Origin: Escherichia coli | Lineage (GTDB): Bacteria; Pseudomonadota; Gammaproteobacteria; Enterobacterales; Enterobacteriaceae | DNA length: 64,000 bases | Strand: one strand, 5' to 3' | Assembly: GCF_029227855.1 (NCBI RefSeq) | Contig: NZ_CP074356.1 | Notes under the pieces: generated by a model | Database searches by the model: none | What the model saw: only the letters and a program-made list of their open reading frames with translations | Told to the model about the DNA's origin: nothing | Shown here: piece after piece, positions 1 through 64,000 of the stretch | How positions within the stretch are numbered: the stretch's first letter is position 1 | Layout of the letters: each line of letters begins with the position of its first letter | Position numbers and translations under genes: made by a program

Positions 1-1310
1 TAAATTGCCAACAATGGCTGCAAACTCGGTGCTGTCCAGTCCTGGCGGCAGTTGCGAAAGCTGACTTCCGGGGACGATGACCATTTTTAGCCCCAGTTCG
101 CGGGCGCGCTGCACTTTACCAAAAAGCAGCCCCGCCACCTGGCGATCGGCAAACGCCTCGCGCAGGCTATCAATAAGCTGTTGCTGGGCCTGAGACTCCC
201 CCTGCACCATCGCCAACACGCGATCATACTCTTTCATCTGCAACAGACCATTGAGCGTCGACATCCAATTGAGATGCTCGTGTCGCAATGTGCGCAGGCT
301 CTCGACGTATTGTTTAATTTGCGTCAGTTGCGCATTGAGGGTGGATATTTCGTCTTTACTACGAAAGCTGATAATGGCCCCCAGCAAATCATCACCAGAA
401 CGAATAGCTTCCCGGTTGGCAATAACGCTCAGACCGTTAAAGTTCGCCACCACATCCTGTCGTTTTTCATCAATCTGTTCGGTAAAGAAATCGGCGGGCC
501 TGACCACTTCAGCAATGGGTTTACCCAACCATTGCCGTCCGGGGGAGCTCAGCCCCAGCATCTTTCTTGCGTTACGATTGATGGCGGTAATGTAACCGTG
601 CGGATCCACCGCAATGAGCCCTTCATAAACCGAACTAAACAGCGCCTCTTGCTGACGGACCACGCGTGCGATTTGCTTTGGCTCCATGCCCATCATCTGC
701 CGACGGATATGCGCGGCCAGGAACCACGACAGCAACATCAGAATCCCTAACAGCACGACAAACACGCCAGCCATCGGTAATAAAAACTCAGCCCGCCAGC
801 TATCGATTTTACTCACCAGGTAGCCAATCGACACCACGCCGATGACTTTTCCATCGTCATCAAAGATTGGCGTTTTGGCACGCATCGCCATGCCAATTGA
901 CCCTTTCCCGGTGATGAAGTAGCTCTCCCCTTTCTCCAGCGCGCCCGGTTTGGTGAACTGCATAGGATAACCAATTTTCTCCGGATTAGGATGGTAAAGA
1001 CGAATCGAGTGCCGATCGCCAATCACCACATAATCGAAATCAGTATCTCTTTGTAATTTATCAGCGATGGTCGCCAGCCTCTTGTAGTCACGCGTTTTCA
1101 CTGCGCTGATGATACTGTCATTAGAAGCAATAATTTTTGCCTGATTCATTGCCATATCGCGCACATGAAGCGTTAAATAGTCCTCAAAACTGGCCGTAAA
1201 ATATTGCGCCAGGGCTGCAATGACAAATATTGAGAACACCAGAATCAGCAAAAAGATACGCAGCGGAAATGCCAGTCTTTGGAAAAATGCAAACTGTTTA
1301 TTCTCGTTAA
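1..1310 (-). CDS. dpiB: Sensor histidine kinase DpiB/CitA, partial (N-terminal ~436 codons; 3' end beyond window start)
   Basis: Reverse-strand translation from ATG at 1308-1310 gives MLQLNENKQFAFFQRLAFPLRIFLLILVFS... continuing in frame to position 1 with no stop; divergent from citC as in K-12. Not in the ORF track because it has no stop inside the window. Confidence 0.85.
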
Positions 1311-1699
1311 GCTGCAACATTGTTTTCCTTGCGGGTTGTCCCGAGCCTCTTTGACGAATGTAATTAAAATGTTGAATCAAAATACATAGATATTAAATAT
1401 AATCGTGGCAAATTTTATTCATTAAATCAATTAAATCACTTAAACCTGCGGGTCATTTCGTAATTACATTAATTAAAAAACTTAAAACCATTAAATAAAT
1501 AAAAAACCACTAACTCTATGTGAAATAAATCAAAATTTCACGCTGCAATACTCCTTAGGATGTATAGCGAAAGGAGAAAAAGATATACCTCGATCGCCCC
1601 CCTTTCTCCCAAGTGAAAATAAAAGGTTATCAGTTTGCAACATCGAACAACATTTGTTGCAAATCGATAACAACATGCACCTTCAGGATACTATTTATT

Positions 1700-2758
1700 A
1701 TGTTCGGCAATGATATTTTCACCCGTGTAAAACGTTCAGAAAATAAAAAAATGGCGGAAATCGCCCAATTCCTGCATGAAAATGATTTGAGCGTTGACAC
1801 CACAGTCGAAGTATTTATTACCGTAACCCGCGATGAAAAGCTTATCGCGTGCGGTGGAATTGCCGGAAATATTATTAAATGCGTTGCTATCAGTGAATCC
1901 GTTCGCGGTGAAGGACTGGCGCTGACATTAGCCACCGAGCTAATTAACCTCGCCTATGAGCGGCACAGCACGCATCTGTTTATTTATACCAAAACCGAAT
2001 ACGAGGCGCTGTTCCGCCAGTGCGGTTTTTCCACGCTGACCAGTGTACCCGGCGTGATGGTGCTGATGGAAAACAGCGCCACGCGACTGAAACGCTATGC
2101 CGAATCGCTGAAAAAATTTCGTCATCCAGGGAACAAGATTGGCTGCATTGTGATGAACGCCAATCCCTTTACGAATGGTCACCGTTATCTGATTCAACAG
2201 GCTGCAGCACAGTGCGACTGGTTGCATCTGTTTTTAGTTAAAGAAGATTCTTCACGCTTTCCCTATGAAGACCGGCTGGATCTGGTGTTAAAAGGCACCG
2301 CCGATATTCCACGCCTGACTGTGCATCGCGGCTCCGAATACATCATCTCCCGCGCTACGTTCCCTTGCTACTTCATTAAAGAACAGAGCGTCATTAACCA
2401 TTGTTACACCGAAATTGATCTGAAGATTTTCCGTCAGTACCTCGCTCCCGCGCTGGGTGTAACTCACCGCTTTGTCGGTACTGAACCCTTTTGTCGCGTT
2501 ACCGCCCAGTACAACCAGGATATGCGCTACTGGCTGGAAACGCCGACTATCTCCGCACCGCCCATCGAACTGGTTGAAATTGAGCGGCTGCGTTACCAGG
2601 AGATGCCGATATCCGCTTCCCGGGTACGTCAACTGCTGGCGAAAAACGATCTCACGGCTATCGCGCCGCTGGTCCCTGCAGTCACGCTGCATTATTTGCA
2701 GAACCTGCTTGAGCACTCCCGCCAGGACGCGGCAGCTCGTCAAAAGACCCCCGCATGA
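1700..2758 (+). CDS. citC: [Citrate (pro-3S)-lyase] ligase CitC, 352 aa
   Basis: ORF 1613..2758; internal ATG at 1700 (MFGNDIFTRVKRSENKKMAEIAQF...) matches the CitC N-terminus as I recall it; first gene of the cit operon. Confidence 0.9.
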   Translation: MFGNDIFTRVKRSENKKMAEIAQFLHENDLSVDTTVEVFITVTRDEKLIACGGIAGNIIKCVAISESVRGEGLALTLATELINLAYERHSTHLFIYTKTEYEALFRQCGFSTLTSVPGVMVLMENSATRLKRYAESLKKFRHPGNKIGCIVMNANPFTNGHRYLIQQAAAQCDWLHLFLVKEDSSRFPYEDRLDLVLKGTADIPRLTVHRGSEYIISRATFPCYFIKEQSVINHCYTEIDLKIFRQYLAPALGVTHRFVGTEPFCRVTAQYNQDMRYWLETPTISAPPIELVEIERLRYQEMPISASRVRQLLAKNDLTAIAPLVPAVTLHYLQNLLEHSRQDAAARQKTPA

Positions 2759-2772
2759 GAAACAGGTGAAAA

Positions 2773-3069
2773 ATGAAAATAAACCAGCCCGCCGTTGCAG
2801 GCACCCTTGAGTCTGGGGATGTGATGATACGCATCGCCCCACTCGATACGCAGGATATCGACCTGCAAATCAACAGCAGCGTTGAGAAACAGTTTGGCGA
2901 TGCAATTCGCACCACCATTCTGGACGTTCTCGCCCGCTACAACGTGCGCGGCGTACAGCTGAATGTCGATGATAAAGGCGCACTGGACTGCATTTTACGT
3001 GCACGACTGGAAGCCCTGCTGGCACGCGCCAGCGGTATCCCGGCTCTGCCATGGGAGGATTGCCAATGA
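2773..3069 (+). CDS. citD: Citrate lyase acyl carrier protein (gamma subunit) CitD, 98 aa
   Basis: ORF track 2773..3069, [25 protein letters not shown]...; position between citC and citE. Confidence 0.93.
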
Positions 3070-3974
3070 TTTCCGCTTCGCTGCAACAACGTAAAACTCG
3101 CACCCGCCGCAGCATGTTGTTTGTGCCTGGTGCCAATGCCGCGATGGTCAGCAACTCCTTCATCTACCCGGCTGATGCCCTGATGTTTGACCTCGAAGAC
3201 TCCGTGGCATTGCGTGAAAAAGATACCGCCCGCCGCATGGTTTACCACGCGCTGCAACATCCGCTGTATCGCGATATTGAAACCATTGTGCGTGTAAACG
3301 CGCTGGATTCCGAATGGGGTGTTAACGACCTGGAAGCCGTCGTTCGCGGTGGTGCGGACGTTGTGCGTCTGCCGAAAACCGATACCGCTCAGGATGTTCT
3401 GGATATCGAAAAAGAGATCCTGCGTATCGAAAAAGCCTGTGGTCGTGAACCCGGCAGCACCGGCCTGCTGGCGGCGATTGAATCTCCGCTGGGGATTACC
3501 CGCGCAGTGGAAATCGCTCACGCTTCCGAGCGTTTGATCGGTATCGCCCTCGGTGCAGAAGACTATGTGCGCAACCTGCGTACAGAACGCTCCCCGGAAG
3601 GAACTGAACTGCTGTTCGCACGCTGTTCCATTTTGCAGGCCGCGCGCTCTGCGGGTATTCAGGCGTTCGATACCGTCTATTCCGACGCTAACAACGAAGC
3701 CGGATTCCTGCAAGAAGCCGCCCACATCAAACAGCTGGGCTTTGACGGCAAATCGCTGATCAACCCGCGTCAGATTGATCTGCTGCATAACCTCTACGCA
3801 CCGACCCAGAAAGAAGTGGATCACGCCCGCCGCGTCGTAGAAGCCGCTGAAGCCGCCGCTCGCGAAGGCCTCGGCGTGGTTTCCCTGAATGGCAAGATGG
3901 TGGACGGTCCGGTTATCGATCGCGCCCGTCTGGTGCTCTCCCGCGCAGAACTTTCCGGCATCCGCGAAGAATAA
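3066..3974 (+). CDS. citE: Citrate lyase beta subunit (citryl-ACP lyase) CitE, 302 aa
   Basis: ORF 3051..3974; start taken at ATG 3066 ([27 protein letters not shown]...); overlaps citD stop by 4 nt. Confidence 0.92.
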
Positions 3975-3984
3975 GGCAATCAAA

Positions 3985-5517
3985 ATGACGCAGAAAATTG
4001 AACAATCTCAACGACAAGAACGGGTAGCGGCCTGGAATCGTCGCGCTGAATGCGATCTTGCCGCTTTCCAGAACTCGCCAAAGCAAACCTACCAGGCTGA
4101 AAAAGCGCGCGATCGCAAACTGTGCGCCAACCTGGAAGAAGCGATTCGTCGCTCGGGTTTACAGGACGGTATGACGGTTTCCTTCCATCACGCTTTCCGT
4201 GGCGGTGACCTGACCGTCAATATGGTGATGGACGTCATCGCGAAGATGGGCTTTAAAAACCTGACTCTGGCCTCCAGCTCCCTGAGTGATTGCCATGCGC
4301 CGCTGGTAGAACACATTCGCCAGGGCGTGGTTACCCGCATTTATACCTCTGGCCTGCGCGGTCCACTGGCGGAAGAAATCTCCCGTGGTCTGCTGGCGGA
4401 ACCGGTGCAAATCCACTCTCACGGCGGACGTGTGCATCTGGTACAGAGCGGCGAACTGAATATTGATGTGGCTTTCCTCGGCGTCCCGTCCTGTGATGAA
4501 TTCGGTAATGCCAACGGCTACACCGGTAAAGCCTGCTGCGGCTCCCTCGGCTATGCAATGGTTGATGCCGACAACGCGAAACAGGTTGTGATGCTCACTG
4601 AAGAACTGCTGCCTTATCCGCATAATCCGGCAAGCATTGAGCAAGATCAGGTTGATCTGATCGTCAAAGTTGATCGCGTTGGCGATGCCGCGAAAATCGG
4701 CGCTGGCGCGACCCGTATGACCACTAACCCGCGCGAACTGCTTATTGCCCGTAGCGCTGCGGATGTGATTGTCAACTCAGGCTACTTTAAAGAAGGTTTC
4801 TCCATGCAGACCGGCACCGGCGGCGCATCGCTGGCGGTAACCCGTTTCCTGGAAGACAAAATGCGTAGCCGCGATATTCGCGCCGACTTCGCCCTTGGCG
4901 GTATTACCGCAACGATGGTTGATCTGCACGAAAAAGGGCTGATCCGCAAACTGCTGGATGTACAGAGCTTTGACAGCCACGCTGCACAATCGCTGGCCCG
5001 TAACCCCAATCACATCGAAATCAGCGCCAACCAGTACGCTAACTGGGGTTCAAAAGGCGCATCGGTTGATCGTCTCGACGTGGTGGTACTGAGCGCGCTG
5101 GAAATTGACACCCAGTTCAACGTTAACGTGCTGACCGGCTCTGACGGCGTACTGCGTGGTGCTTCCGGTGGTCACTGCGATACCGCGATTGCCTCTGCGC
5201 TTTCCATCATCGTCGCGCCGCTGGTACGCGGTCGTATTCCGACTCTGGTGGATAACGTGCTGACCTGCATCACCCCGGGCTCCAGTGTCGATATTCTGGT
5301 CACTGACCACGGTATCGCAGTTAACCCGGCACGTCCGGAGCTGGCAGAACGTCTGCAGGAAGCGGGCATTAAAGTGGTTTCCATTGAGTGGCTGCGTGAA
5401 CGTGCGCGTCTGCTGACCGGTGAACCACAGCCGATTGAATTCACCGACCGCGTCGTTGCCGTTGTGCGTTACCGCGATGGCTCGGTGATCGATGTTGTGC
5501 ATCAGGTGAAGGAATAA
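3985..5517 (+). CDS. citF: Citrate lyase alpha subunit (citrate CoA-transferase) CitF, 510 aa
   Basis: ORF 3889..5517; start taken at ATG 3985 (MTQKIEQSQRQERVAAWNRR...), 10 nt after citE stop. Confidence 0.92.
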   Translation: MTQKIEQSQRQERVAAWNRRAECDLAAFQNSPKQTYQAEKARDRKLCANLEEAIRRSGLQDGMTVSFHHAFRGGDLTVNMVMDVIAKMGFKNLTLASSSLSDCHAPLVEHIRQGVVTRIYTSGLRGPLAEEISRGLLAEPVQIHSHGGRVHLVQSGELNIDVAFLGVPSCDEFGNANGYTGKACCGSLGYAMVDADNAKQVVMLTEELLPYPHNPASIEQDQVDLIVKVDRVGDAAKIGAGATRMTTNPRELLIARSAADVIVNSGYFKEGFSMQTGTGGASLAVTRFLEDKMRSRDIRADFALGGITATMVDLHEKGLIRKLLDVQSFDSHAAQSLARNPNHIEISANQYANWGSKGASVDRLDVVVLSALEIDTQFNVNVLTGSDGVLRGASGGHCDTAIASALSIIVAPLVRGRIPTLVDNVLTCITPGSSVDILVTDHGIAVNPARPELAERLQEAGIKVVSIEWLRERARLLTGEPQPIEFTDRVVAVVRYRDGSVIDVVHQVKE

Positions 5518-5520
5518 GCC

Positions 5521-6925
<1,405 letters not shown>

Positions 6926-6974
6926 TAATTTAAGCACTTGATAAAATTGGAATATTAATTGTCGGAGAACCCGT

Positions 6975-8438
6975 ATGTCTTTAGCAAAAGATAATATATG
7001 GAAATTATTGGCGCCCCTGGTGGTGATGGGTGTCATGTTTCTTATCCCTGTACCTGACGGTATGCCGCCGCAGGCGTGGCATTACTTTGCAGTGTTTGTG
7101 GCAATGATTGTCGGCATGATCCTCGAGCCAATTCCGGCAACGGCGATCAGTTTTATTGCGGTTACTATTTGCGTTATTGGCAGTAATTACCTGCTCTTTG
7201 ATGCCAAAGAATTAGCTGACCCAGCGTTTAATGCGCAAAAACAGGCGCTGAAATGGGGTCTGGCTGGTTTTTCCAGCACCACGGTATGGCTGGTATTTGG
7301 CGCATTTATTTTTGCATTAGGGTATGAAGTTTCCGGGTTAGGCCGTCGTATTGCCCTTTTCCTGGTGAAATTCATGGGCAAACGCACGCTGACGTTGGGT
7401 TATGCGATTGTCATTATCGACATTCTGCTGGCACCGTTTACACCGTCCAACACCGCGCGTACCGGGGGTACGGTTTTTCCGGTCATTAAAAACCTGCCGC
7501 CGCTGTTTAAATCATTCCCGAACGATCCGTCCGCGCGTCGTATTGGCGGCTATTTGATGTGGATGATGGTCATTAGTACCAGTCTGAGTTCGTCCATGTT
7601 TGTCACCGGTGCGGCACCAAACGTACTGGGTCTGGAGTTCGTCAGCAAAATTGCCGGTATCCAGATTAGCTGGTTGCAGTGGTTCCTCTGCTTCCTGCCG
7701 GTTGGGGTTATCTTGCTTATCATTGCGCCGTGGCTTTCCTACGTGCTGTACAAACCGGAAATCACACACAGTGAAGAAGTGGCAACCTGGGCGGGTGATG
7801 AACTAAAAACCATGGGTGCGCTGACACGCAGAGAGTGGACGCTGATTGGTCTTGTATTGCTCAGCTTAGGTTTGTGGGTATTTGGCAGTGAAGTCATTAA
7901 TGCTACTGCGGTAGGTCTGCTGGCAGTTTCGCTAATGTTGGCCCTGCACGTTGTGCCGTGGAAAGACATTACCCGCTATAACAGCGCATGGAACACACTG
8001 GTCAACCTGGCAACTCTGGTTGTGATGGCTAATGGCCTGACTCGTTCTGGTTTTATTGACTGGTTCGCCGGTACCATGAGTACGCACCTGGAAGGCTTCT
8101 CACCAAACGCAACGGTGATTGTACTGGTTCTGGTGTTCTACTTTGCGCACTACCTGTTTGCCAGCCTGTCTGCGCACACCGCAACCATGCTGCCGGTTAT
8201 TCTGGCCGTCGGTAAAGGTATTCCGGGCGTACCAATGGAACAACTGTGTATCCTGCTGGTGCTGTCTATCGGTATCATGGGCTGTCTGACGCCGTATGCA
8301 ACCGGTCCTGGGGTGATTATTTACGGCTGTGGCTATGTGAAATCAAAAGATTACTGGCGACTTGGTGCAATCTTCGGGGTGATTTACATCTCTATGCTGC
8401 TGTTGGTTGGCTGGCCGATTCTCGCCATGTGGAACTAA
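6975..8438 (+). CDS. citT: Citrate:succinate antiporter CitT, 487 aa
   Basis: ORF track 6975..8438, polytopic membrane protein MSLAKDNIWKLLAPLVVMGVMFLIPVPDG...; last gene of the cit cluster. Confidence 0.93.
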   Translation: MSLAKDNIWKLLAPLVVMGVMFLIPVPDGMPPQAWHYFAVFVAMIVGMILEPIPATAISFIAVTICVIGSNYLLFDAKELADPAFNAQKQALKWGLAGFSSTTVWLVFGAFIFALGYEVSGLGRRIALFLVKFMGKRTLTLGYAIVIIDILLAPFTPSNTARTGGTVFPVIKNLPPLFKSFPNDPSARRIGGYLMWMMVISTSLSSSMFVTGAAPNVLGLEFVSKIAGIQISWLQWFLCFLPVGVILLIIAPWLSYVLYKPEITHSEEVATWAGDELKTMGALTRREWTLIGLVLLSLGLWVFGSEVINATAVGLLAVSLMLALHVVPWKDITRYNSAWNTLVNLATLVVMANGLTRSGFIDWFAGTMSTHLEGFSPNATVIVLVLVFYFAHYLFASLSAHTATMLPVILAVGKGIPGVPMEQLCILLVLSIGIMGCLTPYATGPGVIIYGCGYVKSKDYWRLGAIFGVIYISMLLLVGWPILAMWN

Positions 8439-8468
8439 TACGTTCGCCAAACGCTGAATAAATCATCA

Positions 8469-8505
8469 CGCCCGCCAGGTAAGCCCACCTGGCGGGCTTT
8501 TTTAT
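8469..8505 (+). terminator. Rho-independent terminator downstream of citT
   Basis: GC-rich inverted repeat GCCCGCCAGGT / ACCTGGCGGGC followed by a T-run (TTTTTTAT), 31 nt after the citT stop. Confidence 0.6.
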
Positions 8506-8551
8506 GATTTAATAGATAGTATTCAGTGTATGTATGAGTTCCACACCCATT

Positions 8552-9358
8552 ATGAAAGCATTCTGGCGTAACGCCGCGTTGCTCGCGGTTTCTCTGCTTC
8601 CCTTCTCTTCTGCCAACGCCGTGGCGTTGCAGGCAAAACAGTATGGCGATTTTGATCGCTATGTCCTGGCCCTCTCCTGGCAAACCGGATTTTGCCAGAG
8701 TCAACACGATCGAAATCGTAACGAACGAGATGAATGTCGCCTGCAAACCGAAACGACCAACAAAGCTGATTTTCTGACCGTACATGGTCTATGGCCAGGA
8801 TTGCCTAAATCGGTTGCTGCCCGTGGTGTTGATGAACGCCGCTGGATGCGCTTCGGTTGCGCTACTCGCCCAATCCCGAATCTACCAGAAGCGCGCGCCA
8901 GCCGAATGTGTTCATCGCCGGAAACCGGGTTATCGCTGGAAACGGCCGCTAAACTAAGTGAAGTCATGCCAGGAGCTGGCGGACGTTCCTGCCTGGAACG
9001 CTACGAATATGCCAAACACGGTGCCTGCTTTGGTTTTGATCCAGACGCATACTTCGGCACGATGGTACGCCTGAATCAAGAAGTTAAAGAGAGCGAAGCC
9101 GGAAAATTCCTTGCGGATAACTACGGTAACACAGTGAGCCGCCGTGACTTTGATGCCGCCTTTGCCAAAAGCTGGGGAAAAGAGAACGTGAAAGCAGTTA
9201 AGCTAACGTGCCAGGGTAACCCTGCGTATTTGACTGAAATTCAGATCTCGATCAAAGCTGACGCCATCAACGCTCCGCTTTCTGCCAACTCATTCTTGCC
9301 ACAACCACACCCAGGCAACTGTGGCAAAACCTTTGTGATTGATAAAGCAGGTTATTAA
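8552..9358 (+). CDS. rna: Periplasmic ribonuclease I, 268 aa
   Basis: ORF 8534..9358; start taken at ATG 8552 (MKAFWRNAALLAVSLLPFSSANA... signal peptide). Confidence 0.92.
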   Translation: MKAFWRNAALLAVSLLPFSSANAVALQAKQYGDFDRYVLALSWQTGFCQSQHDRNRNERDECRLQTETTNKADFLTVHGLWPGLPKSVAARGVDERRWMRFGCATRPIPNLPEARASRMCSSPETGLSLETAAKLSEVMPGAGGRSCLERYEYAKHGACFGFDPDAYFGTMVRLNQEVKESEAGKFLADNYGNTVSRRDFDAAFAKSWGKENVKAVKLTCQGNPAYLTEIQISIKADAINAPLSANSFLPQPHPGNCGKTFVIDKAGY

Positions 9359-9536
9359 TCCTCTGATTTACAAAACACGCTAATTCGTCTTCCATAAACC
9401 ATGACGATTAAGATTTATACATAATGCGCTACATTGAGGAATTCCCTGAATGTGACGCAAATCACTTCAAAGAGTGAGCAACAGTCAGTATCATCATGTG
9501 AGTTAAACCCTCGCCGCCTGACGGTGAGGGTTTTCT

Positions 9537-10248
9537 TGTGCACAGAAAACCCCCAGCTAGGCTGGGGGTTCCGGAAAGCTTTCAGCTTTGAGCCTGTTAT
9601 TAAAACCCCTTTTGATTTGTTAAAACACCTTGCGGTCTGGCAACTGCAAGTGTCAAACAAGAAATCAAAAGGGGGTCCCAATGGGGAACGAAAAGAGCTT
9701 AGCGCACACCCGATGGAACTGTAAATATCACATAGTTTTTGCGCCAAAATACCGAAGACAGGTGTTCTACAGAGAGAAGCGTAGAGCAATAGGCAGTATT
9801 TTGAGAAAGCTGTGTGAGTGGAAAAGCGTACGGATTCTGGAAGCTGAATGCTGTGCAGATCATATCCATATGCTTGTGGAGATCCCGCCTAAAATGAGCG
9901 TATCCGGGTTTATGGGATATCTGAAAGGGAAAAGCAGTCTGATGCTTTACGAGCAGTTTGGTGATTTGAAATTCAAATACAGGAACAGGGAGTTCTGGTG
10001 CAGAGGGTACTACGTCGATACAGTGGGTAAGAACACGGCGAAGATACAGGATTACACAAAGCACCAGCTTGAAGAGGATAAAATGGGAGAGCAGTTATCG
10101 ATTCCCTATCCGGGCAGCCCGTTTACGGGCCGTAAGTAACGAAGTTGGATGCAAATGTCAGATCGTGTGCGCCTGTTAGGGCGCGGCTGGTAAGAGAGCC
10201 TTATAGGCGCATTTGAAAAACCTCCGGCTATGCCGGAGGATATTTATT
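9537..10248 (+). mobile_element. IS200 copy 1 (IS200/IS605 family), ~712 bp, boundaries approximate (+/- 5 bp)
   Basis: Boundaries set by where the sequence stops matching the reverse complement of copy 2 (48334..49046). Contains a left-end hairpin CCCCCAGC-TAG-GCTGGGGG, a 152-aa tnpA, and a right-end hairpin CCTCCGGC-TAT-GCCGGAGG. No terminal inverted repeats, as expected for this family. Confidence 0.85.
9681..10139 (+). CDS. tnpA: IS200 transposase TnpA (HUH Y1 transposase), 152 aa
   Basis: ORF 9630..10139; start taken at ATG 9681 (MGNEKSLAHTRWNCKYHIVFAPKYRRQVFY...HIHMLVEIPPK), the IS200 TnpA signature. Confidence 0.9.
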   Translation: MGNEKSLAHTRWNCKYHIVFAPKYRRQVFYREKRRAIGSILRKLCEWKSVRILEAECCADHIHMLVEIPPKMSVSGFMGYLKGKSSLMLYEQFGDLKFKYRNREFWCRGYYVDTVGKNTAKIQDYTKHQLEEDKMGEQLSIPYPGSPFTGRK

Positions 10249-10299
10249 TTTGGGTATGTTTATCTGCGACACTCGCAGTACCGACGACATGGAGTAAAA

Positions 10300-10710
10300 A
10301 TGTCCAGACCAACTATCATCATTAACGACCTGGATGCCGAACGCATCGATATTCTGCTGGAGCAACCCGCCTATGCTGGTTTGCCAATCGCCGACGCGTT
10401 AAACGCAGAGTTGGATCGCGCCCAAATGTGTTCGCCAGAAGAGATGCCACACGACGTGGTGACAATGAACAGCCGGGTTAAATTCCGCAATCTTAGCGAT
10501 GGCGAAGTGCGTGTGCGCACGCTGGTGTATCCGGCAAAAATGACCGACAGCAATACTCAGCTTTCCGTTATGGCTCCGGTAGGTGCCGCACTGCTGGGGC
10601 TGCGCGTTGGCGATTCCATTCACTGGGAACTTCCGGGCGGCGTTGCAACCCACCTTGAAGTGCTGGAACTCGAATACCAGCCAGAAGCTGCTGGCGACTA
10701 CCTGCTTTAA
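10300..10710 (+). CDS. rnk: Regulator of nucleoside diphosphate kinase Rnk (GreA/GreB-like), 136 aa
   Basis: ORF 10213..10710; start taken at ATG 10300 ([28 protein letters not shown]...). Confidence 0.9.
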
Positions 10711-10852
10711 TCCCATCTGCACAAGCGATAACTCGCTTTGCCCAGAGGATGCACTCGCATCCTCTTTTCGCTCAAATATCAACCAGATTTATCATTTTGC
10801 TCTTAAGCGCAGCATTCTAATCTGAACTGGTTATTCATCTGCGGAACCTCAT

Positions 10853-10942
10853 ATGAGCGAAGCTCTCGGTATCACTGCATTTTATATATTCATAGCCGCG
10901 ATTATTGTTGCTGCAGTGCTATACCTTGAACAACGCTGGTAG
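10853..10942 (+). CDS. Candidate small hydrophobic protein, 29 aa (MSEALGITAFYIFIAAIIVAAVLYLEQRW), hypothetical
   Basis: Short ATG-to-TAG ORF read from the raw sequence in the 355-bp rnk-uspG spacer; one predicted transmembrane helix; weak Shine-Dalgarno. Below the ORF-track size cutoff. Confidence 0.2.
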   Translation: MSEALGITAFYIFIAAIIVAAVLYLEQRW

Positions 10943-11065
10943 CGCCTGGTTTTATTTATTTTCCAGCTCAATAGCAAATTCAGATCAAATCAGCCTCGCA
11001 AATCATAGATTCATAACCAATAATGTGCTGTTATGTATACATGCAAAAACAAGGAGAGAATGCTT

Positions 11066-11494
11066 ATGTACAAGACAATCATCATGCCAGTGGATGTTTT
11101 CGAAATGGAATTGAGCGACAAAGCTGTTCGCCACGCTGAATTCCTCGCCCAGGATGACGGAGTTATTCATCTACTTCACGTACTACCCGGGTCAGCCAGC
11201 CTGAGCCTGCACCGTTTTGCCGCTGATGTGCGTCGTTTTGAAGAGCATCTGCAACATGAAGCAGAAGAACGTCTGCAAACGATGGTCAGCCACTTCACCA
11301 TCGATCCTTCCCGCATTAAGCAACATGTCCGTTTTGGTAGCGTGCGGGATGAAGTCAATGAGTTGGCAGAAGAACTGGGGGCTGATGTTGTAGTTATCGG
11401 TTCGCGCAACCCTTCGATTTCGACCCATCTGTTAGGTTCTAACGCCTCGAGCGTGATCCGCCACGCCAATCTGCCGGTGCTGGTTGTGCGTTAA
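11066..11494 (+). CDS. uspG: Universal stress protein G (UspG/YbdQ), 142 aa
   Basis: ORF 11033..11494; start taken at ATG 11066 ([29 protein letters not shown]...). Confidence 0.9.
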
Positions 11495-11510
11495 TTGCCA
11501 GAATAAATAT

Positions 11511-11548
11511 CCCGCCCTGCCCGGAGCCATCCCGGCGGGGCTTTTTAT
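11511..11548 (+). terminator. Terminator hairpin downstream of uspG
   Basis: CCCGCC...GGCGGGG stem followed by CTTTTTATT, directly after the uspG stop. Confidence 0.5.
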
Positions 11549-11552
11549 TGCC

Positions 11553-11586
11553 ATAAAAAAGCCGCCAGGTTTGACCCCGGCGGCTA
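11553..11586 (-). terminator. Terminator hairpin downstream of ahpF (minus strand)
   Basis: GCCGCC(N12)GGCGGC stem with an A-run on the plus strand (a U-run on the minus-strand transcript), 30 nt past the ahpF stop. Confidence 0.5.
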
Positions 11587-11614
11587 AGCAATTGCAGGTG
11601 AATCTTACTTCTTC

Positions 11615-13180
11615 TTATGCTGTTTTGGTGCGAATCAGGTAGTCAAAAGCACTCAGAGAGGCTTTGGCACCTTCGCCAGTGGCGATGATGATCTGCTTGT
11701 ACGGAACCGTTGTACAGTCACCCGCTGCGAACACGCCTTTCACGTTGGTTTCGCATTTCGCATCAATGATAATCTCGCCCATGCGGTTACGTTCGACTGC
11801 GCCTTCGAGCCAGTTGGTGTTCGGCAGCAGACCAATCTGCACGAAAATACCGGCCAGTTCGATGTTGTGAATATCGCCGCTGACACGATCGCGATATTCC
11901 AGACCAACGACTTTGCTGCCGTCGCCTTTCACTTCCGTGGTTTGCGCATTCAGAATAATGTCGACGTTTTTCAGGCTGCGCAGTTTGTCCTGCAGAACCT
12001 GGTCGGCTTTCATTTCTGGCGCAAATTCCAGCAGAGTTACGTGCTCAACGATACCCGCCAGGTCGATTGCTGCTTCCACGCCGGAGTTACCGCCGCCGAT
12101 AACCGCTACGCGTTTACCTTTAAACAGCGGGCCGTCGCAGTGCGGGCAGTAGGTCACGCCTTTGGTGCGATACTGATCTTCGCCCGGAACGTTCATGTTG
12201 CGCCATTTTGCACCGGTCGCCACGATAATGCTGCGCGCTTTCAGTACCGCGCCGGAAGCTGTTTCAATCTGATGCAGGCCACCTTCAACCGCTGCCGGGA
12301 TCAGTTTGCTGGCGCTCTGGCTGTCGATCACATCAACATCGTATTCATCAACGTGAACTTTCAGTGCCCCTGCCAGCTTCTGCCCTTCGGTCTTCGGTAC
12401 AGAAATGTAGTTTTCGATATCAACGGTATCGAGGATCTGACCACCAAAACGTTCGCCCATCAAACCAGTACGGATACCTTTACGTGCGGAGTAAATTGCT
12501 GCCGCTGCACCCGCCGGGCCGGAACCGACGATTAATACGTCATAAGCATCACGCTTGTTCAGCTCTTCTGCCGCACGTTTTTCCGCGCCAGTATCAATTT
12601 TGGCGACGATTTCAGTCAACGTCATGCGACCCTGACCAAACTCTTTCCCGTTTACGAACACTGCCGGAACGCCCATCACGTTGCGATCGGTGATTTCGTT
12701 CTGGAAGGTGCCGCCGTCAATTGCAGTGTGCTTGATGCGCGGGTTCAGTACGCTCATCAGGTTCAGCGCCTGCACCACGTCCGGGCAGTTGTGGCAAGAG
12801 AGCGAGTAATAGGTTTCGAATTCAAAATCACCGTCAATATGGCGAATCTGCTCCAGCAGAGACTGCGCTTCTTTCGACGGATGACCACCGGTCCACAACA
12901 ACGCCAGTACCAGCGAGGTAAACTCGTGGCCCAGCGGGGAACCTGCAAAACGTGGCCCCTGGTTAGAACCTGGGTTAGTGATCAGGAAAGACGGCTTACG
13001 CACCGGCAAGCTGTTATCTTCTTTAAAGGTGACTTTGTCTGACAGTTCTGCGATTTCAGCCAACAGTTCCTTGATTTCTGCCGATTTAGCGCTGTCATCC
13101 AGCGTGGCAATTAACTCAACAGGCTTGGTCAATTTCTCAAGGTAAGCCTTGAGTTGAGTTTTCATATTTGTGTCGAGCAT
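11615..13180 (-). CDS. ahpF: Alkyl hydroperoxide reductase subunit F, 521 aa
   Basis: ORF 11615..13210; start taken at the ATG at 13180 ([30 protein letters not shown]...) with AGGAG upstream; flavoprotein disulfide reductase motifs. Confidence 0.93.
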
Positions 13181-13350
13181 GTTTATCTCCTGGGCTTTAA
13201 ACATCATCATGCAAGCGGCCTCTGCGGCTACCTGGATGCAGCTTGCATCATGGTGCGGGGAAGAAAATCGGGTGCCGCAGCACCCGAAGAATTAGGTGAA
13301 TTTCCGAAGTATTTCGCGCCGGAGTTGGTAGCGCGAAAGACGAAGGAAAT

Positions 13351-13914
13351 TTAGATTTTACCAACCAGGTCCAGAGACGGAGCCAGAGTTGCTTCACCTT
13401 CTTTCCATTTAGCCGGGCAAACTTCACCTGGGTGAGAAGCTACGTACTGTGCTGCTTTGATTTTACGCAGCAGGTCAGACGCGTCACGGCCAATGCCTTC
13501 AGCGGTAACTTCGATTGCCTGGATGATACCCTGCGGGTCAACAACGAAGGTCGCACGGTCAGCCAGACCTTCATCTTCACGCATGTTGTCGAAGTTACGG
13601 GTCAGGGCGCCAGTCGGGTCGCCGATCATCGCATATTTGATTTTAGCGATGGTTTCAGAGCTGCTGTGCCATGCTTTGTGGGTGAAGTGAGTATCGGTAG
13701 ATACTGCGTATACGTCTACGCCCAGTTTCTGCAGTTCTTCGTAGTGGTCAGCAACGTCACCCAGTTCGGTCGGGCATACGAAAGTAAAGTCAGCCGGGTA
13801 GAAGAAGAAGACGCTCCAGCGGCCTTCGGTATCTTTTTCGGTGATTTCGATGAATTCGCCGTTTTTGAATGCCTGGTTTTTAAAAGGTTTAATTTTGGTG
13901 TTAATCAAGGACAT
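13351..13914 (-). CDS. ahpC: Alkyl hydroperoxide reductase subunit C (peroxiredoxin), 187 aa
   Basis: ORF track 13351..13914, [51 protein letters not shown]... Confidence 0.95.
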
Positions 13915-14285
13915 CTATACTTCCTCCGTGTTTTCGATGAGATGTAAGGTAACCAATTTTTGCCGATTCGGCTAATGCGTTTCCATTATCAAATCGATAA
14001 GTTTTACCTTACAACCTTCGTAAGACAACTTTGTGAACTTTGCACCGCCAGCGGCGATAAAAAGTAAAATGGCCCCCTTTCCAGGTGACCGTGTAATCTG
14101 AACTACCCTTTGGTATCTTCAGCGCCTGCCTGCAGGCTGAGGTGTTGCCCTTACAAATGCAACAACGACATGGATTACAACACCCTCATAAACAAAGGGC
14201 AATCACCTGATCTAAGCTCTTACCTATGACAGTGATAGGTTATGCCTTTTACCCGACTTTTGCACTGACTGAAAAGGACAAATTA
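13915..14285. promoter_or_regulatory. Divergent ahpC / dsbG promoter region (expected OxyR-controlled ahpC promoter)
   Basis: 371-bp spacer between divergently transcribed ahpC and dsbG, the same size as in K-12; individual operator sites not resolved by eye. Confidence 0.5.
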
Positions 14286-15032
14286 ATGTTAAAAAAGATA
14301 CTTTTACTGGCTCTGCTTCCTGCAATCGCCTTCGCAGAGGAACTTCCTGATCCAGTAAAAGCGATTGAAAAACAGGGTATTACGATCATCAAAACATTCG
14401 ATGCTCCCGGAGGAATGAAAGGTTATCTCGGAAAGTATCAGGATATGGGCGTCACCATCTACCTGACTCCAGATGGTAAGCACGCTATCTCCGGTTACAT
14501 GTACAACGAGAAAGGTGAAAACCTGAGTAACACACTTATCGAAAAAGAAATTTACGCACCAGCCGGACGCGAAATGTGGCAACGGATGGAACAATCCCAC
14601 TGGCTCCTCGACGGTAAAAAAGATGCGCCGGTCATTGTCTACGTCTTCGCCGATCCTTTCTGCCCATATTGTAAACAGTTCTGGCAGCAGGCTCGTCCGT
14701 GGGTAGATTCTGGCAAAGTGCAATTAAGAACATTGTTGGTTGGCGTTATCAAGCCAGAAAGCCCGGCGACAGCAGCGGCAATTCTTGCCGCCAAAGATCC
14801 CGCAAAAACCTGGCAAGAATATGAAGCCTCTGGTGGCAAGCTTAAGCTAAACGTGCCTGCAAACGTAAGTACAGAGCAAATGAAAGTGTTAAGCGATAAC
14901 GAGAAACTGATGGACGATCTGGGGGCAAATGTCACGCCAGCTATCTATTACATGAGTAAGGAAAATACACTGCAACAGGCCGTGGGGTTGCCCGATCAGA
15001 AAACGCTTAATATCATTATGGGGAATAAATAA
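14286..15032 (+). CDS. dsbG: Periplasmic thiol:disulfide interchange protein DsbG, 248 aa
   Basis: ORF 14226..15032; start taken at ATG 14286 ([30 protein letters not shown]...); CPYC active-site motif present. Confidence 0.9.
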
Positions 15033-15240
15033 AAGATAATTCATGGATGGTTGAACTATATCCCTGCTTTTCAACCATCCTAAAAAAGCATGAATTGCTC
15101 GCTCTGCCCTAAGTGGCTGTGCTATTTTAGTAAAACTTAATCCTGAGTTAAGCAAAAAAACATAATCAATAAAAATATATACGCAAAAAACATTGATTAA
15201 GTGAATATACCATGGAAGAAAAATATAACCGGAGTAGTGT

Positions 15241-16143
15241 ATGGCCAATCTCTACGACTTGAAAAAGTTCGACTTAAATCTTCTTGTCATATTTGAGTGT
15301 ATTTATCAGCATTTAAGCATTAGCAAGGCTGCTGAATCACTATATATCACCCCGTCAGCCGTGAGCCAGTCGTTACAACGCTTACGTGCGCAATTTAATG
15401 ACCCTTTATTCATTCGCTCAGGAAAAGGTATCGCGCCGACGACGACAGGGTTAAATCTGCATCACCATCTTGAGAAAAACCTCAGAGGCCTTGAACAAAC
15501 AATTAATATAGTCAATAAGTCCGAACTAAAGAAAAACTTTATTATCTACGGCCCTCAGCTCATTTCTTGCTCTAATAATAGTATGCTGATCCGCTGCCTA
15601 CGGCAAGATGCCTCTGTCGAGATTGAGTGCCATGATATCCTCATGTCAGCAGAGAATGCTGAAGAACTGTTGGTTCACCGCAAAGCCGATCTGGTGATCA
15701 CCCAAATGCCAGTGATCAGCCGTTCCGTCATTTGCATGCCATTGCATACAATTCGCAATACTCTAATTTGTAGTAATAAGCATCCGCGAATTACTGACAA
15801 TAGCACTTATGAACAAATTATGACAGAAGAGTTCACCCAATTAATATCCAAATCAGCAGGAGTTGATGATATTCAAATGGAAATAGACGAGAAGTTTATG
15901 AATCGCAAAATTTCATTTCGTGGTTCCTCTTTGCTGACAATCATTAATAGCATTGCAGTTACAGATTTACTGGGAATAGTCCCCTATGAACTTTATAACT
16001 CCCACCGTGACTTTCTTAATTTAAAAGAGATAAAACTAGAACATCCGTTACCTTCAATAAAGCTTTACATTTCCTATAATAAATCTTCTTTAAATAATTT
16101 GGTGTTCTCCCGATTTATTGATCGTCTAAATGAGAGTTTTTGA
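15241..16143 (+). CDS. ybdO: LysR-family transcriptional regulator YbdO, 300 aa
   Basis: ORF track 15241..16143; N-terminal helix-turn-helix (LSISKAAESLYITPSAVSQSLQRLR); synteny between dsbG and ybdN. Confidence 0.88.
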   Translation: MANLYDLKKFDLNLLVIFECIYQHLSISKAAESLYITPSAVSQSLQRLRAQFNDPLFIRSGKGIAPTTTGLNLHHHLEKNLRGLEQTINIVNKSELKKNFIIYGPQLISCSNNSMLIRCLRQDASVEIECHDILMSAENAEELLVHRKADLVITQMPVISRSVICMPLHTIRNTLICSNKHPRITDNSTYEQIMTEEFTQLISKSAGVDDIQMEIDEKFMNRKISFRGSSLLTIINSIAVTDLLGIVPYELYNSHRDFLNLKEIKLEHPLPSIKLYISYNKSSLNNLVFSRFIDRLNESF

Positions 16144-16289
16144 TATATAACCTCAGACAGCTATTATAACTTTCACCTATTTATTCACAGCACGAATGAA
16201 AAATAAAACACTCTGCTTTTCAGTGTTTACTTTATAATTAACAGTCTTATCTCACTGATCACCCCGTAACGTTCAGAGAGCGTTTTCAG

Positions 16290-17510
16290 ATGTCTATTTA
16301 TAAAATCCCGCTTCCACTGAATATTCTGGAAGCTGCAAAAGAACGTATTACCTGGACACTTAACACCCTACCCCGTGTCTGCGTTTCTTTTTCGGGTGGT
16401 AAAGATTCCGGATTAATGCTGCATCTGACCGCCGAACTTGCCCGACAAATGGGCAAAAAAATTTGTGTTTTATTTATCGACTGGGAAGCTCAGTTCTCTT
16501 GCACCATTAACTATGTTCAGTCCCTGCGCGAGTTGTACACCGATGTCATCGAAGAGTTTTACTGGGTTGCGCTCCCGCTTACAACGCAAAATTCCCTATC
16601 ACAATACCAACCCGAATGGCAGTGCTGGGAACCTGATGTCGAATGGGTACGTCAGCCCCCGCAAGATGCGATAACCGATCCTGACTTTTTCTCCTTTTAC
16701 CAGCCTGGCATGACCTTCGAACAATTTGTGCGTGAGTTTGCCGAATGGTTTTCGCAAAAACGTCCGGCGGCGATGATGATCGGCATCCGTGCGGATGAGT
16801 CCTACAACCGTTTTGTCGCCATCGCCAGTTTAAATAAACAACGTTTTGCCGATGATAAGCCCTGGACTACTGCCGCACCAGGCGGTCATAGCTGGTACAT
16901 ATACCCCATCTACGACTGGAAAGTCGCTGATATCTGGACCTGGTATGCTAGCCATCAACGCCTCTGTAACCCACTGTATAATATAATGTATCAGGCAGGC
17001 GTTCCTCTACGTCATATGCGAATTTGCGAACCTTTTGGTCCGGAACAACGGCAAGGATTATGGCTCTATCACGTTATCGAACCGGATCGCTGGGCTGCTA
17101 TGTGCGCACGAGTCAGCGGGGTAAAAAGTGGCGGCATTTACGCCGGACATGACAACCATTTTTATGGTCATCGGAAAATCCTCAAGCCCGAACATTTAGA
17201 CTGGCAGGAGTATGCATTATTGCTACTCAACAGCATGCCGGAGAAAACAGCTGAGCATTATCGCAATAAAATCGCCATTTATTTGCACTGGTATCAGAAA
17301 AAAGGCATCGAGGTTCCACAAACCCAGCAAGGGGACATTGGCGCGAAAGATATCCCCTCCTGGCGGCGAATATGCAAAGTTTTACTCAATAACGATTACT
17401 GGTGTCGGGCATTATCATTTAGCCCGACCAAAGCGAAGAACTATCAGCGTTATAACGAACGAATAAAAGGAAAACGTCAGGAATGGGGGATACTATGCAA
17501 CAACGATTAA
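16290..17510 (+). CDS. ybdN: PAPS-reductase-like (adenine-nucleotide alpha-hydrolase) protein YbdN, 406 aa
   Basis: ORF track 16290..17510; SFSGGKDS P-loop-like motif near the N-terminus; synteny. Confidence 0.88.
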   Translation: MSIYKIPLPLNILEAAKERITWTLNTLPRVCVSFSGGKDSGLMLHLTAELARQMGKKICVLFIDWEAQFSCTINYVQSLRELYTDVIEEFYWVALPLTTQNSLSQYQPEWQCWEPDVEWVRQPPQDAITDPDFFSFYQPGMTFEQFVREFAEWFSQKRPAAMMIGIRADESYNRFVAIASLNKQRFADDKPWTTAAPGGHSWYIYPIYDWKVADIWTWYASHQRLCNPLYNIMYQAGVPLRHMRICEPFGPEQRQGLWLYHVIEPDRWAAMCARVSGVKSGGIYAGHDNHFYGHRKILKPEHLDWQEYALLLLNSMPEKTAEHYRNKIAIYLHWYQKKGIEVPQTQQGDIGAKDIPSWRRICKVLLNNDYWCRALSFSPTKAKNYQRYNERIKGKRQEWGILCNND

Positions 17511-18112
17511 CGCAGGATTTAACCCAATTTCTCGCCAGCTTGCCGGAAGACGATCGCATCAAAGCGATTAATGAAATCCGCATGGCGATCCATCAGGTTA
17601 GCCCCTTTCGAGAAGAGCCAGTGGATTGCGTTCTGTGGGTTAAAAACAGCCAACTTATGCCTAATGATTACAACCCAAACAACGTGGCACCACCCGAAAA
17701 AAAACTGCTGAAAAAATCCATTGAAATAGATGGTTTTACCCAACCCATTGTGGTCACGCATACGGATAAAAATGCCCTGGAAATCGTGGATGGTTTTCAC
17801 CGCCATGAAATTGGTAAAGGCTCATCATCGTTAAAATTACGCTTAAAAGGTTATTTGCCGGTGACCTGTCTGGAAGGTACGCGTAATCAACGCATCGCCG
17901 CGACTATTCGTCATAATCGCGCCCGTGGACGTCACCAAATCACTGCCATGTCAGAAATCGTCCGTGAACTCAGCCAGTTGGGATGGGACGATCATAAAAT
18001 CGGCAAAGAGCTGGGAATGGACAGCGACGAAGTGCTACGCCTGAAGCAAATTAACGGCCTGCAAGAGTTGTTTGCCGACCGTCAATATTCCCGCGCCTGG
18101 ACGGTTAAATAG
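17483..18112 (+). CDS. ybdM: ParB/Srx-like nuclease-domain protein YbdM, 209 aa
   Basis: ORF track 17483..18112; overlaps the ybdN 3' end by 28 nt; ParB-like motif region (IVDGFHRH). Confidence 0.85.
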   Translation: MGDTMQQRLTQDLTQFLASLPEDDRIKAINEIRMAIHQVSPFREEPVDCVLWVKNSQLMPNDYNPNNVAPPEKKLLKKSIEIDGFTQPIVVTHTDKNALEIVDGFHRHEIGKGSSSLKLRLKGYLPVTCLEGTRNQRIAATIRHNRARGRHQITAMSEIVRELSQLGWDDHKIGKELGMDSDEVLRLKQINGLQELFADRQYSRAWTVK

Positions 18113-19273
18113 CTAAAGCTGGCGCAGGCGTTCAGCTGCTGCCAGCAACGTCGATTCCTTCTTGGCAAAACAGAGACGAATCAGTTTATGTGGGAAGGGA
18201 TCGGCGCAAAACACCGATAGCGGAATCGCCGCTACGCCGTGCTCCTGCGTCAGCCACTGGCAAAACTCAACGTCATCCAGCGTAGACACGGCGCTGTAAT
18301 CCACCAGCAAAAAGTATGTACCTTCGCACGGTAAAATCTCCAGCCGACTCTCACTTAAGGCATTCACCAGAATATCGCGTTTCTGGCGATAAAAGTCCGG
18401 TAACGCAAGATAATGCTCAGGTTCTGCACGTAGCATATCCGCAAGTGCCAGCTGTGCCGGGGTATTCACCGAAAAGGTCAGATACTGATGTACCTTGCGA
18501 ATTTCGGCACTGATGGGCGCTGGCGCAACGCAATAACCCACTTTCCAGCCGGTCATATGATAGGTCTTGCCAAACGATGACACCGCCACCGCCCGCTCAC
18601 GCAGCTGCGGATGCGCCAGCACGCTGGCATGGCCCTGTTGTGAAAAGTTGATGTGCTCGTAAACTTCATCGCTAATGACAAAAATCTCGTGCCCGGCAAT
18701 TGCCTGCCACAAAGCGGCGAAATCAGCCTGCTGCCAGACAGTTGCACTGGGGTTATGCGGGGTGTTGAGGATCACCAGTCGGGTGCGCTCGCTTAACAAT
18801 GCGGCAAATTCCTGCCAGTCCACGCGAAAATGCGGTGGTTGCAGTGCAATACGTTTCACTATTCCCCCCGAAAGCGCGATGGCGGGCGCGTAACTGTCAT
18901 AGCTGGGATCAAAGCAGATCACTTCATCACCATTGCGCACCAATGCGGTAATCGCTGCATATAACGCTTCCGTCGCCCCTGCCGTTACGGTGATATCACT
19001 ATCGGCATCCGGTTGATAGCCATACAGACGTTCCGTTTTCTGAGCAATCGCCTCGCGCAAGGCCTGCACGCCAGTCATAGGCGCGTATTGGTTTGCCCCC
19101 TGGTCAACATGGTACGCCAGCCGCTCCTGCAAATAGCGCGGACCATCAAAATCAGGAAAGCCTTGCGACAGGTTAATCGCCTGGTGTTGCTGCGCCAGCG
19201 CGCTCATCTGGGTGAAAATAGTGGTGCCAAGTTGTGGAAGTTTGCTTTGTGGAATCAGAGGGTTATTTGTCAT
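18113..19273 (-). CDS. ybdL: Methionine-oxo-acid aminotransferase YbdL (PLP-dependent), 386 aa
   Basis: ORF track 18113..19273, MTNNPLIPQSKLPQLGTTIFTQMSALAQQ...SSFGKTYHMTGWKVGY (PLP lysine motif). Confidence 0.9.
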   Translation of the reverse strand: MTNNPLIPQSKLPQLGTTIFTQMSALAQQHQAINLSQGFPDFDGPRYLQERLAYHVDQGANQYAPMTGVQALREAIAQKTERLYGYQPDADSDITVTAGATEALYAAITALVRNGDEVICFDPSYDSYAPAIALSGGIVKRIALQPPHFRVDWQEFAALLSERTRLVILNTPHNPSATVWQQADFAALWQAIAGHEIFVISDEVYEHINFSQQGHASVLAHPQLRERAVAVSSFGKTYHMTGWKVGYCVAPAPISAEIRKVHQYLTFSVNTPAQLALADMLRAEPEHYLALPDFYRQKRDILVNALSESRLEILPCEGTYFLLVDYSAVSTLDDVEFCQWLTQEHGVAAIPLSVFCADPFPHKLIRLCFAKKESTLLAAAERLRQL

Positions 19274-19382
19274 TTTTTATTGTGCCTGACGAAGTTGCGT
19301 GTTGAAGGCACTATAACACGATGCTAGTATTTGGCAATCAAGACGTTTAGATGTCTAAATAAAACAATAGGGACAACACAAC

Positions 19383-20471
19383 ATGCCTCACAATCCTATC
19401 CGCGTGGTCGTCGGCCCGGCTAACTACTTTTCACATCCAGGAAGTTTCAATCACCTGCACGATTTTTTCACTGATGAACAACTTTCTCGCGCGGTGTGGA
19501 TCTACGGCGAACGCGCCATTGCTGCGGCGCAAACAAAACTTCCGCCAGCGTTTGAACTGCCAGGGGCAAAGCATATTTTGTTTCGCGGCCATTGCAGCGA
19601 AAGCGATGTACAACAACTGGCGGCTGAGTCCGGTGACGATCGCAGCGTGGTGATTGGCGTCGGCGGCGGCGCACTGCTCGACACCGCGAAAGCCCTCGCC
19701 CGCCGTCTCGGTCTGCCGTTTGTTGCCGTTCCGACGATCGCCGCCACCTGCGCCGCCTGGACACCGCTCTCCGTCTGGTATAACGATGCCGGACAGGCGC
19801 TGCATTATGAGATTTTCGACGACGCCAATTTTATGGTGCTGGTGGAACCGGAGATTATCCTCAATGCGCCGCAAGAATATCTGCTGGCGGGGATCGGTGA
19901 CACGCTGGCGAAATGGTATGAAGCGGTGGTGCTGGCTCCGCAACCAGAAACGTTGCCGCTAACCGTGCGGCTAGGGATCAATAATGCGCAGGCTATTCGC
20001 GACGTCTTGTTAAACAGTAGCGAACAGGCGCTGAGCGATCAGCAAAATCACCAGTTAACGCAATCATTTTGCGATGTGGTGGATGCGATTATCGCCGGAG
20101 GTGGAATGGTCGGTGGTCTGGGCGATCGTTTTACGCGTGTGGCGGCGGCCCATGCCGTGCATAACGGTCTAACCGTGCTGCCGCAAACCGAGAAGTTTCT
20201 TCACGGCACCAAAGTCGCCTACGGAATTCTGGTGCAAAGCGCCTTGCTGGGTCAGGATGATGTGCTGGCGCAATTAACTGGAGCGTATCAGCGTTTTCAT
20301 CTGCCGACTACGCTGGCGGAGCTGGAAGTGGATATCAATAATCAGGCGGAGATCGACAAAGTGATTGCCCACACCTTGCGTCCGGTGGAATCCATTCATT
20401 ACCTGCCGGTCACGCTGACACCGGATACGTTGCGTGCAGCGTTCGAAAAAGTGGAATCGTTTAAAGCCTGA
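19383..20471 (+). CDS. ybdH: Iron-containing alcohol/hydroxycarboxylate dehydrogenase YbdH, 362 aa
   Basis: ORF track 19383..20471, MPHNPIRVVVGPANYFSHPGSF...; glycerol-dehydrogenase-like fold motifs (GVGGGALLDTAK). Confidence 0.88.
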   Translation: MPHNPIRVVVGPANYFSHPGSFNHLHDFFTDEQLSRAVWIYGERAIAAAQTKLPPAFELPGAKHILFRGHCSESDVQQLAAESGDDRSVVIGVGGGALLDTAKALARRLGLPFVAVPTIAATCAAWTPLSVWYNDAGQALHYEIFDDANFMVLVEPEIILNAPQEYLLAGIGDTLAKWYEAVVLAPQPETLPLTVRLGINNAQAIRDVLLNSSEQALSDQQNHQLTQSFCDVVDAIIAGGGMVGGLGDRFTRVAAAHAVHNGLTVLPQTEKFLHGTKVAYGILVQSALLGQDDVLAQLTGAYQRFHLPTTLAELEVDINNQAEIDKVIAHTLRPVESIHYLPVTLTPDTLRAAFEKVESFKA

Positions 20472-20480
20472 CGTACATAT

Positions 20481-20678
20481 TTAGCAGCAGCGCGCGCCGC
20501 CTTTTCCACCGTAGCGCGCGTCCTGCCGCTCACGGAAAAACTCCTCGTAGGTCATCGGCGTTTGATCGGGATGGTTAACCCGCATATGTTCGACATAGTT
20601 GTCGTAATCAGGCATACCAATCATCAGTTTCGCCGCCTGACCTAAATATTTTCCGGCTTTTGCCAGTGAATCAAACAT
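20481..20678 (-). CDS. ybdD: Small protein YbdD (DUF466), 65 aa, downstream partner of cstA
   Basis: ORF track 20481..20678, [58 protein letters not shown]...; immediately 3' of cstA on the same strand. Confidence 0.85.
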
Positions 20679-20790
20679 CTAAACCTCCGGTAATACAAAT
20701 GCCCTCCTGAATTAAGAGGGCTTAATTGCTATCAACACGCTCGGGCTGAGAGTAAGGGGAACGCTCAGCACATCCCCCCTCACTCTGACT

Positions 20791-22896
20791 TTAGTGCGCG
20801 CCTTTCGCCTGCGCCACGATCTCCTCGACATTTTCCGGCATTGGCTCATACGGCGTTTCTTTCGCCGTTGGCTTCGGCTCTTTCAATGCCGCCAGTGCCG
20901 TCTTAATCGAGAACAGCGCCAGAACCACCACGACCACCATAAAGAAGATGGTTAACCCGGCATCCAGACGGTTGTTGAACACCAGTTGCGCCAGCTGTGA
21001 CTCAGTATACTGCGACGGAATATTGCCGCTGTCGATCATTGCCTGGAACTTATTAGCAATGGCCAGGAAGCCGACTTTCGCATCCGGGCTAAACGCTTTC
21101 TGCCAGCCTGCGGTCAGGGTACAAATCAGCAGCCAGGCCGTTGGTACCAGCGCCACCCAGGCGTAACGTTGACGTTTCATTTTGAACAGCACCACAGCAC
21201 AGAGCATCAGCGCCATCCCTGCCAGCATCTGGTTGGCAATACCAAACAGCGGCCACAAGGTGTTAATACCGCCCAGCGGATCGACCACACCCTGATGGAG
21301 GAAATAGCCCCACGCCAGTACGCACAGCGCCGTTGCCAGCAGGTTAGCAGGCAGTGAATCGGTCCGTTTCAGGCCCGGAGACACCACGCCCAGCAGATCC
21401 TGCAACATAAAGCGCGCAGCACGCGTACCTGCATCCACCGCCGTCAGAATAAACAGTGCTTCAAACAAAATGGCGAAGTGATACCAGAACGCCACATCCA
21501 TCATGCCGCCCAGCGCGCCGTGCAGAATGTAGGCCATCCCCACCGCCAGCGTCGGCGCACCGCCCGCACGGGAAATGATCGACTGTTCACCCACTTCGCT
21601 GGCAATCTGGTTGAGCGTATCTGGTGTAATGCTAAAGCCCCAGCTACTCACCACCTGCGCGGCAGAAGCGACTACATCCGCCGTCCCTGCAGGAGCCAGC
21701 ACCGCCATCGGGCTGTTCATGGCGAAGTACACACCTGGATCGATGATACAGGCGGAAACCAGCGCCATAATCGCCACGAAGGATTCCATCAACATCCCAC
21801 CGTAGCCGATAAAGCACGCCTGCCCTTCGTTCGCCAGCATCTTCGGCGTGGTGCCGGAAGAGATCAGCGCATGGAAGCCAGACACCGCGCCACAGGCGAT
21901 GGTGATAAACAGGAACGGGAACAGGTTACCGGTCCATACCGGGCCAGTGCCATCGACAAATTTAGTTAGCGCAGGCATGGTCAGCGTCGGGCGCATAATC
22001 AAAATGCCCACCGCCAGACCGACGATAGTCCCGATTTTCAGGAAGGTAGAGAGGTAGTCACGCGGAGCCAGCAGCAACCACACCGGCAGCACCGCCGCCA
22101 CAAAACCGTAACCCACCAGCATCCAGGTCAGCTGCACGCCGGTAAAGTCAAAGTACGGTGCCCAGGTCGGACTTTCTGCCACCCAGCCGCCAGAGATAAT
22201 GGCGAAAATCAGGAACACCAGACCAATCACCGACACTTCGCCAATACGCCCCGGACGCAAATAGCGCAGGTAGATCCCCATGAACAGCGCCAGCGGAATG
22301 GTGAACGCAACGGTATACGTTCCCCACGGGCTATGAGTCAGGGCTTTCACCACGATCATCGCCAGCACGGCAAGGATAATGACCATGATCATAAAGCAGG
22401 CCACCAGCGCAATCACCCCGGCGGTTGGCCCCATCTCTTCTTTGACCAACTCACCCAGCGAGCGACCATCGCGGCGCGTAGAAACAAACAGCACCATGAA
22501 ATCTTGCACCGCACCGGCGAGAACCACCCCAGCGAGCAGCCAGATCATCCCCGGCAGGTAGCCCATTTGCGCTGCCAGCACCGGCCCCACCAATGGACCT
22601 GCTCCGGCGATGGCCGCAAAATGGTGACCGAACAGCACTTTCTTGTCCGTCGGCACATAGTCCAGCCCGTCGTTATGGCGCACCGCGGGCGTCATACGCG
22701 TCGGGTCAACCGCCAGCACATTTTTGGCGATATACAGACCATAAAAACGGTAAGCGATCAGATAGATACAGACCGACGCCACCACAATCCACAGCGCATT
22801 GATCTGTTCCCCACGATTTAAAGCAATATATCCCAGAGCAAATGCTCCCATTACAGAGAGCACTGTCCAGACGAGGTATTTCCCTGATTTGTTCAT
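20791..22896 (-). CDS. cstA: Carbon starvation protein A (peptide/pyruvate transporter), 701 aa
   Basis: ORF track 20791..22896, MNKSGKYLVWTVLSVMGAFALGYIALNRGEQINALWIVVASVCIYLIAYRFYG...; polytopic membrane protein. Confidence 0.95.
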   Translation of the reverse strand: MNKSGKYLVWTVLSVMGAFALGYIALNRGEQINALWIVVASVCIYLIAYRFYGLYIAKNVLAVDPTRMTPAVRHNDGLDYVPTDKKVLFGHHFAAIAGAGPLVGPVLAAQMGYLPGMIWLLAGVVLAGAVQDFMVLFVSTRRDGRSLGELVKEEMGPTAGVIALVACFMIMVIILAVLAMIVVKALTHSPWGTYTVAFTIPLALFMGIYLRYLRPGRIGEVSVIGLVFLIFAIISGGWVAESPTWAPYFDFTGVQLTWMLVGYGFVAAVLPVWLLLAPRDYLSTFLKIGTIVGLAVGILIMRPTLTMPALTKFVDGTGPVWTGNLFPFLFITIACGAVSGFHALISSGTTPKMLANEGQACFIGYGGMLMESFVAIMALVSACIIDPGVYFAMNSPMAVLAPAGTADVVASAAQVVSSWGFSITPDTLNQIASEVGEQSIISRAGGAPTLAVGMAYILHGALGGMMDVAFWYHFAILFEALFILTAVDAGTRAARFMLQDLLGVVSPGLKRTDSLPANLLATALCVLAWGYFLHQGVVDPLGGINTLWPLFGIANQMLAGMALMLCAVVLFKMKRQRYAWVALVPTAWLLICTLTAGWQKAFSPDAKVGFLAIANKFQAMIDSGNIPSQYTESQLAQLVFNNRLDAGLTIFFMVVVVVLALFSIKTALAALKEPKPTAKETPYEPMPENVEEIVAQAKGAH

Positions 22897-23076
22897 AGTT
22901 GTTATCCGTGTGCGTGTCCATAGAGATGTTACATTTTGTTTCTATAACATCTTTGTGCAATTTAACAACACAGCAACCATGTAAATCGGAGTTGAAACCA
23001 ATATTTAACTTAACAATGTTAACTCGATCACTCCGTTAACCGAGTTTTCCTGCAATCTCATTTAATTCTGTCGGGC

Positions 23077-24238
<1,162 letters not shown>

Positions 24239-24239
<1 letters not shown>

Positions 24240-25096
24240 TATTTCACCTCGCGGGAAAGTAGCTTCCACCAGGCGTCGATGGTCGGGTTTTTCGCCAGCA
24301 TGACAAAGTCGATATCGCCATGCACTTTGCGCCAGCGCGCCGCCAGCGCCATCATCCGCACCGAATCCAGACCGTAGTCGATCAGGTTGTCGTCATCGAA
24401 CGGTTCATCGGACTCGTCCAGCAACGGCAGGATCACCTCACGCAGCGCCGCTTTGCTGGCGGGGACAGGTGCTGGCAGCAATTCTTCGGTCATCACCACC
24501 CGGCCAGAACGTCCGGCCACATATTTCAGCGACATCAAATGCTCGTCACGGCTGAAATCAGCCAGCGCATCCGCCACCATAAACGGTTTAATATCGCGCA
24601 TAAATGCGTCCGTTGCGGTGGTCATACAGCCAATGTGGGCATATACCCCGGTAATAATCAGCTGGTTACGTCCACTCTCTTTCAGCATTTGCTCCAGCGG
24701 GGAACGATGAAACGCGCTGTAGCGCCACTTCACCAGCACCGTGTCGTCGGCATCTGGCGTCAGGCGATCCACCACCTTTTGCTGTTCCGGCGAACGGGTC
24801 AGGCCAGGCCCCCACATATCATTCAACAGCGCCCGATCTTCATCGCTCTGCTCTTTCGGCTGGGCGGTGTAATAAACCGGGATATTGTGCTGTTTGCAGT
24901 AGTCGCGTAGTGCCGCAATATTCGCGATCACCTGCTCCATCATCGGGCAGTTCTCGCCCCAGAAGCTGACAAAATAGTCCTGCATATCATGGATTAACAA
25001 CGCGGCACGTTGCGGTTCAAAGGCCCAGTCAACTTTATTCTGCGGAATATCGTGAGACTCCGGCAGTGCGTAAGCCTGTAATTTTGGAATAGCCAT
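24239..25096 (-). CDS. entB: Isochorismatase / aryl carrier protein EntB, 285 aa
   Basis: ORF track 24239..25096, MAIPKLQAYALPESHDIPQNKVDWAFEPQRAALLIHDMQDYF...; C-terminal carrier domain (DNLIDYGLDSVRMMAL). Confidence 0.95.
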
Positions 25097-25109
25097 CGTG
25101 TTCTCTCCT

Positions 25110-26720
25110 TCAGGCTGATGCGCGTGACGCCAGCCACTGACGTAATTGTTTTTTATCGACTTTCCCGACCGCCGTCAGCGGAAGTGAATCCACACACTCC
25201 ACGCGATCCGGTAATTTAAATTCGGCAATACCCTGTTCACGCAGGAAACGACGCACCTGCACCGCGCGTAGAGGCTCTTTTACCACCAGATAAGCACAGC
25301 TTTTTTCGCCCATCAGCTCATCTTCCATACTCACCAGTGCGGCGTAGATCACCGCCGGATGGCGCAGCAGCAGGTTTTCGATCTCTTCGGCAGCGATCTT
25401 CTCGCCGCCACGGTTGATCTGATCTTTCTCGCGCCCCTGCACGGTGATGTACCCCTCTGGATCAATAGAGATCAGATCACCAGAACAGTAAAAACCGTTG
25501 GCATCAAAGGCGCTGGCATTGTGCTGCGGGCTTTTGTAATAGCCGCGGAAGGTGTACGGACCGCGCGTCATCAGGCGTCCGACTTCCCCTTGCGGCAGTG
25601 GATTTCCTTCGGCATCGGCAACCCACACTTCATCGTCCGGACACATTGGATAGCCCTGGGTATGGATTATTTTCTCCGCGCTATCATCAAGTCGGGTGTA
25701 GTTCACCAGTCCTTCCGCCATGCCGAATACCTGCTGTAACTGGCAGCCAATCTCTGCGGGAATACGCGCCGCAAGCGTGGCAGAAAGACGTGCACCACCG
25801 ACCTGTAACAGTTTCAGCGAGGCAAGCTGCGCCCGGCTTTCGCCTTCGGTCAGCGCCTGTAACCACAGGCTGACTGCGGGTGGCACCAGCGCGGTGACGT
25901 TCACCTGATGTTTTTCAATCAATGGGAAGCAGAGCGTGGCGCTGGGGTCGGCAGCCAGAACGACAGTGCCGCCAGCGAGAAATACGCCCAGCGATCCTGG
26001 CGAACTCATGGCGTAGTTATGAGCCGCCGGGATCGCGCACAGGTAGCGTGTCTGTTGTGTGAACTGACAAATCTCGACGCTACGACGCACGCTGTAGTAA
26101 TAGTCGTTATGAGTGCGCGGGATCAGTTTCGGTGTGCCGGTGGTGCCGCCGGAAAGCTGGAAATAGGCCACTTCATCAGCAGGTGACGGCGTGGCAGTAA
26201 AATCCTCAGCCGGATGGTTAATCGCATCCTGCAAATTATGCTCACCGCTGTCGTTGTGCAGTTGCACCACGCGAATGGAGGAATGCTCTGCAACAAATGT
26301 ATTGAGGAAATCATCTCCGCTAAACAGCGCATGCTGGCGATCGGCAATCAGTAACGCCGGTTCAATCTGGCTGGCATAGGCGTTCAGTTCACTACGCTGA
26401 TGGCTGAACAGCGCCAGCACCGGCGAAACGCCCAGTTTCAGCAGCGCGAAAAAAGTAATGTAAAGTTCAGCGACGTTACCCAGTTGTACCAGCGCAGTTT
26501 CACCAGGTTTAATGCCCTGACGGCGCAAACTACACGCGAGGTTATCCGCCGCCTGATTCAGCTCCCGGTAACTCAACTGCCGCTCGCCGTCGATGACCGC
26601 GATGCTGTCGCTTGCGGCATGACGGGTCAGAATGTCGGTCAGCGGCAAATCCTGCCAGTAGCCTTTTTCCCGATAGCGACGGGCAAACTCTTCCGGCCAG
26701 CGGGTGAATGGAATGCTCAT
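25110..26720 (-). CDS. entE: 2,3-dihydroxybenzoate-AMP ligase EntE, 536 aa
   Basis: ORF 25110..26726 (upstream GTG); start taken at ATG 26720 ([24 protein letters not shown]...); adenylation-domain motifs. Confidence 0.93.
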
Positions 26721-26729
26721 CCTCACTCC

Positions 26730-27905
<1,176 letters not shown>

Positions 27906-27933
27906 ATCATCCTCCACAAAATGATAAAGGCTT

Positions 27934-27953
27934 TAATAATGATTATCATTTAT
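27934..27953. promoter_or_regulatory. Fur box in the divergent entC / fepB promoter region
   Basis: TAATAATGATTATCATTTAT matches the Fur consensus GATAATGATAATCATTATC; lies between the divergent iron-regulated genes. Confidence 0.7.
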
Positions 27954-28093
27954 ATTTTCGGTCGCTAACCTAAAAGCAAACGCGCACTATGTCAACTCTT
28001 GAGGTAACGCAATCTGCAACTCGGGGTTGCATCTGGTTGTGGTTACAATGAAAATGAGAAGCATTAACTTCATTAATAACAGGAAGCTGATTT

Positions 28094-29050
28094 GTGAGAC
28101 TCGCCTCGCTCTACCGCAACGCCCTTCTATTAACAGGACTTTTGCTTTCAGGAATAGTCGCAGTTCAGGCCGCCGACTGGCCGCGTCAGATTACTGACAG
28201 CCGGGGCACTCATACCCTGGAAAGCCAGCCGCAGCGTATTGTTTCCACCAGCGTCACCCTGACTGGCTCACTGCTGGCGATTGATGCTCCGGTGATTGCC
28301 AGCGGCGCGACCACGCCGAATAACCGCGTCGCGGATGACCAGGGCTTTTTACGCCAGTGGAGCAAGGTGGCGAAAGAACGCAAACTGCAACGGCTCTATA
28401 TCGGCGAACCGAGCGCCGAAGCCGTTGCCGCGCAAATGCCGGATTTGATTTTAATTAGCGCAACCGGCGGGGATTCGGCGCTGGCGCTGTATGATCAGCT
28501 TTCCACCATCGCCCCGACATTAATCATCAATTACGACGACAAAAGCTGGCAGTCGCTGTTAACGCAACTTGGCGAAATTACCGGGCATGAGAAACAAGCG
28601 GCAGAGCGGATTGCACAGTTTGATAAGCAACTGGCAGCGGCGAAAGAGCAAATCAAATTACCGCCGCAGCCGGTCACTGCCATTGTCTATACCGCCGCTG
28701 CACACAGTGCCAATCTCTGGACGCCGGAATCAGCACAAGGGCAGATGCTGGAACAACTCGGCTTTACGTTGGCGAAATTGCCCGCAGGGTTAAACGCCAG
28801 CCAAAGCCAGGGCAAACGCCATGACATCATTCAGCTTGGTGGTGAAAATCTGGCTGCAGGGTTAAATGGCGAGTCACTATTCCTGTTCGCCGGTGATCAG
28901 AAAGATGCCGATGCTATTTATGCCAATCCACTGCTCGCGCACCTGCCCGCAGTACAAAACAAGCAGGTTTATGCGCTGGGAACCGAGACGTTCCGACTGG
29001 ATTACTACAGCGCCATGCAAGTGCTGGAACGACTTAAGGCGCTGTTTTAA
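28094..29050 (+). CDS. fepB: Ferric-enterobactin periplasmic binding protein FepB, 318 aa
   Basis: ORF track 28094..29050 (initiates at GTG), [38 protein letters not shown]... signal peptide plus substrate-binding fold. Confidence 0.9.
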
Positions 29051-29053
29051 GCA

Positions 29054-30304
29054 TTAACTGTCGGACGCTGCCACCTGCGGCGGCGTCTGGCGAAAACGTC
29101 GCAACTCCACCAGCACCAGCAACAACAACACGCCGATAATCAACAAACCAAAACCGCTCGCGCTTGCGGAAGCAACCGGTGTCATCATCGCGCCCAAACC
29201 GCCCAGCAGCGCCGCGCCTATGGCATCGCCCGTCACGTTTTGCGCCGTCCACAAACCGTTAATCCGCCCTAACATCGCTTCCGGGGTTTGCGTTTGCAGC
29301 ATTGTGTATTGCAGCAACGAACTAACCGCGCTCAGCCAGCCGAACAGCGCCAGACAAACCACGCCTAAAATCCACATCGGCATCAGGCCAAACAGACCAA
29401 TGGCGAGGAACGATCCCAGCGTGGAAAGCAGCATCAATAACCCTGGTCGCGCGCTATGTGCCAGCTTACCGCTGGTTAACGCGCCAATAGCCGCGCCGAG
29501 CGGGATCGCCGCATAGAGAAAACCAATCTGTGCCGCCGACATCTGCCAGTTGTCAGCCAGCGCCGGATACAGTACCCGCACCGCGCTCGCCATCGTCAAT
29601 AAACCACCCAGCAGCGCAATCCCTCCCACCAGCGGGCTGGCGAGCAGAAAACGAAATCCTGCCAGTAATGATTTCAACGGATGCTCACGCGGCTGCGGTG
29701 GCGGTGGCAACGCCGGAAGGCTTAACAACGGTAGCAAGGTAATAAACGTGCCCGCCGCCGCCAGCCCGTAGTTCCAGGCCACACCGCCGGTCGCCAGCAA
29801 TAAACCGCCAATCATAGGCGAAATCACCGACCCCAGACGCACGGTCAACATGGTGATCGCCCCGGCCTGCATTAAGTTTTCACGCCCTACCAGTGCAGGT
29901 GTCGCCGCCAGTAGCGCCGTAACGCCAAGCGATGCGAAAAAACCATCCCATAATCCGAGTAAATAGATTGCCAGCAAAGATGGCTCCGGCAGCAACGCGT
30001 TCAGGCACAGTCCAATGAAGCCAATGCCACAGGTGCCGCGCGCCAGCAAAATCACTTTTTTGCGCTCATACCGATCCGCCAGCACACCGCCGACCATCAG
30101 GCCAACAAACATCGCCCCGCCGGTCAGCGTTACCGAAAGCCCCACCTGCCAGGTAGAATGCGTCATCATCTGGATCTGCACCGGCACCGCGACGCCGAGC
30201 AAACCCAGAGACACAATTGAGATAAAACGAGCGAGGAATACTGCGCGAAACGCCGGGTGCGTTTTCAACAGGCTGAGGTTAAGCAGCCAGGATTGTTTAT
30301 TCAT
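29054..30304 (-). CDS. entS: Enterobactin exporter EntS (MFS), 416 aa
   Basis: ORF track 29054..30304, [43 protein letters not shown]... Confidence 0.93.
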
Positions 30305-30377
30305 TACAATGCCTTGCCATCAAATATTTTAAATACCTATTCTTAGGCTGCACATGCTAACATATCCAAATAAGATC

Positions 30378-30403
30378 GATAACGATAATTAATTTCATTA
30401 TCA
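30378..30403. promoter_or_regulatory. Fur box in the divergent entS / fepD promoter region
   Basis: GATAACGATAATTAATTTCATTATCA, a Fur-consensus-like AT-rich repeat between the divergent genes. Confidence 0.65.
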
Positions 30404-30414
30404 TGGAAGTTCGT

Positions 30415-31419
30415 ATGTCTGGTTCTGTTGCCGTGACACGCGCCATTGCCGTGCCCGGATTGCTGTTATTACTGATTATCGCGACGGCATTAAGCCTGCT
30501 CATTGGGGCAAAATCACTCCCCGCTTCCGTAGTGCTGGAGGCGCTCTCCGGCACCTGCCAGAGCGCCGACTGCACCATTGTGCTCGACGCCCGTCTGCCG
30601 CGCACCCTTGCCGGTTTACTGGCAGGCGGTGCGCTTGGGCTTGCCGGGGCGCTGATGCAAACCCTCACCCGAAACCCACTTGCCGACCCCGGCTTGCTTG
30701 GCGTGAACGCCGGAGCCAGCTTTGCCATTGTGCTGGGTGCGGCGCTGTTTGGTTACTCTTCCGCACAGGAACAACTGGCGATGGCCTTCGCCGGGGCGCT
30801 GGTGGCCTCATTGATTGTTGCCTTTACCGGCAGCCAGGGCGGCGGGCAGTTAAGTCCGGTGCGTTTAACCCTGGCGGGCGTGGCACTGGCGGCGGTGCTG
30901 GAAGGGCTGACCAGCGGCATCGCCCTGCTTAATCCTGACGTCTACGATCAGTTGCGTTTCTGGCAAGCCGGTTCGCTGGATATTCGCAATCTACATACCT
31001 TAAAAGTGGTGCTGATCCCGGTGCTGATCGCCGGAGCAACCGCGCTATTACTGAGCCGCGCGCTGAACAGTTTAAGCCTCGGCAGTGACACCGCGACGGC
31101 GCTGGGTAGTCGCGTGGCGCGCACACAGTTGATTGGTCTGCTGGCGATTACCGTGCTTTGTGGTAGTGCGACGGCGGTAGTTGGCCCGATTGCCTTTATT
31201 GGCCTGATGATGCCGCATATGGCACGTTGGTTGGTGGGTGCCGATCATCGCTGGTCGCTGCCCGTCACGCTGCTTGCTACCCCTGCCCTGCTGCTGTTTG
31301 CCGATATCATCGGGCGGGTGATTGTGCCCGGCGAACTGCGCGTTTCTGTAGTCAGTGCCTTTATTGGCGCACCGGTGCTGATCTTCCTCGTGCGACGTAA
31401 AACGCGAGGTGGCGCATGA
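30415..31419 (+). CDS. fepD: Ferric-enterobactin ABC transporter permease FepD, 334 aa
   Basis: ORF 30403..31419; start taken at ATG 30415 (MSGSVAVTRAIAVPGLLLLLIIATALSLLIGAK...). Confidence 0.9.
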   Translation: MSGSVAVTRAIAVPGLLLLLIIATALSLLIGAKSLPASVVLEALSGTCQSADCTIVLDARLPRTLAGLLAGGALGLAGALMQTLTRNPLADPGLLGVNAGASFAIVLGAALFGYSSAQEQLAMAFAGALVASLIVAFTGSQGGGQLSPVRLTLAGVALAAVLEGLTSGIALLNPDVYDQLRFWQAGSLDIRNLHTLKVVLIPVLIAGATALLLSRALNSLSLGSDTATALGSRVARTQLIGLLAITVLCGSATAVVGPIAFIGLMMPHMARWLVGADHRWSLPVTLLATPALLLFADIIGRVIVPGELRVSVVSAFIGAPVLIFLVRRKTRGGA

Positions 31420-32408
31420 TTTACGTCTCTCGCCGATTAATCATCACCTGTTTGCTGCTAATTACCGCCTGTGTGGTTGCAGGTATCTGGGGATTACGCA
31501 GCGGTGCCGTCACGCTGGAAACCTCGCAGATATTCGCCGCGCTGATGGGCGATGCGCCGCGCAGTATGACGATGGTGGTCACCGAATGGCGTTTACCACG
31601 CGTGCTGATGGCGCTGTTAATTGGCGCGGCTCTGGGCGTCAGCGGCGCGATTTTTCAGTCGCTGATGCGTAACCCGCTCGGCAGCCCTGACGTAATGGGC
31701 TTTAACACCGGGGCGTGGAGCGGCGTGCTGGTGGCGATGGTGCTGTTTGGTCAGGACCTGACGGCTATCGCCCTGGCAGCAATGGTGGGCGGCATTGTCA
31801 CCTCGCTGCTGGTCTGGCTGCTTGCCTGGCGTAACGGTATCGACACCTTTCGGTTAATTATTATCGGTATCGGTGTTCGCGCCATGCTGGTGGCCTTTAA
31901 TACCTGGTTGTTGCTGAAAGCGTCTTTAGAAACGGCGCTAACAGCGGGTTTGTGGAATGCCGGATCGCTCAACGGCCTGACGTGGGCAAAAACCTCGCCT
32001 TCCGCGCCCATCATTATATTGATGCTCATTGCCGCCGCCTTACTGGTACGCCGGATGCGCTTGCTGGAAATGGGCGATGATACCGCGTGTGCGTTGGGCG
32101 TCAGCGTCGAACGTTCGCGGCTGTTAATGATGCTGGTGGCAGTGGTGCTCACCGCTGCGGCAACGGCGCTTGCCGGGCCGATTTCCTTTATTGCTTTAGT
32201 CGCGCCACACATTGCCCGGCGCATTAGCGGCACCGCTCGCTGGGGGCTGACCCAGGCGGCGCTGTGCGGGGCGTTGTTACTGCTGGCGGCCGATCTCTGC
32301 GCCCAACAACTGTTTATGCCGTATCAACTTCCGGTTGGCGTCGTTACCGTCAGCCTCGGTGGTATTTACCTTATCGTCTTGTTAATTCAGGAGTCTCGCA
32401 AAAAATGA
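31416..32408 (+). CDS. fepG: Ferric-enterobactin ABC transporter permease FepG, 330 aa
   Basis: ORF track 31416..32408; ATGA start/stop overlap with fepD. Confidence 0.92.
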   Translation: MIYVSRRLIITCLLLITACVVAGIWGLRSGAVTLETSQIFAALMGDAPRSMTMVVTEWRLPRVLMALLIGAALGVSGAIFQSLMRNPLGSPDVMGFNTGAWSGVLVAMVLFGQDLTAIALAAMVGGIVTSLLVWLLAWRNGIDTFRLIIIGIGVRAMLVAFNTWLLLKASLETALTAGLWNAGSLNGLTWAKTSPSAPIIILMLIAAALLVRRMRLLEMGDDTACALGVSVERSRLLMMLVAVVLTAAATALAGPISFIALVAPHIARRISGTARWGLTQAALCGALLLLAADLCAQQLFMPYQLPVGVVTVSLGGIYLIVLLIQESRKK

Positions 32409-33220
32409 CCGAATCAGTAGCCCGTTTGCGTGGCGAACAGTTAACCCTCGGATATGGCAAATATACCGTTGCGGAAAATCTGACTGTAGAAATTCCTGAT
32501 GGTCACTTCACGGCAATTATCGGGCCAAATGGCTGCGGTAAATCCACGTTACTGCGTACTTTAAGCCGCCTGATGACGCCTGCTCACGGGCATGTCTGGC
32601 TGGATGGTGAGCACATTCAACATTACGCCAGTAAAGAGGTTGCACGCCGGATTGGCCTGTTGGCGCAAAATGCTACCACGCCGGGCGATATCACCGTGCA
32701 GGAGCTGGTGGCGCGTGGACGTTACCCGCATCAACCGCTGTTTACCCGCTGGCGCAAAGAGGATGAAGAAGCGGTAACGAAAGCGATGCAGGCCACGGGA
32801 ATCACTCATCTGGCAGATCAAAGCGTGGATACCCTTTCTGGCGGACAACGCCAGCGAGCGTGGATAGCAATGGTGCTGGCCCAGGAAACGGCAATTATGC
32901 TGCTCGATGAACCAACGACCTGGCTGGATATCAGTCATCAGATTGATTTGCTGGAACTGTTAAGCGAACTGAACCGCGAGAAAGGCTATACCCTGGCGGC
33001 GGTGCTGCACGATCTTAATCAGGCCTGTCGTTACGCCAGCCATTTGATTGCATTGCGGGAAGGGAAAATTGTTGCTCAGGGAGCGCCGAAAGAGATTGTC
33101 ACTGCTGAATTGATCGAGCGCATTTATGGTCTGCGCTGCATGATAATTGACGATCCGGTTGCCGGAACGCCGCTCGTGGTGCCGCTCGGACGAACGGCAC
33201 CTTCAACCGCAAATAGTTAA
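32405..33220 (+). CDS. fepC: Ferric-enterobactin ABC transporter ATPase FepC, 271 aa
   Basis: ORF 32264..33220; start taken at ATG 32405 (MTESVARLRGEQLTLGYGKY...); Walker A GPNGCGKST and LSGGQRQR signature; ATGA overlap with fepG. Confidence 0.92.
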   Translation: MTESVARLRGEQLTLGYGKYTVAENLTVEIPDGHFTAIIGPNGCGKSTLLRTLSRLMTPAHGHVWLDGEHIQHYASKEVARRIGLLAQNATTPGDITVQELVARGRYPHQPLFTRWRKEDEEAVTKAMQATGITHLADQSVDTLSGGQRQRAWIAMVLAQETAIMLLDEPTTWLDISHQIDLLELLSELNREKGYTLAAVLHDLNQACRYASHLIALREGKIVAQGAPKEIVTAELIERIYGLRCMIIDDPVAGTPLVVPLGRTAPSTANS

Positions 33221-34350
33221 ACTAAGTGCTCTTCCATCACGGCATCCTGTTTTCTGGATGCCATCGCATGGCGCAACAGCACGCCACCACAAGCCACCAT
33301 CCCGCCGATCATCGCAGAAAGGATCACAATAATCGCCTTACCCGGACCGTCTTTTTTCACTGGCAATGACGGGCTTAACTGATATTTAAACGGCGTAAAA
33401 TTCACATCGTTGATATTTGCTTTTGTTAACTGCTCAACAAGATACTGACGATTACGTAATTCACCGTTCAGTTCCGCAACGTCAGTAACCGCTTTTTCAA
33501 TTTCCAGTTTGCGTTCAATACCGTCTGCGCCGAGAGAAATAGAGAAATCGGGGTCATCTTTAACGGCCTGACCATTACTGTAAACGGGCTTTTTAATTCC
33601 TGCCGCGTTAGCAATGTCGAGTGAATAATTGAGGCGCTGAATGTTTGCATCAAGTTGATTTTTCGTTTTAATGCGGTCCTGAGCCAGTTTTTCTTTTTCA
33701 AACTGGGTTTTGATCTCCAGTTTATTACGGACGTTTTCTATCGACTCTTTCACCACCAACGCAGAGATATAATCGATATACCCTCTCAAAACGGTCTGCG
33801 CCTCTTCACTGGTTGGCGCGGTAAAACTTAGCGTCCAGGAGTTATACAGTGACGGTTCATCTTTTTTCTTACTGGCATTGTCATCAACCGCTTTCATTTT
33901 TTCGCTCAATGCGACAATTGCGCGATGCAAATCCAGTTCGTCGATTTTCGCCTCTTTTAATTGGTCCATCACATAAGGTGTTGAGCGCAGGTACTCTTCC
34001 AGCAAGCTAACCGACTGAAACTTCTTGATAAACAGGTTAAATGCTTCTGTACGATCAATTTTGATATCCAGATCCAGCACACGAAGCTTAGTGAATGTTT
34101 TCTCAAGCGCCTGCCACTGAACAGGTTCTGGAGGCGTGACAACCGCCACGCTGGTCCATTTTTGCGGCAGGATGAAAGAGATCAGTAAACCTGCGCAGGC
34201 AAATGCAAAAATGACCGCCATGACCGTTTTTTTGGCCCGCCATAAAACTGCGATTAGATTAAGTAAATCAATTTCATTATTACTGGGCGACGCCAGAGGA
34301 TACTCGGGAAAATGAGCGTCACTTCCCTGTTTAATATTCAGTGATGACAT
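33217..34350 (-). CDS. fepE: FepE, Wzz-family polysaccharide co-polymerase (O-antigen chain-length regulator), 377 aa
   Basis: ORF track 33217..34350, MSSLNIKQGSDAHFPEYPLASPSNNEIDLLNLIAVLWRAKK...; two-TM Wzz architecture. Confidence 0.9.
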   Translation of the reverse strand: MSSLNIKQGSDAHFPEYPLASPSNNEIDLLNLIAVLWRAKKTVMAVIFAFACAGLLISFILPQKWTSVAVVTPPEPVQWQALEKTFTKLRVLDLDIKIDRTEAFNLFIKKFQSVSLLEEYLRSTPYVMDQLKEAKIDELDLHRAIVALSEKMKAVDDNASKKKDEPSLYNSWTLSFTAPTSEEAQTVLRGYIDYISALVVKESIENVRNKLEIKTQFEKEKLAQDRIKTKNQLDANIQRLNYSLDIANAAGIKKPVYSNGQAVKDDPDFSISLGADGIERKLEIEKAVTDVAELNGELRNRQYLVEQLTKANINDVNFTPFKYQLSPSLPVKKDGPGKAIIVILSAMIGGMVACGGVLLRHAMASRKQDAVMEEHLV

Positions 34351-34565
34351 GGGGTATAACCTGAAAATGAGTCCAATAGGGGGAAATCTCCACGGCGCTC
34401 ACTTTACCAGTTGGTGAGAATTATCCGAAGCTGAAGTTTGTAAATTCCTTCCACTGAATGCAACATTCACTCTATTTAAGAGAAATATCCACCAAATCCA
34501 TAAATTAAATAAATGATAAACCCATAATTATTTCCTGTAATTATGGGTTTATCGATAATATTAAT

Positions 34566-37500
34566 TTACCTGTTTAGCGTAGCGCGAATAATCGGCCCAA
34601 TTTTTTCAAACGCCCCTGGAGAGATAATATCCACATGCGCACAATCCTGACGATAGATATCCAGCTCCGCAATCCACGGCGACCAGGCGCGTTCGGGATT
34701 CATACCTTCCTGAAGCGTGCGTTCAGCAACAAACAGCGTCGCTTTACCGTCAAACGGTACACTATGAGCAGTCGTCAGCAGGCGCACAGCATCAGCGTAG
34801 TTGCCTTCAATGGTGGTAAACAACTCCGTTGAAGTACTTCCCTGCTGTGCCGCCAGGAAGGCCTCGCGCTCGCGGTTAATCTCCGCCAGCACTTCCGGGT
34901 CCAGGCCATTAGCCTCTTTTTCCTGCCAGTTTTGCGTTTCTGGCGGCCAGGTATCCAGCAAGCCAAAAAATGCCACCTGTTCGCCACGGGCACGCAGCCG
35001 CGCCGCAATACCCTGCGCCAGCGTACCGCCCAGCGAATAACCCAGCAGGTAATAAGGGCCGTGCGGTTGATGCTCAAGTAACGTTGCCAGATGCGCTTCG
35101 CAGACTTCATCCAGATTTGCCGCGGTCTGCATGGGGCCATTGGGGCGCGGCGACTGAATGCCGATAATCGACCATTGTGGATCGAGATAACGCGAGAGCA
35201 CGCTGAACTGCCAGGCAAAACCGGACGCAGGATGGAAACAAAACAGCGTCGGGCCATTACCTTCACGCAACGGCAGAATGGTTTCGAATCCCATGCGCCG
35301 GGAGCTGTCTTCTTCACCATCAATAATCGTTGCCAGTTTGGCGACAGTTGACGCGACCATCACCTGCCCCGGCGTCACCTGGCGGGTAAACTGCCGACTT
35401 AACTGCGCAGCCAGTTTCATTGCCAGTAGCGAATGACCGCCAAGCGCGAAGAAATCAGCATCGGCATCCTGCACGTCACAACCCAGCAACGACGAGAATG
35501 CCGCGGCGATAATCGTTTCACTGCCCGCTTTCGGCGCACGCCCCGGCGCTTGTGCCTTCAGTTCAGGCAACGGTAAGGCTTTGCGATCCAGCTTGCCGTT
35601 GGCGCTAAGCGGCAACTGCGGAAGTTGCAGCAGAACCACGGGCACCATATGCGGTGGCAATGTTTCGCGCAACTGCGCCTGCAATGCAGTGGTATCCAAC
35701 GGCAGGCCTGATTGCGACACCAGATACCCAACCAACTGACGCGCATCGCCTCCCGTTGCGGCAGCCTGGTTAATAACGCAGGCGTGGGTCACGGCCTGTT
35801 CAACGTCCGGCAGCGCCTGCATCACGCGGTCGATTTCGCCCAGTTCGATACGCTGCCCGCGAATTTTTAGCTGATCGTCACTGCGCCCGAGGTACTCCAC
35901 CGCGCCGTTATCCAGCCAGCGGGCAACGTCTCCGGTACGGTACATCCGTTCACCTGGGGCAAAAGGATCGGCAATAAAGCGGCTGGCGGTCAGATCGGGG
36001 CGTCCGAGATAGCCCTGCGCCAGTTGTATGCCAGTGAGATAGAGATCACCCGCCACACCTGGCGGCACCGGATGCATCATCGCATCAAGAATACGCAGGC
36101 CCGTATTCCACACCGGATAACCAATCGGCACACTACTGCCGCGCACCTGTGCCAGTTCCTCGCCAAAAGCCGGATACCAGCTGACATCTACCGCCGCTTC
36201 CGTCGGGCCATATAGATTATGCAACGGCACGCTGGTTAACTGTTGCCATTCGCGGCATAAATCAGCGGGTAAGGCCTCACCACTACAGAAAACCTGTTTC
36301 AACGTCGCGCAATTCTGGCGAGCGGTTTGCGGCGTCAGCGATGCAACAAATGCCGCCAGCATCGACGGCACAAAGTGCGTAGTCGTTACGCCATATTCGG
36401 CAAAGAATTGCTGCATAGCGAGCGGGTCGCGGTGCGCTTCCGGTTCAGCCATCACCAGTTTAGCCCCGGCAATAAACGGCCAGAAAAACTCCCACACCGA
36501 GACATCAAAACTGCACGGCGTTTTTTGGGCAACGACATCTTCGCCTGTAAGCGGGTAGTGGTTTTGCATCCAAAGCAGGCGGTTAACGATAGCCGTCTGC
36601 CCGACCATTACCCCTTTCGGCCTGCCGGTGGAGCCAGAGGTAAAGATGATATAAGCCGTGTGGTGCGGTTGTGAAAGTTTCAGCGGCGCACTGCCCTGCG
36701 GTGTAAGCGGGGCGTTATAGCAAAGGCTGGTTAAATCTGGAACATCGGCAAAGCGCGGCAGTTGATCGTCGGTGGTGATTAACAGCGACGGACGCGCATC
36801 TTCCAGCATCATTTTCAGGCGATCGTCCGGATAGCCGGTATCCAGCGGTAACCAGGCCGCACCAGCCTCAACAATTGCATGTAGCGCCAGAGTCAAAAAG
36901 ACCGAGCGCGGTAGCGCCACCGCCACGCTGTCGCCTGGTTTAACGCCGCGCTCACGCAGCAGATTCGCCAGCGCCACCACCTGCTCGCGCATTTCCCGAT
37001 AGCTAAACTGGTAACTCGCATCAACCAGCGCCGGAGCATGCGGTGTTTTTGCCGCTTGTTCTGCCACCAGCGCGCTCAGCGTGGTTTCTGGAATCTCAAC
37101 CTGAGTGGCGTTGATCTGCGCCAGCTGCACATATTCACCTGGCAGCATAATATCGACATCGCCGCACAACAGCGCCGGATCCGCGGCGAACTGGGCAATC
37201 AGCATTTTCAGGCGTTCAGCATGCTGGATTAACGTTGGCTCATCGTAACGCTGTTTATTGGCGAGGATCTCAATACTCAAATCACCGTGTTCATCCGGGA
37301 ACAGGGCCAGTTCAAGGTCATTAACCGGACCGGTTGCCAGGGTATGGGTTTGCGTCTGAACACCAGGAATATCCAGTTGGTAATCAAATACCTTGATATT
37401 GAGTACCGGACCGAACAGCGGTTCCTCTCCTGCCGCTCGCCCGCTGTCACGGACAATTTGTTCGGCATCGTAACGTTGATAACGACGCATTTTTTTCAGT

Positions 37501-38447
37501 TGTGCTGCCAGTCGGGTTGCCAGTTCCGGCAGCGTTTCTTGTGCCGCAATGTGAATCCCCAACGGCAAAACGTTGAGCACGGGTCCGGTAGCCGTCAGCG
37601 CCGCCGAGCCCAGTCGACGCATAAAGATAAATCCGGCGGCGTAGTCCATGCGATTGCACAATCGCCCCAGCCACAAGGCTGCCAACGCAAGTGCTAAATC
37701 GGTACGCTGCACACCTGAAAGTTGCGTAGCCAGCTGGCGGAATTCCCCGTCGGTAAACTCCAGTTTCAGGCGCAGAATATCTGCCGAGACGCTGCGCCCC
37801 GGTAAAGGTGCCGGAGAAAGTGACGCGGGCGGCGGCAGTTGACGACGCTGTTCCGTCCAGAATGCCGCATCACGCTGCCAGGCTTCGCTTTCGCGGTATT
37901 GCTGGTACTCTTCCACGACATCAGCGAAAGGCGTAAACGGCGAAGCAGGCGTTGGTTCGCCACGCAGCCATGCGCAGTAAATATTGGCGATCTGGCGGGT
38001 AATGGCCGGGAAACTGAAGCCATCGACCAGCAAATGGTGATAACGCTGATACCAGTACCAGCGGTTATCTGCCACCTGAATGAGCTGATGAAAGACCAGC
38101 GGTTTGCCGCTGTCGGCACGTAGATTTTGCTGTAAATCCGCCTGCATTAATGCCCGCGCAGTACCGTGCGGATCAATGTTGGTTCGCAGGTCGATAATTT
38201 CTGGCAGTTCGAACGTCAGCGCATCATCGACCCACTGCCAGACTTCGCCGTTATCTTCCGTAAAACGCATCCGCAGCGTATCTGCTTGCGCTATTCCGGC
38301 AACCACCGCGCGGGCCAGTAGTGGCGCATCAACCTCTCCGGTTAACTCAACGTAATGCGCCACGCTCCAGGCGGAGGGTAAATCCGACAGTTTTTCTGCC
38401 ATCCAGATGCCGGGCTGTGCGGCGACCAAAGGTAAATGCTGGCTCAT
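34566..38447 (-). CDS. entF: Enterobactin synthase component F (NRPS: C-A-PCP-TE), 1293 aa
   Basis: ORF track 34566..38447, MSQHLPLVAAQPGIWMAEKLSD...; adenylation motifs (FTSGSTGRPKGV), PCP (GGHSLLA), thioesterase GYSLGG. Confidence 0.96.
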   Translation of the reverse strand: MSQHLPLVAAQPGIWMAEKLSDLPSAWSVAHYVELTGEVDAPLLARAVVAGIAQADTLRMRFTEDNGEVWQWVDDALTFELPEIIDLRTNIDPHGTARALMQADLQQNLRADSGKPLVFHQLIQVADNRWYWYQRYHHLLVDGFSFPAITRQIANIYCAWLRGEPTPASPFTPFADVVEEYQQYRESEAWQRDAAFWTEQRRQLPPPASLSPAPLPGRSVSADILRLKLEFTDGEFRQLATQLSGVQRTDLALALAALWLGRLCNRMDYAAGFIFMRRLGSAALTATGPVLNVLPLGIHIAAQETLPELATRLAAQLKKMRRYQRYDAEQIVRDSGRAAGEEPLFGPVLNIKVFDYQLDIPGVQTQTHTLATGPVNDLELALFPDEHGDLSIEILANKQRYDEPTLIQHAERLKMLIAQFAADPALLCGDVDIMLPGEYVQLAQINATQVEIPETTLSALVAEQAAKTPHAPALVDASYQFSYREMREQVVALANLLRERGVKPGDSVAVALPRSVFLTLALHAIVEAGAAWLPLDTGYPDDRLKMMLEDARPSLLITTDDQLPRFADVPDLTSLCYNAPLTPQGSAPLKLSQPHHTAYIIFTSGSTGRPKGVMVGQTAIVNRLLWMQNHYPLTGEDVVAQKTPCSFDVSVWEFFWPFIAGAKLVMAEPEAHRDPLAMQQFFAEYGVTTTHFVPSMLAAFVASLTPQTARQNCATLKQVFCSGEALPADLCREWQQLTSVPLHNLYGPTEAAVDVSWYPAFGEELAQVRGSSVPIGYPVWNTGLRILDAMMHPVPPGVAGDLYLTGIQLAQGYLGRPDLTASRFIADPFAPGERMYRTGDVARWLDNGAVEYLGRSDDQLKIRGQRIELGEIDRVMQALPDVEQAVTHACVINQAAATGGDARQLVGYLVSQSGLPLDTTALQAQLRETLPPHMVPVVLLQLPQLPLSANGKLDRKALPLPELKAQAPGRAPKAGSETIIAAAFSSLLGCDVQDADADFFALGGHSLLAMKLAAQLSRQFTRQVTPGQVMVASTVAKLATIIDGEEDSSRRMGFETILPLREGNGPTLFCFHPASGFAWQFSVLSRYLDPQWSIIGIQSPRPNGPMQTAANLDEVCEAHLATLLEHQPHGPYYLLGYSLGGTLAQGIAARLRARGEQVAFFGLLDTWPPETQNWQEKEANGLDPEVLAEINREREAFLAAQQGSTSTELFTTIEGNYADAVRLLTTAHSVPFDGKATLFVAERTLQEGMNPERAWSPWIAELDIYRQDCAHVDIISPGAFEKIGPIIRATLNR

Positions 38448-38662
38448 TGTGCCTCCTGCAACTGGGTGAAATTCGCCGGTGTCAGAGTACGCCAGTGGGC
38501 TTCAAGCCACTGCTGGCAGGACGCCTGTGACTGCGGCTGACACACAACGACCCAGCCTGCCGGTAAGGCGCATTGTTGCGGCCACAGACTGAATTGCCCC
38601 TGCGCATTGCGCAAAATGTTAAACGCTCCCTGCGGATCATCGAAGGGATTACTGAATGCCAT
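38444..38662 (-). CDS. ybdZ: MbtH-like protein YbdZ, 72 aa
   Basis: ORF 38444..38668 (upstream TTG); start taken at ATG 38662 (MAFSNPFDDPQGAFNILRNAQGQFSLWPQQ...); overlaps the entF start by 4 nt. Confidence 0.88.
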   Translation of the reverse strand: MAFSNPFDDPQGAFNILRNAQGQFSLWPQQCALPAGWVVVCQPQSQASCQQWLEAHWRTLTPANFTQLQEAQ

Positions 38663-38664
38663 AT

Positions 38665-39867
38665 TCAACTCCTGTCATGGAAAAGTGGTTGCCAGAGGTC
38701 GATTAGCCCCTGCATCAAGCCACCGCGCCAACAAAGCGCATCATGTCCGCCGTCAACCTGACGCCAGAAAATGGATTCTTTTATGGGGTGTAATTGCGCA
38801 TACAGCGCCTGATTGGCCCGCATGATCATCGGCTCGCGAATACCCGCTTCCAGCATAATGCGCAGACCTTCGGCGCTAACTTCACCAGCTTTAAGTTGCT
38901 CAAGTAAAACACCTTCTTGCTGCCCGCCCCGATGAGGCCACCAGTACGATCCTGACTGGCTTAATACACAGCCAAAGCGTTCAGGCCAGTGCAGTCCGGC
39001 ATACAGCGCGGAAAGTCCACCAAAACTCTGCCCGGCGACCACGGTGCGATCGGCGCGATCGCTAAAAGGGGCAATAGCTTTCACCAGGGGTAATAACTCT
39101 TGCTGTACTGCCAGCCAGAAATCCGCATTACACGGCAGTTCGTGGGCGCGGTGCGTGGTGTCAATAGCGTCGATCAACACATACACGGCGGGAGGAAGTT
39201 GCTGACGATGGGTCAACGAAGTCAGCACAGGCCAGACAGGCATACTCTGCGCCCAAAATTCGCCATCGAGCAAAACTGCCAGCGGGCGTTCTCCTGCTGT
39301 TGCATCGCCGGTGGTAAAAATCCATACACGGCGTGAATTTTTCAACCGCTCACTTTTCCAGATAATTTCTTTGGCAGGCGTTTCTGGCGCTTGCGGACAA
39401 TCCCATCCCGGTTGTAGGGGCGCTTGCGGCATTTCGAGTGCAGAAACAGCGTGCCCTCGCCCGCCTTTCCAGCTTTGTGGATTCAGCGGATCGGCTATCG
39501 CCTGGGGCAATAGTTTTCGCCAGCCTTCACGTAATTCGAGGCGATCGGGGGATGGTGCAGAAAAAATGTCATCGCGTTCGGTGGGAATAAAACAGTAGCT
39601 GCCGCGCCAGTTGGCATTAAGTTGTGTCGTCCACTGCCAGACGTTGGTACCTGCAATTCGCTGCATCGACTGGGGCTGGCTGTTCTGATGGTGATCGGTC
39701 ACACCAGTGATGTAGACCCATACGCGCTTTATCGTCGAGTATTCTTCAGAACCTTGGGGATCACGCCACCAGAAAGTGACCTCAAACATTTCGTCATTCA
39801 GACGCTGCCATTCCGGGCCATGTTTCGACTGCCACCAGCTCTCACTTCCTACTTTTAACGCCGTCAC
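38665..39867 (-). CDS. fes: Enterochelin esterase Fes, 400 aa (start at GTG 39867; the internal ATG at 39789, MFEVTFWW..., would give 374 aa)
   Basis: ORF track 38665..39867, ...MFEVTFWWRDPQGSEEYSTIKRVWVYITGV...GQSFGG esterase motif; start codon choice uncertain. Confidence 0.88.
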   Translation of the reverse strand: MTALKVGSESWWQSKHGPEWQRLNDEMFEVTFWWRDPQGSEEYSTIKRVWVYITGVTDHHQNSQPQSMQRIAGTNVWQWTTQLNANWRGSYCFIPTERDDIFSAPSPDRLELREGWRKLLPQAIADPLNPQSWKGGRGHAVSALEMPQAPLQPGWDCPQAPETPAKEIIWKSERLKNSRRVWIFTTGDATAGERPLAVLLDGEFWAQSMPVWPVLTSLTHRQQLPPAVYVLIDAIDTTHRAHELPCNADFWLAVQQELLPLVKAIAPFSDRADRTVVAGQSFGGLSALYAGLHWPERFGCVLSQSGSYWWPHRGGQQEGVLLEQLKAGEVSAEGLRIMLEAGIREPMIMRANQALYAQLHPIKESIFWRQVDGGHDALCWRGGLMQGLIDLWQPLFHDRS

Positions 39868-39913
39868 ACCATAACCCCATGTTTACTGTGAAATTTTTCA
39901 TTGATTGCAGAAA

Positions 39914-39943
39914 TATATTGATAATATTATTGATAACTATTTG
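39914..39943. promoter_or_regulatory. Fur box(es) in the divergent fes / fepA promoter region
   Basis: ATATTGATAATATTATTGATAACTATTTGC: overlapping Fur-consensus hexamer repeats between the divergent iron-regulated genes. Confidence 0.7.
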
Positions 39944-40109
39944 CATTTGCAATAGCGTAATGGCGCGCCGTGGGAAGCGCGGACATTAATTAACCAACTG
40001 CACTGCGTGTCTTTCAGGATCAAAGGTTTTCGCGGTAGCGGGATGCGTCGTGTTGATGACGACCATGCCCGACAGTTGCAATTCGTGGCAAAAATGCAGG
40101 AATAAAACA

Positions 40110-42350
40110 ATGAACAAGAAGATTCATTCCCTGGCCTTGTTGGTCAATCTGGGGATTTATGGGGTAGCACAGGCACAAGAGCCAACCGATACTCCTGTTT
40201 CACATGACGATACCATTGTCGTTACCGCCGCCGAGCAGAACTTGCAGGCACCTGGCGTTTCGACCATCACCGCAGATGAAATCCGCAAAAACCCGGTTGC
40301 CCGCGATGTGTCGGAGATCATCCGTACCATGCCAGGCGTTAACCTGACCGGTAACTCCACCAGTGGTCAGCGTGGGAATAACCGACAGATTGATATTCGC
40401 GGCATGGGTCCGGAAAACACGCTGATTTTGATTGACGGCAAGCCGGTAAGCAGCCGTAACTCGGTGCGTCAGGGCTGGCGTGGCGAGCGCGATACCCGTG
40501 GTGATACCTCCTGGGTGCCACCTGAAATGATTGAACGTATTGAAGTTCTGCGTGGTCCGGCAGCTGCGCGTTATGGCAACGGCGCGGCGGGCGGCGTGGT
40601 TAACATCATTACCAAAAAAGGCAGTGGTGAGTGGCACGGCTCGTGGGACGCATATTTCAATGCGCCAGAACATAAAGAGGAAGGTGCCACCAAACGCACT
40701 AACTTTAGCCTCACCGGTCCGCTGGGCGACGAATTCAGCTTCCGCTTGTATGGCAACCTCGACAAAACTCAGGCTGACGCGTGGGATATCAACCAGGGCC
40801 ATCAGTCCGCGCGTGCCGGAACGTATGCCACGACGTTACCAGCCGGGCGCGAAGGGGTGATCAATAAAGATATTAACGGCGTGGTGCGCTGGGACTTCGC
40901 ACCATTACAATCGCTGGAACTGGAAGCAGGTTACAGCCGCCAGGGTAACCTGTATGCGGGCGATACCCAGAACACCAACTCTGACTCCTATACCCGCTCG
41001 AAATATGGCGATGAAACCAACCGTCTGTATCGCCAGAACTACTCGCTGACCTGGAACGGCGGCTGGGATAACGGCGTGACCACCAGCAACTGGGTGCAGT
41101 ACGAACACACCCGTAACTCGCGTATTCCGGAAGGTCTGGCGGGCGGTACCGAAGGGAAATTTAACGAAAAAGCGACACAGGATTTCGTCGATATCGATCT
41201 CGATGACGTGATGCTGCACAGCGAAGTTAACCTGCCGATTGATTTCCTCGTTAACCAGACGCTGACGCTGGGTACGGAGTGGAATCAGCAGCGGATGAAG
41301 GACTTGAGTTCCAACACCCAGGCGCTCACCGGGACGAATACCGGCGGCGCTATTGATGGCGTGAGTGCCACCGACCGTAGCCCGTATTCAAAAGCAGAAA
41401 TTTTCTCGCTGTTTGCCGAAAACAATATGGAGCTGACTGACAGCACCATCGTAACGCCGGGGCTGCGTTTCGATCATCACAGCATTGTTGGCAATAACTG
41501 GAGTCCGGCTCTAAACATATCGCAAGGTTTAGGCGATGACTTCACGCTGAAAATGGGCATTGCCCGTGCTTATAAAGCGCCGAGTCTGTACCAGACTAAC
41601 CCAAACTACATTCTCTACAGTAAAGGTCAGGGCTGCTATGCCAGCGCGGGCGGCTGCTATCTGCAAGGTAATGATGACCTGAAAGCGGAAACCAGCATCA
41701 ACAAAGAGATTGGTCTGGAGTTCAAACGCGACGGCTGGCTGGCGGGTGTGACCTGGTTCCGTAACGATTATCGCAATAAGATTGAAGCGGGCTATGTGGC
41801 TGTAGGGCAAAACGCAGTCGGCACCGATCTCTATCAGTGGGATAACGTACCGAAAGCGGTGGTTGAAGGTCTGGAAGGATCGTTAAACGTACCGGTTAGC
41901 GAAACGGTGATGTGGACCAATAACATCACTTATATGCTGAAGAGTGAAAACAAAACCACGGGCGACCGTTTGTCGATCATCCCGGAGTATACGTTGAACT
42001 CAACGCTGAGCTGGCAGGCACGGGAAGATTTGTCGATGCAAACAACCTTCACCTGGTACGGCAAGCAGCAGCCGAAGAAGTACAACTATAAAGGTCAGCC
42101 AGCGGTTGGACCGGAAACCAAAGAAATCAGTCCGTACAGCATTGTGGGTCTGAGCGCGACCTGGGATGTGACGAAGAATGTCAGTCTGACCGGCGGCGTG
42201 GACAACCTGTTCGACAAACGTTTGTGGCGTGCAGGTAATGCCCAGACCACGGGCGATCTGGCAGGAGCCAACTATATCGCCGGTGCCGGGGCGTATACCT
42301 ATAACGAGCCGGGACGTACGTGGTATATGAGCATTAATACTCACTTCTGA
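40110..42350 (+). CDS. fepA: Ferric-enterobactin TonB-dependent outer-membrane receptor FepA, 746 aa
   Basis: ORF 40050..42350 (upstream GTG); start taken at ATG 40110 (MNKKIHSLALLVNLGIYGVAQAQE... signal peptide); TonB box DTIVVTA; C-terminal aromatic residue. Confidence 0.95.
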   Translation: MNKKIHSLALLVNLGIYGVAQAQEPTDTPVSHDDTIVVTAAEQNLQAPGVSTITADEIRKNPVARDVSEIIRTMPGVNLTGNSTSGQRGNNRQIDIRGMGPENTLILIDGKPVSSRNSVRQGWRGERDTRGDTSWVPPEMIERIEVLRGPAAARYGNGAAGGVVNIITKKGSGEWHGSWDAYFNAPEHKEEGATKRTNFSLTGPLGDEFSFRLYGNLDKTQADAWDINQGHQSARAGTYATTLPAGREGVINKDINGVVRWDFAPLQSLELEAGYSRQGNLYAGDTQNTNSDSYTRSKYGDETNRLYRQNYSLTWNGGWDNGVTTSNWVQYEHTRNSRIPEGLAGGTEGKFNEKATQDFVDIDLDDVMLHSEVNLPIDFLVNQTLTLGTEWNQQRMKDLSSNTQALTGTNTGGAIDGVSATDRSPYSKAEIFSLFAENNMELTDSTIVTPGLRFDHHSIVGNNWSPALNISQGLGDDFTLKMGIARAYKAPSLYQTNPNYILYSKGQGCYASAGGCYLQGNDDLKAETSINKEIGLEFKRDGWLAGVTWFRNDYRNKIEAGYVAVGQNAVGTDLYQWDNVPKAVVEGLEGSLNVPVSETVMWTNNITYMLKSENKTTGDRLSIIPEYTLNSTLSWQAREDLSMQTTFTWYGKQQPKKYNYKGQPAVGPETKEISPYSIVGLSATWDVTKNVSLTGGVDNLFDKRLWRAGNAQTTGDLAGANYIAGAGAYTYNEPGRTWYMSINTHF

Positions 42351-42388
42351 TGCTAACGTCAGATTGTTGACAAAGTGCGCGTAGTTCA

Positions 42389-42487
42389 TGCCGGATGCGG
42401 CGTGAACGCCTTATCCGGCCTACAAAAATCTTGCCAATTCAATATATTGCAGGACCACGTAGGCCTGATAAGCGTAGCGCATCAGGC
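42389..42487. repeat. REP/BIME element (two palindromic units) in the fepA-entD spacer
   Basis: GCCGGATGCGGCGTGAACGCCTTATCCGGCCTAC and GTAGGCCTGATAAGCGTAGCGCATCAGGCA are canonical enterobacterial REP palindromic units. Confidence 0.85.
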
Positions 42488-42524
42488 AGTTTTGCGTTTG
42501 TCATCAGTCTCTAATATGGTCGAC

Positions 42525-43145
42525 ATGAAAACTACGCATACCGCCCTCCCCTTTGCCGGAAATACGCTGCATTTTGTTAAGTTCGATCCGGCGAGTTTTT
42601 GTGAGCAGGATTTACTCTGGCTGCCACACTACGCGCAACTGCAACACGCTGGACGTAAACGTAAAACAGAGCATTTAGCCGGACGGATCGCTGCAGTTTA
42701 TGCGCTGCGGGAATATGGCTATAAATGTGTGCCCGCAATCGGCGAGCTACGCCAACCTGTGTGGCCTGCGGGGGTATACGGCAGTATTAGCCACTGTGGG
42801 GCTACGGCATTAGCCGTGGTATCTCGTCAACCGATTGGCATTGATATTGAAGAAATTTTTTCTGCGCAAACAGCGGCAGAATTGACAGACAACATTATTA
42901 CACCAGCAGAACACGAGCGACTCGCAGAATGCGGTTTAACCTTTTCTCTGGCGCTGACACTGGCATTTTCCGCCAAAGAGAGCGCATTTAAGGCAAGCAA
43001 GATACAGGCCGCTCAAGGTTTTCTGGATTATCAGATAATTAGCTGGAATAAACAGCAGATCATCATTCGACTAGAGGATGAGCAGTTTGCTGTGCACTGG
43101 CAGATAAAAGAAAAAATAGTCATAACGCTGTGCCAACACGATTAA
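42525..43145 (+). CDS. entD: Enterobactin synthase 4'-phosphopantetheinyl transferase EntD, 206 aa
   Basis: ORF 42375..43145 reads through the REP element and is over-extended; start taken at ATG 42525 (MKTTHTALPFAGNTLHFVKFDPASF...); an ATG 9 nt upstream (42516, MVDMKTT...) is an alternative. Confidence 0.85.
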   Translation: MKTTHTALPFAGNTLHFVKFDPASFCEQDLLWLPHYAQLQHAGRKRKTEHLAGRIAAVYALREYGYKCVPAIGELRQPVWPAGVYGSISHCGATALAVVSRQPIGIDIEEIFSAQTAAELTDNIITPAEHERLAECGLTFSLALTLAFSAKESAFKASKIQAAQGFLDYQIISWNKQQIIIRLEDEQFAVHWQIKEKIVITLCQHD

Positions 43146-43266
43146 TTGACAACATCTGGTACGATTCGCCCGCAGCCATTACTGACCGCGGGCGAAAGTG
43201 TAAAGCAGGTGCCTTACCATCCTGACCTGACAACCGGATATGCGGGGATTGCTCCCCGCACAACGG

Positions 43267-43419
43267 CTACTTCTTCGGTTCGTAAGCGAGAACAGCCTTA
43301 AACTCAATATTACGTTCCTTCACCGTAAACTCACACAGCGAGTCGCGGACCAGAAGCGTAAATCCCAGCACCGTTAAACACAGCACTATGACTGCCACAA
43401 GGGCATATTTCGTCAGCAT
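43267..43419 (-). CDS. hokE: Hok-family membrane toxin, copy A, 50 aa (Arg at position 25)
   Basis: ORF 43267..43455; Hok start at ATG 43419 with GGAGG Shine-Dalgarno: [50 protein letters not shown]. Confidence 0.8.
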
Positions 43420-43519
43420 GTTTATATTGCCTCCATGCGAAGAAGGGACTACCATCCGAGTTGTTCAGGTTTGGGTAGGTAGCCCCAGGGTTGATAGAAA
43501 TATCGTCCTGGGGCTTCAT
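43331..43519 (-). CDS. mok-like overlapping reading frame of hok copy A, 62 aa
   Basis: ORF track 43331..43519 ([20 protein letters not shown]...), starts upstream of hok and overlaps it out of frame, the arrangement known for mok in hok/sok loci. Confidence 0.4.
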
Positions 43520-43670
43520 CTTTCCAGACCTCAGAGTTAACCTGAAACCGGAAAGCTTCAGGCACCCGCCGTTATCTTACCCTTCCTCAGCAAAATAGCT
43601 GTTTATTTATACAGTGAATCCTGTTTCGGACTTCTGTTGGCAAAACTGATCATTGCCCTTAAAACGACAT

Positions 43671-44139
43671 CGCCCGCAGCCATTGCTGACCGCGGGCGAA
43701 AGTGTAAAGCAGGTGCCTTACCACCCTGACCTGACAACCGGATATGCGGGGATTACTCCCCGCACAACGGCTACTTCTTCGGTTCGTAAGCGAGAACAGC
43801 CTTAAACTCAATATTACGTTCCTTCACCGTAAACTCACACAGCGAGTCTCCGACCAGAAGCGTAAATCCCAGTACCGTCAAACACAGCACTATGACTGCC
43901 ACAAGGGCATATTTCGTCAGCATGTTTATATTGCCTCCATGCGAAGAAGGGACTACCATCCAAATTGTCTGGTTTGGAGTGGCAGCCCCAGGGTTGATAG
44001 AAATATCTCCTGGGGCTTCATCTTTCCAGACCTCAGAGTAAACCTGAAACCGGAAAGCTTCAGGCACCCGCCGTTATCTTACCCTTCCTCAGCAAAATGG
44101 CTGTTTATTTATACAGTGAGTCCTGTTTCGGACTTCTCA
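43671..44139 (-). other. hok/sok-type type I toxin-antitoxin locus, copy B (hokE-like), boundaries approximate
   Basis: Tandem direct repeat of copy A with a 504-bp period; same stem-loops; differs by several substitutions and small indels in the mok/leader region. Confidence 0.8.
43771..43923 (-). CDS. hokE: Hok-family membrane toxin, copy B, 50 aa (Gly at position 25)
   Basis: ORF 43771..44067; Hok start at ATG 43923 with GGAGG Shine-Dalgarno: [50 protein letters not shown]. In this copy the upstream frame is fused in-frame to hok. Confidence 0.8.
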
Positions 44140-44354
44140 CTCCTAATTTGATCAACTGAAGCTGAACCCGTTTTTTTCTGCATGCCTCAATCGTCAAAAT
44201 TCTTCGCCACCAGCCAGCTCTGCCATAACTTGTCACATTGCAAAAGTAGCCAAATTGCTTCAGTCACCATCACCAAAAAAAAGAAACATTCCAGAACTTC
44301 CGCATCTCGCCCAGCCGCTCCGACTTCTATACTGAATAGAAAACGCCAACATAA

Positions 44355-45482
<1,128 letters not shown>

Positions 45483-45547
45483 GCCGGGAATTGCCTTACA
45501 GAAGAATATCCCTGACAATGGTGTTTTAACTTACATTTAACAATGTT

Positions 45548-45796
45548 ATGAAACACCCTTTAGAAACCTTGACCACCGCAGCAGGCATTTTGCTGATGGC
45601 TTTCCTTTCTTGCCTGCTGCTGCCCGCCCCCGCACTGGGGCTGACGCTGGCACAAAAACTGGTGACCATGTTCCATCTGATGGATCTTAGCCAGCTTTAC
45701 ACTTTATTGTTTTGTCTGTGGTTTTTAGTGCTGGGCGCTATTGAGTATTTTGTTCTGCGCTTTATCTGGCGACGCTGGTTCTCGCTGGCGGATTAA
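45548..45796 (+). CDS. ybdJ: Small inner-membrane protein YbdJ (DUF1158), 82 aa
   Basis: ORF track 45548..45796, [33 protein letters not shown]...; two predicted TM helices; synteny. Confidence 0.85.
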
Positions 45797-45860
45797 ACGT
45801 CGATTATCGCCGAACTTCGCGGCATACTTTGCTTATTCTCCTTCGCCTAAAGGAACGTTT

Positions 45861-46229
45861 ATGGATAAGCAATCACTGCACGAAACGGCGAAACGCCTGG
45901 CCCTTGAGTTACCCTTTGTCGAGCTTTGCTGGCCTTTTGGCCCGGAGTTCGATGTTTTTAAAATTGGCGGCAAGATTTTTATGCTGTCGTCGGAGCTGCG
46001 CGGCGTCCCCTTTATCAATCTGAAGTCCGATCCACAAAAATCCCTGTTAAATCAGCAGATATACCCGAGCATTAAACCAGGATATCACATGAATAAAAAG
46101 CACTGGATTTCGGTTTATCCCGGCGAGGAAATCTCCGAAGCGTTACTTAGCGATCTGATCAACGATTCGTGGAATCTGGTGGTTGATGGTCTGGCTAAAC
46201 GCGATCAAAAAAGAGTGCGTCCAGGCTAA
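45861..46229 (+). CDS. ybdF: Uncharacterized protein YbdF (DUF419/YjbR-like), 122 aa
   Basis: ORF 45741..46229; start taken at ATG 45861 ([27 protein letters not shown]...). Confidence 0.85.
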
Positions 46230-46322
46230 AGCGGAAATCTATAGCGCATTTTTCTCGCTTACCATTTCTCGTTGAACCTTGTAATCTGCTGGCACGCAAA
46301 ATTACTTTCACATGGAGTCTTT

Positions 46323-46976
46323 ATGGATATCATTTCTGTCGCCTTAAAGCGTCATTCCACTAAGGCATTTGATGCCAGCAAAAAACTTACCCCGGAACAG
46401 GCCGAGCAGATCAAAACGCTACTGCAATACAGCCCATCCAGCACTAACTCCCAGCCGTGGCATTTTATTGTTGCCAGCACGGAAGAAGGTAAAGCGCGTG
46501 TTGCCAAATCCGCTGCCGGTAATTACGTGTTCAACGAGCGTAAAATACTTGATGCCTCGCACGTCGTGGTGTTCTGTGCAAAAACCGCGATGGACGATGC
46601 CTGGCTGAAGCTGGTTGTTGACCAGGAAGATGCCGATGGCCGCTTTGCCACGCCGGAAGCGAAAGCCGCGAACGATAAAGGTCGCAAGTTCTTCGCCGAT
46701 ATACACCGTAAAGATCTGCATGATGATGCGCAGTGGATGGCAAAACAGGTTTATCTCAACGTCGGTAACTTCCTGCTCGGCGTGGCGGCGCTGGGTCTGG
46801 ACGCGGTGCCCATCGAAGGTTTTGACGCCGCCATCCTCGATGCAGAATTTGGTCTGAAAGAGAAAGGCTACACCAGTCTGGTGGTTGTTCCGGTAGGTCA
46901 TCACAGCGTTGAAGATTTTAACGCTACGCTGCCGAAATCTCGTCTGCCGCAAAACATCACCTTAACCGAAGTGTAA
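46323..46976 (+). CDS. nfsB: Oxygen-insensitive NAD(P)H nitroreductase NfsB, 217 aa
   Basis: ORF 46272..46976; start taken at ATG 46323 ([31 protein letters not shown]...). Confidence 0.93.
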
Positions 46977-46995
46977 TTCTCTCTTGCCGGGCATC

Positions 46996-47020
46996 TGCCC
47001 GGCTATTTCCCCTCAGATTC
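46996..47020 (+). terminator. Terminator hairpin downstream of nfsB
   Basis: GCCGGGCATCTGCCCGGC perfect hairpin followed by TATTTCC, 20 nt after the nfsB stop. Confidence 0.5.
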
Positions 47021-47035
47021 TCCTGATTTGCATAA

Positions 47036-48331
<1,296 letters not shown>

Positions 48332-48333
48332 TT

Positions 48334-49046
48334 AATAAATATCCTCCGGCATAGCCGGAGGTTTTTCAAATGCGCCTATAAGGCTCTCTTACCAGCCGCG
48401 CCCTAACAGGCGCACACGATCTGACATTTGCATCCAACTTCGTTACTTACGGCCCGTAAACGGGCTGCCCGGATAGGGAATCGATAACTGCTCTCCCATT
48501 TTATCCTCTTCAAGCTGGTGCTTTATGTAATCCTGTATCTTCGCCGTGTTCTTACCCACTGTATCGACGTAGTACCCTCTGCACCAGAACTCCCTGTTCC
48601 TGTATTTGAATTTCAAATCACCAAACTGCTCGTAAAGCATCAGACTGCTTTTCCCTTTCAGATATCCCATAAACCCGGATACGCTCATTTTGGGCGGGAT
48701 CTCCACAAGCATATGGATATGATCTGCACAGCATTCAGCTTCCAGAATCCGTACGCTTTTCCACTCACACAGCTTTCTCAAAATACTGCCTATTGCTCTA
48801 CGCTTCTCTCTGTAGAACACCTGTCTTCGGTATTTTGGCGCAAAAACTATGTGATATTTACAGTTCCATCGGGTGTGCGCTAAGCTCTTTTCGTTCCCCA
48901 TTGGGACCCCCTTTTGATTTCTTGTTTGACACTTGCAGTTGCCAGACCGCAAAGTGTTTTAACAAATCAAAAGGGGTTTTAATAACTGGCTCAAAGCTGA
49001 AAGCTTTCCGGAACCCCCAGCCTAGCTGGGGGTTTTCTGTGCACAA
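48334..49046 (-). mobile_element. IS200 copy 2 (IS200/IS605 family), ~713 bp, inverted relative to copy 1; boundaries approximate
   Basis: Reverse complement matches copy 1 over its full length; I saw one mismatch in the noncoding left part plus one TnpA codon difference. Begins 3 bp after the ybdG stop; its other end abuts the pheP terminator hairpin. Confidence 0.85.
48443..48901 (-). CDS. tnpA: IS200 transposase TnpA, 152 aa
   Basis: ORF 48443..48952; start taken at the ATG at 48901 (MGNEKSLAHTRWNCKYHIVFAPKYRR...); differs from copy 1 at one residue (Ile versus Thr in ...KIQDY[I/T]KHQ...). Confidence 0.9.
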   Translation of the reverse strand: MGNEKSLAHTRWNCKYHIVFAPKYRRQVFYREKRRAIGSILRKLCEWKSVRILEAECCADHIHMLVEIPPKMSVSGFMGYLKGKSSLMLYEQFGDLKFKYRNREFWCRGYYVDTVGKNTAKIQDYIKHQLEEDKMGEQLSIPYPGSPFTGRK

Positions 49047-49078
49047 AAAAACCGCTCTCATCGAATGGATGAGAGCGG
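49044..49078 (-). terminator. Rho-independent terminator of pheP (minus strand)
   Basis: CCGCTCTCATC-GAATG-GATGAGAGCGG hairpin followed on the minus strand by a 7-nt U-run; a degenerate REP-like palindrome lies between it and the pheP stop. Confidence 0.65.
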
Positions 49079-49109
49079 ACATCGTTTTGTCGGATGTAGC
49101 GTGAATGCC

Positions 49110-50486
49110 TTATTTCCGACGCAGCGTTTTAAATGCCACAAACAGGAATACAATCCACACCGGCAGCAGGATCGCTGACAAGCGCATATCATCCATCGTG
49201 CACATCAGCAGCAAAATCATGCCGAGGAAGGCAATACAAAGATAGTTGCCGAACGGATAAAGCAGCGCCTTAAACTGTGTTTCACGTCCCTGACGTCGCA
49301 TCGCCGCGCGAAAACGCAGATGCGCCAGGCAGATCATAATCCAGTTCAACAGCAGCGTTGCTACCACCAGCGCCATCAGCAGACCAAACGCTTTTTGCGG
49401 CAGCAGATAGTTGATTAACACCACCAGCGAAGTGATCGCTCCGGAAAGCATCAGCGAGTTAATCGGCACGCCGCGACGGCTGACGCGAGTCAAAAACTTC
49501 GGCGCATTACCCTGCACAGAAAGGCCAAACAGCATGCGGCTGTTAGAGTAAACCCCGCTGTTATACACCGACAACGATGCCACCAGAATGACGAAGTTCA
49601 GCGCAGAAGCCACTACGTTGCTGTCGAGATTATGGAAAATCATCACAAACGGGCTACTGTTAGATTTCACTTCCACCCACGGATAGAGTGCCAGTAAAAC
49701 CACCAGTGAACCGATGTAAAACAGCAGGATGCGATACACCACCTGATTCACTGCTTTAGGGATGCTTTTTTCCGGATCGCGCGCTTCAGCGGCAGTAATC
49801 CCAATCAGTTCCAGACCGCCGAAGGAGAACATAATCACCGCCAGCGATAAAATCAGCCCATTCCAGCCGGTGGCAAAGAAACCACCGTAGCGCCAGAGGT
49901 TGTCGATACTGGCTTTCTCGCCGCCGTGACCAGAAAACAGCAGCCACAGGCCAAAGCCGATCATGCCGATGATCGCCAGCACTTTAATCAGCGCAAACCA
50001 GAACTCGGTTTCGCCATATAAGCGCACGTTCACCAGGTTAACAGCGTTGATGATAATAAAGAAGGCGGCAGCCCAGATCCAGGTAGGAACATCCGGGAAC
50101 CAGTACTGCATATAAATGCCCGCAGCCGTTAGCTCTGCCATCCCCACCAGCACGAACATCACCCAGTAGTTCCAGCCAGAGAGGAAGCCCGCAAACGGTC
50201 CCCAGTATTTATAGGCAAAGTGGGCAAATGAACCGGATACCGGCTCTTCGACCACCATCTCGCCGAGCTGGCGCATAATCAGGAAAGCGATGATCCCGGC
50301 GACGCCGTAGCCCAGCAATACAGCCGGACCCGCCATCTGAATCGCCGGGCCAATGCCAAGAAACAGACCAGTACCAATTGCGCCACCCAGCGCAATCAGT
50401 TGAATATGACGGTTATGTAATCCGCGATGAAGCGTCGGCTCTTGATTCGACGCAGTATCTTCCGATACGGTTGACGCGTTTTTCAC
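49110..50486 (-). CDS. pheP: Phenylalanine-specific permease PheP (APC family), 458 aa
   Basis: ORF 49110..50522; start taken at GTG 50486 (VKNASTVSEDTASNQEPTLHRGLHNRHIQLIALGGAIGTGLF...), as I recall for K-12; the upstream ATG at 50522 would add 12 residues. Confidence 0.9.
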   Translation of the reverse strand: MKNASTVSEDTASNQEPTLHRGLHNRHIQLIALGGAIGTGLFLGIGPAIQMAGPAVLLGYGVAGIIAFLIMRQLGEMVVEEPVSGSFAHFAYKYWGPFAGFLSGWNYWVMFVLVGMAELTAAGIYMQYWFPDVPTWIWAAAFFIIINAVNLVNVRLYGETEFWFALIKVLAIIGMIGFGLWLLFSGHGGEKASIDNLWRYGGFFATGWNGLILSLAVIMFSFGGLELIGITAAEARDPEKSIPKAVNQVVYRILLFYIGSLVVLLALYPWVEVKSNSSPFVMIFHNLDSNVVASALNFVILVASLSVYNSGVYSNSRMLFGLSVQGNAPKFLTRVSRRGVPINSLMLSGAITSLVVLINYLLPQKAFGLLMALVVATLLLNWIMICLAHLRFRAAMRRQGRETQFKALLYPFGNYLCIAFLGMILLLMCTMDDMRLSAILLPVWIVFLFVAFKTLRRK

Positions 50487-50587
50487 GCCTTTCCCCTGTG
50501 TGTCTTTTTTGTTGAGGGGCACCTTTTAACATTTAGTGCCCATCGTCGCAAGACACAATCCACACGGTTAAACGGGGTATCCTGCTT

Positions 50588-53500
50588 TTATTTCCGTACC
50601 CGATGTCGGTGCAGCCACATCAGCTTATACGCCGCCGGGATAATAAACAGCGACAGCAAAGGCGCGGTGATCATGCCGCCAATCATCGGTGCGGCAATCC
50701 GGCTCATCACCTCTGAACCAGCCCCCGTTCCCCACAGAATCGGCAGCAGACCGGCGATAATCACCGCCACCGTCATCGCTTTCGGGCGCACGCGCAGTAC
50801 CGCGCCGTGATACAACGCCTCATCCAGCTTCTGCTCACTGAATGTTTGCGGATTATTCAACGACGGCTCGGCCTCTATGGCGTGACGTAAATACATCAGC
50901 ATCACCACGCCAAATTCGGCGGCGACCCCGGCAAGGGCAATAAAGCCAGTACCCGTCGCCACGGAAAGATGAAAGCCCATCCACCACAGCAACCAGATGC
51001 CGCCCACCAGCGCAAACGGTACGCTGCTGATAATCAGCAACGCTTCGCCCACCCGACGGAATGCCAGATACAACAGCACGAAGATGATCATCAGTGTCAT
51101 CGGCACCATGAGTTTCAGCTTATGGTTGGCGCGCTCCAGTAGCTCGAACTGCCCGGAGAATGCCACGCTGGTGCCCGGTTTTAACTGCACTTTTTCATCT
51201 ATCGCTTTTTGCAAATCGTGAACCACCGACACCATGTCACGATCGCGGGCATCGATATAAATCCAGCTCGTCGGGCGCGCATTCTCGGTTTTCAGCATCG
51301 ACGGTCCGGTAGAGACTTTAATGTCGGCCACGTCTGCCAGGGTGATTTGCTGCTTCATCGGCGTCAGGATCGGCAACTGGCGCAGTGCCTGCGGACTATC
51401 GCGCCAGCTTTGCGGATAACGCAGATTAATTGGATAACGGGCAATCCCTTCCACCGTTTCGCCAACCATCGCCCCGCCCACCGCAGAAGTCACAAACAAC
51501 TGCACATCCGCCACCGTCATACCGTAACGCGCGGCTTTTTCACGGTTAATCTCAACGTTGATATAGCGCCCACCTTCCAGACGCTCGGCAAGCGCAGAAG
51601 CCACGCCTGGTACCGTTCGTGCCACCTCTTCAATTTGCTCCGCCATCGCGTCGATATCCGCCAGCACAGTGCCGGAAACTTTAATGCCGATGGGGCTTTT
51701 AATGCCAGTCGAGAGCATATCGATACGGTTACGAATTGGCGGCACCCACAGATTCGCCAGCCCCGGCAGCCGCACGGTGTTATCCAGTTCCTCAATGATT
51801 TTGTCCATCGTCATGCCAGGCCGCCACTGATCCTGCGGCTTAAGCTGGATGGTCGTTTCAACCATCTCGAGCGGAGCAGAATCGGTGGCGGTTTCCGCTT
51901 TCCCGGTTTTGCCAAATACCCGCGCCACTTCAGGTACGCTCATAATTAGCTTGTCGGTTTTTTGCAGCATACTCGCCGCCTCTGCTGCGGAAATCCCCGG
52001 CAGCGTCGATGGCATATACAACAAGTCGCCTTCATTGATCTGCGGTAAAAATTCCCCGCCAACTTTATTGAGCGGCCAGAGAACCGTCAGCACCGAAAGC
52101 GCTGCCACCAGCAGCGTGGTTTTTGGCCAGTGCAGTACTTTCAGCAACAGCGGATGATAAGCACGAATCAAAAAGCGATTGAGCGGGTTACTGCTTTCTG
52201 GCGGAATTTTGCCACGGATCCAGTAACCCATCAGGATAGGGATCACTATGATCGCCAGCAGCGCCGCACCCGCCATCGCATAAGTTTTGGTGAACGCCAG
52301 CGGGCCAAACAGACGCCCTTCCTGCCCTTCCAGGGTGAAGATCGGGATAAACGACAACGTGATAATCAGCAGACTGATAAACAGCGCCGGCCCCACTTCA
52401 ACAGACGCATCGGTGATCACCTGCCAGCGCGTTTTATTATCCAGCGTGGCGTCAGGATGCTGGTGCTGCCACTCTTCCAGTCGTTTATGCGCATTCTCGA
52501 TCATGACGATAGCGGCATCGACCATCGCCCCGACGGCAATCGCAATGCCGCCCAGCGACATAATATTGGCATTCAGCCCCTGGAAGTGCATGACAATAAA
52601 AGCAATACACAACCCCAGCGGCAACGAAATAATCGCCACCAGCGCCGAGCGCACATGCCAGAGAAACAGCGCACAGACTACCGCCACCACAATAAACTCT
52701 TCCAGCAACTTGCCGCTGAGGTTGTCGATGGCGCGGTCAATGAGCTGGCTGCGATCGTATGTTGTAACTATCTCCACGCCTTCCGGCAGACTGCTTTTCA
52801 GCGTTTCCAGTTTGTCTTTCACGGCGGCGATCACTTCTCGGGCGTTTTTGCCGGAGCGCAGGATCACCACCCCGCCCGCCACTTCGCCTTCGCCGTTCAG
52901 TTCGGCAATGCCCCGGCGCATCTCCGGGCCAATCTGGACCTTCGCAACATCGCGCAGATAAACGGGCACGCCATTTTCACTGGCTTTTAAAACGATGTGA
53001 TTAAAGTCGTCGAGCGTTTGCAGATAGCCGCTGGCGCGCACCATATATTCCGCTTCCGCCAGTTCGATCGACGAACCGCCCGCTTCCTGGTTTGAAGCAT
53101 CCAGCGCGCTTTTTACTTCGGCGAGACTGATGCCATATTGCGCCAGGCGCTGGGGATCGATAACCACCTGATACTCTTTCACCACACCGCCCACCGACGC
53201 CACTTCCGCAACGTCAGGGATGGTTTTTAGCTCATATTTGAGAAACCAGTCCTGCAATGAGCGTAAATCGGCCAGATCGTGCTTACCGCTGCGATCCACC
53301 AGTGCATATTCATAGATCCAGCCAACACCCGTGGCATCTGGCCCCAGCTCAGCGCTGACTCCCGCAGGCAGCTTACCCTGTACCTGGTTGAGGTACTCCA
53401 GCACCCGCGAGCGCGCCCAGTATGGATCGGTGCCATCTTCGAAAATGACATACACATAAGAGTCGCCAAACTGCGAGAAACCGCGCACAGTCTTCGCGCC

Positions 53501-53731
53501 AGGCACCGACAACATAGTGGTGGTTAGCGGATAAGTCACCTGATTTTCAACGATTTGCGGTGCCTGACCGGGATAGCTGGTTTTAATAATCACCTGCACA
53601 TCAGAGAGATCCGGCAGTGCATCCACTGGCGTGTTAATGATGGTCCAGGTGCCCCAGATACTCAGAAACAACGCGCCCATCAGCACCAGAAAACGGTTCG
53701 CCACCGAGCGACGAATAATCCATTCAATCAT
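50588..53731 (-). CDS. cusA: Cu(I)/Ag(I) efflux RND transporter CusA, 1047 aa
   Basis: ORF track 50588..53731, [47 protein letters not shown]... Confidence 0.96.
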
Positions 53732-53742
53732 TGGTTATTCCC

Positions 53743-54966
53743 TCAATGCGCATGGGTAGCACTTTCAGAGCGCATCCGCTCCAGTGCGCCAGAAATATTG
53801 GCTTCGGAATCAATCAGGAACAGGCCGCTGGAAACCACCTTTTCACCTTCCGCCAGACCAGAGCGTAATGCGGTGACGCCTTGCGATGCCTGGAAAACGG
53901 CAACGCGTTTCGGTACAAAGCGCCCGTCGGCATCAACGGTAATCACCCGCTGTTCGCTGCCGGTATCAATCAGCGCTTGTGACGGAATGAGCAGCATCGG
54001 TTCGCTGGCGGTGTTGAGTTGCAACCAGGCGTTCATTCCCGGCTTTAGCGCCTCGTCGGTGTTGTCGACTTCCAGGCGCAGCTGCAGCGTGCGGGTTGCG
54101 GCATCCACGCCGGGTAGCAGCGTCCATTTGCGGATGGTGAGTGTTTTATCAGGTCGTGCCGGAACGGTGAGCGTAAACTGCGAGGCATCTTTCACCAGCC
54201 AGGCGATGGACTCCGGGATCGCGGCAGTGATCCACACCGGATCCATACCCTGAATTTTCGCGACCACGTTATCTTTGGCGATATTCATTCCCGCGCGCAG
54301 ATCAAACGCGGTGATCACGCCATCAATGGGCGCTTTGAGCGTAAAGCGAGTCTGGATTTTTTGCGTGGCGATCAGGCGGCGAATATCCGCCTCCGGCATT
54401 CCCGCCAGTCTCAGCCGCTCAAGAATGCCTTCAGTCTGGGTCGCCGTACCGCCAGTTTCGCGCAGCAGTAAATACTCACTCTGCGCTTCCACCCAGTCGG
54501 GAATGGTCAGGTCGAGAAGCGGCGCGCCCTTTTGTACTTTATCGCCCACGGTAAGCGGATACACCTTGTCGATAAACCCGGCGGCGCGGGCCTGCACAAT
54601 GGCATACTGATACTCGTTGTAACTGACATTCGCCGGGAAACTTTGGGCAAAAGTCAGCGGCCCGCGCGTGACGGTCGCCGTTTTCACCCCCAGATTCTGC
54701 GTCTGAGTCGGGTCAATGCGCACACCAGACGCAGAACTCTCTTCATCGGCATATTTCGGCACCAGATCCATATCCATAAACGGCGATTTACCTGGTTTAT
54801 CGAACCGCGTATTGGGATACATCGGGTCGTACCAGAATAAGATTTTACGTTCTGCGGTCGACGTTTTTTCTGCGGGCGGTTCCGCCTTTGCAAACCAGGT
54901 AAAACCTGCCGCAGAAATAATACCGCCCGCGATCATGCTGCCGATAATAAGCGCGATTTTTTTCAT
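53743..54966 (-). CDS. cusB: Cu(I)/Ag(I) efflux membrane-fusion protein CusB, 407 aa
   Basis: ORF track 53743..54966, MKKIALIIGSMIAGGIISAAGFTWFAKAEPPAEK... Confidence 0.95.
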   Translation of the reverse strand: MKKIALIIGSMIAGGIISAAGFTWFAKAEPPAEKTSTAERKILFWYDPMYPNTRFDKPGKSPFMDMDLVPKYADEESSASGVRIDPTQTQNLGVKTATVTRGPLTFAQSFPANVSYNEYQYAIVQARAAGFIDKVYPLTVGDKVQKGAPLLDLTIPDWVEAQSEYLLLRETGGTATQTEGILERLRLAGMPEADIRRLIATQKIQTRFTLKAPIDGVITAFDLRAGMNIAKDNVVAKIQGMDPVWITAAIPESIAWLVKDASQFTLTVPARPDKTLTIRKWTLLPGVDAATRTLQLRLEVDNTDEALKPGMNAWLQLNTASEPMLLIPSQALIDTGSEQRVITVDADGRFVPKRVAVFQASQGVTALRSGLAEGEKVVSSGLFLIDSEANISGALERMRSESATHAH

Positions 54967-54981
54967 CTCATTAAACCTGGG

Positions 54982-55314
54982 TTACTGGCTGACTTTAATA
55001 TCCTGTAATAAAGAAAGGTTGCCCTGCTGGACAAAATTAAACGCCACTTTGTCGCCGGTTTTTATTTCGCCCATCTTCGTCTGCGGGGTGATGGTAAAGC
55101 GCATGGTCATCTCCGGCCAGTTCACGGCAGCAATCGGATCGTGATGGATAGTGATTTTTTTGCTTTCCAGATCAATACCTTTTACCACCCCTGTGGCACT
55201 AATGACCTGCGGTTGTGCTTCGCTCATGGTTTCATGATGATGTTCGTTAGCCTGGGCATTAAAGCCAATAACGGTAAACAGACTGAACATTGCGACTTGC
55301 AGTGCTTTTTTCAT
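54982..55314 (-). CDS. cusF: Periplasmic Cu(I)/Ag(I) chaperone CusF, 110 aa
   Basis: ORF track 54982..55314, MKKALQVAMFSLFTVIGFNAQANEHHHETMSEAQPQVISATGVVKGIDLESKKITIHHD... Confidence 0.95.
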   Translation of the reverse strand: MKKALQVAMFSLFTVIGFNAQANEHHHETMSEAQPQVISATGVVKGIDLESKKITIHHDPIAAVNWPEMTMRFTITPQTKMGEIKTGDKVAFNFVQQGNLSLLQDIKVSQ

Positions 55315-55337
55315 TTATTCTCTCCTGGAGTTAAAAA

Positions 55338-56720
55338 TTATTGCTGCCAACCGCCACCAAGTGCGGTATATAAAGAAATTTCGTTAACCTGACGGGCATA
55401 ATTCAGGTCAAGTAAAGTTTGTCGGGTTGCAAATAAAGAACGTTCGGCATCCAGCACTTCCAGATAACTGATTGCGCCGTGCTGATATAATGCCCGCGCC
55501 CGTTGCAAAGTAATTTGCAGCGATGCCAGATAACGCTGCTGGGCGCTAATTTGATCGTTCAGGCTTTGACGTAATGCCAGCGCATCTGCCACTTCTTTAA
55601 AGGCATTCTGGATTTTCTGTTCATAATTCACCACCGACTGCTGCTGGCGAATTTCGGCGATATCCAGATTGGCCTGGTTGCGTCCGGCATTAAAAATGGG
55701 GATCTCAATTTTGGGAATAAAATTCCACATCCCGCTGCTGGCGTTAAATAAGGACGACAGATCGCTGCTGGCGGTCGATATTCCGCTGGTCAGACTGATA
55801 GACGGGAAAAATGCCGCGCGTGCAGCGCCAATATTGGCATTAGCCGCCATCAACGCGTGTTCAGCTTCCATAATATCCGGGCGCTGCAATAAGATTTGCG
55901 ACGACAAGCCCGCCGGTAATTTAACGCTTTGCAGGCTGTCGCTGTTTACTGTTTGCGCTTGCGGCAGCTTGCCGTAGCTTCCCAGCAACAGTTGCAATGC
56001 ATTATTCGCCTGCGCCAGTTCCCCCTGACGTTTAGCGATGTCGCTGCGGGTACTTTCTATCACCCCGCGAGCCTGTTCCAGCGCCAGAACATTGCTGCTA
56101 CCGGTCAACAGTTGTTTTTCGACAAACGCATATGACTGCTGATAATTACGCAGCGTTTCTTCGGCTATTTGCAATTGCGCATACGCCAGTTGCTGATTGA
56201 AATAGCTTTGCGCGACATTAGAAACCAGCAGAATATGCACCGCGCGCTGGGCTTCCTCAGTGGCTAAATAATTTTGGCGCTCGGCTTCGCTCATGTTCTT
56301 TAAGCGACCGAAAAAATCGAGATCAAAGCTGGCGTTAAGGCCGGTCGAAAACTCCCGTGTCGTGGCGGTATTCCCTTTAAGATTACCGCTCCAGCTGCCG
56401 CTGCCCTCGCCATTGAGCTGTGGGTAGCGGTCGGCATCGGTCAGACGATATTGCGCCCGTGCCTCCTGCACTTTCAGCGTCGCCATGCGCAAATCCCGGT
56501 TATTCACCAGCGCCTCGCTAATCAGCGTCTTCACCTGATTATCAATAAAAAAGGTGCGCCAGCCCGCGTTCTGGTAGTTATCTGCTGCGTTAACCAGGCC
56601 GTTCTGGCTGAGTGAGAACTGCTTCGGTACGGGCATTGCCGGACGCTGATAATCCGGTGCCAATGAACAACCGGTTAGCGCAAGGGCCACACAAAATGGC
56701 AGAAGTTTACAAGGAGACAT
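55338..56720 (-). CDS. cusC: Cu(I)/Ag(I) efflux outer-membrane factor CusC (lipoprotein), ~460 aa
   Basis: ORF 55338..56726 (upstream GTG); start taken at ATG 56720 (MSPCKLLPFCVALALTGCSLAPDYQRP..., lipobox LTGC). Confidence 0.93.
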   Translation of the reverse strand: MSPCKLLPFCVALALTGCSLAPDYQRPAMPVPKQFSLSQNGLVNAADNYQNAGWRTFFIDNQVKTLISEALVNNRDLRMATLKVQEARAQYRLTDADRYPQLNGEGSGSWSGNLKGNTATTREFSTGLNASFDLDFFGRLKNMSEAERQNYLATEEAQRAVHILLVSNVAQSYFNQQLAYAQLQIAEETLRNYQQSYAFVEKQLLTGSSNVLALEQARGVIESTRSDIAKRQGELAQANNALQLLLGSYGKLPQAQTVNSDSLQSVKLPAGLSSQILLQRPDIMEAEHALMAANANIGAARAAFFPSISLTSGISTASSDLSSLFNASSGMWNFIPKIEIPIFNAGRNQANLDIAEIRQQQSVVNYEQKIQNAFKEVADALALRQSLNDQISAQQRYLASLQITLQRARALYQHGAISYLEVLDAERSLFATRQTLLDLNYARQVNEISLYTALGGGWQQ

Positions 56721-56789
56721 AGGCACATAATTTCTGGTGATTTTATGCCGCCAACTTTACCCGCCAGGCTCTGATTTTCCGGTGACAGG

Positions 56790-56811
56790 AAAATGACAAA
56801 ATTGTCATTTT
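56790..56811. promoter_or_regulatory. CusR box in the divergent cusC / cusR promoter region
   Basis: Palindrome AAAATGACAAAATTGTCATTTT between divergent cusCFBA and cusRS, matching the CusR operator as I recall it. Confidence 0.75.
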
Positions 56812-56876
56812 ACCAATAAGCGATTGCCATCTGATCCCGCTACTCTAGAATTGCCCGGGCAACATGTGGAGGAAAT

Positions 56877-57560
56877 ATGAAACTGTTGATTGTCGAAGAT
56901 GAAAAGAAAACCGGAGAATACTTGACCAAAGGGTTAACCGAAGCCGGTTTTGTGGTCGATTTGGCCGACAACGGGCTGAATGGCTACCATCTGGCGATGA
57001 CCGGAGATTATGATCTGATAATCCTCGATATTATGCTGCCGGACGTGAACGGCTGGGATATCGTGCGCATGTTGCGTTCCGCCAATAAAGGGATGCCGAT
57101 TCTGTTGCTTACCGCGCTTGGTACCATTGAACATCGCGTCAAGGGGCTGGAGTTGGGGGCGGATGACTATCTGGTGAAGCCGTTCGCTTTTGCTGAACTG
57201 CTGGCGCGGGTGCGCACTCTACTGCGGCGCGGGGCGGCGGTAATTATCGAAAGTCAGTTTCAGGTTGCCGATCTGATGGTCGATCTCGTCAGCCGCAAAG
57301 TCACCCGCAGCGGCACGCGCATCACTCTGACCAGTAAAGAATTTACTCTGCTGGAGTTTTTCCTCCGCCATCAAGGCGAAGTGCTGCCCCGCTCGCTTAT
57401 CGCCTCGCAGGTGTGGGACATGAATTTCGACAGCGATACCAACGCCATTGATGTGGCAGTGAAGCGGCTGCGCGGCAAAATCGACAACGACTTTGAGCCG
57501 AAGCTGATTCAAACCGTGCGCGGCGTGGGTTACATGCTTGAGGTGCCGGATGGTCAGTAA
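56877..57560 (+). CDS. cusR: Copper-responsive response regulator CusR (OmpR family), 227 aa
   Basis: ORF track 56877..57560, [41 protein letters not shown]... Confidence 0.95.
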
Positions 57561-58998
57561 GCCATTTCAGCGCCCGTTTTCGCTGGCAACCCGCCTGACC
57601 TTTTTTATCAGCCTGGCCACCATCGCGGCGTTTTTCGCCTTTGCCTGGATCATGATTCACTCGGTAAAAGTGCATTTTGCTGAGCAGGATATTAATGATT
57701 TAAAAGAGATTAGCGCCACACTCAAGCGCGTTCTTAATCATCCCGAAGAGACACAAGCCCGACGCTTAATGACGCTGGAAGATATCGTCAGTGGTTATTC
57801 CAATGTGTTGATTTCCCTGGCAGATAGCCAGGGTAAAACGGTGTATCACTCCCCCGGTGCGCCGGATATCCGCGAGTTTACGCGTGACGCCATACCCGAT
57901 AAAGACACGCGGGGCGGCGAGGTGTATCTCCTTTCCGGCCCGACGATTATGATGCCGGGCCACGGTCACGGGCATATGGAACACAGCAACTGGCGGATGA
58001 TTAACTTGCCGGTTGGCCCGTTGGTGGACGGCAAACCGATTTATACGCTCTACATCGCGCTTTCGATCGATTTTCATCTTCATTACATAAATGATTTGAT
58101 GAATAAACTTATTATGACCGCATCGATCATCAGCATCCTGATCGTCTTTATCGTGCTGTTGGCGGTACATAAAGGTCACGCACCGATCCGCAGCGTCAGC
58201 CGTCAAATCCAGAACATTACCTCGAAAGATCTCGACGTTCGCCTTGACCCGCAGACCGTGCCGATTGAGCTGGAACAGCTGGTACTGTCGTTCAACCATA
58301 TGATCGAGCGTATTGAGGATGTCTTTACTCGCCAGTCCAATTTCTCAGCGGATATCGCTCACGAAATTCGTACACCAATTACGAATCTCATCACGCAAAC
58401 GGAAATCGCCCTCAGCCAGTCGCGCAGCCAGAAGGAGCTGGAAGATGTGCTCTACTCTAATCTCGAAGAGCTGACGCGAATGGCGAAAATGGTCAGCGAT
58501 ATGCTGTTTCTCGCCCAGGCCGATAACAACCAGTTAATCCCCGAAAAGAAAATGCTCAACCTGGCGGATGAAGTCGGCAAAGTGTTCGATTTTTTCGAGG
58601 CATTAGCGGAAGATCGCGGCGTGGAGTTGCGGTTTGTTGGTGACGAGTGTCAGGTTGCGGGCGATCCGCTGATGCTGCGTCGGGCGTTAAGCAACCTGCT
58701 TTCGAACGCCCTGCGTTATACGCCGCCCGGAGAGGCAATTGTTGTGCGCTGCCAGACGGTCGATCACCAGGTGCAAGTTACCGTCGAAAACCCCGGTACG
58801 CCCATTGCGCCCGAGCACTTACCGCGATTGTTTGACCGTTTCTATCGCGTTGACCCTTCCCGCCAGCGAAAAGGTGAAGGTAGCGGTATTGGGCTGGCGA
58901 TAGTGAAATCGATTGTTGTCGCGCATAAAGGCACGGTTGCGGTAACGTCAGATGCGCGGGGGACAAGGTTTGTGATTATGCTGCCGGAGAGAGAGTGA
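57550..58998 (+). CDS. cusS: Copper/silver sensor histidine kinase CusS, 482 aa
   Basis: ORF 57538..58998; start taken at ATG 57550 ([29 protein letters not shown]...), overlapping the cusR stop; H-box [10 protein letters not shown]. Confidence 0.93.
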
Positions 58999-59734
58999 TT
59001 ATTAAGTTCAAATTCAGGGCGTGGTGCATCACCTCCTGGTATTGTTGATCAACAAATTAGAGAAAAACTTATTAAACATATGAAATATCGAAGGCTTTTA
59101 TTTTTCAAAGTTTCACGAGATGTTTGTATATGAAACTTAGTTAAATCTGTGTTTCTTCCAATTGTAGATCACAATGCCCTTTCTAAATTTTCATCGTTAT
59201 AAACAAGCCATCTATCATATAAAGCAATGAATAATTTAATCGCGATTAATCATCATTAATTGTTATATTATTCACTCAATCTATTTATCAAGTGAATTTG
59301 ATAAATTCCTAATTTAAAATATCCACTATTGAGCCAGTATTTAACAACGTTAAGATGTGCAATGTGCAGATCATGTTATCAGGGTGGAGCGGTAGCATAT
59401 ATTTCTTATGCAATCATTCATTTTAATAATGTTAATTGGATTATTTATTGCTGTGAATAAAAATATATTATGAATATTGGTTTAACTTTGCGTTTTTGTT
59501 ACTCGTTGTGATATGCGTACCTGTCCTGAATAACGCCAAGAAACAAGAGGTTGAGCTTGTGATTATTTTTTTGACTGAACAGACACCCGTTTCTGTAAAG
59601 TAATATTTAAACAAAATTCTCACATAACCATAGCATTTTCTGTTCCTTCCCTAATAACGTCTGAAGTCGTCCCGCTTATCACATTATCCGCAGTTGTACG
59701 GTACGGATCATTATTCATTTTACTGGAGGTTGCT

Positions 59735-61636
59735 ATGTCAACCGGATTACGTTTCACACTGGAAGTGGACGGCCTGCCGCCGGATGCTTTTGCGGTGGTT
59801 TCCTTTCATCTGAACCAGTCACTCTCTTCGCTCTTTTCCCTCGATCTCTCCCTGGTCAGCCAGCAGTTTCTCTCCCTTGAATTTGCGCAGGTGCTGGACA
59901 AAATGGCCTACCTGACGATATGGCAGGGCGATGAAGTACAGCGCCGGGTGAAAGGCGTGGTGACCTGGTTTGAACTCGGGGAGAACGACAAAAACCAGAT
60001 GCTGTACAGCATGAAGGTGCACCCGCCGCTGTGGCGTGCCGGTCTGCGCCAGAACTTCCGTATCTTCCAGAACGAGGACATCAAAAGCATCCTCGGCACG
60101 ATGTTGCAGGAAAACGGGGTGACCGAATGGAGTCCGCTGTTCAGCGAGCCGCATCCTTCCCGTGAGTTTTGTGTCCAGTACGGTGAGACTGATTACGATT
60201 TCCTGTGCCGGATGGCGGCGGAGGAAGGCATCTTCTTTTATGAGGAGCATGCTTACAAAAGTACCGACCAGAGCCTGGTGCTGTGCGACACAGTCCGCCA
60301 TCTGCCCGAATCTTTTGAAATCCCATGGAACCCGAACACCCGTACCGAGGTGAGCACCCTCTGCATCAGCCAGTTCCGCTACAGCGCACAAATCCGCCCT
60401 TCTTCCGTGGTGACCAAAGACTACACCTTTAAACGCCCCGGCTGGGCCGGACGTTTTGAACAGGAAGGCCAGCACCAGGACTACCAGCGCACGCAGTATG
60501 AAGTGTATGACTACCCCGGACGTTTCAAGGGTGCCCACGGGCAGAACTTTGCCCGCTGGCAGATGGACGGCTGGCGAAACAATGCAGAAACCGCGCGGGG
60601 AATGAGTCGCTCGCCGGAGATATGGCCGGGACGACGAATTGTGCTGACGGGGCATCCGCAGGCGAACCTGAACCGGGAATGGCAGGTGGTGGCAAGTGAA
60701 CTGCACGGCGAACAGCCACAGGCGGTGCCAGGACGGCAGGGAGCGGGGACGGCGCTGGAGAACCATTTTGCGGTGATCCCGGCAGACAGAACATGGCGAC
60801 CACAGCCGTTGCTGAAACCGCTGGTCGACGGCCCGCAGAGCGCTGTCGTGACAGGACCGGCAGGCGAGGAAATCTTCTGCGACGAACATGGTCGCGTGCG
60901 GGTGAAGTTCAACTGGGACCGCTATAACCCGTCAAACCAGGACAGTTCGTGCTGGATCCGTGTGGCACAGGCGTGGGCAGGCACCGGTTTTGGCCACCTG
61001 GCGATACCGCGTGTGGGTCAGGAGGTGATTGTAGACTTCCTCAACGGCGATCCGGACCAGCCGATCATTATGGGGCGCACCTACCACCAGGAAAACCGCA
61101 CCCCCGGCAGCCTGCCGGGAACAAAGACGCAGATGACCATCCGCTCCAAAACGTACATGGGCAGCGGATTTAATGAGCTGAAGTTTGATGATGCGACAGG
61201 GAGAGAACAGGTCTACATCCACGCGCAGAAGAACATGGATACCGAAGTGCTCAACGACCGTACCACCACCGTAAAACACGATCACCACGAAACCGTAAAA
61301 AATGACCAGACGGTCACGATCCAGGAAGGTAACCGCCTTCTTACGGTGGAAAAAGGCCACAAGATCACCGGAGTACTGAAAGGGTCTTTATCTGAGGATG
61401 TCTTTCAGGACAGAGGCACGATTGCCGGTTCGGTGCATGTTGACGCTGTAAACAATGGTGGCGAAGGCGACGGTATACAGGCTTATACGGCGATTAAGGA
61501 AATTTTGCTGGCCGTGGAGGAAAGCAAAATTGCGCTGACGCCGGATGGCATTCAGCTACAGGTCGGGGAATCGACGGTAATCAGGCTGTCGAAGGATGGC
61601 ATCACCATCGTGGGCGGTTCTGTTTTCATCAACTGA
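59735..61636 (+). CDS. vgrG: Type VI secretion spike protein VgrG (gp27/gp5-like), 633 aa, no C-terminal effector extension
   Basis: ORF track 59735..61636 with GGAGG Shine-Dalgarno; MSTGLRFTLEVDGLPPDAFAVVSFHLNQSLSSLFSLDLSLVS... N-terminus is the VgrG signature; followed by a DUF1795 gene and a PAAR-Rhs gene. Confidence 0.85.
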   Translation: MSTGLRFTLEVDGLPPDAFAVVSFHLNQSLSSLFSLDLSLVSQQFLSLEFAQVLDKMAYLTIWQGDEVQRRVKGVVTWFELGENDKNQMLYSMKVHPPLWRAGLRQNFRIFQNEDIKSILGTMLQENGVTEWSPLFSEPHPSREFCVQYGETDYDFLCRMAAEEGIFFYEEHAYKSTDQSLVLCDTVRHLPESFEIPWNPNTRTEVSTLCISQFRYSAQIRPSSVVTKDYTFKRPGWAGRFEQEGQHQDYQRTQYEVYDYPGRFKGAHGQNFARWQMDGWRNNAETARGMSRSPEIWPGRRIVLTGHPQANLNREWQVVASELHGEQPQAVPGRQGAGTALENHFAVIPADRTWRPQPLLKPLVDGPQSAVVTGPAGEEIFCDEHGRVRVKFNWDRYNPSNQDSSCWIRVAQAWAGTGFGHLAIPRVGQEVIVDFLNGDPDQPIIMGRTYHQENRTPGSLPGTKTQMTIRSKTYMGSGFNELKFDDATGREQVYIHAQKNMDTEVLNDRTTTVKHDHHETVKNDQTVTIQEGNRLLTVEKGHKITGVLKGSLSEDVFQDRGTIAGSVHVDAVNNGGEGDGIQAYTAIKEILLAVEESKIALTPDGIQLQVGESTVIRLSKDGITIVGGSVFIN

Positions 61637-61663
61637 TTCACTCAGATTATCAGGGAGTATTTT

Positions 61664-62125
61664 ATGCAGTTCACTTTTAATGAAGGCCACATTCAACTGC
61701 CGTCTCAATGGCAGGATCAGTCAATGCAGGTCCTGGTGTCCACAGATAACAGTGGCATCAACCTGGTCATTACCCGCGAAGCCGTTCCACAGGGAACCCT
61801 GACACCAGAGCTGTACCAGGAAACGCTGGCGCTGTACCAGGGCAAACTTGATGGGTACACCGAACATGCCTGCCGGGAAATCACTCTGGCAGAGGCCCCG
61901 GCCTGGCTGCTGGATTATTCCTGGAACGGTCCGGAAGATGAGGGGAATCAGGGGCGGATTAGCCAGATAGCCGTATTCCAGCGGCGTGGAGATACGCTGC
62001 TGACCTTCACTTTCAGCACCTCCTTATCCCTGAAGAACAGTCAAAAGACGATGCTGCTGGAGGTGATAAAGAGCTTCACCCCGTTGCCACCGGAGAATGA
62101 CATCCAAAAGGACCAGCCGCGCTGA
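61664..62125 (+). CDS. DUF1795 / Eag-family (EagR-like) chaperone for a prePAAR Rhs effector, 153 aa
   Basis: ORF track 61664..62125, MQFTFNEGHIQLPSQWQDQSMQVLVSTDNSGINLVITREAV...; size, N-terminal pattern and position between vgrG and a prePAAR-Rhs gene fit Eag chaperones. Confidence 0.7.
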   Translation: MQFTFNEGHIQLPSQWQDQSMQVLVSTDNSGINLVITREAVPQGTLTPELYQETLALYQGKLDGYTEHACREITLAEAPAWLLDYSWNGPEDEGNQGRISQIAVFQRRGDTLLTFTFSTSLSLKNSQKTMLLEVIKSFTPLPPENDIQKDQPR

Positions 62126-62144
62126 CATAAACGAGGGATAACAC

Positions 62145-64000
62145 ATGAGTGAAGGACCAGGCGGGCCACAGGGAGCGACCGCAGGCGGTACGCTGGCAAT
62201 GCGAATGCTGTCACAGCAGGCGATGGTCGCCAGCCAGATGAAACGGGCAGCCAACGACAAAGCCATTGCACAGATGCTGGCATCAAAAAAGTCCGGCCCC
62301 CCCGCCGCCAGGCTGGGCGATGAAATTCAGCACAAGAGTTTTTTGGGGGCGCTGGCAGGGGCCGTGCTGGGGGCGATAGTGACCATCGCAGAAGGTTGCC
62401 TGATTATGGCCGCCTGTGCCACCGGCCCTTATGCGCTGGTTCTGGTGCCTGCGCTGATGTATGCCAGCTATAAGGCGAGTGATTATGTGGAGGAGAAACA
62501 GAACCAGCTTGAATCATGGATAAACAGCTTTTGTGACACGGACGGCGCCATCAATACCGGTTCTGAAAATGTAAACATTAACGGAAAGCCCGCTGCCAGG
62601 GCCGCCGTCACCCTTCCCCCTCCTCCCCCACCTGGAGCAATACCTGAAATCCCACAGGGGGAACCCTCATGGGGTGATATTGCCACTGACCTGCTTGAAT
62701 CGGCAGCGGAAAAAGCAGTACCACTGGCGAAGGCCTGGGGGAACGCTGTTATCACCCTGACGGACAGCAATGCCGGTTTTATGGATCGCGTCAGCGCCGG
62801 CGCATCGCTTCTGTTTCCCGCCGGTCCGGTATTAATGGAGTTTGCCACCATGGTGGGCGGGCGTGGCGAAATCAAAAAAGATGTGGATTTCCCGGAAGCC
62901 GGTGAGGACACGGCGCTCTGCGACAAGGAGAACAAACCACCGAGGATAGCCCAGGGCAGCAGCAACGTCTTTATCAACAATCAGCCCGCCGCGCGCAAGG
63001 GCGACAAACTGGAGTGCAGCGCGGCAATCGTGGAAGGTTCGCCGGACGTCTTTATTGGCGGTGAACAGGTGACCTATCTGGATATCCAGCCAGAGTTCCC
63101 GCCGTGGCAGAGAATGATCCTGGGGGGAATAACGATAGCCAGCTATCTTCTGCCGCCAGCGGGACTGCTGGGAAAACTGAAGAATCTGGCGAGACTCGGC
63201 AAACTGGGGAACCTGCTGGGGAAAAGCGGGAAGCTGCTGGGGGCAAAGCTCGGCGCGTTGCTGGGAAAAACAGATAAGTCGTTAAAAAGTATTGCCAATA
63301 AAGTCATCAGATGGGTAACAGATCCTGTCGATCCGGTAACCGGCGCGTACTGCGACGAACGTACCGACTTTACGCTGGGCCAGACCCTCCCCCTCTCCTT
63401 CACCCGTTTCCACAGTTCTGTACTGCCGCTGCATGGCCTGACCGGCGTGGGCTGGAGCGACTCCTGGAGCGAATACGCCTGGGTGCGTGAACAGGGAAAC
63501 CGGGTGGATATCATCAGCCAGGGAGCCACGCTGAACTTCGCCTTCGACGGTGACAGTGATACGGCGGTTAACCCGTATCACGCCCAGTACATTCTGCGCC
63601 GCCGCGATGATTATCTGGAGCTGTTCGACAGGGATGCACTGAGCAGCCGCTTCTTTTATGACGCCTTTCCGGGAATGCGTCTGCGCCACCCGGTGACTGA
63701 CGATACCAGCGATGACCGCCTGGCACACAGCCCCAATGACCGGATGTACATGCTGGGCGGGATGAGCGACACCGCCAGCAACCGCATCACGTTTGAGCGC
63801 GACAGCCAGTACCGGATCACAGGTGTCAGTCACACCGACGGGATCCGGCTTAAACTGACGTACCACGCCAGCGGCTACCTGAAAGCCATTCACCGCACGG
63901 ATAACGGCATACAGACGCTGGCGACCTACGAACAGGATGCGCGGGGGCGGCTGACAGAAGCGGATGCGCGGCTGGACTACCACCTGTTTTATGAGTACGA
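62145..64000 (+). CDS. Rhs-family T6SS effector, N-terminal part (prePAAR motif, two TM helices, PAAR domain, start of RHS repeat core); partial, continues beyond window end
   Basis: Own translation from ATG 62145 (GAGGG Shine-Dalgarno): MSEGPGGPQG...AARLGDEIQH (prePAAR AARxxDxxxH) ...FLGALAGAVLGAIVTIAEGCLIMAACATGPYALVLVPALMYASY... PAAR-like INGKPAARA / NVFINNQPAARKGDKLECS ... RWVTDPVDPVTGAY (RHS core start); no stop before position 64000. Confidence 0.85.
   Translation, partial: MSEGPGGPQGATAGGTLAMRMLSQQAMVASQMKRAANDKAIAQMLASKKSGPPAARLGDEIQHKSFLGALAGAVLGAIVTIAEGCLIMAACATGPYALVLVPALMYASYKASDYVEEKQNQLESWINSFCDTDGAINTGSENVNINGKPAARAAVTLPPPPPPGAIPEIPQGEPSWGDIATDLLESAAEKAVPLAKAWGNAVITLTDSNAGFMDRVSAGASLLFPAGPVLMEFATMVGGRGEIKKDVDFPEAGEDTALCDKENKPPRIAQGSSNVFINNQPAARKGDKLECSAAIVEGSPDVFIGGEQVTYLDIQPEFPPWQRMILGGITIASYLLPPAGLLGKLKNLARLGKLGNLLGKSGKLLGAKLGALLGKTDKSLKSIANKVIRWVTDPVDPVTGAYCDERTDFTLGQTLPLSFTRFHSSVLPLHGLTGVGWSDSWSEYAWVREQGNRVDIISQGATLNFAFDGDSDTAVNPYHAQYILRRRDDYLELFDRDALSSRFFYDAFPGMRLRHPVTDDTSDDRLAHSPNDRMYMLGGMSDTASNRITFERDSQYRITGVSHTDGIRLKLTYHASGYLKAIHRTDNGIQTLATYEQDARGRLTEADARLDYHLFYEY

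Follow-up and report, generated by a model that had tools for sequence, protein, structure and literature searches.

A conserved repeat block in the predicted citC leader of the Escherichia coli dpiB-citC control region

The repeats just upstream of citC in Escherichia coli, which the original prediction offered as candidates for binding of DpiA, CRP or an anaerobic regulator, appear to lie downstream of the citC promoter. On balance, and with limited confidence, we favour an arrangement in which a class II-type promoter is situated upstream of these repeats, the DpiA/DcuR repeats are found still further up, the flagged repeats belong to the leader, a conserved block around them is a protein site contacted on one face of the DNA, and the palindrome associated with it is young. 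A more specific claim is put forward only tentatively: the citC leader may carry a previously undescribed candidate operator of ~60 bp, conserved ~74 nt before the start codon in many genera of Enterobacterales, with which an oligomeric regulator or silencer would make contact at each helical turn. The dpiB-citC locus controls anaerobic citrate fermentation, and the control region between the two genes is already known and curated, so that the finding is mostly ordinary in this respect. Its outcome is a map of a probable promoter, a CRP/FNR-like site, a NarL-like site and a DpiA/DcuR repeat region, and with the repeats placed in the leader, an erroneous assignment to the DpiA operator is avoided.

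The dpiB-citC spacer and its predicted promoter

All positions refer to the window, i.e. the whole stretch of 64,000 nucleotides that was analysed. A query of 601 bp around the feature is 100% identical to E. coli strain CFSAN018748, and the E. coli K-12 locus is 98% identical to the window. The 5' part of the sensor kinase gene dpiB (citA) occupies positions 1-1320 on the minus strand (translation MLQLNENKQF..., RefSeq annotation of the identical sequence). With the dpiB start codon on the complementary strand at 1318-1320 and the citC ATG at 1700, the spacer comprises positions 1321-1699, which amounts to 379 bp (378 bp in K-12). The spacer had been recognised correctly in the original prediction, but not its length: the 389 bp counted from position 1311 take in 10 nt of dpiB. 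Its characterisation as an AT-rich, divergent control region holds, with a GC content of 31.7% for the spacer, falling to 23% over 1351-1550, versus 52.5% in the whole window, and 5419 of 5426 complete E. coli genomes carry the region, each time between dpiB and citC. The window represents a minority allele, to which 178 of these 5419 genomes are identical over the 89-mer 1611-1699. The major allele (K-12, O157) carries the changes C1644T and T1655C, with which the top A-U pair of the leader hairpin (see below) is lost.

For comparison, 80 citC loci from different species were collected, among which the divergent dpiB-citC layout with a spacer of ~380 bp is kept across Enterobacterales. An alignment of 17 spacers covers Escherichia, Citrobacter, Salmonella and Enterobacter; more distant genera were inspected separately. 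The translation start of citC is well defined on the plus strand (1685-1702), where the Shine-Dalgarno sequence AGGA (1685-1688) and the ATG (1700-1702) are embedded in the motifs CAGGA and ATGTTyGG, which are conserved in almost all loci.

The spacer contains a single match to the CRP consensus (scanned as TGTGA-N6-TCACA) with no more than one mismatch. This CRP/FNR-family site, TGTGAAATAAATCAAA at 1519-1534 (centre 1526.5), has the form TGTGA-N6-TCAA with one mismatch to the CRP consensus, and its right half also fits FNR. It is invariant in the 17-spacer alignment and present in all 37 Enterobacterales species examined (37/37). Exactly 21 bp past this site, 34 of the 37 species possess a hexamer TAnnAT, which reads TAGGAT on the plus strand of the window (1556-1561). 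The hexamer is invariant in the alignment, and its inner bases vary among the species, with TAGGAT, TACGAT, TATTAT, TACTAT and TAATAT among the variants. Such a fixed spacing combined with varying inner bases is characteristic of a -10 element, which would place the upstream site at ~-41.5. Transcription of citC should accordingly be initiated near 1568 (predicted range ~1567-1569). The citC promoter, the architecture of which is indicated by this conservation, is predicted to be of class II type and is situated well upstream of the flagged repeats. A leader (5' UTR) of ~133 nt is predicted from the conservation of the -10 hexamer at 1568-1699 on the plus strand, and the promoter map would therefore put the repeats at ~+46 to +109. 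A terminator scan returned no terminator-like site on the plus strand of the leader. The part of the aerobic Cappable-seq data that was covered contains no transcription start in the spacer, and the Myers 2013 sigma-70 ChIP table lists no peak there.

A site resembling the NarL/NarP 7-2-7 arrangement, TACTCCT-TA-GGATGTA at 1549-1564 on the plus strand, overlaps the predicted -10 hexamer and is the sole match in the spacer to the pattern scanned (TACYYMT-NN-AKRRGTA). Its heptamer TACYYMT is present in register in 16 of the 37 species. Early in the leader, TACCTCG at 1586-1592 matches the NarL heptamer at six of seven positions, next to a semi-conserved GAAATAnnnCG, and may provide a second NarL contact at ~+19.

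Upstream of the predicted promoter, at ~-60 to -130, three repeats of the TTAAAACCA type, TTAAA(A)CCA, are found at 1439-1447, 1481-1490 and 1500-1509. The first TTAAA(A)CC-type repeat belongs to three tandem 9-bp units, ATTAAATCA / ATTAAATCA / CTTAAACCT, at 1421-1447 on the plus strand, which we take to be a candidate DcuR/DpiA site from its position and from Scheu 2012 and Abo-Amer 2004. A near-invariant A+T-rich block, ATTAATTAAAAAACTTAAAACCATTAAATAAATAAAAAACCA, occupies 1466-1509 on the plus strand and includes AAAACCA repeats at 1484-1490 and 1503-1509. A position weight matrix of the upstream motif (cTTAAAACCAt), derived from 76 upstream copies, gives scores of 18.7 and 13.5 for two copies in the window and of 2.8 for the divergent first copy (TAAACC). 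The TTAAAACCA-type motif is probably the CitB/DcuR motif, and the A+T-rich repeats would in that case constitute the target region of DpiA/DcuR. An ad hoc pattern, AATTAA-N6-TWAAAACCA, was discarded, as its perfect match at 13874-13894 lies inside the ahpC coding sequence and is due to chance.

A published truncation bears directly on the position of the DpiA sites. The citC promoter region has been reused as a gut biosensor promoter (PMC12405535), and in a published biosensor study the EcoCyc-derived DpiA operator sites, to which the A+T-rich block at 1466-1509 belongs, were deleted with primer DTR305, which anneals at CATCTAACTCTTTGTGAAATAAATCAAA; the resulting construct starts with CATCTAACTCTTTGTGAAAT, corresponding to ~1508 here. 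It retained everything from the CRP-like site through the ATG, including the CAACA repeats, and citrate induction was lost. The curated DpiA sites must therefore be located upstream of ~1508, and the repeats are insufficient for DpiA control.

On the dpiB side of the spacer, the 17-spacer alignment reveals a further conserved block, TGTAATtAAAATGTTg / TGTAATtAAAATGTT at 1359-1374, ~40 bp upstream of the dpiB start, which is kept from Escherichia to Edwardsiella. This block is ArcA-like with two mismatches, a match at chance level; it could be the dpiB promoter, an operator or a leader targeted by a small RNA. Within dpiB itself, a K-12 Cappable-seq start (U00096.2 651822+) corresponds to ~957 of the window on the minus strand, ~365 nt into the coding sequence, and a Myers 2013 supplementary table, presumed to report sigma-70 ChIP, gives a peak at 651824 'within dpiB'. 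These two independent K-12 data sets suggest an internal promoter in dpiB, where the conversion of coordinates is good to ~1 nt.

Two further loci in the window may be recorded here. An element of the IS200 family is present in two copies of 720 nt (9529-10248 and 48334-49053), which are 99% identical, inverted and 38 kb apart, and which carry a Y1_Tnp transposase ORF (9630-10139) as well as matches to STnc490 RNA. The first copy separates the rnk leader (9434-9542) from the rnk coding sequence (10213-10710) and may uncouple the two; the inverted pair could mediate an inversion. Likewise, a toxin-antitoxin locus of the hok/sok type is tandemly duplicated at 43166-44154 with a period of ~504 bp and 93-97% identity, and contains two sok matches (43411-43567 and 43915-44069).

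The conserved leader block and its palindrome

The string quoted in the original prediction occurs exactly at 1633-1679, and both the near-palindrome and the repeated CAACA/TGTTG half-sites just upstream of the citC start, which were described with it, are real. The near-palindrome (1626-1671) consists of two 17-nt arms, 1626-1642 and 1655-1671, which are 88% complementary and separated by a 12-nt gap, with a perfect core of 9 nt, TTTGCAACA / TGTTGCAAA. Its RNA fold reaches -18.5 kcal/mol (z = -6.0) and ranks within the top 1.2% when compared with low-GC 61-mers of the window; when the spacer is shuffled by dinucleotides, a perfect inverted repeat of 9 nt by itself is seen in 8% of cases. The two copies of AACAACAT, at 1646-1653 and 1669-1676, are the only ones on the plus strand in 64 kb, and CAACAT is present three times (1638, 1648 and 1671). 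Palindrome and repeats together are more than chance, and the perfect core alone is weak.

Across genera, the conserved feature is not the palindrome but the direct CAACA/AACA repeats in a 10-bp register: CAACA at 1648-1652 and AACA at 1669-1672, both parts of the two AACAACAT copies (1646-1676), are invariant. The inner right arm of the palindrome, TGTTGCAAA, is found only in Escherichia, and stem changes within this genus are uncompensated. The palindrome thus appears to be a young elaboration, confined to Escherichia, of a conserved block.

This block extends over 1613-1676 and reads TGAAAAyAAAAnGTTATCAnnTTGCAACA-N5-CAACA-N8-AA-N6-AACAA, or in the short form of its ~60 bp TGAAAAyAAAAnGTTATCA..TTGCAACA..CAACA..AACAA. 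In the alignment it is free of indels across Escherichia, Citrobacter, Salmonella and two further enterobacterial genera, and its 5' half reaches Hafnia, Buttiauxella, Edwardsiella and others. Its position is nearly constant in many genera, at 73-75 nt from the ATG. No copy of it was found in the regions upstream of ybdO (citR). The Atlantibacter loci (L029, L031) are without the block and possess a G+C-rich hairpin followed by TTTTTTATT (GCCTGCGTTGCGGGC-TTTTTTATT) ~60-90 nt before the citC ATG, at ~2910-2945 of the locus, a terminator-like leader structure that hints at control by attenuation.

The conservation of the block is periodic. At a period of 10.5 bp its power is 3.05, compared with 0.36 in column shuffles, and no other part of the spacer gives a stronger signal at 10-11 bp; a run-preserving shuffle gives p = 0.025, which is only moderately significant with n=13 related sequences. 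Power at a period of three is 0.08 where 0.35 is expected. Curvature from phased A-tracts was considered as a source of the signal and rejected: the power of AA dinucleotides at 10-11 bp is non-significant in 11 of 12 species, and the periodicity therefore concerns which bases are constrained and not the composition of A-tracts. Direct repeats phased at 10-11 bp, as in a tandem array of response-regulator sites, are present, with CAACA at 1638 and 1648 and AACA at 1669. A 10.5-bp period that is accompanied neither by codon periodicity nor by RNA covariation or an Rfam match suggests that a protein contacts the DNA on one face.

Following the pattern of conservation, the ~60-bp block would be bound by a sequence-specific protein on one DNA face downstream of the promoter, and might modulate the expression of citC as an auxiliary operator or a silencing element. 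Both the palindrome and the CAACA/AACAACAT repeats would then reside in the leader and would not be operators of DpiA, CRP or NarL, while the right arm of the palindrome would create a leader hairpin and, on the opposite strand, a hairpin with a U-run at the 3' end of nog1. If this holds, the block would add a downstream layer to the control of citrate fermentation, beyond DpiA, DcuR, CRP and NarL. Silencing of the citC-dpiB locus by nucleoid proteins is suggested as well, and a real operator in the block would explain residual regulation of citC (H-NS/StpA-dependent silencing, oxygen effects). It would also matter for the engineering of PcitC sensors, and would represent a modest advance of specialist interest.

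Several candidates for a function of the block were tried and rejected. Likeness to sites of the LacI family (PurR/Cra-like), IHF, Fis, CytR and Fur or to a DnaA box, judged by eye against consensus sequences, failed at key positions (e.g. a central CG), which are unconserved. A second promoter may exist within the block, although a scan yielded no sigma-70-like pair there and the -35/-10 pairings tried by hand are unconserved; nor is a sigma-54 GG-N10-GC pairing or a promoter on the minus strand conserved. A full-text search of the literature did not find the site sequences.

Alternative readings of the repeats

The C/A-rich leader and its hairpin could instead function within the citC mRNA, by enhancing translation, by influencing stability or as a target of a small RNA or an RNA-binding protein. 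The block is predicted to be transcribed, the sense strand is rich in A and C (48 A, 30 C, 20 G, 34 T), the E. coli hairpin is stable, and an outer GUUAUC/GRYAAC pairing is still possible across genera. However, the consensus structure obtained with RNAalifold is empty, covariation is absent and no compensation accompanies changes of the inner stem, no Rfam match rises above noise, and a conservation period of 10.5 nt has no rationale at the RNA level. Nor does pairing with the small RNA GcvB help: the duplex with its R1 region reaches -25.1 kcal/mol, a value equalled by 34% of random genomic 154-mers in what is a crude test, and the full-length duplex of -62.6 kcal/mol is meaningless. We regard action of the leader in the mRNA as unlikely.

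The palindrome may also be viewed from the other strand. An overlapping gene of 101 aa antisense to citC, nog1, has been published (PMC4683798) and maps to 1630-1935 on the minus strand (primer Z0762+21F maps to 1633), so that its last 14 codons and its stop codon (1632-1630) are inside the palindrome. Selection could have shaped the palindrome as an intrinsic terminator on this strand, which would end nog1 and other antisense transcripts ahead of dpiB and the citC promoter. A stem of 16 bp on the minus strand is directly followed by the U-run CUUUUAUUUUCAC (1612-1625; stem + CUUUUAUUUU), which is terminator-like for antisense (nog1) transcripts. A predicted terminator after the gene is reported by the authors of nog1 (PMC4683798). 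Neither nog1 nor the complete palindrome is found outside Escherichia/Shigella, and with this same narrow taxonomic range a link between the two is possible. Intrinsic terminators usually have a G+C-rich stem, a loop of 3-8 nt and a direct U-run. The stem in question, by contrast, is AU-rich (5 of 16 pairs are G-C) with a 12-nt loop, the terminator scan did not call it, and its changes among Escherichia lineages are uncompensated. The T-run is kept in genera that possess neither the hairpin nor nog1, and therefore predates any role in termination. That termination is what the palindrome was selected for seems quite improbable.

Still more doubtful is the proposal that had accompanied the repeats, according to which DpiA (CitB), CRP or ArcA/FNR/NarL use the CAACA/TGTTG half-sites as operators at the citC promoter. 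On the minus strand, TGTTG/TGTTA at a spacing of 10 bp resembles the direct repeats of the ArcA/OmpR family, the 10.5-bp conservation period would suit a tandem array of response regulators, and matches with two mismatches exist to the ArcA pattern (1657-1672, minus strand) and to the FNR pattern (TTGAT-N4-ATCAA, at 1654-1667). Matches of this quality are nevertheless frequent in the window (46 ArcA-like versus 37.6 expected, and 53 FNR-like), and both of those named fall on the arm that is found in Escherichia only. An ArcA box was rejected in its own right, since it requires TGTTA direct repeats 11 bp apart and the conserved repeats are 10 bp apart. The CRP-like (1519-1534) and NarL-like (1549-1564) sites map elsewhere, the DpiA sites are upstream of ~1508 and the repeats alone confer no citrate response, and the matrix of the upstream motif scores no more than 1.4 anywhere in 1613-1676, compared with 13-19 at the two upstream copies. 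In the text, supplements and tables covered, the ArcA study (Park 2013) names neither citC nor dpiB, and Myers 2013 lists no FNR peak for citC or the spacer. Motif scans for CRP, NarL, ArcA, FNR and the upstream motif therefore place no regulator on the repeats, and the scans and the published truncation together locate the sites for DpiA, CRP and the anaerobic regulators at other positions. The published accounts covered here likewise put no regulator on the CAACA block at 1613-1676, and the assignment made in the original prediction is not supported and, on its own terms, largely refuted.

It is, finally, hardly conceivable that the block is coding, as an N-terminal extension of CitC beginning at GTG 1613 in the older EHEC annotation Z0762 (ORF 1613-2758, 381 aa; the RefSeq start is now ATG 1700). 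In E. coli, no stop interrupts the frame between 1613 and citC, and the alignment, read by hand, shows it open and in register for C. koseri and C. amalonaticus as well. A 1-nt indel nevertheless breaks it in Salmonella and the C. portucalensis group, Hafnia has a stop after six codons, 3-nt periodicity is absent and the supposed third positions of the codons are invariant, no feature is annotated there by RefSeq in any of the genomes listed, and a conserved Shine-Dalgarno sequence and ATG are present at 1685-1702.

Relation to known systems

A protein site on one DNA face, which remains our preferred reading of the block, has well-known parallels. Tandem arrays of response regulators, such as the F1-F2-F3 sites of OmpR at ompF, and of LysR-type tetramers, such as the four-groove sites of OxyR, likewise extend over ~60 bp and show patches once per helical turn, a likeness that concerns the layout of such one-face arrays in general and implies no membership of the citC block in either group. 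In contrast to these arrays, the block is situated downstream of its promoter. A Salmonella OmpR ChIP-seq study does not mention the cit genes in the text and supplements covered.

Different treatments of the same DNA are found in the EHEC literature, in which the nog1 paper regards the region as coding, inside the long citC annotation, and not as a leader or a conserved cis element. In Klebsiella pneumoniae, the citS-citC region similarly represents a divergent control region for citrate fermentation, with a regulator of the CitB family on A+T-rich DNA and with involvement of CRP, according to PMC2735749, which cites Meyer et al. 1997 and 2001. The K. pneumoniae system differs in its partner gene, which is citS and not citA, and in CitC, which is only ~55% identical.

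The closest comparison is the citC-dpiB region of E. coli K-12 as curated in EcoCyc/RegulonDB, which is the same locus. The curation records activation by DpiA/CitB, a DcuR site before citAB, and effects of nitrate and cAMP-CRP, and there, too, the DpiA sites are located upstream of the core promoter. The nitrate inhibition and the cAMP-CRP effects reported for K-12 fit the NarL-like and CRP-like sites of the window.

Follow-up and report, generated by a model that had tools for sequence, protein, structure and literature searches.

Host terminator hairpins with T-rich tails as probable preferred targets of IS200C and its relatives

Introduction

Why do two copies of one insertion sequence, in the same Escherichia coli genome, both begin directly behind a hairpin and a run of T residues? 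The question is raised by a stretch of 64,000 nucleotides (assembly GCF_029227855.1, contig NZ_CP074356.1; the whole stretch is called the window here), in which a preliminary description had noticed the two junctions and had taken them as a sign of hairpin-guided target choice. Different answers can be imagined: the transposition machinery might itself select such places, harmless insertions might be the ones that survive, the hairpins might be part of the element, or the arrangement might be accidental. These answers make different demands on the empty sites, on matched control positions and on the age of the insertions, all of which can be read from available genomes.

Two copies of IS200C

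A 720-nt inverted repeat pairs positions 9529–10248 of the window with 48334–49053 at 99% identity. When both copies are aligned together with their flanks, the common sequence runs from ...TTGTGCACAGAAAACCCCC to ...GGAGGATATTTATT, and within it lie two elements that are 99% identical to each other across 711 bp. They and the parts of copy 1 are:

9538–10248, + strand: IS200C copy 1, 711 bp, GTGCACAG...ATATTTATT, between rna (8534–9358) and rnk (10300–10710)
48334–49044, − strand: IS200C copy 2, 711 bp, between the ybdG stop codon (48329–48331) and the pheP terminator
9548–9570, + strand: left-end subterminal hairpin of the element, −18.7 kcal/mol, preceded by GAAAA and lying inside the STnc490 match
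9681–10139, + strand: tnpA, Y1 (HUH) transposase of 152 aa, Pfam PF01797 Y1_Tnp
10221–10248, + strand: right end of the element, hairpin (10221–10239) CCTCCGGC-tat-GCCGGAGG plus a 9-nt tail ATATTTATT, kept in relatives

The 152-aa product encoded by each copy matches Y1_Tnp, PF01797 (E = 9.7e-37, 126 bits against a cut-off of 23, profile positions 2–121 of 121). This tnpA is the single open reading frame in the 711 bp, and there is no tnpB. The ends of the element, GTGCACAG... and ...ATATTTATT, do not form inverted repeats, and both carry subterminal hairpins. The left end contains the STnc490/art200 region, where the Rfam STnc490 match (9548–9671) reaches 145 bits against a gathering score of 56; the left-end hairpin of IS200, at nt 12–34, has been reported as a bidirectional terminator (PMC4513863). 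The boundary at the right end is fixed directly after ...TATT, as the bases beyond it vary among 11 other sites, and on the antisense strand this end reads as a hairpin followed by TTTTTC. At identical loci in other strains RefSeq uses the label "IS200/IS605-like element IS200C family transposase".

Their sequence identifies the two elements as IS200C, which belongs to the IS200/IS605 family and has tnpA as its only gene, and every family feature that can be tested is present. IS200 and IS200C of Salmonella and E. coli share with them the length of about 710 bp, the single Y1 gene, the absence of inverted repeats and of a target duplication, the terminator-like left-end hairpin, the STnc490/art200 region and the right-end hairpin (PMC4513863). 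Nothing structural differs from these elements; only the two insertion sites are lineage-specific.

Two host hairpins with T-rich tails

At both sites a GC-rich stem-loop is followed directly by a T/U-tract, with folding z-scores of about −5. The early observation that both left ends abut a hairpin and a T-run holds to the base: in each case the first base of the element (G9538 and G49044) follows a 7-nt tail. For site 1, the relevant features are:

9434–9542, + strand: Enterobacteria rnk leader, Rfam RF01771, 118.1 bits against a gathering score of 50, model positions 1–109 of 109
9505–9533, + strand: site-1 host hairpin, assigned to the rnk leader as its terminator stem, 12 bp with a 5-nt loop, AAACCCTCGCCG-cctga-CGGTGAGGGTTT
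9531–9537, + strand: site-1 T-tail TTTTCTT, the target motif; insertion after 9537, element begins at G9538
10300–10710, + strand: rnk coding region, 763 bp downstream of the leader terminator (about 50 bp without the element)

The site-1 hairpin has its G/C core at 9508–9530 and lies 147 nt past the rna stop codon and about 50 nt ahead of rnk. As RNA it folds with −21.6 kcal/mol (z = −5.1), and 0 of 200 shuffled sequences fold as well. The built-in terminator scan did not list this hairpin, probably because an A:T extension of the stem uses up part of the tail, and folding was used in its place. The match to RF01771 is complete except in the last five or so model positions, where UUCUUUUGG is swapped for the bases UUCUUGUGCA of the element. 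In the corresponding empty site (L001) the leader is intact (505–613, 124.9 bits), and the rnk coding sequence begins 45 nt past the end of the model.

By this family match, the site-1 hairpin with its U-tract constitutes the terminator stem at the 3' end of the rnk 5' leader, a curated family, and is thus an attenuator-type terminator. Compared with the Enterobacteria rnk leader in general, the strain studied here has the same terminator stem, while its final leader bases are derived from the element and rnk lies 711 bp farther away.

For site 2, the features are:

49052–49078, − strand: site-2 host hairpin, the pheP terminator, 11 bp with a 5-nt loop, CCGCTCTCATC-cattc-GATGAGAGCGG
49045–49051, − strand: site-2 T-tail TTTTTTT, the target; insertion after 49045, element begins at G49044
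48343–48361, + strand: right-end hairpin of copy 2 on the ybdG sense strand, terminator-like, with the tail TTTTTCAAAT; begins 11 nt past the ybdG stop

This hairpin folds even slightly lower, at −22.5 kcal/mol (z = −5.05; 0 of 200 shuffles as good), and the terminator scan flags it on both strands. It starts 31 nt past the pheP stop codon and is bidirectional, being common to pheP and the convergent ybdG. That copy 2 adjoins the pheP terminator, read on the − strand from 49078 to 49052, thus stands as proposed; its distance from the ybdG stop codon at 48329–48331 had been given as 3 bp and measures 2 nt from the right end of the element at 48334. The preliminary description had further placed each insertion at the 3' end of a transcript. 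This is right for site 2, at the end of pheP, and wrong for site 1, where the hairpin belongs to the rnk leader, as its terminator, and not to the 3' end of rna.

Empty sites and the age of the insertions

Comparison with strains that are free of the element had been set beforehand as the check on these junctions, and its outcome bears the proposal out: the hairpins are host DNA, and the insertion points lie at the end of the T-run. In E. coli genomes without the element, both hairpins and both T-runs are present and unchanged. The empty site 1 reads ...GGTGAGGGTTTTCTTTTGGGTATG..., and the empty site 2 (L002) reads ...GATGAGAGCGGTTTTTTTAATTACTG... Once joined, the flanks of each site align without interruption to about 5400 E. 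coli genomes, and the region of the site-1 hairpin is found in 5421 of 5426. Since the hairpins occur in genomes that lack the element, they belong to the host, and the element lies within the T-run or at its end.

Five sites were compared with their empty counterparts, namely rnk, pheP, gyrB, rpoS and brnQ. Hairpin and T-run are intact in all of them and no target duplication is seen. The insertions at pheP, gyrB and rpoS are exact inserts of 711 bp; those at rnk and brnQ come with one extra T, which is likely the result of register slippage in the homopolymer, during cleavage or later. Because the right end of the element also closes with TT, the invariant TT in front of each insertion can, from sequence alone, be assigned to the target or to the element equally well.

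Both sites are rarely occupied: of 5422 genomes 2 have the element at site 1, and of 5403 no more than 22 have it at site 2. Together with the 99% identity of the copies, this rarity means that both insertions are recent and lineage-specific, which leaves little time for long-term selection to have acted on them.

How general is the association?

Three surveys extend the two junctions of the window to a larger number of independent insertions. In a metagenome sample, a scan for the E. coli type of left end returned 108 loci with 78 distinct left flanks, whose junctions are set by the sequence of the element and are independent of any motif in the flank. A GC hairpin followed by a T-tail is present in 78 of these 78 flanks. 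Furthermore, 55 of 73 junctions in this set have the stop codon of a co-oriented long open reading frame at most 150 nt upstream (median 53 nt), from which it follows that most of these hairpins are real gene-end terminators.

The second survey went beyond the elements closest to IS200C. Representative genomes were scanned for a degenerate left-end hairpin, CCCCCAGCNNGGCTGGGGG, which gave at least 120 loci; unrelated palindromes were filtered out, and 79 unique IS200-like left junctions remained among the matches listed. They come from Vibrio, Mailhella, other Desulfovibrionaceae-like MAGs, an uncultured Bacillota MAG, Oxalobacter, Peptococcaceae, several Enterobacterales and others, with E. 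coli, Salmonella and Yersinia not among them. When a hairpin is defined by a minimum free energy of −12 kcal/mol or lower and a 3' foot no more than 9 nt from the junction, one is found at 75 of the 79 left junctions among the matches listed, across many phyla. The remaining four (L089, L058, L014 and L019) have the T-rich tail without a convincing hairpin.

Control positions were matched for their T-run and taken from the same loci. Outside long open reading frames a hairpin accompanies 117 of 1392 such positions (8%), and inside open reading frames the share is also 8%; the difference from the junctions has a binomial p of about 1e-75. With a looser limit of −10 kcal/mol, 16–29% of control positions pass, and the stricter threshold was adopted together with the controls outside open reading frames.

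A third and smaller set consists of named sites in E. coli, for which 12 annotated records were sampled, giving 11 distinct sites; one genome carries 24 copies of IS200C. The hairpin and T-tail are present at 11 of the 11, which are next to ydcH, brnQ, gyrB, rpoS, pgm, carB, an ail/lom prophage gene, a DUF2514 gene, the ymgK region, a hypothetical gene and a plasmid rpn gene. Pooling all surveys, a hairpin with a T-tail stands at about 95–100% of some 170 independent junctions, and the sequence of the flanking hairpin is different at each of them.

The target motif and its likely guide

The junctions share a simple layout: a GC hairpin, a tail of 6–7 nt with the sequence TTTNTT, and then the element. 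A tail of 6–7 nt is the commonest length, and the insertion point lies 5–9 nt from the stem, always within the tail. In the metagenome set T occupies the positions upstream of the junction as follows:

position −1: 100%
position −2: 99%
position −3: 67% (any base is accepted)
position −4: 90%
position −5: 97%
position −6: 76%
position −7: 55%, with the GC-rich stem farther upstream

The genome set gives the same logo, and across both sets T is found at 85–90% for position −4 and at 94–97% for position −5; the 100% T at −1 and −2 in the genome set is there by construction, since the junction was located by requiring TT. Both tails of the window, TTTTCTT and TTTTTTT, fit the consensus TTTNTT that the 78 + 79 junctions define.

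The right end of the element resembles its target. It consists of GAAAAA, a hairpin and then ATATTTATT, with which the element ends, and the last six bases of this tail, TTTATT, match the consensus. The right-end tails of relatives likewise close in TT. An A-run precedes both hairpins of the element, and at the left end it takes the form of GAAAA directly followed by CCCCC. The guide of IS608 consists of the four bases 5' of the foot of the left-end hairpin (AAAG), which read the target TTAC (PMC5027513); it has also been mutated in search of retargeting (PMC5934647). By analogy, we infer that the A-run of IS200C may act as the guide that reads the T-rich target. The guide AAAA and the target are both invariant among the families found.

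The orientation of the element is constant, with the left end at the T-tail; this constancy, together with the placement of the top strand described below, gives indirect evidence for the strand-specific, single-strand 'peel and paste' transposition of the family. GC skew, Chi sites and KOPS motifs were evaluated on 4–14 kb of flanking sequence as indirect markers of the replication strand. In the window the − strand is rich in G, Chi and KOPS (GC skew −0.031 on the + strand; Chi 7:16; KOPS 2:7), which makes the top strand of copy 2 the lagging-strand template and that of copy 1 the leading-strand template. Among 56 metagenome flanks the top strand of the element falls on the G-rich strand in a ratio of 38:17 (p = 0.01), and KOPS gives 37:8. 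These counts suggest agreement with the lagging-strand preference of the family, although they are partly confounded with gene orientation.

Selection of targets or selection of survivors?

The reading that we favour, on comparative evidence and with a probability of roughly 0.75, is that the machinery of the IS200 group directly selects targets made of a hairpin and a T-tail, the hairpin being a strong enhancer. An absolute requirement is not part of it, because four junctions show the T-motif without a convincing stem. In both cases integration left the target unduplicated and took place at the distal end of a T-tract belonging to an intrinsic-terminator structure of the host. The preference would be for a GC-rich stem-loop on the strand that becomes the top strand of the element, with a TTTNTT tail that ends 6–7 nt later. 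A neighbouring hairpin would raise the use of a target, maybe by holding the tail single-stranded beside a duplex. TnpA of IS608 tolerates duplex DNA 5' of its target and not 3' of it (PMC5027513), and a stem on the 5' side fits this behaviour. Alternatively, the tail might be exposed by a paused termination complex or on the lagging-strand template. The insertion point coincides with the point at which intrinsic terminators release their RNA, which makes the non-template T-tract in the paused bubble a candidate source of single-stranded DNA.

How much of this would be recognition of the hairpin itself? A stronger reading holds that any intrinsic terminator is recognised as such, and that the hairpin is mechanistically required, either through mimicry of the right end or through the exposed tail. 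On either reading, the host terminator would be a structural mimic of the right end of the element, which likewise joins a hairpin to ...TTTATT at its boundary. The host hairpins are highly diverse in stem length, loop and sequence; this speaks against a specific binding by TnpA of the sort seen at the ends of the element. In the canonical integration complex, moreover, the left and right ends already fill both hairpin-binding sites of the TnpA dimer (PMC5027513). We give this stronger reading a little less than an even chance. If it were true, it would go beyond the rule of a 4–5 nt guide and target that is known from IS608 and ISDra2.

Returning to direct selection with the hairpin as an enhancer, its main competitor supposes that only the short T-rich motif is recognised and that the link with hairpins arises later, through selection for harmless insertions of low expression. 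Such filtering agrees with a preprint that ties upstream terminators to limited transposase expression (10.1101/2025.07.22.666184), with the canonical model, which needs no hairpin in the target (PMC5027513), and with the occurrence of rare junctions without a hairpin. We nevertheless consider it unlikely. Hairpins accompany 8% of matched non-coding sites against 95–100% of junctions, and more than 99% of the other intergenic insertions would need removing. Non-coding T-rich sites without a hairpin outnumber those with one about 12-fold, and yet insertions hardly ever use them. Within the tail the insertion point is fixed, whereas filtering for harmlessness would allow any position past a terminator. 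The insertions of the window are recent (2 and at most 22 of about 5400 genomes, 99% identity), and IS200 already has a terminator of its own at the left end (PMC4513863). Finally, site 1 is not a harmless place, with rnk parted from its leader.

The remaining two explanations have next to no probability. That the hairpins belong to the element or travelled with it might be suspected from the subterminal hairpins of IS200/IS605 elements and from the terminator-like right end, and it is refuted by the empty-site comparisons: both hairpins are unchanged in genomes that lack the element and present in thousands of E. coli genomes, the one at site 1 falls within a curated RNA family of the host, and the flanking hairpin has a different sequence at every one of the roughly 170 junctions. 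Coincidence, in turn, could appeal to a terminator-rich genome and to the mere two copies in the window, and it is refuted by the surveys, in which the arrangement recurs at about 170 independent junctions; in the window with the elements removed, 0.11% of the positions on both strands have a T-rich tail closing in TT and a hairpin at most 9 nt away, giving a chance of about 1e-6 that two random insertions would both land there, or about 3e-4 when only TT positions are considered.

What became, then, of the initial idea that the choice of target is guided by a hairpin? Its core stands in that the choice is non-random, at about 95–100% of some 170 junctions. Its equation with the known mechanism of IS200/IS605 transposases does not, as the mechanism published for IS608 and ISDra2 is a different one (PMC5027513).

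Consequences for the neighbouring genes

Insertion behind a terminator would shield tnpA doubly from read-through. For the host, the effects are expected to differ between the two sites. Both host terminators retain the stem and the first seven bases of the tail, and termination upstream of the elements, in the rnk leader as well as behind pheP, is therefore probably little changed.

Downstream of copy 1 the situation is another one. With the element at the end of the leader, 711 bp are placed between leader and rnk, among them the left-end hairpin with its reported terminator activity (PMC4513863), and copy 1 would cut rnk off from its own promoter and leader. In a sequence scan, no promoter-like site was found between the element and rnk. 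The expression of rnk is thus likely to be lost or deregulated in this lineage, and site 1, where rnk is parted from its leader, is not a safe site. At site 2, ybdG faces the right end of copy 2, where the antisense hairpin with TTTTTC would serve as an added terminator. The earlier expectation that the insertions could alter termination or read-through consequently survives in part: it probably does not apply to the leader and to pheP, while ybdG likely gains the right-end hairpin as a terminator and rnk is expected to be disconnected.

For the genome itself these events are ordinary, being two recent insertions of IS200C at the normal type of site for the element. The local consequence is that copy 1 splits the leader from rnk, probably silencing or deregulating the gene in the lineage. 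The wider interest lies in turning a loosely reported association into a sharp and testable rule, which the current model of recognition in the IS200/IS605 family does not explain. If the hairpin were truly required, the benign and persistent character of IS200 would be explained, insertion sites could be predicted genome-wide, and a route to terminator-directed DNA insertion with low disruption would suggest itself.

Comparison with known systems

In kind, the association with terminators is largely known already. It is said to have been first described for IS1541 of Yersinia pestis, where Odaert et al. in 1998 reportedly observed insertions downstream of genes, with terminator-like stem-loops at 8 of 14 sites that were reportedly proposed as hot spots. 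With respect to this close relative of IS200, the present surveys find the arrangement at 95–100% of junctions across phyla (with Yersinia outside the sample), set the motif and its spacing, and add proof from empty sites. New here are thus the near-universality across phyla, the TTTNTT motif with its distance from the stem, the likeness between target and right end, and the identity of site 1 as the rnk leader.

[quoted passage not shown] That result is a statistic at the level of families, is read as regulation or selection and partly counts terminators inside the elements. It comes without a motif, a spacing or an empty-site analysis at the level of junctions.

The best-understood relatives, IS608 and ISDra2, have a target of 4–5 nt that is read by a guide in the left end, and TnpA binds the hairpins of the element and not those of the target (PMC5027513). 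Since this published model has no place for a hairpin in the target, the target hairpin is to be regarded as an empirical property of the IS200 subgroup. The systems are otherwise alike: the left end lies 3' of a short motif, there is no duplication, the guide is located 5' of the hairpin foot, and the lagging-strand template is preferred (PMC5027513). They differ in that IS608 and ISDra2 use the plain targets TTAC and TTGAT, for which no need of an adjacent hairpin has been reported, whereas IS200C has a T-rich target that is located 6–7 nt 3' of a stem in the host and looks like the right end of the element itself.

The closest functional analogue is found outside the transposons. Group IIC introns (bacterial class C) typically reside just downstream of terminator motifs, that is, an inverted repeat followed by T residues (PMC1702495), and share with IS200C the landing site and an apparent safe-harbour logic. 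The only open reading frame of the element encodes a Y1 transposase, and the Rfam scan contained no intron family. Group IIC introns are retroelements with a ribozyme and a reverse transcriptase, in which the intron RNA or protein recognises the stem-loop, while IS200C is a Y1 HUH DNA transposon. Should intrinsic terminators indeed be recognised as such, IS200 would be the DNA-transposon counterpart of the group IIC introns: a safe-harbour system that targets terminators.

Probable effects on the neighbouring genes

Insertion of IS200C copy 1 between rna and rnk has moved rnk 711 bp further from its leader and promoter. The features concerned, together with the hairpins discussed below, are:

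9434-9542: rnk leader (RF01771, curated), its terminal U-tract broken by copy 1
10300-10710: rnk coding region
10221-10239, - strand: right-end hairpin of copy 1, antisense reading
48343-48361, + strand: right-end hairpin of copy 2, antisense reading

A promoter-like site was looked for between copy 1 and rnk and none was found; in the lineage of the window strain, rnk has therefore probably been silenced or has lost its normal regulation. On its antisense strand, the right end of IS200C presents a terminator-like hairpin that is followed by TTTTTC. In copy 2 this hairpin starts 11 nt past the ybdG stop codon, and for ybdG transcripts it would take the place of the terminator shared by pheP and ybdG.

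Insertion sites, orientation and abundance

When filled sites are compared with empty ones, those at pheP, gyrB and rpoS are exact. The other two of the five, rnk and brnQ, carry one extra T and thus a net insert of 712 bp instead of 711 bp, which is likely due to register slippage within a homopolymer T-run:

rnk: window 10249-10251, one T more
brnQ: locus L233 versus L244, one T more

Copies 1 (9538-10248) and 2 (48334-49044) lie in opposite orientation with 38 kb between them, so at most one of them can be on the lagging-strand template; GC skew, Chi and KOPS place copy 1 on the leading-strand template.

Of 5426 complete E. coli genomes, 3096 contain IS200C-like sequence, with a median of 1 place per genome and up to 35 in some. 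JNEC-KY178, the strain matching the window most closely, has 24 such places, which points to lineage-specific bursts.

Elsewhere in the window, a direct repeat unit of about 500 bp is present twice in tandem at 43166-44154 (97% identity over 299 nt and 93% over 147 nt, with a spacing of 502-504), located in the spacer between:

42375-43145: entD-like ORF
44364-45482: ybdK-like ORF

Related ends and the 5' UTR of tnpA

At locus L111 (around position 143, - strand), the right end of another copy stands directly 5' of an IS200-like left end. This tandem junction, CCACCGGCTATGCCGGTGGGGCCCCTTT|GGTTAAAAG, is consistent with a right end serving as target. Solo left-end relics are seen at three loci of Mangrovibacter and Dickeya: in L021 and L022 a host terminator and T-run precede GTGCACAGAAAA and the left-end hairpin alone, after which the sequence is unrelated, while L033 has GTCTATAGAAAA instead of GTGCACAGAAAA in the same order.

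Six further loci (L047, L076, L107, L122, L123 and L025) have a common hairpin, CCCCCAGCTAGGCTGGGGG, found as CCCCCAGCGAGGCTGGGGG in L075, with tails such as ATGTTTATT or TATTTCTT. Because it lies downstream of tnpA in L047, this hairpin appears to play the role of the right-end hairpin in more distant IS200 relatives.

STnc490 is an Hfq-binding sRNA of IS200, and art200/STnc490 has been described as antisense to the tnpA 5' UTR region. The Rfam STnc490 match at 9548-9671 (145 bits) has the same orientation as the tnpA 5' UTR; given this difference, the Rfam model may stand for a 5'-UTR-derived RNA.

Follow-up and report, generated by a model that had tools for sequence, protein, structure and literature searches.

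What lies between rnk and uspG in an Escherichia coli genome that lacks ybdR there, and is the short open reading frame (ORF) in that space a gene? We address these questions in a 64-kb stretch of E. coli DNA, hereafter the window. The original prediction had described a 355-bp gap between the two genes, free of ybdR and of any ORF longer than 80 amino acids (aa), holding an ATG-to-TAG ORF at 10853-10942 with a weak ribosome-binding site (RBS). All of these observations are borne out. The sequence and the ORF list place the spacer at 10711-11065, and the ORF translates exactly as described, MSEALGITAFYIFIAAIIVAAVLYLEQRW. In the ORF list, no ORF of more than 80 aa touches the spacer; the longest (10583-10825) reaches 80 aa exactly, and most of it overlaps rnk in another frame. 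A tblastn search with K-12 YbdR returned no YbdR-like sequence from the 10 kb around the ORF (window positions 6001-16000). The best RBS-like element is GCGGAA at -12 to -7, which is indeed weak. The features of the locus are as follows:

10300..10710, + strand: rnk coding sequence (CDS; nucleoside diphosphate kinase regulator), the upstream neighbour; from the ORF list, the RefSeq annotation of the identical JNEC-KY178 locus and a 100% tblastn match
10719..10768, + strand: two hairpins 3' of rnk (10719-10741; 10744-10765, then UUU), resembling an rnk terminator; from the predicted fold
10768..11101, no strand assigned: haplotype-specific segment; from base-by-base comparison with K-12
10841..10846, + strand: weak Shine-Dalgarno-like element GCGGAA, 7-12 nt 5' of the yldA start codon; read from the sequence
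10853..10942, + strand: CDS assigned to yldA, 29-aa small membrane protein YldA, allele of ybdR-less Escherichia; from RefSeq, NCBIfam and conservation
10943..11065, + strand: yldA-uspG spacer, with the uspG RBS AAGGAG at 11051-11056; from the sequence
11066..11494, + strand: uspG CDS (universal stress protein G), the downstream same-strand neighbour, whose first ~36 nt are part of the diverged segment; from annotation
11615-13210, - strand: ahpF; from the ORF list and annotation

A 1.2-kb stretch spanning rnk to uspG is 100% identical to that of strain JNEC-KY178 and has matches in 5422 of 5426 complete E. coli genomes. Taken by itself, the 29-codon ORF does not stand out from chance: the same spacer is touched by six other ORFs of at least 29 aa. 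It is lifted above chance by its conservation, that is, by its fixed length and place, its third-position variability and its being the sole match to a family profile.

Identity of the ORF and its conservation

Our best explanation, in which we place high confidence, is that the ORF is a real gene that already has an annotation, yldA, and that its product is a 29-residue protein with a single transmembrane helix. RefSeq annotates the identical locus of JNEC-KY178 as yldA, “small membrane protein YldA” (WP_001287361.1). Against the NCBIfam equivalog model for YldA (NF041476; 29 positions, curated cutoff 45 bits), the window peptide scores 59 bits (E = 3.2e-16), with residues 1-29 falling on profile positions 1-29. 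The same model is matched by all 30 aligned homologues. Among the 2166 small ORFs of the window, the ORF at 10853-10942 is the only one matched by the YldA profile. The exact peptide is named YldA in a public protein collection, and is found on at least 1000 contigs. It carries the conserved YldA residues (E3, A21, V22, L23, Y/F24, L25, and E26) together with a single hydrophobic helix. Its gene also has the synteny of yldA, being 29 codons long and starting 142 nt 3' of rnk on the same strand. Hydropathy places a 19-residue hydrophobic core at residues 5-23 (mean Kyte-Doolittle 2.67), flanked by M-S-E-A on the N-terminal side and by L-E-Q-R-W as a short C-terminal end. Thus, hydropathy and the family annotation both agree with the earlier description of a plausible single-pass membrane peptide.

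Pfam treats the two E. coli alleles of YldA very differently. Model PF23689 (YldA-like) gives the K-12 allele 73.6 bits, whereas the window allele receives 22.9 bits (E = 9e-5), below the gathering threshold of 27, although the match is in the right register and is still the top one. The model seems to be centred on alleles of the K-12 type. Annotation by Pfam alone would therefore miss the window allele, and with it a third of complete E. coli genomes and other Escherichia species.

K-12 has its own yldA (b4734, 643330-643419; product MAEAFYILIGFLIMAAIIVMAVLYLENHS), located between rnk and ybdR, with the yldA stop codon 3 bp from that of ybdR. The original prediction named ybdR between uspG and rnk in K-12, where it is not the only gene. 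Since K-12 has yldA beside ybdR, the ORF is no replacement of ybdR. The K-12 and window proteins are alike in their length of 29 aa, in their position ~140 nt 3' of rnk on the same strand, in their hydrophobic core, and in sharing E3 and an AAIIV.AVLYLE motif. They differ at almost half of their residues (15/29 identical, 52%; DNA identity ~60%), and at the C-terminus the window protein has QRW where the K-12 protein has NHS. Their genes also have different downstream neighbours: co-directional uspG in the window and convergent ybdR in K-12.

K-12 YldA has been detected as a protein. Table 1 of VanOrsdel et al. 2018 (PMC6001520) lists it as one of 36 small proteins seen by immunoblot after chromosomal SPA tagging, and the tagged protein, of the K-12 allele only, accumulates stably in cells (PMC6001520). 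In the literature searched, this is the sole paper dealing with the YldA protein. Two others simply list the gene: ybdR-yldA is given as a convergent excludon (PMC12288877), and yldA appears in a table of expression clusters responding to fluoride (PMC10100675). Hence yldA is already known, being named, annotated by RefSeq, modelled by both NCBIfam and Pfam, and detected as a protein in its K-12 form.

We surveyed 80 species-representative Enterobacteriaceae loci, fetched with Rnk as anchor. A yldA of exactly 29 codons, on the same strand, is present in 34 of them, both with and without ybdR. The genera concerned include Escherichia, Citrobacter, Enterobacter, Lelliottia, Leclercia, Kosakonia, Phytobacter, and Pseudenterobacter. 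The gap from rnk to yldA is ~130-150 nt in nearly all 34 loci; it is 236 nt in one (L023) and longer in another (L018). The gene is absent from the other 46 loci, including both from Salmonella, and is therefore dispensable.

All 36 sequences (the 34 species loci, the window and K-12) have 29 codons, and E3, A21, V22, and E26 are invariant in every one. Among the 30 sequences of alignment A1, and only there, M1, Y24, and L25 are invariant as well, while I7, A16, V19, and L23 are at least 90% conserved. Four further loci (L008, L012, L024, and L031) have F24; their LFLE motif was missed by the pattern ..LY[LIV]E, and they were found with an nhmmer profile. In E. coli IHE3034, codon 25 has a first-position change, probably L25F.

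Variation in yldA is concentrated at third codon positions, with summed column entropies of 18.6, 13.5, and 33.1 for positions 1, 2, and 3, respectively; raw pN/pS averages 0.37. Stops interrupt the other two frames in 28/31 and 22/31 sequences. Within Escherichia, substitutions in yldA are synonymous or at third positions. The E. albertii protein is identical to the window peptide at 93% DNA identity, with the changes at third positions, and the non-coding DNA on both sides of yldA in E. albertii has many substitutions and indels. We thus show that many Enterobacteriaceae keep yldA as a protein-coding gene in a constant position 3' of rnk, whether ybdR is present or not. The original prediction had left three options for the ORF. 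The first, a genuine small protein, is correct, and we reject the other two, a remnant and chance.

Expression signals and transcriptional context

The hairpins after rnk fold at -42.8 kcal/mol (z = -4.2). A simple terminator scan does not list them, because their T-run is short. In the second, the stem AGAGGATGC/GCATCCTCT followed by TTT (10744-10768) is invariant in sequence across the aligned genera (loci L002-L076). The loop of this hairpin and the surrounding spacer vary freely. The conservation of the stem exceeds what a terminator usually needs, and the E. coli haplotype switch described below has its left border at the T-tract of this hairpin.

A strict scan of 10200-11650 found no sigma-70-like promoter, and the -10/-35 candidates upstream of yldA are weak by eye. 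At the position of GCGGAA, the alignment shows a G-rich element in other genera (GTGGGA, GTGGGG, CTGGGT). The fold also contains a 7-bp pairing of 10768-10774 with the yldA start region, which we take to be chance; by eye, it is not conserved in K-12 or Citrobacter. An Rfam search of the spacer at permissive thresholds returned only noise (snoZ223, 23 bits, E = 0.24).

Downstream, uspG begins 123 nt 3' of yldA on the same strand. A terminator scan of the yldA-uspG spacer found no terminator-like site, and the spacer folds more weakly than its shuffles (z = +2.1). In the window haplotype, transcription of yldA may continue into uspG, since the two genes share a strand and no terminator is predicted between them. 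This co-directional context is unlike that of K-12, where a convergent ybdR transcript overlaps yldA.

This layout raises the question of whether yldA acts through its peptide or only in cis. As an upstream ORF or leader, yldA would tune uspG expression by being translated, and its peptide would have no role; its co-directional position 123 nt 5' of uspG, without a terminator predicted in the interval, would suit such an arrangement. However, yldA is kept in K-12 and in 12 ybdR-containing loci, and in K-12 the convergent gene separates it from uspG. Moreover, uspG has its own strong RBS, the amino-acid sequence of YldA is conserved, notably in its invariant C-terminal motif, and the tagged K-12 protein is stable (PMC6001520). 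We consider a purely cis-acting role very unlikely.

Even less probable is that YldA is a type I toxin-like hydrophobic peptide, as are Ibs, Ldr, and TisB, held in check by an antisense RNA. The peptide is short and very hydrophobic (GRAVY 1.39), and the overlap of yldA by the convergent ybdR transcript in K-12, a convergent excludon (PMC12288877), could be read in this way. Yet the gene is single copy and keeps a fixed syntenic position across genera, no Rfam family or antisense element was detected, and the ybdR-less haplotype has no convergent gene or antisense partner. The tagged K-12 protein is, in addition, tolerated when expressed from its native locus in rich medium (PMC6001520).

The weak Shine-Dalgarno element, the lack of a consensus promoter among the sites scanned and the abundance of similar-sized ORFs (six others of at least 29 aa) would all be expected of a chance ORF without a product in an AT-rich non-coding spacer, but this reading has next to no probability given the length fixed at 29 codons across genera, the third-position substitution bias, the stops in alternative frames, the score above the curated equivalog cutoff and the detection of the K-12 orthologue's protein (PMC6001520); the conservation pattern already effectively refutes it.

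The region upstream of rnk holds a separate feature. A 712-bp IS200C element (9536-10247; tnpA at 9630-10139, STnc490 match at 9548-9671) separates the Rfam rnk leader (rnk_leader match at 9434-9542) from the rnk coding sequence. Its insertion point is in the T-tract that immediately follows the leader's terminator-like hairpin, where K-12 reads GAGGGTTTTCTT/TTGGG (the slash marks the insertion point). With the element in this place, rnk may be uncoupled from its leader. Of 5426 complete E. coli genomes, only JNEC-KY178 has the leader/IS200 junction; the junction probe, part of which is IS200 sequence, has 24 matches there.

Two haplotypes between rnk and uspG

The original prediction asked for the endpoints of a deletion or insertion relative to K-12, and alignment of the spacer with K-12 defines them. 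Through the rnk terminator hairpins and up to the first mismatch, at 10768, the sequence is the same as in K-12; identity returns only inside uspG, where 5 mismatches fall in 11066-11101 and 5 in the remaining 393 nt. The diverged segment thus spans ~335 bp in the window (10768-~11101) and ~1670 bp in K-12, where it holds the K-12 yldA allele, ybdR, and a different uspG upstream region. The uspG upstream regions of the two barely align. With yldA alleles sharing only 15/29 residues, no ybdR remnant and sharp borders, this segment is an alternative haplotype that has diverged and carries a yldA allele of its own, and not a deletion scar.

The two forms are cleanly biallelic among 5426 complete E. 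coli genomes: 1817 are of the window type and 3605 of the K-12 type, together 5422. Window-type carriers include IHE3034 and an O25b:H4 strain. A search of the literature on rnk, uspG, and ybdR turned up nothing on this polymorphism.

Strain HH97 (NZ_CP116409.1, 1081-1425) has a K-12-type locus from which ybdR is largely deleted, leaving a 192-bp frameshifted dehydrogenase fragment. Its yldA is annotated as 46 aa (141 bp), apparently a fusion across the ybdR deletion. Strain HS-02 (NZ_CP172818.1, 1443-1720) has a window-type locus with the spacer shortened to 278 bp. The annotation of this locus holds no yldA, and it matches the window spacer with 57% coverage and 91% identity; it appears to represent natural loss of, or damage to, yldA.

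Across the 80 species loci, all four combinations of the two genes occur: both are present in 12, yldA alone in 22, ybdR alone in 10, and neither in 36. Thus, neither gene requires the other. In Enterobacter cloacae DSM 26481, where ybdR is present and the rnk-ybdR gap is 117 bp, we observed a partial yldA-like stretch (4473-4511; nhmmer E = 0.002). Such a partial stretch suggests that yldA is decaying in certain lineages of the Enterobacter cloacae complex.

The window-type haplotype occurs in E. albertii and in Escherichia sp. MOD1-EC7003 (a cryptic clade), and window-type YldA also in E. marmotae and in other unclassified Escherichia (cryptic clades). The ybdR-less form is carried by every other Escherichia species in the sample, which did not include E. 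fergusonii. Named members listed for the K-12-type YldA cluster come from E. coli and Shigella; the one exception is a UniRef entry that covers 9 Enterobacteriaceae taxa. Since the other Escherichia sampled carry the window type and the named K-12-type members listed are mostly E. coli and Shigella, the ybdR-less arrangement is probably the older one in the genus, as judged from this sample. Each E. coli yldA allele is nearer to a Citrobacter relative (76% aa identity) than to the other E. coli allele (52%), and therefore either the split is old or one allele was imported.

Set against these data, it is scarcely credible that the ORF is what remained, as a remnant or scar, when a K-12-like ancestor lost ybdR by deletion, and as an account of where the ORF came from this is already refuted. 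It is true that ybdR occupies the site in K-12 and in two thirds of complete E. coli genomes, and that its presence is patchy across the family. However, K-12 and 12 species loci have yldA next to an intact ybdR, nothing in the window spacer resembles YbdR, and the window yldA and uspG upstream region are ~55-60% identical to K-12 between the sharp borders at 10768 and ~11101. E. albertii and a cryptic clade have the same haplotype, whose YldA is also found in E. marmotae, and a real ybdR deletion, that of HH97, looks different. Rather than a deletion, the absence of ybdR is better taken to mark one of two old haplotypes, and probably that which is ancestral in the genus Escherichia.

Resemblance to YoaI and a proposed mode of action

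As a discovery, the ORF is of small value: it is real, but it is an ordinary gene in a common E. coli version of the locus. What we add is modest, namely the depth of the allelic split, the probable ancestry of the ybdR-less form, the sub-threshold Pfam score, and a sequence link to YoaI. The last of these provides a concrete, testable hypothesis for an uncharacterised small protein.

YoaI, a small membrane protein of 34 aa, binds the sensor kinase EnvZ and activates it (PMC11429745). Against the NCBIfam YoaI model (NF041475), the window and K-12 alleles of YldA score 30 and 22.5 bits, respectively, both below the cutoff of 45. The model is matched by 29/30 YldA sequences at E <= 1e-3, the best at 1.2e-8. 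Reciprocally, YoaI scores 14.1 bits against the NCBIfam YldA model. On our own YldA HMM it reaches 17.6 bits, whereas 2000 full and 2000 core-only shuffles peak at 15.9, and eleven other small E. coli proteins score at most 2.4 bits. Part of any similarity between transmembrane helices can be compositional.

In the alignment, S26-V27-L28 and E31-R32 of YoaI fall on A21-V22-L23 and E26-(R/Q)27 of YldA. In YoaI, S26, V27, and E31 are invariant, E31 lies in the cytoplasmic tail, and both E31A and E31Q abolish EnvZ binding and activation (PMC11429745). The invariant E26 of YldA aligns with this residue, and the alignment is what suggests a role for it in YldA. By its sequence, YldA would belong to a YoaI-related family; it is not a YoaI orthologue, because it scores below the YoaI cutoff and lies at a different locus.

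Our best guess, from these comparisons, is that YldA is a YoaI-like modulator of a membrane protein. Hydropathy and the analogy with YoaI predict that YldA inserts in the inner membrane in an N-out/C-in orientation, which would leave only M-S-E at the N-terminus in the periplasm and a cytoplasmic tail of four residues (E26-Q-R-W). It would then bind a larger membrane protein, most likely a sensor kinase, through a contact surface formed by the conserved C-terminal half or face of the helix and the membrane-adjacent Glu26.

Differences between the two E. coli alleles extend over the whole N-terminal half of the helix. Each allele goes with one state of ybdR, present or absent, and with its own transcriptional context, the ybdR excludon in one case and possible co-transcription with uspG in the other. 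A fuller proposal, tentative and on present sequence comparisons rather unlikely, is that YldA and YoaI are paralogous, that YldA modulates a sensor kinase or another inner-membrane protein via A21-V22...E26, and that its alleles may differ in partner affinity or regulation between lineages.

Among known systems, YoaI offers the closest comparison. Like YldA as predicted, YoaI has a single transmembrane helix and a very short cytoplasmic tail, and YldA aligns end to end with YoaI residues 8-34. Unlike YldA, YoaI has five extra N-terminal residues, is encoded between yeaK and yeaL, and has a known partner, EnvZ. The pairs MgrB-PhoQ and MzrA-EnvZ (cited in PMC11429745) resemble YldA, by analogy only, in their general architecture and in the action on a larger membrane protein that is proposed for it here.

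Follow-up and report, generated by a model that had tools for sequence, protein, structure and literature searches.

ybdN-ybdM, the enterobacterial chromosomal copy of the IbrA/IbrB module, and its possible action on DNA

The overlapping genes ybdN and ybdM of Escherichia coli are the copy of the IbrA/IbrB module that is fixed in enterobacterial chromosomes; in this module a PP-loop enzyme of the PAPS-reductase fold is encoded together with a ParB-like protein. This is not a discovery, since both genes are already listed as y-genes, their repressor has been published and their family bears a name (IbrAB); the central question is what a widespread and strongly conserved PP-loop/ParB pair does. 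As the preliminary description of the locus had stated, neither protein has an assigned biochemical function, and we found no biochemical characterisation of either in the searchable literature; a 2022 paper called YbdM "completely uncharacterized". We tentatively read YbdNM as a possible ParB-assisted, ATP-dependent, sulfur-free DNA-modifying module that is silenced in E. coli by the LysR-type repressor CitR. If true, a new chemistry would join the ParB-assisted set of Dnd, Dpd and 5mYOX, and the switching-on of prophage and virulence genes by IbrAB would be explained. The function is directly testable in E. coli, because deletion of citR derepresses ybdN about 45-fold.

The locus and its relatives

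In the window (the whole 64,000-nt stretch of DNA that was analysed), the neighbours of the pair are dsbG, citR, ybdL and hcxA (Table 1). The ORF coordinates agree with the initial account of two products of 406 and 209 residues, whose genes share 28 nt and follow the LysR gene ybdO. The latter, separated from ybdN by a 146-nt spacer, is the NCBIfam equivalog CitR (465 bits against a cut-off of 400). The overlap indicates translational coupling between ybdN and ybdM; an alternative in-frame ATG for ybdM lies at 17495, with GGGGGA upstream. At the other end, the stop codons of ybdM and ybdL abut with 0 intergenic bases, and the promoter/terminator scan returned no terminator-like site on the + strand after ybdM. 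The two genes figure as a convergent excludon in an E. coli RNA-seq list (PMC12288877), and transcriptional interference of ybdL with ybdM is likely.

The promoter region between citR and ybdN is AT-rich (32-35% GC). Since the scan gave 4 promoter-like sites, against 7.5 in shuffled controls, the sigma-70-like site at 16140 is a candidate only. The imperfect inverted repeat upstream of ybdN is kept in K-12 and, judged from its sequence, is a candidate operator or weak hairpin; no conserved operator or parS-like element was found upstream of ybdN across genera, between which this region is not alignable.

Table 1. Features of the ybdN-ybdM locus, with positions in the window.
Feature	Position	Strand	Description
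citR (ybdO)	15241..16143	+	300-aa LysR-type ORF, NCBIfam equivalog; repressor of the ybdNM operon
Sigma-70-like promoter candidate for ybdNM	16140..16167	+	TTGATA-16-TATTAT, 10/12, from consensus scan only
Imperfect inverted repeat	16195..16239		18-nt arms, 78% complementary, core ACACT-N9-AGTGT
ybdN	16290..17510	+	406-aa ORF; predicted IbrA-type PP-loop ATP pyrophosphatase or adenylyltransferase
PP-loop codons S35-G-G-K-D-S40	16392..16409	+	Intact, canonical SGGKDS
ybdN/ybdM shared stretch	17483..17510	+	28 nt
ybdM	17483..18112	+	209-aa ORF; IbrB-type ParB/Srx-like protein, from profile and AF2 model
D103-G-F-H-R107	17789..17803	+	Equivalent of ParB box II (GERR), from HMMER alignments to Noc and ParB
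C-terminal HTH-like region, helices 153-196	17939..18070	+	Predicted from model secondary structure; invariant motif LGMDxDExLRLKQ
ybdL	18113..19273	-	Convergent with ybdM; outside the module

The view that this is conserved core DNA was upheld by the presence of the pair in 5420 of 5426 complete E. coli genomes, in 5399 of them over at least 80% of its length. The pair is 100% identical to that of strain JNEC-KY178 and 95.2% identical at the nucleotide level to that of MC4100, the flanking genes are 96-100% identical to their K-12 counterparts, and the whole window is about 97% identical to K-12. The wording "K-12 proteins" therefore holds insofar as these are the known E. coli ybdN and ybdM genes, but not for the strain, which is not K-12. 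The low dN/dS values against K-12 (0.023 for ybdN and 0.060 for ybdM) imply that both are real genes under strong purifying selection, and in the Enterobacteriaceae ybdNM is a fixed syntenic core locus with the order dsbG-citR-ybdN-ybdM-ybdL.

Across phyla, a YbdM homologue adjoins the YbdN homologue in 79 of 83 loci, in the N-to-M order in 77 of these 79 adjacent pairs; 54 of the 77 codirectional pairs overlap and 17 are separated by gaps of at most 17 nt (71 of 77 together). In 17 loci (~20%), among them both Firmicutes phage loci examined, the gene directly upstream of the pair encodes a small SNF2-family helicase, and an annotated DNA helicase occupies the upstream position in a third Firmicutes phage. 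The IbrAB-type family is present in 224 phage records and 789 plasmid records, among the latter Klebsiella hypervirulence plasmids. Primase, recombinase and helicase genes surround the pair in Mycobacterium phage Gaia and in a Microcystis phage, and the lytic phage FCL-2 also carries it, so its function is not specific to prophages; in Listeria sensu stricto it is a core locus. With near-obligate pairing, frequent SNF2 neighbours and placement in phage replication modules, the neighbourhoods of the homologues bear out the earlier proposal that this domain pairing recurs in nucleic-acid modules.

Some further genes were observed around the homologous pairs. In 20 loci, most of them from Bacteroidota, the pair is preceded by a gene for a 140-aa protein family with no Pfam or PHROG match; in the Firmicutes phages, the remaining small genes ahead of the helicase had no Pfam match.

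Folds and conserved residues of the two proteins

YbdN matches Pfam PAPS_reduct (PF01507, E 1e-14) and DUF3440 (PF11922, E 3e-32), both above cut-off, and is divided into a catalytic domain (residues 30-234) and a helical DUF3440 domain (residues 237-406). The PAPS-reductase alpha/beta fold is present, with SFSGGKDS at residues 33-40 (nt 16386-16409), and profile and fold thus sustain the initial assignment of a PAPS-reductase-like protein bearing this motif, for which "PAPS reductase" is a fold label only. In an alignment of 50 diverse homologues, G37, K38 and S40 of the PP-loop are invariant, as are D64, E66, S171, D214 and Y230. No conserved cysteine was found among the columns of this alignment that are invariant or at least 90% conserved, which implies that YbdN belongs neither with the CysH-type reductases nor with the DndC-type sulfurtransferases.

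By profile and fold, the nearest solved relatives of YbdN are the adenylyltransferases CysD and FAD synthase and the APS/PAPS reductases. Every significant match in the fold searches is confined to the N-terminal catalytic domain, and these searches found no analogue of the DUF3440 domain. When the PDB was searched by sequence with the single proteins, the best results were weak matches to Noc and FAD synthase, and profile searches recovered only CysD, FAD synthase and Noc/ParB. YbdN also matches PHROGs 2302 (phrog_2302, 1e-76) and 15645. Homologues longer than 450 aa contain no informative domain fusion, only PAPS_reduct plus DUF3440; some apparent gene-call artefacts, such as an ABC_tran fragment, were seen among them as well.

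YbdM, named "IbrB-like domain-containing protein" in RefSeq, matches PHROG 2159 and scores 24.6 bits against Pfam ParB_N, slightly below the cut-off of 26.3, and 52 of 59 family members match this profile. Its AF2 model (pLDDT 86) predicts a helical hairpin at the N-terminus, then a domain of the NTP-binding type, and an HTH at the C-terminus. The top Foldseek matches of the model are ParB-CDP (6sdk), Noc (7nfu) and KorB (8qa8), together with 7bm8 (E 1.5e-7 to 1e-5 over 145-178 aligned columns), and Srx, SbnI and SerK rank lower (E 5e-4 to 6e-3, ~90-97 columns). The first description of YbdM as ParB/Srx-like therefore agrees with both profile and fold, and the "nuclease" of its domain label is a historical name only.

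Thirty residues are invariant in 59 YbdM homologues across phyla, covering the equivalents of three ParB boxes (NxYNPN, DGFHR and RHNRARGxH) and the HTH helix. In the second box, D103, G104 and R107 are invariant and H106 is at least 90% conserved; in the HTH, which Foldseek aligned with the DNA-binding domain of ParB, Noc and KorB, G178, M179, E183, Q189 and G192 are invariant. Such constancy of the HTH, from phages of Firmicutes to E. coli, speaks against regulation of specific promoters, and the replacement of the catalytic box residues (NPN, GFHR) argues that YbdM is not a canonical ParB CTPase. The protein ends ~13 residues past the HTH, with no C-terminal dimerisation domain.

Regulation and candidate functions

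CitR represses ybdNM, with a ChIP-exo peak upstream of citR-ybdNM, and ybdN is the most induced gene upon deletion of citR (+5.5 log2, ~45-fold; PMC9068703). About 85 other genes also change in the mutant, and the authors found no further CitR ChIP-exo peak at any differentially expressed gene (PMC9068703), a combination that would fit a downstream effect of YbdNM on the genome. In the same deletion the entire CysB regulon (cysDNC, cysH, cysJI, cysAUW and tcyP) rises by 2-3.2 log2 with no reported CitR site, and citR is itself reported as H-NS regulated (PMC9068703). Strain artefacts may account for the flagellar changes of the Keio citR mutant. In cells with plasmid pUUH239.2 the YbdM protein is 29-fold higher, and deletion of ybdM leads to a higher plasmid cost; over-expression of YbdM lowers growth rate by only ~10%.

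In the DNA-modifying module that we tentatively propose, YbdM would sit on DNA through its HTH, and its ParB/Srx-type pocket, with non-CTPase residues, would gate the recruitment or activation of YbdN. The PP-loop of YbdN would split ATP into AMP and PPi and pass the adenylyl group to an oxyanion or carbonyl of its target, most likely a DNA phosphate or base, so as to mark the target or activate it for substitution by a non-sulfur nucleophile. For many mobile copies, the small SNF2 translocase may move the complex along DNA. The resulting DNA change on phages, plasmids and islands might protect the DNA or reprogramme transcription, and the latter would account for the reported IbrAB activation of prophage eib genes. 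The E. coli copy is kept almost silent by CitR, its promoter region being AT-rich and citR reportedly under H-NS control. Precedents for a ParB-type partner beside a DNA-modifying enzyme (DndB-DndC, DpdB-DpdA and 5mYOX) lend support to action on DNA, as do a ParB-like match to phrog_498, a PHROG annotated as DNA methyltransferase, the SNF2 helicase neighbours and the setting among replication genes in phages.

Some observations temper this proposal. No DNA modification has been reported in the searchable literature for E. coli or for IbrAB-carrying phages, and no nucleophile-donor gene (amidotransferase or desulfurase) is consistently linked to the pair. In the 5mYOX system the NTP-pocket residues of the ParB are dispensable (PMC13229309), so that a ParB partnership is no proof of NTP-driven loading, and the substrate of YbdN could be RNA, a nucleotide or YbdM itself instead of DNA. 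In a bolder and more doubtful form of the proposal, IbrAB/YbdNM would mark DNA in an ATP-dependent, sulfur-free and so far unrecognised way: a ParB/Srx-type, non-CTPase loader would guide a cysteine-less PP-loop adenylyltransferase, helped by a mini-SNF2 on mobile elements. The new covalent mark or activated intermediate would be epigenetic, protecting DNA or reprogramming horizontally acquired genes, and nearly every E. coli would carry a silent, CitR-controlled core copy.

Sandt et al. reportedly described in 2002 an activation of prophage eib genes that depends on IbrAB (cited after PMC7649339). Such transcriptional activation, the only phenotype published for the family, does not require covalent chemistry. 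The pair might be a transcription co-activator or anti-silencer without DNA chemistry, which we consider rather unlikely: nucleotide-gated DNA binding or spreading by YbdM/IbrB would relieve the silencing of AT-rich acquired genes, and YbdN/IbrA would be an obligatory cofactor that might, for instance, produce, remove or pass on the nucleotide ligand or AMPylate YbdM. The predicted KorB/ParB/Noc-like fold of YbdM with its HTH would suit such a role, as would the AT-rich citR-ybdN promoter region, the PerC-/PapI-type regulators and virulence operons that adjoin mobile enterobacterial copies, and the reported H-NS regulation of citR, whose deletion shifts ~86 genes with one confirmed CitR site (PMC9068703). 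However, an HTH helix that is invariant across phyla is unexpected for a reader of host-specific promoters, and the catalytic residues of YbdN are so strictly kept over hundreds of clusters that real catalysis is implied. The presence of the pair in lytic phages and phage replication modules also counts against a pure co-activator, which would leave the SNF2 linkage unexplained, and YbdM has neither the C-terminal dimerisation domain nor the ParA-type partner that spreading ParBs typically have. The position of the module in Lactobacillus, Streptococcus and Clostridium phages, directly after the lysis cassette, is the usual place of prophage accessory or defence genes. This position, the abundance of the family on plasmids and islands and the accessory ibrAB copies of E. 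coli would be consistent with a defence or exclusion effector, or a toxin-antitoxin-like pair, which senses foreign DNA (with SNF2 as sensor or translocase), depletes or alters nucleotides or nicks DNA, and thereby blocks a competitor phage or plasmid. Nucleotide degradation or nicking has been suggested as an effector activity of ParB-superfamily proteins (PMC10853773, PMC12839542), the Listeria pair is flagged as TA-like by TASmania, and the behaviour of YbdM and of its deletion with pUUH239.2 points the same way. Defence is nevertheless an unlikely function for a pair that is fixed and syntenic in Enterobacteriaceae, core in Listeria and under purifying selection, unlike fast-turnover defence islands, and that lytic phages carry inside replication modules; its PADLOC matches are marginal only, the growth cost of YbdM over-expression is small, and nuclease or other killing domains show no consistent linkage to it.

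A further reading starts from the fold and profile neighbours of YbdN, namely CysD, APS reductase and CysH, and from the label "predicted PAPS sulfurtransferase" that JGI annotators gave to the family: YbdN would bind or make APS/PAPS, as CysD and CysH do, or transfer sulfur or sulfate, with YbdM as regulator. The raised CysB regulon in the citR deletion (PMC9068703) could reflect drainage of a sulfur intermediate, although it could also stem from medium or strain. A sulfonucleotide or sulfur-metabolism enzyme is highly improbable, given CysH, CysD and DndC equivalog scores of 18-34 bits against cut-offs of 154-413, a PP-loop of the full ATP beta/gamma-phosphate-binding type, and the lack of an invariant cysteine, which leaves YbdN without a thiol or Fe-S site at which reduction or sulfur relay could take place. 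Moreover, desulfurase, thioredoxin or sulfate genes are linked to the pair in 0 of 83 loci, and such an enzyme would not explain the obligate pairing with a DNA-binding ParB-like protein or the SNF2 linkage.

Comparison with known systems

A true PAPS reductase was rejected as an identity for YbdN, which scores 24-34 bits on CysH equivalog models with cut-offs of 154-254 (TIGR02057, 34.1 against 254; PRK02090, 33.3 against 154; TIGR00434, 23.8 against 165). CysH has a conserved C-terminal catalytic cysteine in an ECGLH-type motif, and the YbdN family has no conserved cysteine. With CysD and eukaryotic FAD synthase, only ~170-230 residues of YbdN align; YbdN differs from them by a Trp-rich insertion (W110, W113, W119) and the 170-residue DUF3440 domain, and a CysN-type GTPase or an FMN-binding module is absent from its system.

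ParB, Noc and KorB clamps have an N-terminal nucleotide-binding domain and an HTH in common with YbdM, and the box I and box II positions align. In YbdM, however, QPR of box I is NPN and GERR of box II is GFHR; the clamps hydrolyse CTP with the catalytic Gln and Glu that are replaced here. The partner of YbdM is an enzyme, unlike those of the clamps, and no ParA or KorA partner was found beside the pair in the window or in the 83 loci. The Srx/SerK branch has the Srx-like core fold in common with YbdM. The sulfiredoxin motif is GCHR, which the conserved "HR" of YbdM (H106-R107) resembles, whereas the position of the catalytic Cys of Srx is F105 in YbdM.

DndB-DndC likewise combines a PP-loop ATP pyrophosphatase of the PAPS-reductase family with a ParB-superfamily protein and acts on DNA (PMC10853773, PMC12839542); SspD of Ssp and BrxP of type-4 BREX were grouped with it as comparison systems. 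DndC carries a conserved cysteine dyad and Fe-S ligands, whereas the YbdN family has neither, and the C-terminal DUF3440 domain is specific to the YbdN family. No DndA/IscS, DndD or DndE gene lies beside the pair in the window or recurs in the 83 loci, and no DUF4007, PglZ, BrxC or BrxL gene was found beside it in the window or those loci. Phosphorothioation by YbdNM is very unlikely, because YbdN scores 21.7 bits on the DndC equivalog TIGR03183, far under the cut-off of 290.4, and its family has no conserved cysteine. In PADLOC v2, the two proteins gave only marginal matches (DndC 21.7, BrxP 18.4 and MTase_II 16.2 bits, E 2e-5 to 8e-4), the BrxP match of YbdN covering residues 29-102 only (E 1e-4), and no convincing defence-system membership was found there for YbdN or YbdM.

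On phages and islands, a small ParB-type protein is also the required partner of an adjacent DNA modifier in the 7-deazaguanine system DpdB-DpdA (PMC12839542; PMC10164549), and phage thymine dioxygenases of the 5mYOX type likewise require a ParB-type partner encoded next door (PMC13229309). These enzymes are a TGT-like transglycosylase and an Fe/2OG dioxygenase, respectively, whereas YbdN is a PP-loop enzyme, and no TGT-like DpdA or DpdC gene was found beside the pair in the window or in related loci. The ParBs associated with 5mYOX have no obvious DNA-binding domain and keep a C-terminal dimerisation domain, whereas YbdM keeps its HTH.

IbrA/IbrB and YbdN/YbdM have a common two-gene architecture, in which PAPS_reduct plus DUF3440 is followed by an overlapping ParB-like gene, and the two systems match the same PHROGs. 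YbdN shares 56.6% identity over 99% of the length with IbrA of Escherichia phage PhiR5_2, and YbdM shares 57% with the IbrB of that phage, so that the resemblance to IbrA/IbrB suggested in the preliminary description is now confirmed, in line with the RefSeq name of YbdM. The two differ in their genomic setting: ybdNM is a fixed core locus with a dedicated LysR repressor, whereas ibrAB is accessory, carried on islands, prophages and plasmids and present as an additional copy in 1930 of 5426 E. coli genomes.

Gene pair and its conservation in Escherichia coli

The reading frames of ybdN and ybdM, with their 28-nt overlap and their place after the LysR-type gene ybdO, were recovered exactly as in the preliminary description (see table), and residues 33-40 of YbdN read SFSGGKDS. 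The LysR frame is the CitR equivalog (465 bits against an NCBIfam cut-off of 400). An alternative in-frame ATG in ybdM has a Shine-Dalgarno-like GGGGGA better placed than that of the annotated start, so where ybdM begins, and whether it shares 16 or 28 nt with ybdN, is uncertain. The stop codons of ybdM and the convergent ybdL abut (TAG next to CTA) with zero intergenic bases, and a terminator scan found no terminator-like site 3' of ybdM. The two genes appear as a convergent 'excludon' in a published E. coli RNA-seq list (PMC12288877). The core pair lies about 5 kb from the ent/fep cluster.

Coordinates of features in the window and in three homologous loci with mobile or fused copies (L044, L086, L091) and one phage locus (L087)
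Feature	Sequence	Position	Strand	Remark
citR (formerly ybdO)	window	15241..16143		LysR-type, 300 aa, 146 nt upstream of the pair
ybdN	window	16290..17510	+	406 aa
ybdM	window	17483..18112	+	209 aa
Alternative ybdM ATG	window	17495		in frame
ybdM/ybdL stop-to-stop	window	18110-18115		convergent
Segment compared with K-12	window	4841-29857		25 kb
Segment between rna and rnk	window	9537-10248		about 710 bp, missing in K-12
ORF within that segment	window	9630-10139		169 aa
Segment in rnk-uspG interval	window	10771-11048		about 280 bp
Cupin-fused IbrB, Gaia gp104	L087, Mycobacterium phage Gaia	6290-7189		
Cupin-fused IbrB	L044	1125-2225		
ibrAB copy	L091, Klebsiella IncFIB plasmid pSWHvKp	8989-10850		
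ibrAB copy	L086, E. coli ST131	8956-10808		

The K-12 origin assumed in the preliminary description did not hold. The 2-kb ybdNM segment is 95.2% identical to MC4100 and 100% identical to the clinical strain JNEC-KY178, and the surrounding 25 kb are about 97-99% identical to K-12 (about 97% to MC4100). The pair is nonetheless core DNA as described: of 5426 complete E. coli genomes, 5420 have it, and 5399 have at least 80% of its length. The order dsbG-citR-ybdN-ybdM-ybdL is kept in Citrobacter, Enterobacter, Kluyvera, Pseudocitrobacter and Superficieibacter, and the Salmonella and Klebsiella orthologues are 73-84% identical. Purifying selection on both genes is strong (dN/dS relative to K-12 of 0.023 for ybdN and 0.060 for ybdM; 0.07 for ybdM against Citrobacter).

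The dS of ybdN against K-12 was 0.30, about three times that of most neighbors (0.08-0.20), with only six amino-acid changes, and just 277 of the 5420 genomes matched the pair at 99% identity or above, pointing either to a recombination tract at the core locus or to allele classes that have diverged. Elsewhere in the window, the ORF between rna and rnk resembles an IS200/IS605-type Y1 transposase, judged by eye from its motifs, and K-12 yldA and ybdR (about 1.6 kb) are replaced by the shorter segment in the rnk-uspG interval.

Folds and conserved residues

Pfam bore out the PAPS-reductase-like assignment of YbdN, with PAPS_reduct (residues 30-234) and DUF3440 (residues 237-344) above their cut-offs, and CysD was the closest solved protein by sequence profile (E 1.6e-10). 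The AlphaFold2 model, built from 50 diverse homologues, was confident (pLDDT 91); fold searches detected no solved analogue of its all-helical DUF3440 half. In the family alignment the PP-loop is intact, with G37, K38 and S40 invariant, as are D64, E66, S171, D214 and Y230; YbdN also carries an insertion rich in Trp (W110, W113, W119), and no cysteine is conserved. Because the CysH, CysD and DndC equivalog models scored only 18-34 bits against cut-offs of 154-413, and because no cysteine is conserved, 'PAPS reductase' is a fold label for YbdN. It appears to be an adenylyltransferase or ATP pyrophosphatase that uses ATP and operates without thiol or Fe-S chemistry.

The YbdM match to Pfam ParB_N fell just under the cut-off, and 52 of 59 family members matched this model. 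In agreement with the ParB/Srx-like assignment made earlier, the predicted YbdM structure (pLDDT 86) aligned over 145-178 columns with ParB-CDP, Noc and KorB, spanning the nucleotide-binding domain and the HTH, with sulfiredoxin, SbnI and a serine kinase ranked lower. Thirty residues are invariant among the 59 homologues from many phyla. HMMER aligned 'NDYNPN' and 'DGFHR' of YbdM to box I ('NRFQPR') and box II ('AGERR') of Noc/ParB; CTP hydrolysis by ParB uses a Gln and a Glu of these boxes, and both are thus replaced in YbdM. The 'HR' that YbdM keeps is similar to the sulfiredoxin motif. The C-terminal HTH motif LGMDxDExLRLKQ is also invariant, which would be unexpected for a reader of lineage-specific promoters, and YbdM lacks a C-terminal dimerization domain.

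Pairing, neighbors and mobile copies

The YbdN family comprises more than 7,800 members in a 90% identity database, or 218 clusters at 50% identity (E < 1e-30). Across 83 loci (80 genomes and three phages) from Pseudomonadota, Bacteroidota, Bacillota, Verrucomicrobiota, Actinomycetota and one Heimdallarchaeota MAG, a YbdM homologue adjoined the YbdN homologue in 79, in N-then-M order on the same strand in 77; 54 of these codirectional pairs overlap and 17 lie within 17 nt. The suggestion that such pairs recur in nucleic-acid modules was supported by a roughly 415-aa SNF2-family helicase (SNF2-rel_dom, Helicase_C and phrog_62) directly upstream, often overlapping, in 17 of the 83 loci, and by copies among phage replication genes. 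The two Firmicutes phage loci inspected are among these 17, and in a third Firmicutes phage the same position is taken by an annotated DNA helicase gene. The same triad, lmo1309-1311, counts among the core loci in Listeria sensu stricto (PMC5736727). Most linked SNF2 copies have a Walker A and a DESxxIKN motif. In six of the 17 (L040, L046, L055, L056, L058, L062), mostly from MAGs labeled Alphaproteobacteria, Walker A (GxGKT) is unrecognizable and DES..IKN is kept; these may be inactive translocase variants. Twenty loci, mostly Bacteroidota (including L029, L039, L041, L045 and L047), have instead a conserved family of about 140 aa (130-170 aa) upstream, with no Pfam or PHROG match.

Homologues occurred in 789 plasmid records and 224 phage records, chiefly of Flavobacterium, Mycobacterium and Streptococcus phages, and the lytic phage FCL-2 has the pair (PMC4541368). 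Phages of Lactobacillus, Streptococcus and Clostridium have the module downstream of their lysis cassette, and in Gaia and a Microcystis phage the pair lies among primase, recombinase and helicase genes. Two IbrB homologues carry an N-terminal ectoine-synthase-like cupin, a second enzyme-like domain that may point to additional chemical steps acting on the product.

Of 5426 E. coli genomes, 1930 have an additional, accessory ibrAB copy, whose proteins are about 57% identical to YbdN and YbdM, in line with the likeness to IbrA/IbrB noted in the preliminary description. Contexts of this copy or close relatives include an ST131 island, an IncF plasmid with a flanking fimbrial operon and PerC regulator, and pSWHvKp, where it lies beside iroBCDN and fecIA. 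The ST131 copy lies beside a TonB-dependent receptor, so that iron-uptake loci adjoin ibrAB in both ST131 and pSWHvKp.

Candidate function and relation to known systems

As had been claimed, the literature searched gives no biochemical assignment for YbdN or YbdM. CitR binds upstream of citR-ybdNM and represses the operon; in a citR deletion of E. coli BW25113, ybdN was the most induced gene (+5.5 log2, about 45-fold) and ybdM rose by 2.5 log2, together with the cit genes, the flagellar regulon and the cys regulon in its entirety, the authors finding no other CitR ChIP-exo peaks at differentially expressed genes (PMC9068703). The entire CysB sulfur-assimilation regulon, including cysH, rose by 2-3.2 log2 (PMC9068703 Table 1), although no CitR binding is reported at these genes; the rise could be coincidental or could follow metabolically from YbdN activity. 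YbdM protein was up 29-fold in cells with plasmid pUUH239.2, and over-expression of this 'completely uncharacterized' protein cost about 10% of growth rate (PMC8764527). In a screen of the Keio collection against a lacritin peptide, a ybdM knockout scored as resistant (PMC12147183). According to PMC7649339, which credits Sandt et al. 2002, ibrB activates the expression of Eib.

While folds, motifs, pairing and gene context are observed, substrate and chemistry are inferred in the favored, still tentative reading, in which YbdNM is a ParB-assisted, ATP-dependent module acting on DNA. YbdM would bind DNA and gate YbdN. An oxyanion or carbonyl of the DNA would then be adenylylated by YbdN, either to mark it or to activate it for substitution; the reported gene activation by IbrAB and the broad transcriptome shift on ybdNM derepression would arise downstream of this. 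This reading draws on DNA-modification precedents for both protein families, namely the PAPS-reductase-like PP-loop enzymes DndC, SspD and BrxP (PMC10853773, PMC12839542), DndB as the ParB-type partner of a DNA modifier (PMC10853773), DpdB, whose ATPase activity is required for DpdA-mediated base exchange (PMC12839542), and ParB proteins that activate phage thymine dioxygenases (PMC13229309); a ParB-like match to a PHROG annotated as DNA methyltransferase was also found. It also draws on obligate translational coupling, the invariant HTH, SNF2 linkage and residence in phage replication modules. Phosphorothioation is argued against, since the family has no conserved cysteine and sulfur-mobilizing genes are not linked.

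A KorB-like co-activator or anti-silencer without covalent chemistry would match the sole known family phenotype and the copies beside PerC and PapI regulators; however, it leaves the catalytic conservation, the lytic-phage copies and the SNF2 linkage unexplained, and we consider it rather unlikely. The accessory-gene position in prophages and abundance on plasmids would suit a defence or exclusion effector, a distinctly improbable role given that PADLOC, a set of defence-system models, lends no support and that long-term fixation under purifying selection fits it poorly. Although fold neighbors and cys-regulon induction agree with a sulfonucleotide enzyme, this is very improbable, being contradicted by the family-model scores, the absent conserved cysteines and the lack of sulfur-gene linkage.

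The genes, domain labels, IbrAB relationship and repressor had all been described before. What the present analysis adds is how nearly obligate the pairing is across phyla, the recurrence of the SNF2 triad, a YbdN active site devoid of cysteine, YbdM boxes that depart from the CTPase type together with its invariant HTH, and the extent of spread on mobile elements. That these y-genes are uncharacterized will not surprise a specialist, but the module occurs widely and, through the citR switch, can be tested cheaply in E. coli. Compared by defining features, YbdN falls outside CysH, YbdM outside the ParABS, Noc and KorB CTPase clamps, and the pair outside DndBC, Ssp, type-4 BREX and Dpd, whereas in architecture, adjacency and sequence similarity ybdN-ybdM is a member of the IbrAB family.

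Follow-up and report, generated by a model that had tools for sequence, protein, structure and literature searches.

Ordinary overlaps of stop and start codons with conserved geometry in the cit, ent/fep and cus regions of Escherichia coli

Results

Gene organization of the analyzed region

The whole stretch of DNA that was analyzed, 64,000 nucleotides in length and referred to below as the window, spans the cit–ahp–ybd–ent/fep–cus region of the Escherichia coli chromosome. For a 20-kb slice of the window, matches that cover 80% or more of the slice are present in 5,412 of the 5,426 complete E. coli genomes. The genes annotated by PGAP in strain JNEC-KY178 (NZ_AP045174.1, 3541834-3605833), which matches the window at 100%, are as follows.

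Cit side: dpiB, citCDEFXGT, rna, rnk, uspG, ahpCF, dsbG, citR, ybdNM, ybdL, hcxA, cstA
Ent/fep side: entH-A-B-E-C, fepB, entS, fepDGC, fepE, entF, ybdZ, fes, fepA, entD
Cus side: hokE, ybdK through ybdG, pheP, cusABFC, cusRS, vgrG/Rhs island

An initial annotation of the window had proposed nine overlaps between adjacent genes and described translational coupling through them as extensive. Each junction was compared with the PGAP annotation and was also read directly. Eight of the nine overlaps agree in length with both; the ninth, between fes and ybdZ, is a gap of 2 nt. K-12 MG1655 has the same geometry and the same distances as the window at every junction. The pairs concerned are all co-directional, with distances (negative for overlaps) ranging from -28 to +2, too short to accommodate a promoter or terminator, and their junctions are listed below.

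3066-3069, plus strand: ATGA of the citD stop and citE start, -4, with the Shine-Dalgarno (SD) motif GGGAGG supplied by conserved Trp-Glu codons of CitD
6047-6072, plus strand: 26-nt overlap of citX and citG, with the citG ATG in an Asp codon of CitX (gATG) and GGAGG 12 nt upstream
17483-17510, plus strand: 28-nt overlap of ybdN and ybdM, as annotated (16 nt if the ATG at 17495 is the start)
24241..24237, minus strand: TAATG of the entB stop and entA start, -1, inside the span 24236-24242 flagged by the initial annotation
24245..24250, minus strand: SD motif GAGGTG of entA, within the last entB codons (R-E-V-K-stop), 5 nt upstream of the ATG
31416-31419, plus strand: ATGA of the fepD stop and fepG start, -4, preceded by GAGGTG; anti-SD ΔG -10.4
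32405-32408, plus strand: ATGA of the fepG stop and fepC start, -4, with AGGAG 11 nt upstream; ΔG -6.9
38447..38444, minus strand: ATGA of the ybdZ stop and entF start, -4, preceded by AGGAGG; ΔG -10.3
38660..38667, minus strand: fes/ybdZ junction, TGAATATG, with the fes TGA at 38667..38665 and the ybdZ ATG from 38662
57550-57560, plus strand: 11-nt overlap of cusR and cusS, with the cusS ATG in Pro-Asp codons of CusR (ccgGATGgt) and GAGGTG 4 nt upstream; ΔG -9.2

Apart from these junctions, the window carries one tail-to-tail overlap and several structural differences from K-12.

33217-33220: palindromic TTAA shared by the stops of the convergent genes fepC and fepE, a 4-nt overlap irrelevant to coupling and absent from the initial list
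9434-9542: Rfam rnk leader (RF01771), separated from the rnk coding sequence (10300) by an IS200C copy without counterpart in K-12
9548-9671 and 9681-10139: STnc490 RNA element and tnpA of this IS200C copy (span 9434-10300)
48443-48901 and 48911-49034, minus strand: tnpA and STnc490 of a second IS200C, between ybdG and pheP, not in K-12
10942-11066: site where ybdR, located between uspG and yldA in K-12, is missing; the yldA–uspG distance is 123 nt
43267-44069: two tandem copies of the hokE/sok toxin-antitoxin system, each accompanied by a pseudogene fragment (hokE at 43267-43419 and 43771-43923; sok, from Rfam, at 43411-43567 and 43915-44069); K-12 has a single copy, adjoining IS186B
59735-64000: string of type VI secretion vgrG, DcrB-related and Rhs-core genes 3' of cusS, where K-12 has nfrB

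Initiation signals at the junctions

At all the pairs, the upstream gene carries the SD motif of the downstream gene within its own 3' end. When all in-frame candidates were compared, anti-SD pairing was strongest at the annotated start at eight of the nine junctions, the exception being ybdM. The annotated overlapping starts other than M1 of ybdM (-5.6) give values from -6.9 to -10.4 kcal/mol; the alternatives lie between about +2 and -6. At the entB/entA junction (minus-strand sequence ...CGCGAGGTGAAATAATGGATTTC...), the entB TAA (24241..24239) and the entA ATG (24239..24237) have base 24239 in common, and the entA start pairs at -10.2, as compared with +0.4 for the sole other in-frame candidate (GTG at 24269). 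The citE start likewise pairs at -10.2, as compared with -3.1 for the upstream ATG at 3051.

When all eight junction regions were folded as RNA, none exceeded shuffled controls in stability (z between -1.4 and +1.7), and a hairpin masking the SD motif was dropped as a candidate feature of these junctions.

Frequency of tight junctions

Among the 41 same-strand adjacent pairs in the window, eight form tight junctions (-8 to +6), or 20%, as compared with 707 of 2987 pairs (24%) in the E. coli genome (Huber 2023, PMC10666635). Enrichment of tight junctions in the window is thus rejected (8/41 against 23.7%, binomial p = 0.71), and the overlapping that had been called extensive is at the normal level of E. 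coli. The same survey finds -4 and -1 to be the most frequent junction distances, both in E. coli and over 1,695 genomes, and finds long overlaps to be rarer than short ones by a factor of about four; its supplement also lists, with identical distances, the K-12 counterpart of each pair treated here (PMC10666635). The overlaps are real at eight of the nine sites, ordinary and already known, and represent the normal packing of bacterial operons.

As a measure of chance, the window stop codons without an annotated -1 or -4 partner were examined. Of these 50 stops, eight carry a start codon (ATG, GTG or TTG) in the -4 or -1 register, four of them ATG, and the TTGA at the fes stop is one of the eight. 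As 16% of other stops carry such a motif, its presence says little by itself about where a gene starts.

Conservation of the short overlaps

For the ent/fep genes, a FepD scan of species-representative genomes gave 80 Enterobacteriaceae loci with ±10 kb of flanking sequence. Orthologous gene ends were located by tblastn, and the downstream start was taken, by a rule of our own, as the start codon with the best SD pairing near aligned residue 1. For the cit genes, CitX homologues of 60-80% identity from eight other genera were fetched together with flanking DNA.

Counted over these phylogenetically related species, the -1 register of entB/entA is kept at 64 of 70 loci, and the -4 register is kept in 71 of 79 species for fepD/fepG, in 79 of 80 for fepG/fepC, and in 9/9 genera for citD/citE (ATGA, GTGA once); ybdZ/entF is only moderately kept, at -4 in 35 of 63 species, +10 in 15 and -8 in nine. 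The fepD/fepG starts at -4 are ATG (49), GTG (20) and TTG (2), and seven further species read GTGATG, allowing either -4 or -1. For the COG pairs FepD@FepG, FepG@FepC and CitD@CitE, the median distance over hundreds of genomes is between -3.4 and -4, that of CitD@CitE being -4 over 160 genomes (PMC10666635).

The entB/entA junction is maintained through changes of both codons: the pairs at -1 are TAA-ATG (37), TGA-ATG (23) and TAG-GTG (4), the entA start being GTG where the entB stop is TAG because the shared base requires it. The exceptions, at -4 or +2, are all Buttiauxella. The overlap persists despite in-frame indels of one to three codons right after the ATG, and the entA SD motif is kept in most of the aligned loci. 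On the other side of entA, the distance to entH is +2 in the window and always between -1 and +2 across the Enterobacteriaceae loci.

EntA of Escherichia (24231-24239) is without three N-terminal codons, beginning MDF instead of the MAGLDF or MAGFDF of most other Enterobacteriaceae (loci L009-L084); intermediate lengths are found in a few genera, and the overlap with entB is kept in all. The EntA N-terminus was reportedly sequenced in the era of the original entB/entA sequence papers of 1989; no evidential weight is given to this here.

The non-random aspect of these overlaps is their geometry, which is conserved across species. The initial annotation had regarded the overlaps as independent support for the chosen start codons. 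Conservation of the -1 or -4 geometry across genera does corroborate the chosen ATGs of entA, fepG, fepC, entF and citE; such support does not extend to the long overlaps, nor to the motif by itself.

One short overlap seems to have disappeared in E. coli. In the window, the citC stop (TGA, 2756-2758) is separated from the citD ATG (2773) by a gap of +14 (span 2755-2775), whereas citC of eight other genera ends in ATGA on the citD start, with a -4 overlap. The citC gene of E. coli, in the window strain as well as in K-12, has TGA where the other genera have TTA (Leu), and the last five CitC codons are gone; a single nonsense substitution thus seems to have abolished an ancestral overlap of citC and citD. 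The citF/citX junction stands at +3 in the window.

The fes/ybdZ junction

A further ent/fep overlap proposed by the initial annotation, 4 nt between the fes stop and the ybdZ start, was not borne out: only the two letters AT separate the fes TGA from the ybdZ ATG (...AGGAGTTGAATATG). K-12 shows identical geometry, and this pair is tabulated as +2 among K-12 pairs (Huber 2023, PMC10666635). An in-frame TTG at 38668, the sole codon that could produce such an overlap, forms TTGA with the fes stop by a chance match and had evidently been taken as the ybdZ start. This candidate was rejected on two grounds, that AGGAG abuts the TTG with zero spacing (ΔG +0.7 as compared with -6.9 for the ATG) and that the position of the ATG corresponds to YbdZ residue 1 in the alignments with 63 of 63 other species. 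The ybdZ ATG is invariant while the fes–ybdZ distance varies from -26 to +98 across species.

The long overlaps

The overlap of citX and citG is 26-29 nt in 9/9 genera, with the citG start at the same or the adjacent codon and the reading frame open from there. This start sits in a conserved CitX motif, ...MEALL(N/H)D..., and neither protein is well conserved in the tail that lies in the overlap. A search for citG homologues by tblastn, in which the distant homologues found on plasmids align only from residue 27-28 on, was for that reason uninformative as to the citG start, and the question was settled instead by the CitX homologues with their flanking DNA. Fused CitXG proteins occur in other bacteria; reading of the 26-nt overlap revealed no slippery or prfB-like motif for a frameshift fusion of CitX and CitG. 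In Salmonella enterica subsp. salamae (locus L092, 5524-5529), the citG gene call starts on ATA, which is probably a miscall, since the next codon is an ATG that aligns with the start of the other genera.

The start of ybdM, and hence the figure of 28 nt for its overlap with ybdN, appears ambiguous from the sequence. A second in-frame ATG, codon 5 (17495), has stronger SD pairing than the annotated start (-8.4 as compared with -5.6). In plasmid paralogues of 57% identity, ATGGGGGAT is kept as the ybdM start, with a strong AGGAG at 6-nt spacing and a 16-nt overlap, and codon 5 is GTG, forming GTGA with the stop of the ybdN-like gene.

A long overlap by itself gives no support for the choice of a start codon.

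Discussion

Two kinds of junction

Taken together, these results make it probable that the window contains two ordinary kinds of junction, short ones that would operate by termination-reinitiation and long ones at which initiation would be independent or loosely coupled. The overlap proposed for fes/ybdZ was a misread gap. At the short overlaps (entB/entA, fepD/fepG, fepG/fepC, ybdZ/entF and citD/citE), the downstream start is interleaved with the upstream stop. A ribosome finishing the upstream protein would already be on the downstream start and would restart there, termination-reinitiation being the most likely mechanism, and the SD motif that the final codons of the upstream gene contain would help the restart. 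Translation of the second gene would then follow that of the first, by analogy with the E. coli pairs that have been tested.

Five pairs are inside the range predictive of reinitiation (-8 to about +6 or +10), entB/entA, fepD/fepG, fepG/fepC, ybdZ/entF and citD/citE, as are fes/ybdZ, entA/entH and citF/citX; cusR/cusS (-11), citX/citG (-26) and ybdN/ybdM (-28 or -16) are outside. With a gap as wide as about 20 nt, coupling was found to break down (PMC10666635). Strict coupling was found in four of five native E. coli pairs at -4, and removal of the SD motif lowered reinitiation at all four coupled pairs, being essential at one and giving a reduction of 60-90% at three (Huber 2019, PMC6728339). 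Coupling at the -1 and -4 junctions of the window is plausible on this comparison. The geometry is no proof of coupling, because bioBF, one of the five pairs tested, was initiated de novo (PMC6728339). For the genes treated here, the literature covered, which included the Nakahigashi 2016 TetRP work, the TRAINSPOTTER 2026 N-terminomics paper and the Ribo-RET preprint, yielded no coupling measurement, start-site ribosome profiling or N-terminal proteomics, and nothing specific was found on coupling in ent, ybdZ/entF or citX/citG. The genes of these junctions are repressed under standard growth conditions.

The initial annotation had attributed the overlaps to the needs of stoichiometric complexes. 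Pairs at distances of -8 to +10 are indeed enriched 4.5-fold for subunits of heteromeric complexes (PMC10666635), and complex status, as judged here from the literature only, fits the view for part of the set: fepD/fepG and fepG/fepC, both listed at -4, and citD/citE are scored as complexes, but entB/entA, ybdZ/entF, cusR/cusS (listed at -11) and citF/citX are scored as not complexes (Huber 2023, PMC10666635). For EntB and EntA, the known contact is an in vivo two-hybrid interaction only, within a proposed dynamic EntCBAE assembly. YbdZ has been reported to bind EntF.

Initiation at the long overlaps

At cusR/cusS, citX/citG and ybdN/ybdM, the downstream start is found a good distance ahead of the stop, among codons that are conserved in the upstream protein, while the protein tails encoded in the overlap show little conservation. 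Initiation there would more likely be independent, or coupled in a loose way at most, and passing ribosomes may reduce it. Coupling at overlaps of 11-28 nt is doubtful; independent initiation, perhaps with some damping by elongating ribosomes, is no less likely.

A stronger form of this damping, in which the long overlaps serve as expression dampers, elongating ribosomes covering the downstream SD motif and start so that CusS, CitG and YbdM are kept below the upstream protein, is conceivable but rather doubtful. In two-component systems, the sensor kinase is usually far less abundant than its response regulator, and the long-overlap geometry is conserved in both cus/sil and cit. The overlaps of 11-28 nt are, in addition, outside the range predictive of reinitiation, and cusR and cusS are scored as not forming a complex (PMC10666635). 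Against a damper, the phage fr coat and lysis genes reinitiate across a 34-nt overlap, as cited in the same survey (PMC10666635), and the overlap length varies between relatives (8 as compared with 11 nt, 26 with 29, and 16 with 28), an indication that the exact distance is under little constraint.

Possible compact packing without coupling

The SD motif present at every downstream start allows an opposite view of the short junctions, namely that each downstream SD is bound de novo and that -1 and -4 are the shortest spacings produced by mutation and deletion bias. No stable structure at any junction would block free access of 30S subunits, starts in the -4 or -1 register occur by chance at 16% of other stops, and bioBF does behave in this way (PMC6728339). 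The RRF-depletion study of Saito 2020, as it is cited in PMC10666635, agrees, its conclusion being that coupling in E. coli is not achieved mainly by reinitiation. Neutral packing, however, does not predict that the exact -1 or -4 register is held over dozens of species despite codon changes and nearby indels; the neighbouring citC/citD junction of E. coli, which drifted to +14 by one nonsense change, indicates that drift happens where it is tolerated; and four of the five tested E. coli pairs were strictly coupled (PMC6728339). Packing without coupling is unlikely as the general account.

Possible annotation artefacts

It is still less likely that some of the overlaps, chiefly the long ones, are artefacts of annotation, with true starts farther downstream (ybdM at 17495, citG at 6053 or 6131) and the overlap shorter or absent. 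The better SD pairing of the ybdM ATG at 17495, the alignment of distant citG homologues only from residue 27-28, the long SD spacing (12 nt) of the citG ATG at 6047, and the repeated revision of the RefSeq citE and citC records, both now at protein version.4, speak for such artefacts. For citG, however, the start is at 6047 or one codon from it in all nine genera with the frame open, all gene callers give overlaps of 26-29 nt, and SD pairing at the alternative ATG of 6131 is weak (-4.2). For ybdM, the M1 codon (ATGGGGGAT) is kept in the plasmid paralogues, where a strong, well-spaced AGGAG precedes it, their starts being homologous, and a start at 17495 would still leave 16 nt of overlap with ybdN. 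The ATG of cusS is likewise homologous to that of silS.

Long overlaps as a possible functional class

The 26-29 nt of citX/citG in nine genera with the start fixed in conserved CitX codons, together with the cus/sil and ybdN/ybdM families, and the strict -1 of entB/entA kept through paired changes of stop and start (TAG with GTG), could be read to mean that long overlaps form a functional class of their own, setting a fixed sub-stoichiometric ratio through ribosome occlusion or backward reinitiation, and that entB/entA undergoes obligatory 70S reinitiation, in which case its -1 register would tie EntA output to EntB; this we consider improbable.

Significance and comparison with known systems

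Under the two-kinds reading that we favour, the short overlaps would fit the textbook picture of coupling within operons, and coupling at overlaps of 11-28 nt should not be assumed. The value of the analysis is mainly one of annotation quality: five RefSeq start codons are corroborated, with cautions for fes/ybdZ and for the ybdM start. The cross-species tables provide a small, clean example of conservation of an overlap register, including a TAG stop with a GTG start.

The short overlaps are comparable to the termination-reinitiation pairs of Huber 2019 and 2023 (PMC6728339, PMC10666635), where the K-12 counterparts of the window pairs are tabulated. The E. coli pairs tested experimentally there are others than those of the window, hyfHI, astDB, ydbH/ynbE, menDH and bioBF (2019) and three native pairs (2023). 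The long overlaps resemble the coat/lysis junction of phage fr, for which a scanning model was proposed (Adhin and van Duin 1990, as cited in PMC10666635), in that the start of citG, ybdM or cusS precedes the upstream stop by tens of nucleotides; they differ from it in that reinitiation has been demonstrated in the phage, whereas the window pairs are chromosomal and known here by their geometry. The closest counterpart of cusR/cusS is the homologous plasmid system silR/silS, a silver/copper two-component system with 57% identity in the kinase. On Klebsiella and Pantoea plasmids, the silS ATG is located at the same place as that of cusS, in the Pro-Asp codons of the regulator, but the overlap is 8 nt instead of 11 because the regulator tail is one codon shorter (...PDA-stop as compared with ...PDGQ-stop in cusR).

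Follow-up and report, generated by a model that had tools for sequence, protein, structure and literature searches.

The AT-rich motifs that precede the divergently transcribed genes of the E. coli enterobactin (ent/fep/fes) cluster are almost certainly Fur operators, and the three most conspicuous of them are well-known Fur binding sites, so that the finding as such is an ordinary one. The window, that is, the entire 64-kb stretch of DNA that was analysed, is a segment of an E. coli chromosome that is 100% identical to strain JNEC-KY178, the RefSeq annotation of which provides the gene and operon coordinates used here. The enterobactin cluster is present in the window, with every gene annotated as intact; the fur gene itself, which is nearly universal in E. 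coli, sits outside it. In K-12, separate entC and fepB operators have reportedly been described in the fepB-entC region, along with bidirectional Fur operators between fepDGC and entS (ybdA) and between fepA and fes. The preliminary description of this DNA had listed three control regions, omitting the one that belongs to fepB; we find four operator regions, all of them in divergent intergenic regions and 25-172 bp from the start codons. These are the entC operator (27911-27959), with the entCEBAH operon as its target (23077-27905, minus strand); the fepB operator in a short-allele form (28044-28071), with fepB as its target (28094-29050, plus strand); a common operator (30365-30433) shared by entS (29054-30304, minus strand) and the fepDGC operon (30415-33220, plus strand); and a second common operator (39912-39959) shared by the fes-ybdZ-entF(-fepE) operon (33217-39867, minus strand) and the fepA-entD operon (40110-43145, plus strand).

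In functional terms, this arrangement would operate as a single iron switch. When iron is sufficient, Fe2+-Fur dimers would bind overlapping 19-bp sites that take the form of an inverted repeat, AATGATAATnATTATCATT, in a 6-bp register, and the occupancy of the four control regions would turn off six transcription units, namely entCEBAH, fepB, entS, fepDGC, fes-ybdZ-entF(-fepE) and fepA-entD; repression probably occurs through promoter occlusion by Fur, as the literature suggests. When iron becomes scarce, Fur would dissociate from the DNA, and the synthesis, export and uptake of the siderophore would be turned on at the same time. A single operator would serve both divergent promoters in the entS/fepD region and likewise in the fes/fepA region, whereas entC and fepB would each have an operator of their own.

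One line of evidence comes from the comparison with K-12, for which the coordinates of the DNase I footprints were taken from Table 3 of Chen et al. (2007, PMC2189734), with a +777 shift that was checked against the offsets given in the same paper; protection in the window was judged solely through sequence identity to the footprinted segments. The K-12 footprints for entC, fepD-entS and fepA-fes are found in the window as exact copies, whereas 23 of the 31 bp are retained in the case of fepB, and the footprint segments are unchanged in 4951-5293 of the 5426 complete E. coli genomes. A second line of evidence comes from strain CFT073, the sequence of which is identical to that of the window across these operators: the summits of Fur ChIP-seq in this strain map to positions 27971, 30381 and 39926 of the window, and fepB, fepD, fepA, fes and entC are derepressed 21- to 676-fold in its fur mutant, with values of 128- to 676-fold for entCEBAH (PMC7157518 supplement).

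The third line of evidence is a scan with a 19-bp Fur matrix that was built from 14 experimentally confirmed K-12 sites, all of them outside the ent cluster (fhuA, gpmA, nohA, yoeA, cir, exbB, ryhB, sodA, fecI, fecA, fhuF, fadD, yahA and oppA), with the site centres taken from Table 4 of Chen et al. (2007, PMC2189734). When both strands of the 64 kb are scanned, the three highest-ranking matches are 27932-27950 at entC (25.2 bits), 30381-30399 at fepD/entS (21.3 bits) and 39929-39947 at fes/fepA (17.4 bits), all within the range of 17.1 to 29.8 bits that the 14 training sites themselves attain in a leave-one-out procedure. The preliminary description had reported Fur-like AT-rich motifs in these three places and had proposed to verify them by a Fur matrix scan and by comparison with the footprinted K-12 sites; both checks bear it out. 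At entC, its range 27934-27953 overlaps the best 19-bp site by 17 bp; at fepD/entS, the range 30378-30403 contains the whole site; and at fes/fepA, the range 39914-39943 overlaps the best 19-bp site by 15 bp and fully includes a secondary one at 39917-39935. Furthermore, the matrix matches are centred at 27941 (entC), 30390 (fepD/entS) and 39938 (fes/fepA). The distances from these centres to the start codons, which amount to 36 bp for entC, 25 bp for fepD, 86 bp for entS and 172 bp for fepA, reproduce the offsets in Table 4 of Chen et al. (-36, -25/-86 and -172).

The fine structure of the three operators follows the K-12 pattern as well. At entC, the 49-bp K-12 footprint is reproduced exactly at 27911-27959, and this segment is identical in 5293 of the 5426 genomes and also in E. 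albertii and E. whittamii; the core 19-mer, TTTAATAATGATTATCATT, is overlapped by further sites at 27938-27956 (15.4 bits) and 27920-27938 (10.0 bits), that is, at offsets of 6 and 12 bp. At fepD/entS, the published primary and secondary footprint is present as an exact 69-bp copy, and no base in the entire 110-bp intergenic region differs from K-12 or CFT073; the motif cluster spans 30375-30405, with the core AACGATAATTAATTTCATT flanked by one site of 11.6 bits (30375-30393) and another of 5.2 bits (30387-30405), and the CFT073 ChIP summit maps to 30381. At fes/fepA, the exact 48-bp K-12 footprint lies in an intergenic region of the same length as in K-12 (242 bp), the only mismatch being at 39891, outside the operator, and there is no relevant difference; additional sites occur at 39917-39935 (7.5 bits) and 39923-39941 (3.9 bits). 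Altogether, weaker matches in the 6-bp register are found inside all four operators, with the overlapping positive-scoring sites starting at 27920, 27932, 27935 and 27938 (entC), 28047 and 28053 (fepB), 30375, 30381 and 30387 (fepD/entS), and 39917, 39920, 39923 and 39929 (fes/fepA). Chen et al. (2007, PMC2189734) describe this kind of arrangement, in which overlapping sites follow one another at offsets of 6 (or 3) bp and leave room for several dimers.

The fepB operator is a different matter. Its two 19-mers, 28047-28065 and 28053-28071, score only 9.1 and 9.3 bits, below the range of the validated sites (17-30 bits) and within the reach of chance for the whole window, in which shuffles predict about 2 matches of at least 9 bits; therefore, it is homology to the footprinted K-12 sequence rather than the matrix score that justifies its assignment. 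Positions 28044-28066 agree with the 31-bp footprint over its initial 23 bp, TACAATGAAAATGAGAAGCATTA, and the operator overlaps a TACAAT hexamer at 28044-28049. Past position 28066, the sequences part: K-12 continues with TTGATGGA and then a 186-bp segment, whereas the window continues with ACTTCATT, such that the fepB start codon is located 27 bp past the junction and the leader of fepB is shortened by 186 nt relative to K-12. The additional K-12 segment contains two inverted BoxC/PIT/TMECO motifs, numbered #7 and #8 in Table 1 of Holder et al. (2015, PMC4666352). The second 19-mer scores 15.4 bits in K-12 compared to 9.3 bits here, so that the best predicted site is 6 bits weaker. Thus, the claim of the preliminary description that normal iron regulation is conserved holds for the three operators that are the same as in K-12 but has to be qualified for fepB, where operator and leader differ by the 186-bp presence/absence polymorphism.

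Could it be, then, that a single Fur box at 27934-27953 governs both entC and fepB, as the preliminary description implied by naming it the entC/fepB box, and that 28044-28071 is not a working operator in the short allele? This possibility, which we consider improbable, draws on the drop of the fepB site from 15.4 to 9.1-9.3 bits, on the single ChIP-seq summit for the entire entC-fepB spacer in CFT073, which at 27971 is closer to the entC box, and on the fact that, among the first genes of the operons, fepB shows the smallest derepression in the CFT073 fur mutant (21-fold compared to 79- to 676-fold). However, the two sites are 115 bp apart, a distance beyond the resolution of ChIP-seq, and the TACAAT hexamer of fepB follows the entC box only after about 100 bp, too great a distance for simple occlusion. 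Moreover, two distinct protected regions are reported for K-12 by Chen et al. (2007, PMC2189734), citing Brickman (1990), and the 23 footprinted base pairs that are kept here include the starts of both 19-mers. The pattern of conservation points in the same direction: across four Escherichia species, the sequence of 28039-28066 does not change at all, in contrast to the variable spacer upstream; the substitutions are concentrated between the two operators, and within the operators only the outer part of the entC footprint shows any change, namely one substitution and a gap of a single base. Under the preferred reading, with separate operators, the box at 27934-27953 stands as the entC operator, and fepB has a weaker operator of its own some 115 bp away.

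The short fepB allele is also present in CFT073 (identical to the window in the operator region), O157:H7, ST131 and E. albertii, and in about 49% of the complete E. coli genomes. It is conceivable, although we regard it as rather unlikely, that the short control region contains a weaker Fur operator and that repression of fepB is less tight, or its translation different, than in strains of the K-12 type. If so, a textbook regulon would include a naturally occurring regulatory polymorphism, carried by this strain, by about half of E. coli and by E. albertii. In proteomic comparisons, the derepression of FepB is 15-fold in CFT073 and 360-fold in MG1655; we do not ascribe this gap to the fepB allele given that FepA, FepC and ExbD show similar differences between the strains. 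In any case, the K-12 fepB operator and leader, on which all the footprinting work is based, are the version found in only about half of E. coli, so that K-12-based accounts of fepB regulation should be checked before they are applied to strains with the short allele.

It is very unlikely that the AT-rich tracts serve mainly nucleoid proteins (H-NS, Fis or IHF) or another regulator of the Fur family, such as Zur, instead of Fur. H-NS and Fis often bind AT-rich intergenic DNA, and additional binders may be present, but it is a Fur-specific matrix that ranks the sites first to third, Fur footprints and Fur ChIP signals come from identical DNA, and the derepression, up to several hundred-fold, is specific to fur mutants. 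Least probable of all, and in effect refuted, is a chance resemblance of AT-rich promoter DNA to Fur boxes: the intergenic regions are indeed AT-rich (GC 0.31-0.42), the Fur consensus resembles the -10 and -35 hexamers, and a promoter scanner fires on the boxes, but composition-matched shuffles of the three intergenic regions reach the observed maxima in only 0, 2 and 6 of 2000 cases, the sequences are the same as the footprinted DNA, and the ChIP summits fall on the boxes. Across the whole window, 3 matches of at least 17 bits are observed compared to 0.04 expected from 200 dinucleotide-preserving shuffles.

Several minor observations pertain to the methods of motif detection. The hexamer pairs found by the consensus promoter scan overlap the boxes but are weak evidence and not independent of the AT-richness of these sequences, for which reason they were not used for promoter assignment, and none of the three intergenic regions is matched by any RNA family in Rfam. 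A Fur-like site inside fepE (34260-34278, 9.5 bits) was dismissed as being within the chance expectation. The classical 19-bp consensus, GATAATGATAATCATTATC, is matched in 16 of 19 positions at 30384-30402, in 15 of 19 at 27935-27953 and in only 13 of 19 at fes/fepA, a level shared with many matches in coding regions; with up to three mismatches allowed, it recovers the fepD/entS site alone, and it also matches 15 of 19 positions inside fepG, a place to which the matrix gives only 4.3 bits. The classical consensus was accordingly dropped as a discriminator in favor of the matrix. One could worry about circularity given that several of the gel-shift training sites were first chosen by means of a model to which ent sites had contributed, but a matrix derived only from cir, sodA, fecI and fecA, the classically footprinted non-ent sites, leaves the top three matches unchanged. 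This clinical isolate thus appears to retain the canonical iron switch of its enterobactin system, and the finding is useful mainly as a control: as the preliminary description anticipated, the sites serve well in this capacity and demonstrate that motif reading in the window is reliable.

The window carries the same enterobactin cluster as K-12, in reversed orientation. Database sequence comparison shows that window positions 27600-40200 are matched at 100% identity by the chromosome of JNEC-KY178, a Japanese clinical E. coli isolate of human origin, and nearly every complete E. coli genome matches this segment at 95-99% identity. The RefSeq annotation of JNEC-KY178, converted to window coordinates, places entH-A-B-E-C at 23077-27905 (-), fepB at 28094-29050 (+), entS at 29054-30304 (-), fepD-G-C at 30415-33220 (+), fepE at 33217-34350 (-), entF-ybdZ-fes at 34566-39867 (-), fepA at 40110-42350 (+) and entD at 42525-43145 (+), and contains no pseudogene flags in the cluster.

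Within this map, the preliminary description had read Fur-like motifs at entC/fepB (27934-27953), entS/fepD (30378-30403) and fes/fepA (39914-39943), and all three are confirmed as described. Both strands of the 64 kb were scanned with a 19-bp position-weight matrix built, to the exclusion of any enterobactin-cluster site, from 14 experimentally confirmed K-12 sites (fhuA, gpmA, nohA, yoeA, cir, exbB, ryhB, sodA, fecI, fecA, fhuF, fadD, yahA and oppA); the site centres come from Table 4 of Chen et al. 2007 (PMC2189734), current coordinates were obtained via annotated gene starts, and the fetched sequences align as AATGATAATnATTATCATT. The three places rank first, second and third in the window, with 25.2 bits at 27932-27950, 21.3 bits at 30381-30399 and 17.4 bits at 39929-39947, and since the training sites themselves score 17.1-29.8 bits by leave-one-out, none of these values falls below threshold. 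In 200 dinucleotide-preserving shuffles, 0.04 matches of at least 17 bits are expected per window, compared to the three observed, and in local shuffles of each AT-rich intergenic region, the observed maximum was reached in 0, 2 and 6 per 2000 trials, respectively. Because some of the gel-shift training sites had originally been selected using a model into which ent sites had entered, which raises a concern of circularity, the scan was repeated with a matrix derived from cir, sodA, fecI and fecA alone, and the same three positions rank first.

Most of the lower-ranked matches are secondary sites within the same regions at a 6-bp offset: 27938-27956 (15.4 bits), 30375-30393 (11.6 bits) and 27920-27938 (10.0 bits), followed, further down, by two matches at fepB, 28053-28071 (9.3 bits) and 28047-28065 (9.1 bits). 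Between these and 27920-27938 ranks a weak Fur-like site in the 5' coding part of fepE (34260-34284; 9.5 bits at 34260-34278 and 5.5 bits at a +6 offset), the sequence of which is identical in E. whittamii; we rejected it as a Fur site, given that it lies in coding sequence and that chance yields about two matches of at least 9 bits per window. A segment of the fepG coding sequence (31853-31871) matches the classical Fur consensus at 15 of 19 positions with a matrix score of only 4.3 bits, so that counting consensus matches is misleading in this window. The consensus promoter scan found only hexamers overlapping the Fur boxes, and an Rfam search of the three control regions gave no match.

Comparison with the DNase I footprints of K-12, given in NC_000913.2 coordinates by Chen et al. 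2007 (Table 3; PMC2189734), leads to the same positions. The shift to the current K-12 version is +777, as tested against the published offsets of -36 (entC), -25/-86 (fepD/entS) and -172 (fepA), which the matrix centres 27941, 30390 and 39938 reproduce exactly. The footprints of entC (49 bp, 27911-27959), fepD-entS (69 bp, 30365-30433) and fepA-fes (48 bp, 39912-39959) are present base for base, and in pairwise alignment with K-12 the entS/fepD spacer is identical whereas the fes/fepA spacer differs by one base, 39891, outside the operator.

Fur binding has been mapped in the uropathogenic strain CFT073, whose entS/fepD spacer is identical to that of the window; there is one difference in the entC/fepB spacer (28091) and five in the fes/fepA spacer, the latter all outside the footprint. 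The ChIP-seq summits at 666892, 664482 and 654906 (Banerjee et al. 2020, supplementary tables; PMC7157518) map to window positions 27971, 30381 and 39926. In the fur mutant of this strain, RNA increases 676-fold for entC, 388-fold for fes, 294-fold for entF, 274-fold for fepA, 79-fold for fepD, 21-fold for fepB, 9.8-fold for entD and 4.9-fold for fepE (PMC7157518). Exact copies of the footprint segments are present in 5293 (entC), 4980 (fepD-entS) and 4951 (fes-fepA) of 5426 complete E. coli genomes; most of the remaining genomes hold them at 95-99% identity, and 10-37 have no match. With one exact-pattern scan over species-representative genomes, E. albertii, E. whittamii and one divergent Escherichia lineage were retrieved. 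Their entC and fepB boxes have the very scores obtained for the window or for K-12; the same holds for the fepD/entS box, which two of the loci are long enough to include. In this comparison, substitutions in the entC-fepB spacer concentrate between the two operators; the operators themselves show no change but a single substitution and a gap of one base, both in the outer portion of the footprint at entC. The interpretation of the three motifs as Fur operators of the enterobactin cluster is thus supported. Under the model accepted in the literature, Fe2+-Fur dimers would occupy overlapping sites on different helix faces, and the bound dimers would block the promoters, with a single operator serving both divergent promoters at entS/fepD and likewise at fes/fepA, and one operator each for entC and fepB. 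The 6-bp register that positive-scoring sites keep in all four operator regions fits this model.

The system is already known in full detail, and the small additions are the fourth operator and the short-allele form of the fepB operator and leader. The box at 27934-27953 is the entC operator, and the preliminary description omitted the separate fepB operator, which begins at the TACAAT hexamer (28044); two distinctly protected regions in fepB-entC were noted by Chen et al. 2007 citing Brickman et al. 1990 (PMC2189734). This is the only operator in which the window departs from K-12. The two are identical up to 28066, after which K-12 has 186 extra bp in the fepB 5' leader. These hold an inverted pair of BoxC/PIT/TMECO triplex-forming motifs, #7 and #8 of MG1655 (Holder et al. 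2015, Table 1; PMC4666352), a class of loci that the same study showed to be hot spots for intergenic variation. Because the junction (28066/28067; fepB leader, 28050-28093) falls within the 31-bp K-12 fepB footprint, the window has only 23 of its 31 bp, and the second 19-mer is AATGAGAAGCATTAACTTC (9.3 bits) rather than the K-12 AATGAGAAGCATTATTGAT (15.4 bits). This is a common, previously catalogued polymorphism: the long form occurs in 2755 of the 5426 complete genomes (~51%) and the short form in most others, including O157:H7, ST131 and CFT073. E. albertii and the divergent lineage have the short form and E. whittamii is intermediate, with K-12-type flanks between which a short hairpin replaces the motif pair; therefore, by this sequence distribution, both forms are old. 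In the entries of the CFT073 study returned by look-up, fepB is the sole ent/fep gene marked as 5'-nonconserved relative to MG1655, and nonetheless stays in the direct Fur regulon (PMC7157518). By proteomics, FepB is derepressed 15-fold in CFT073 versus 360-fold in MG1655; this gap is not attributable to the allele because FepA, FepC and ExbD show a strain difference of the same sign.

Several other features of the window deserve mention. Directly after entF and upstream of fepE lies a long, AT-rich hairpin (34515-34553, -) with a 16-bp stem followed by a T-rich tail, which looks like a terminator and is consistent with the drop in CFT073 derepression from entF to fepE. The fepA-entD spacer (42425-42466) matches the Rfam ES036 (CssrF) sRNA just above the gathering score (42.2 vs 37.6 bits). 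The hokE/sokE toxin-antitoxin locus is duplicated in tandem at 43267-44069 (hokE, 43267-43419 and 43771-43923; sok by Rfam, 43411-43567 and 43915-44069), whereas in K-12 a single copy precedes IS186. An IS200C copy (STnc490/art200 RNA, 9548-9671; tnpA, 9681-10139) splits the conserved rnk leader element (Rfam RF01771, 9434-9542) from the rnk coding sequence (10300-10710), an insertion that CFT073 lacks at this place. A second copy, in inverted orientation between ybdG and pheP (48443-49034; tnpA, 48443-48901; STnc490, 48911-49034), together with the first flanks ~38 kb holding the whole enterobactin cluster; recombination between the two could invert this segment, across which the window is still collinear with K-12. 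Downstream of cusRS, the right end (59735-64000) holds vgrG, a type VI secretion gene, as well as a gene related to DcrB and the beginning of a gene for an Rhs-repeat toxin.
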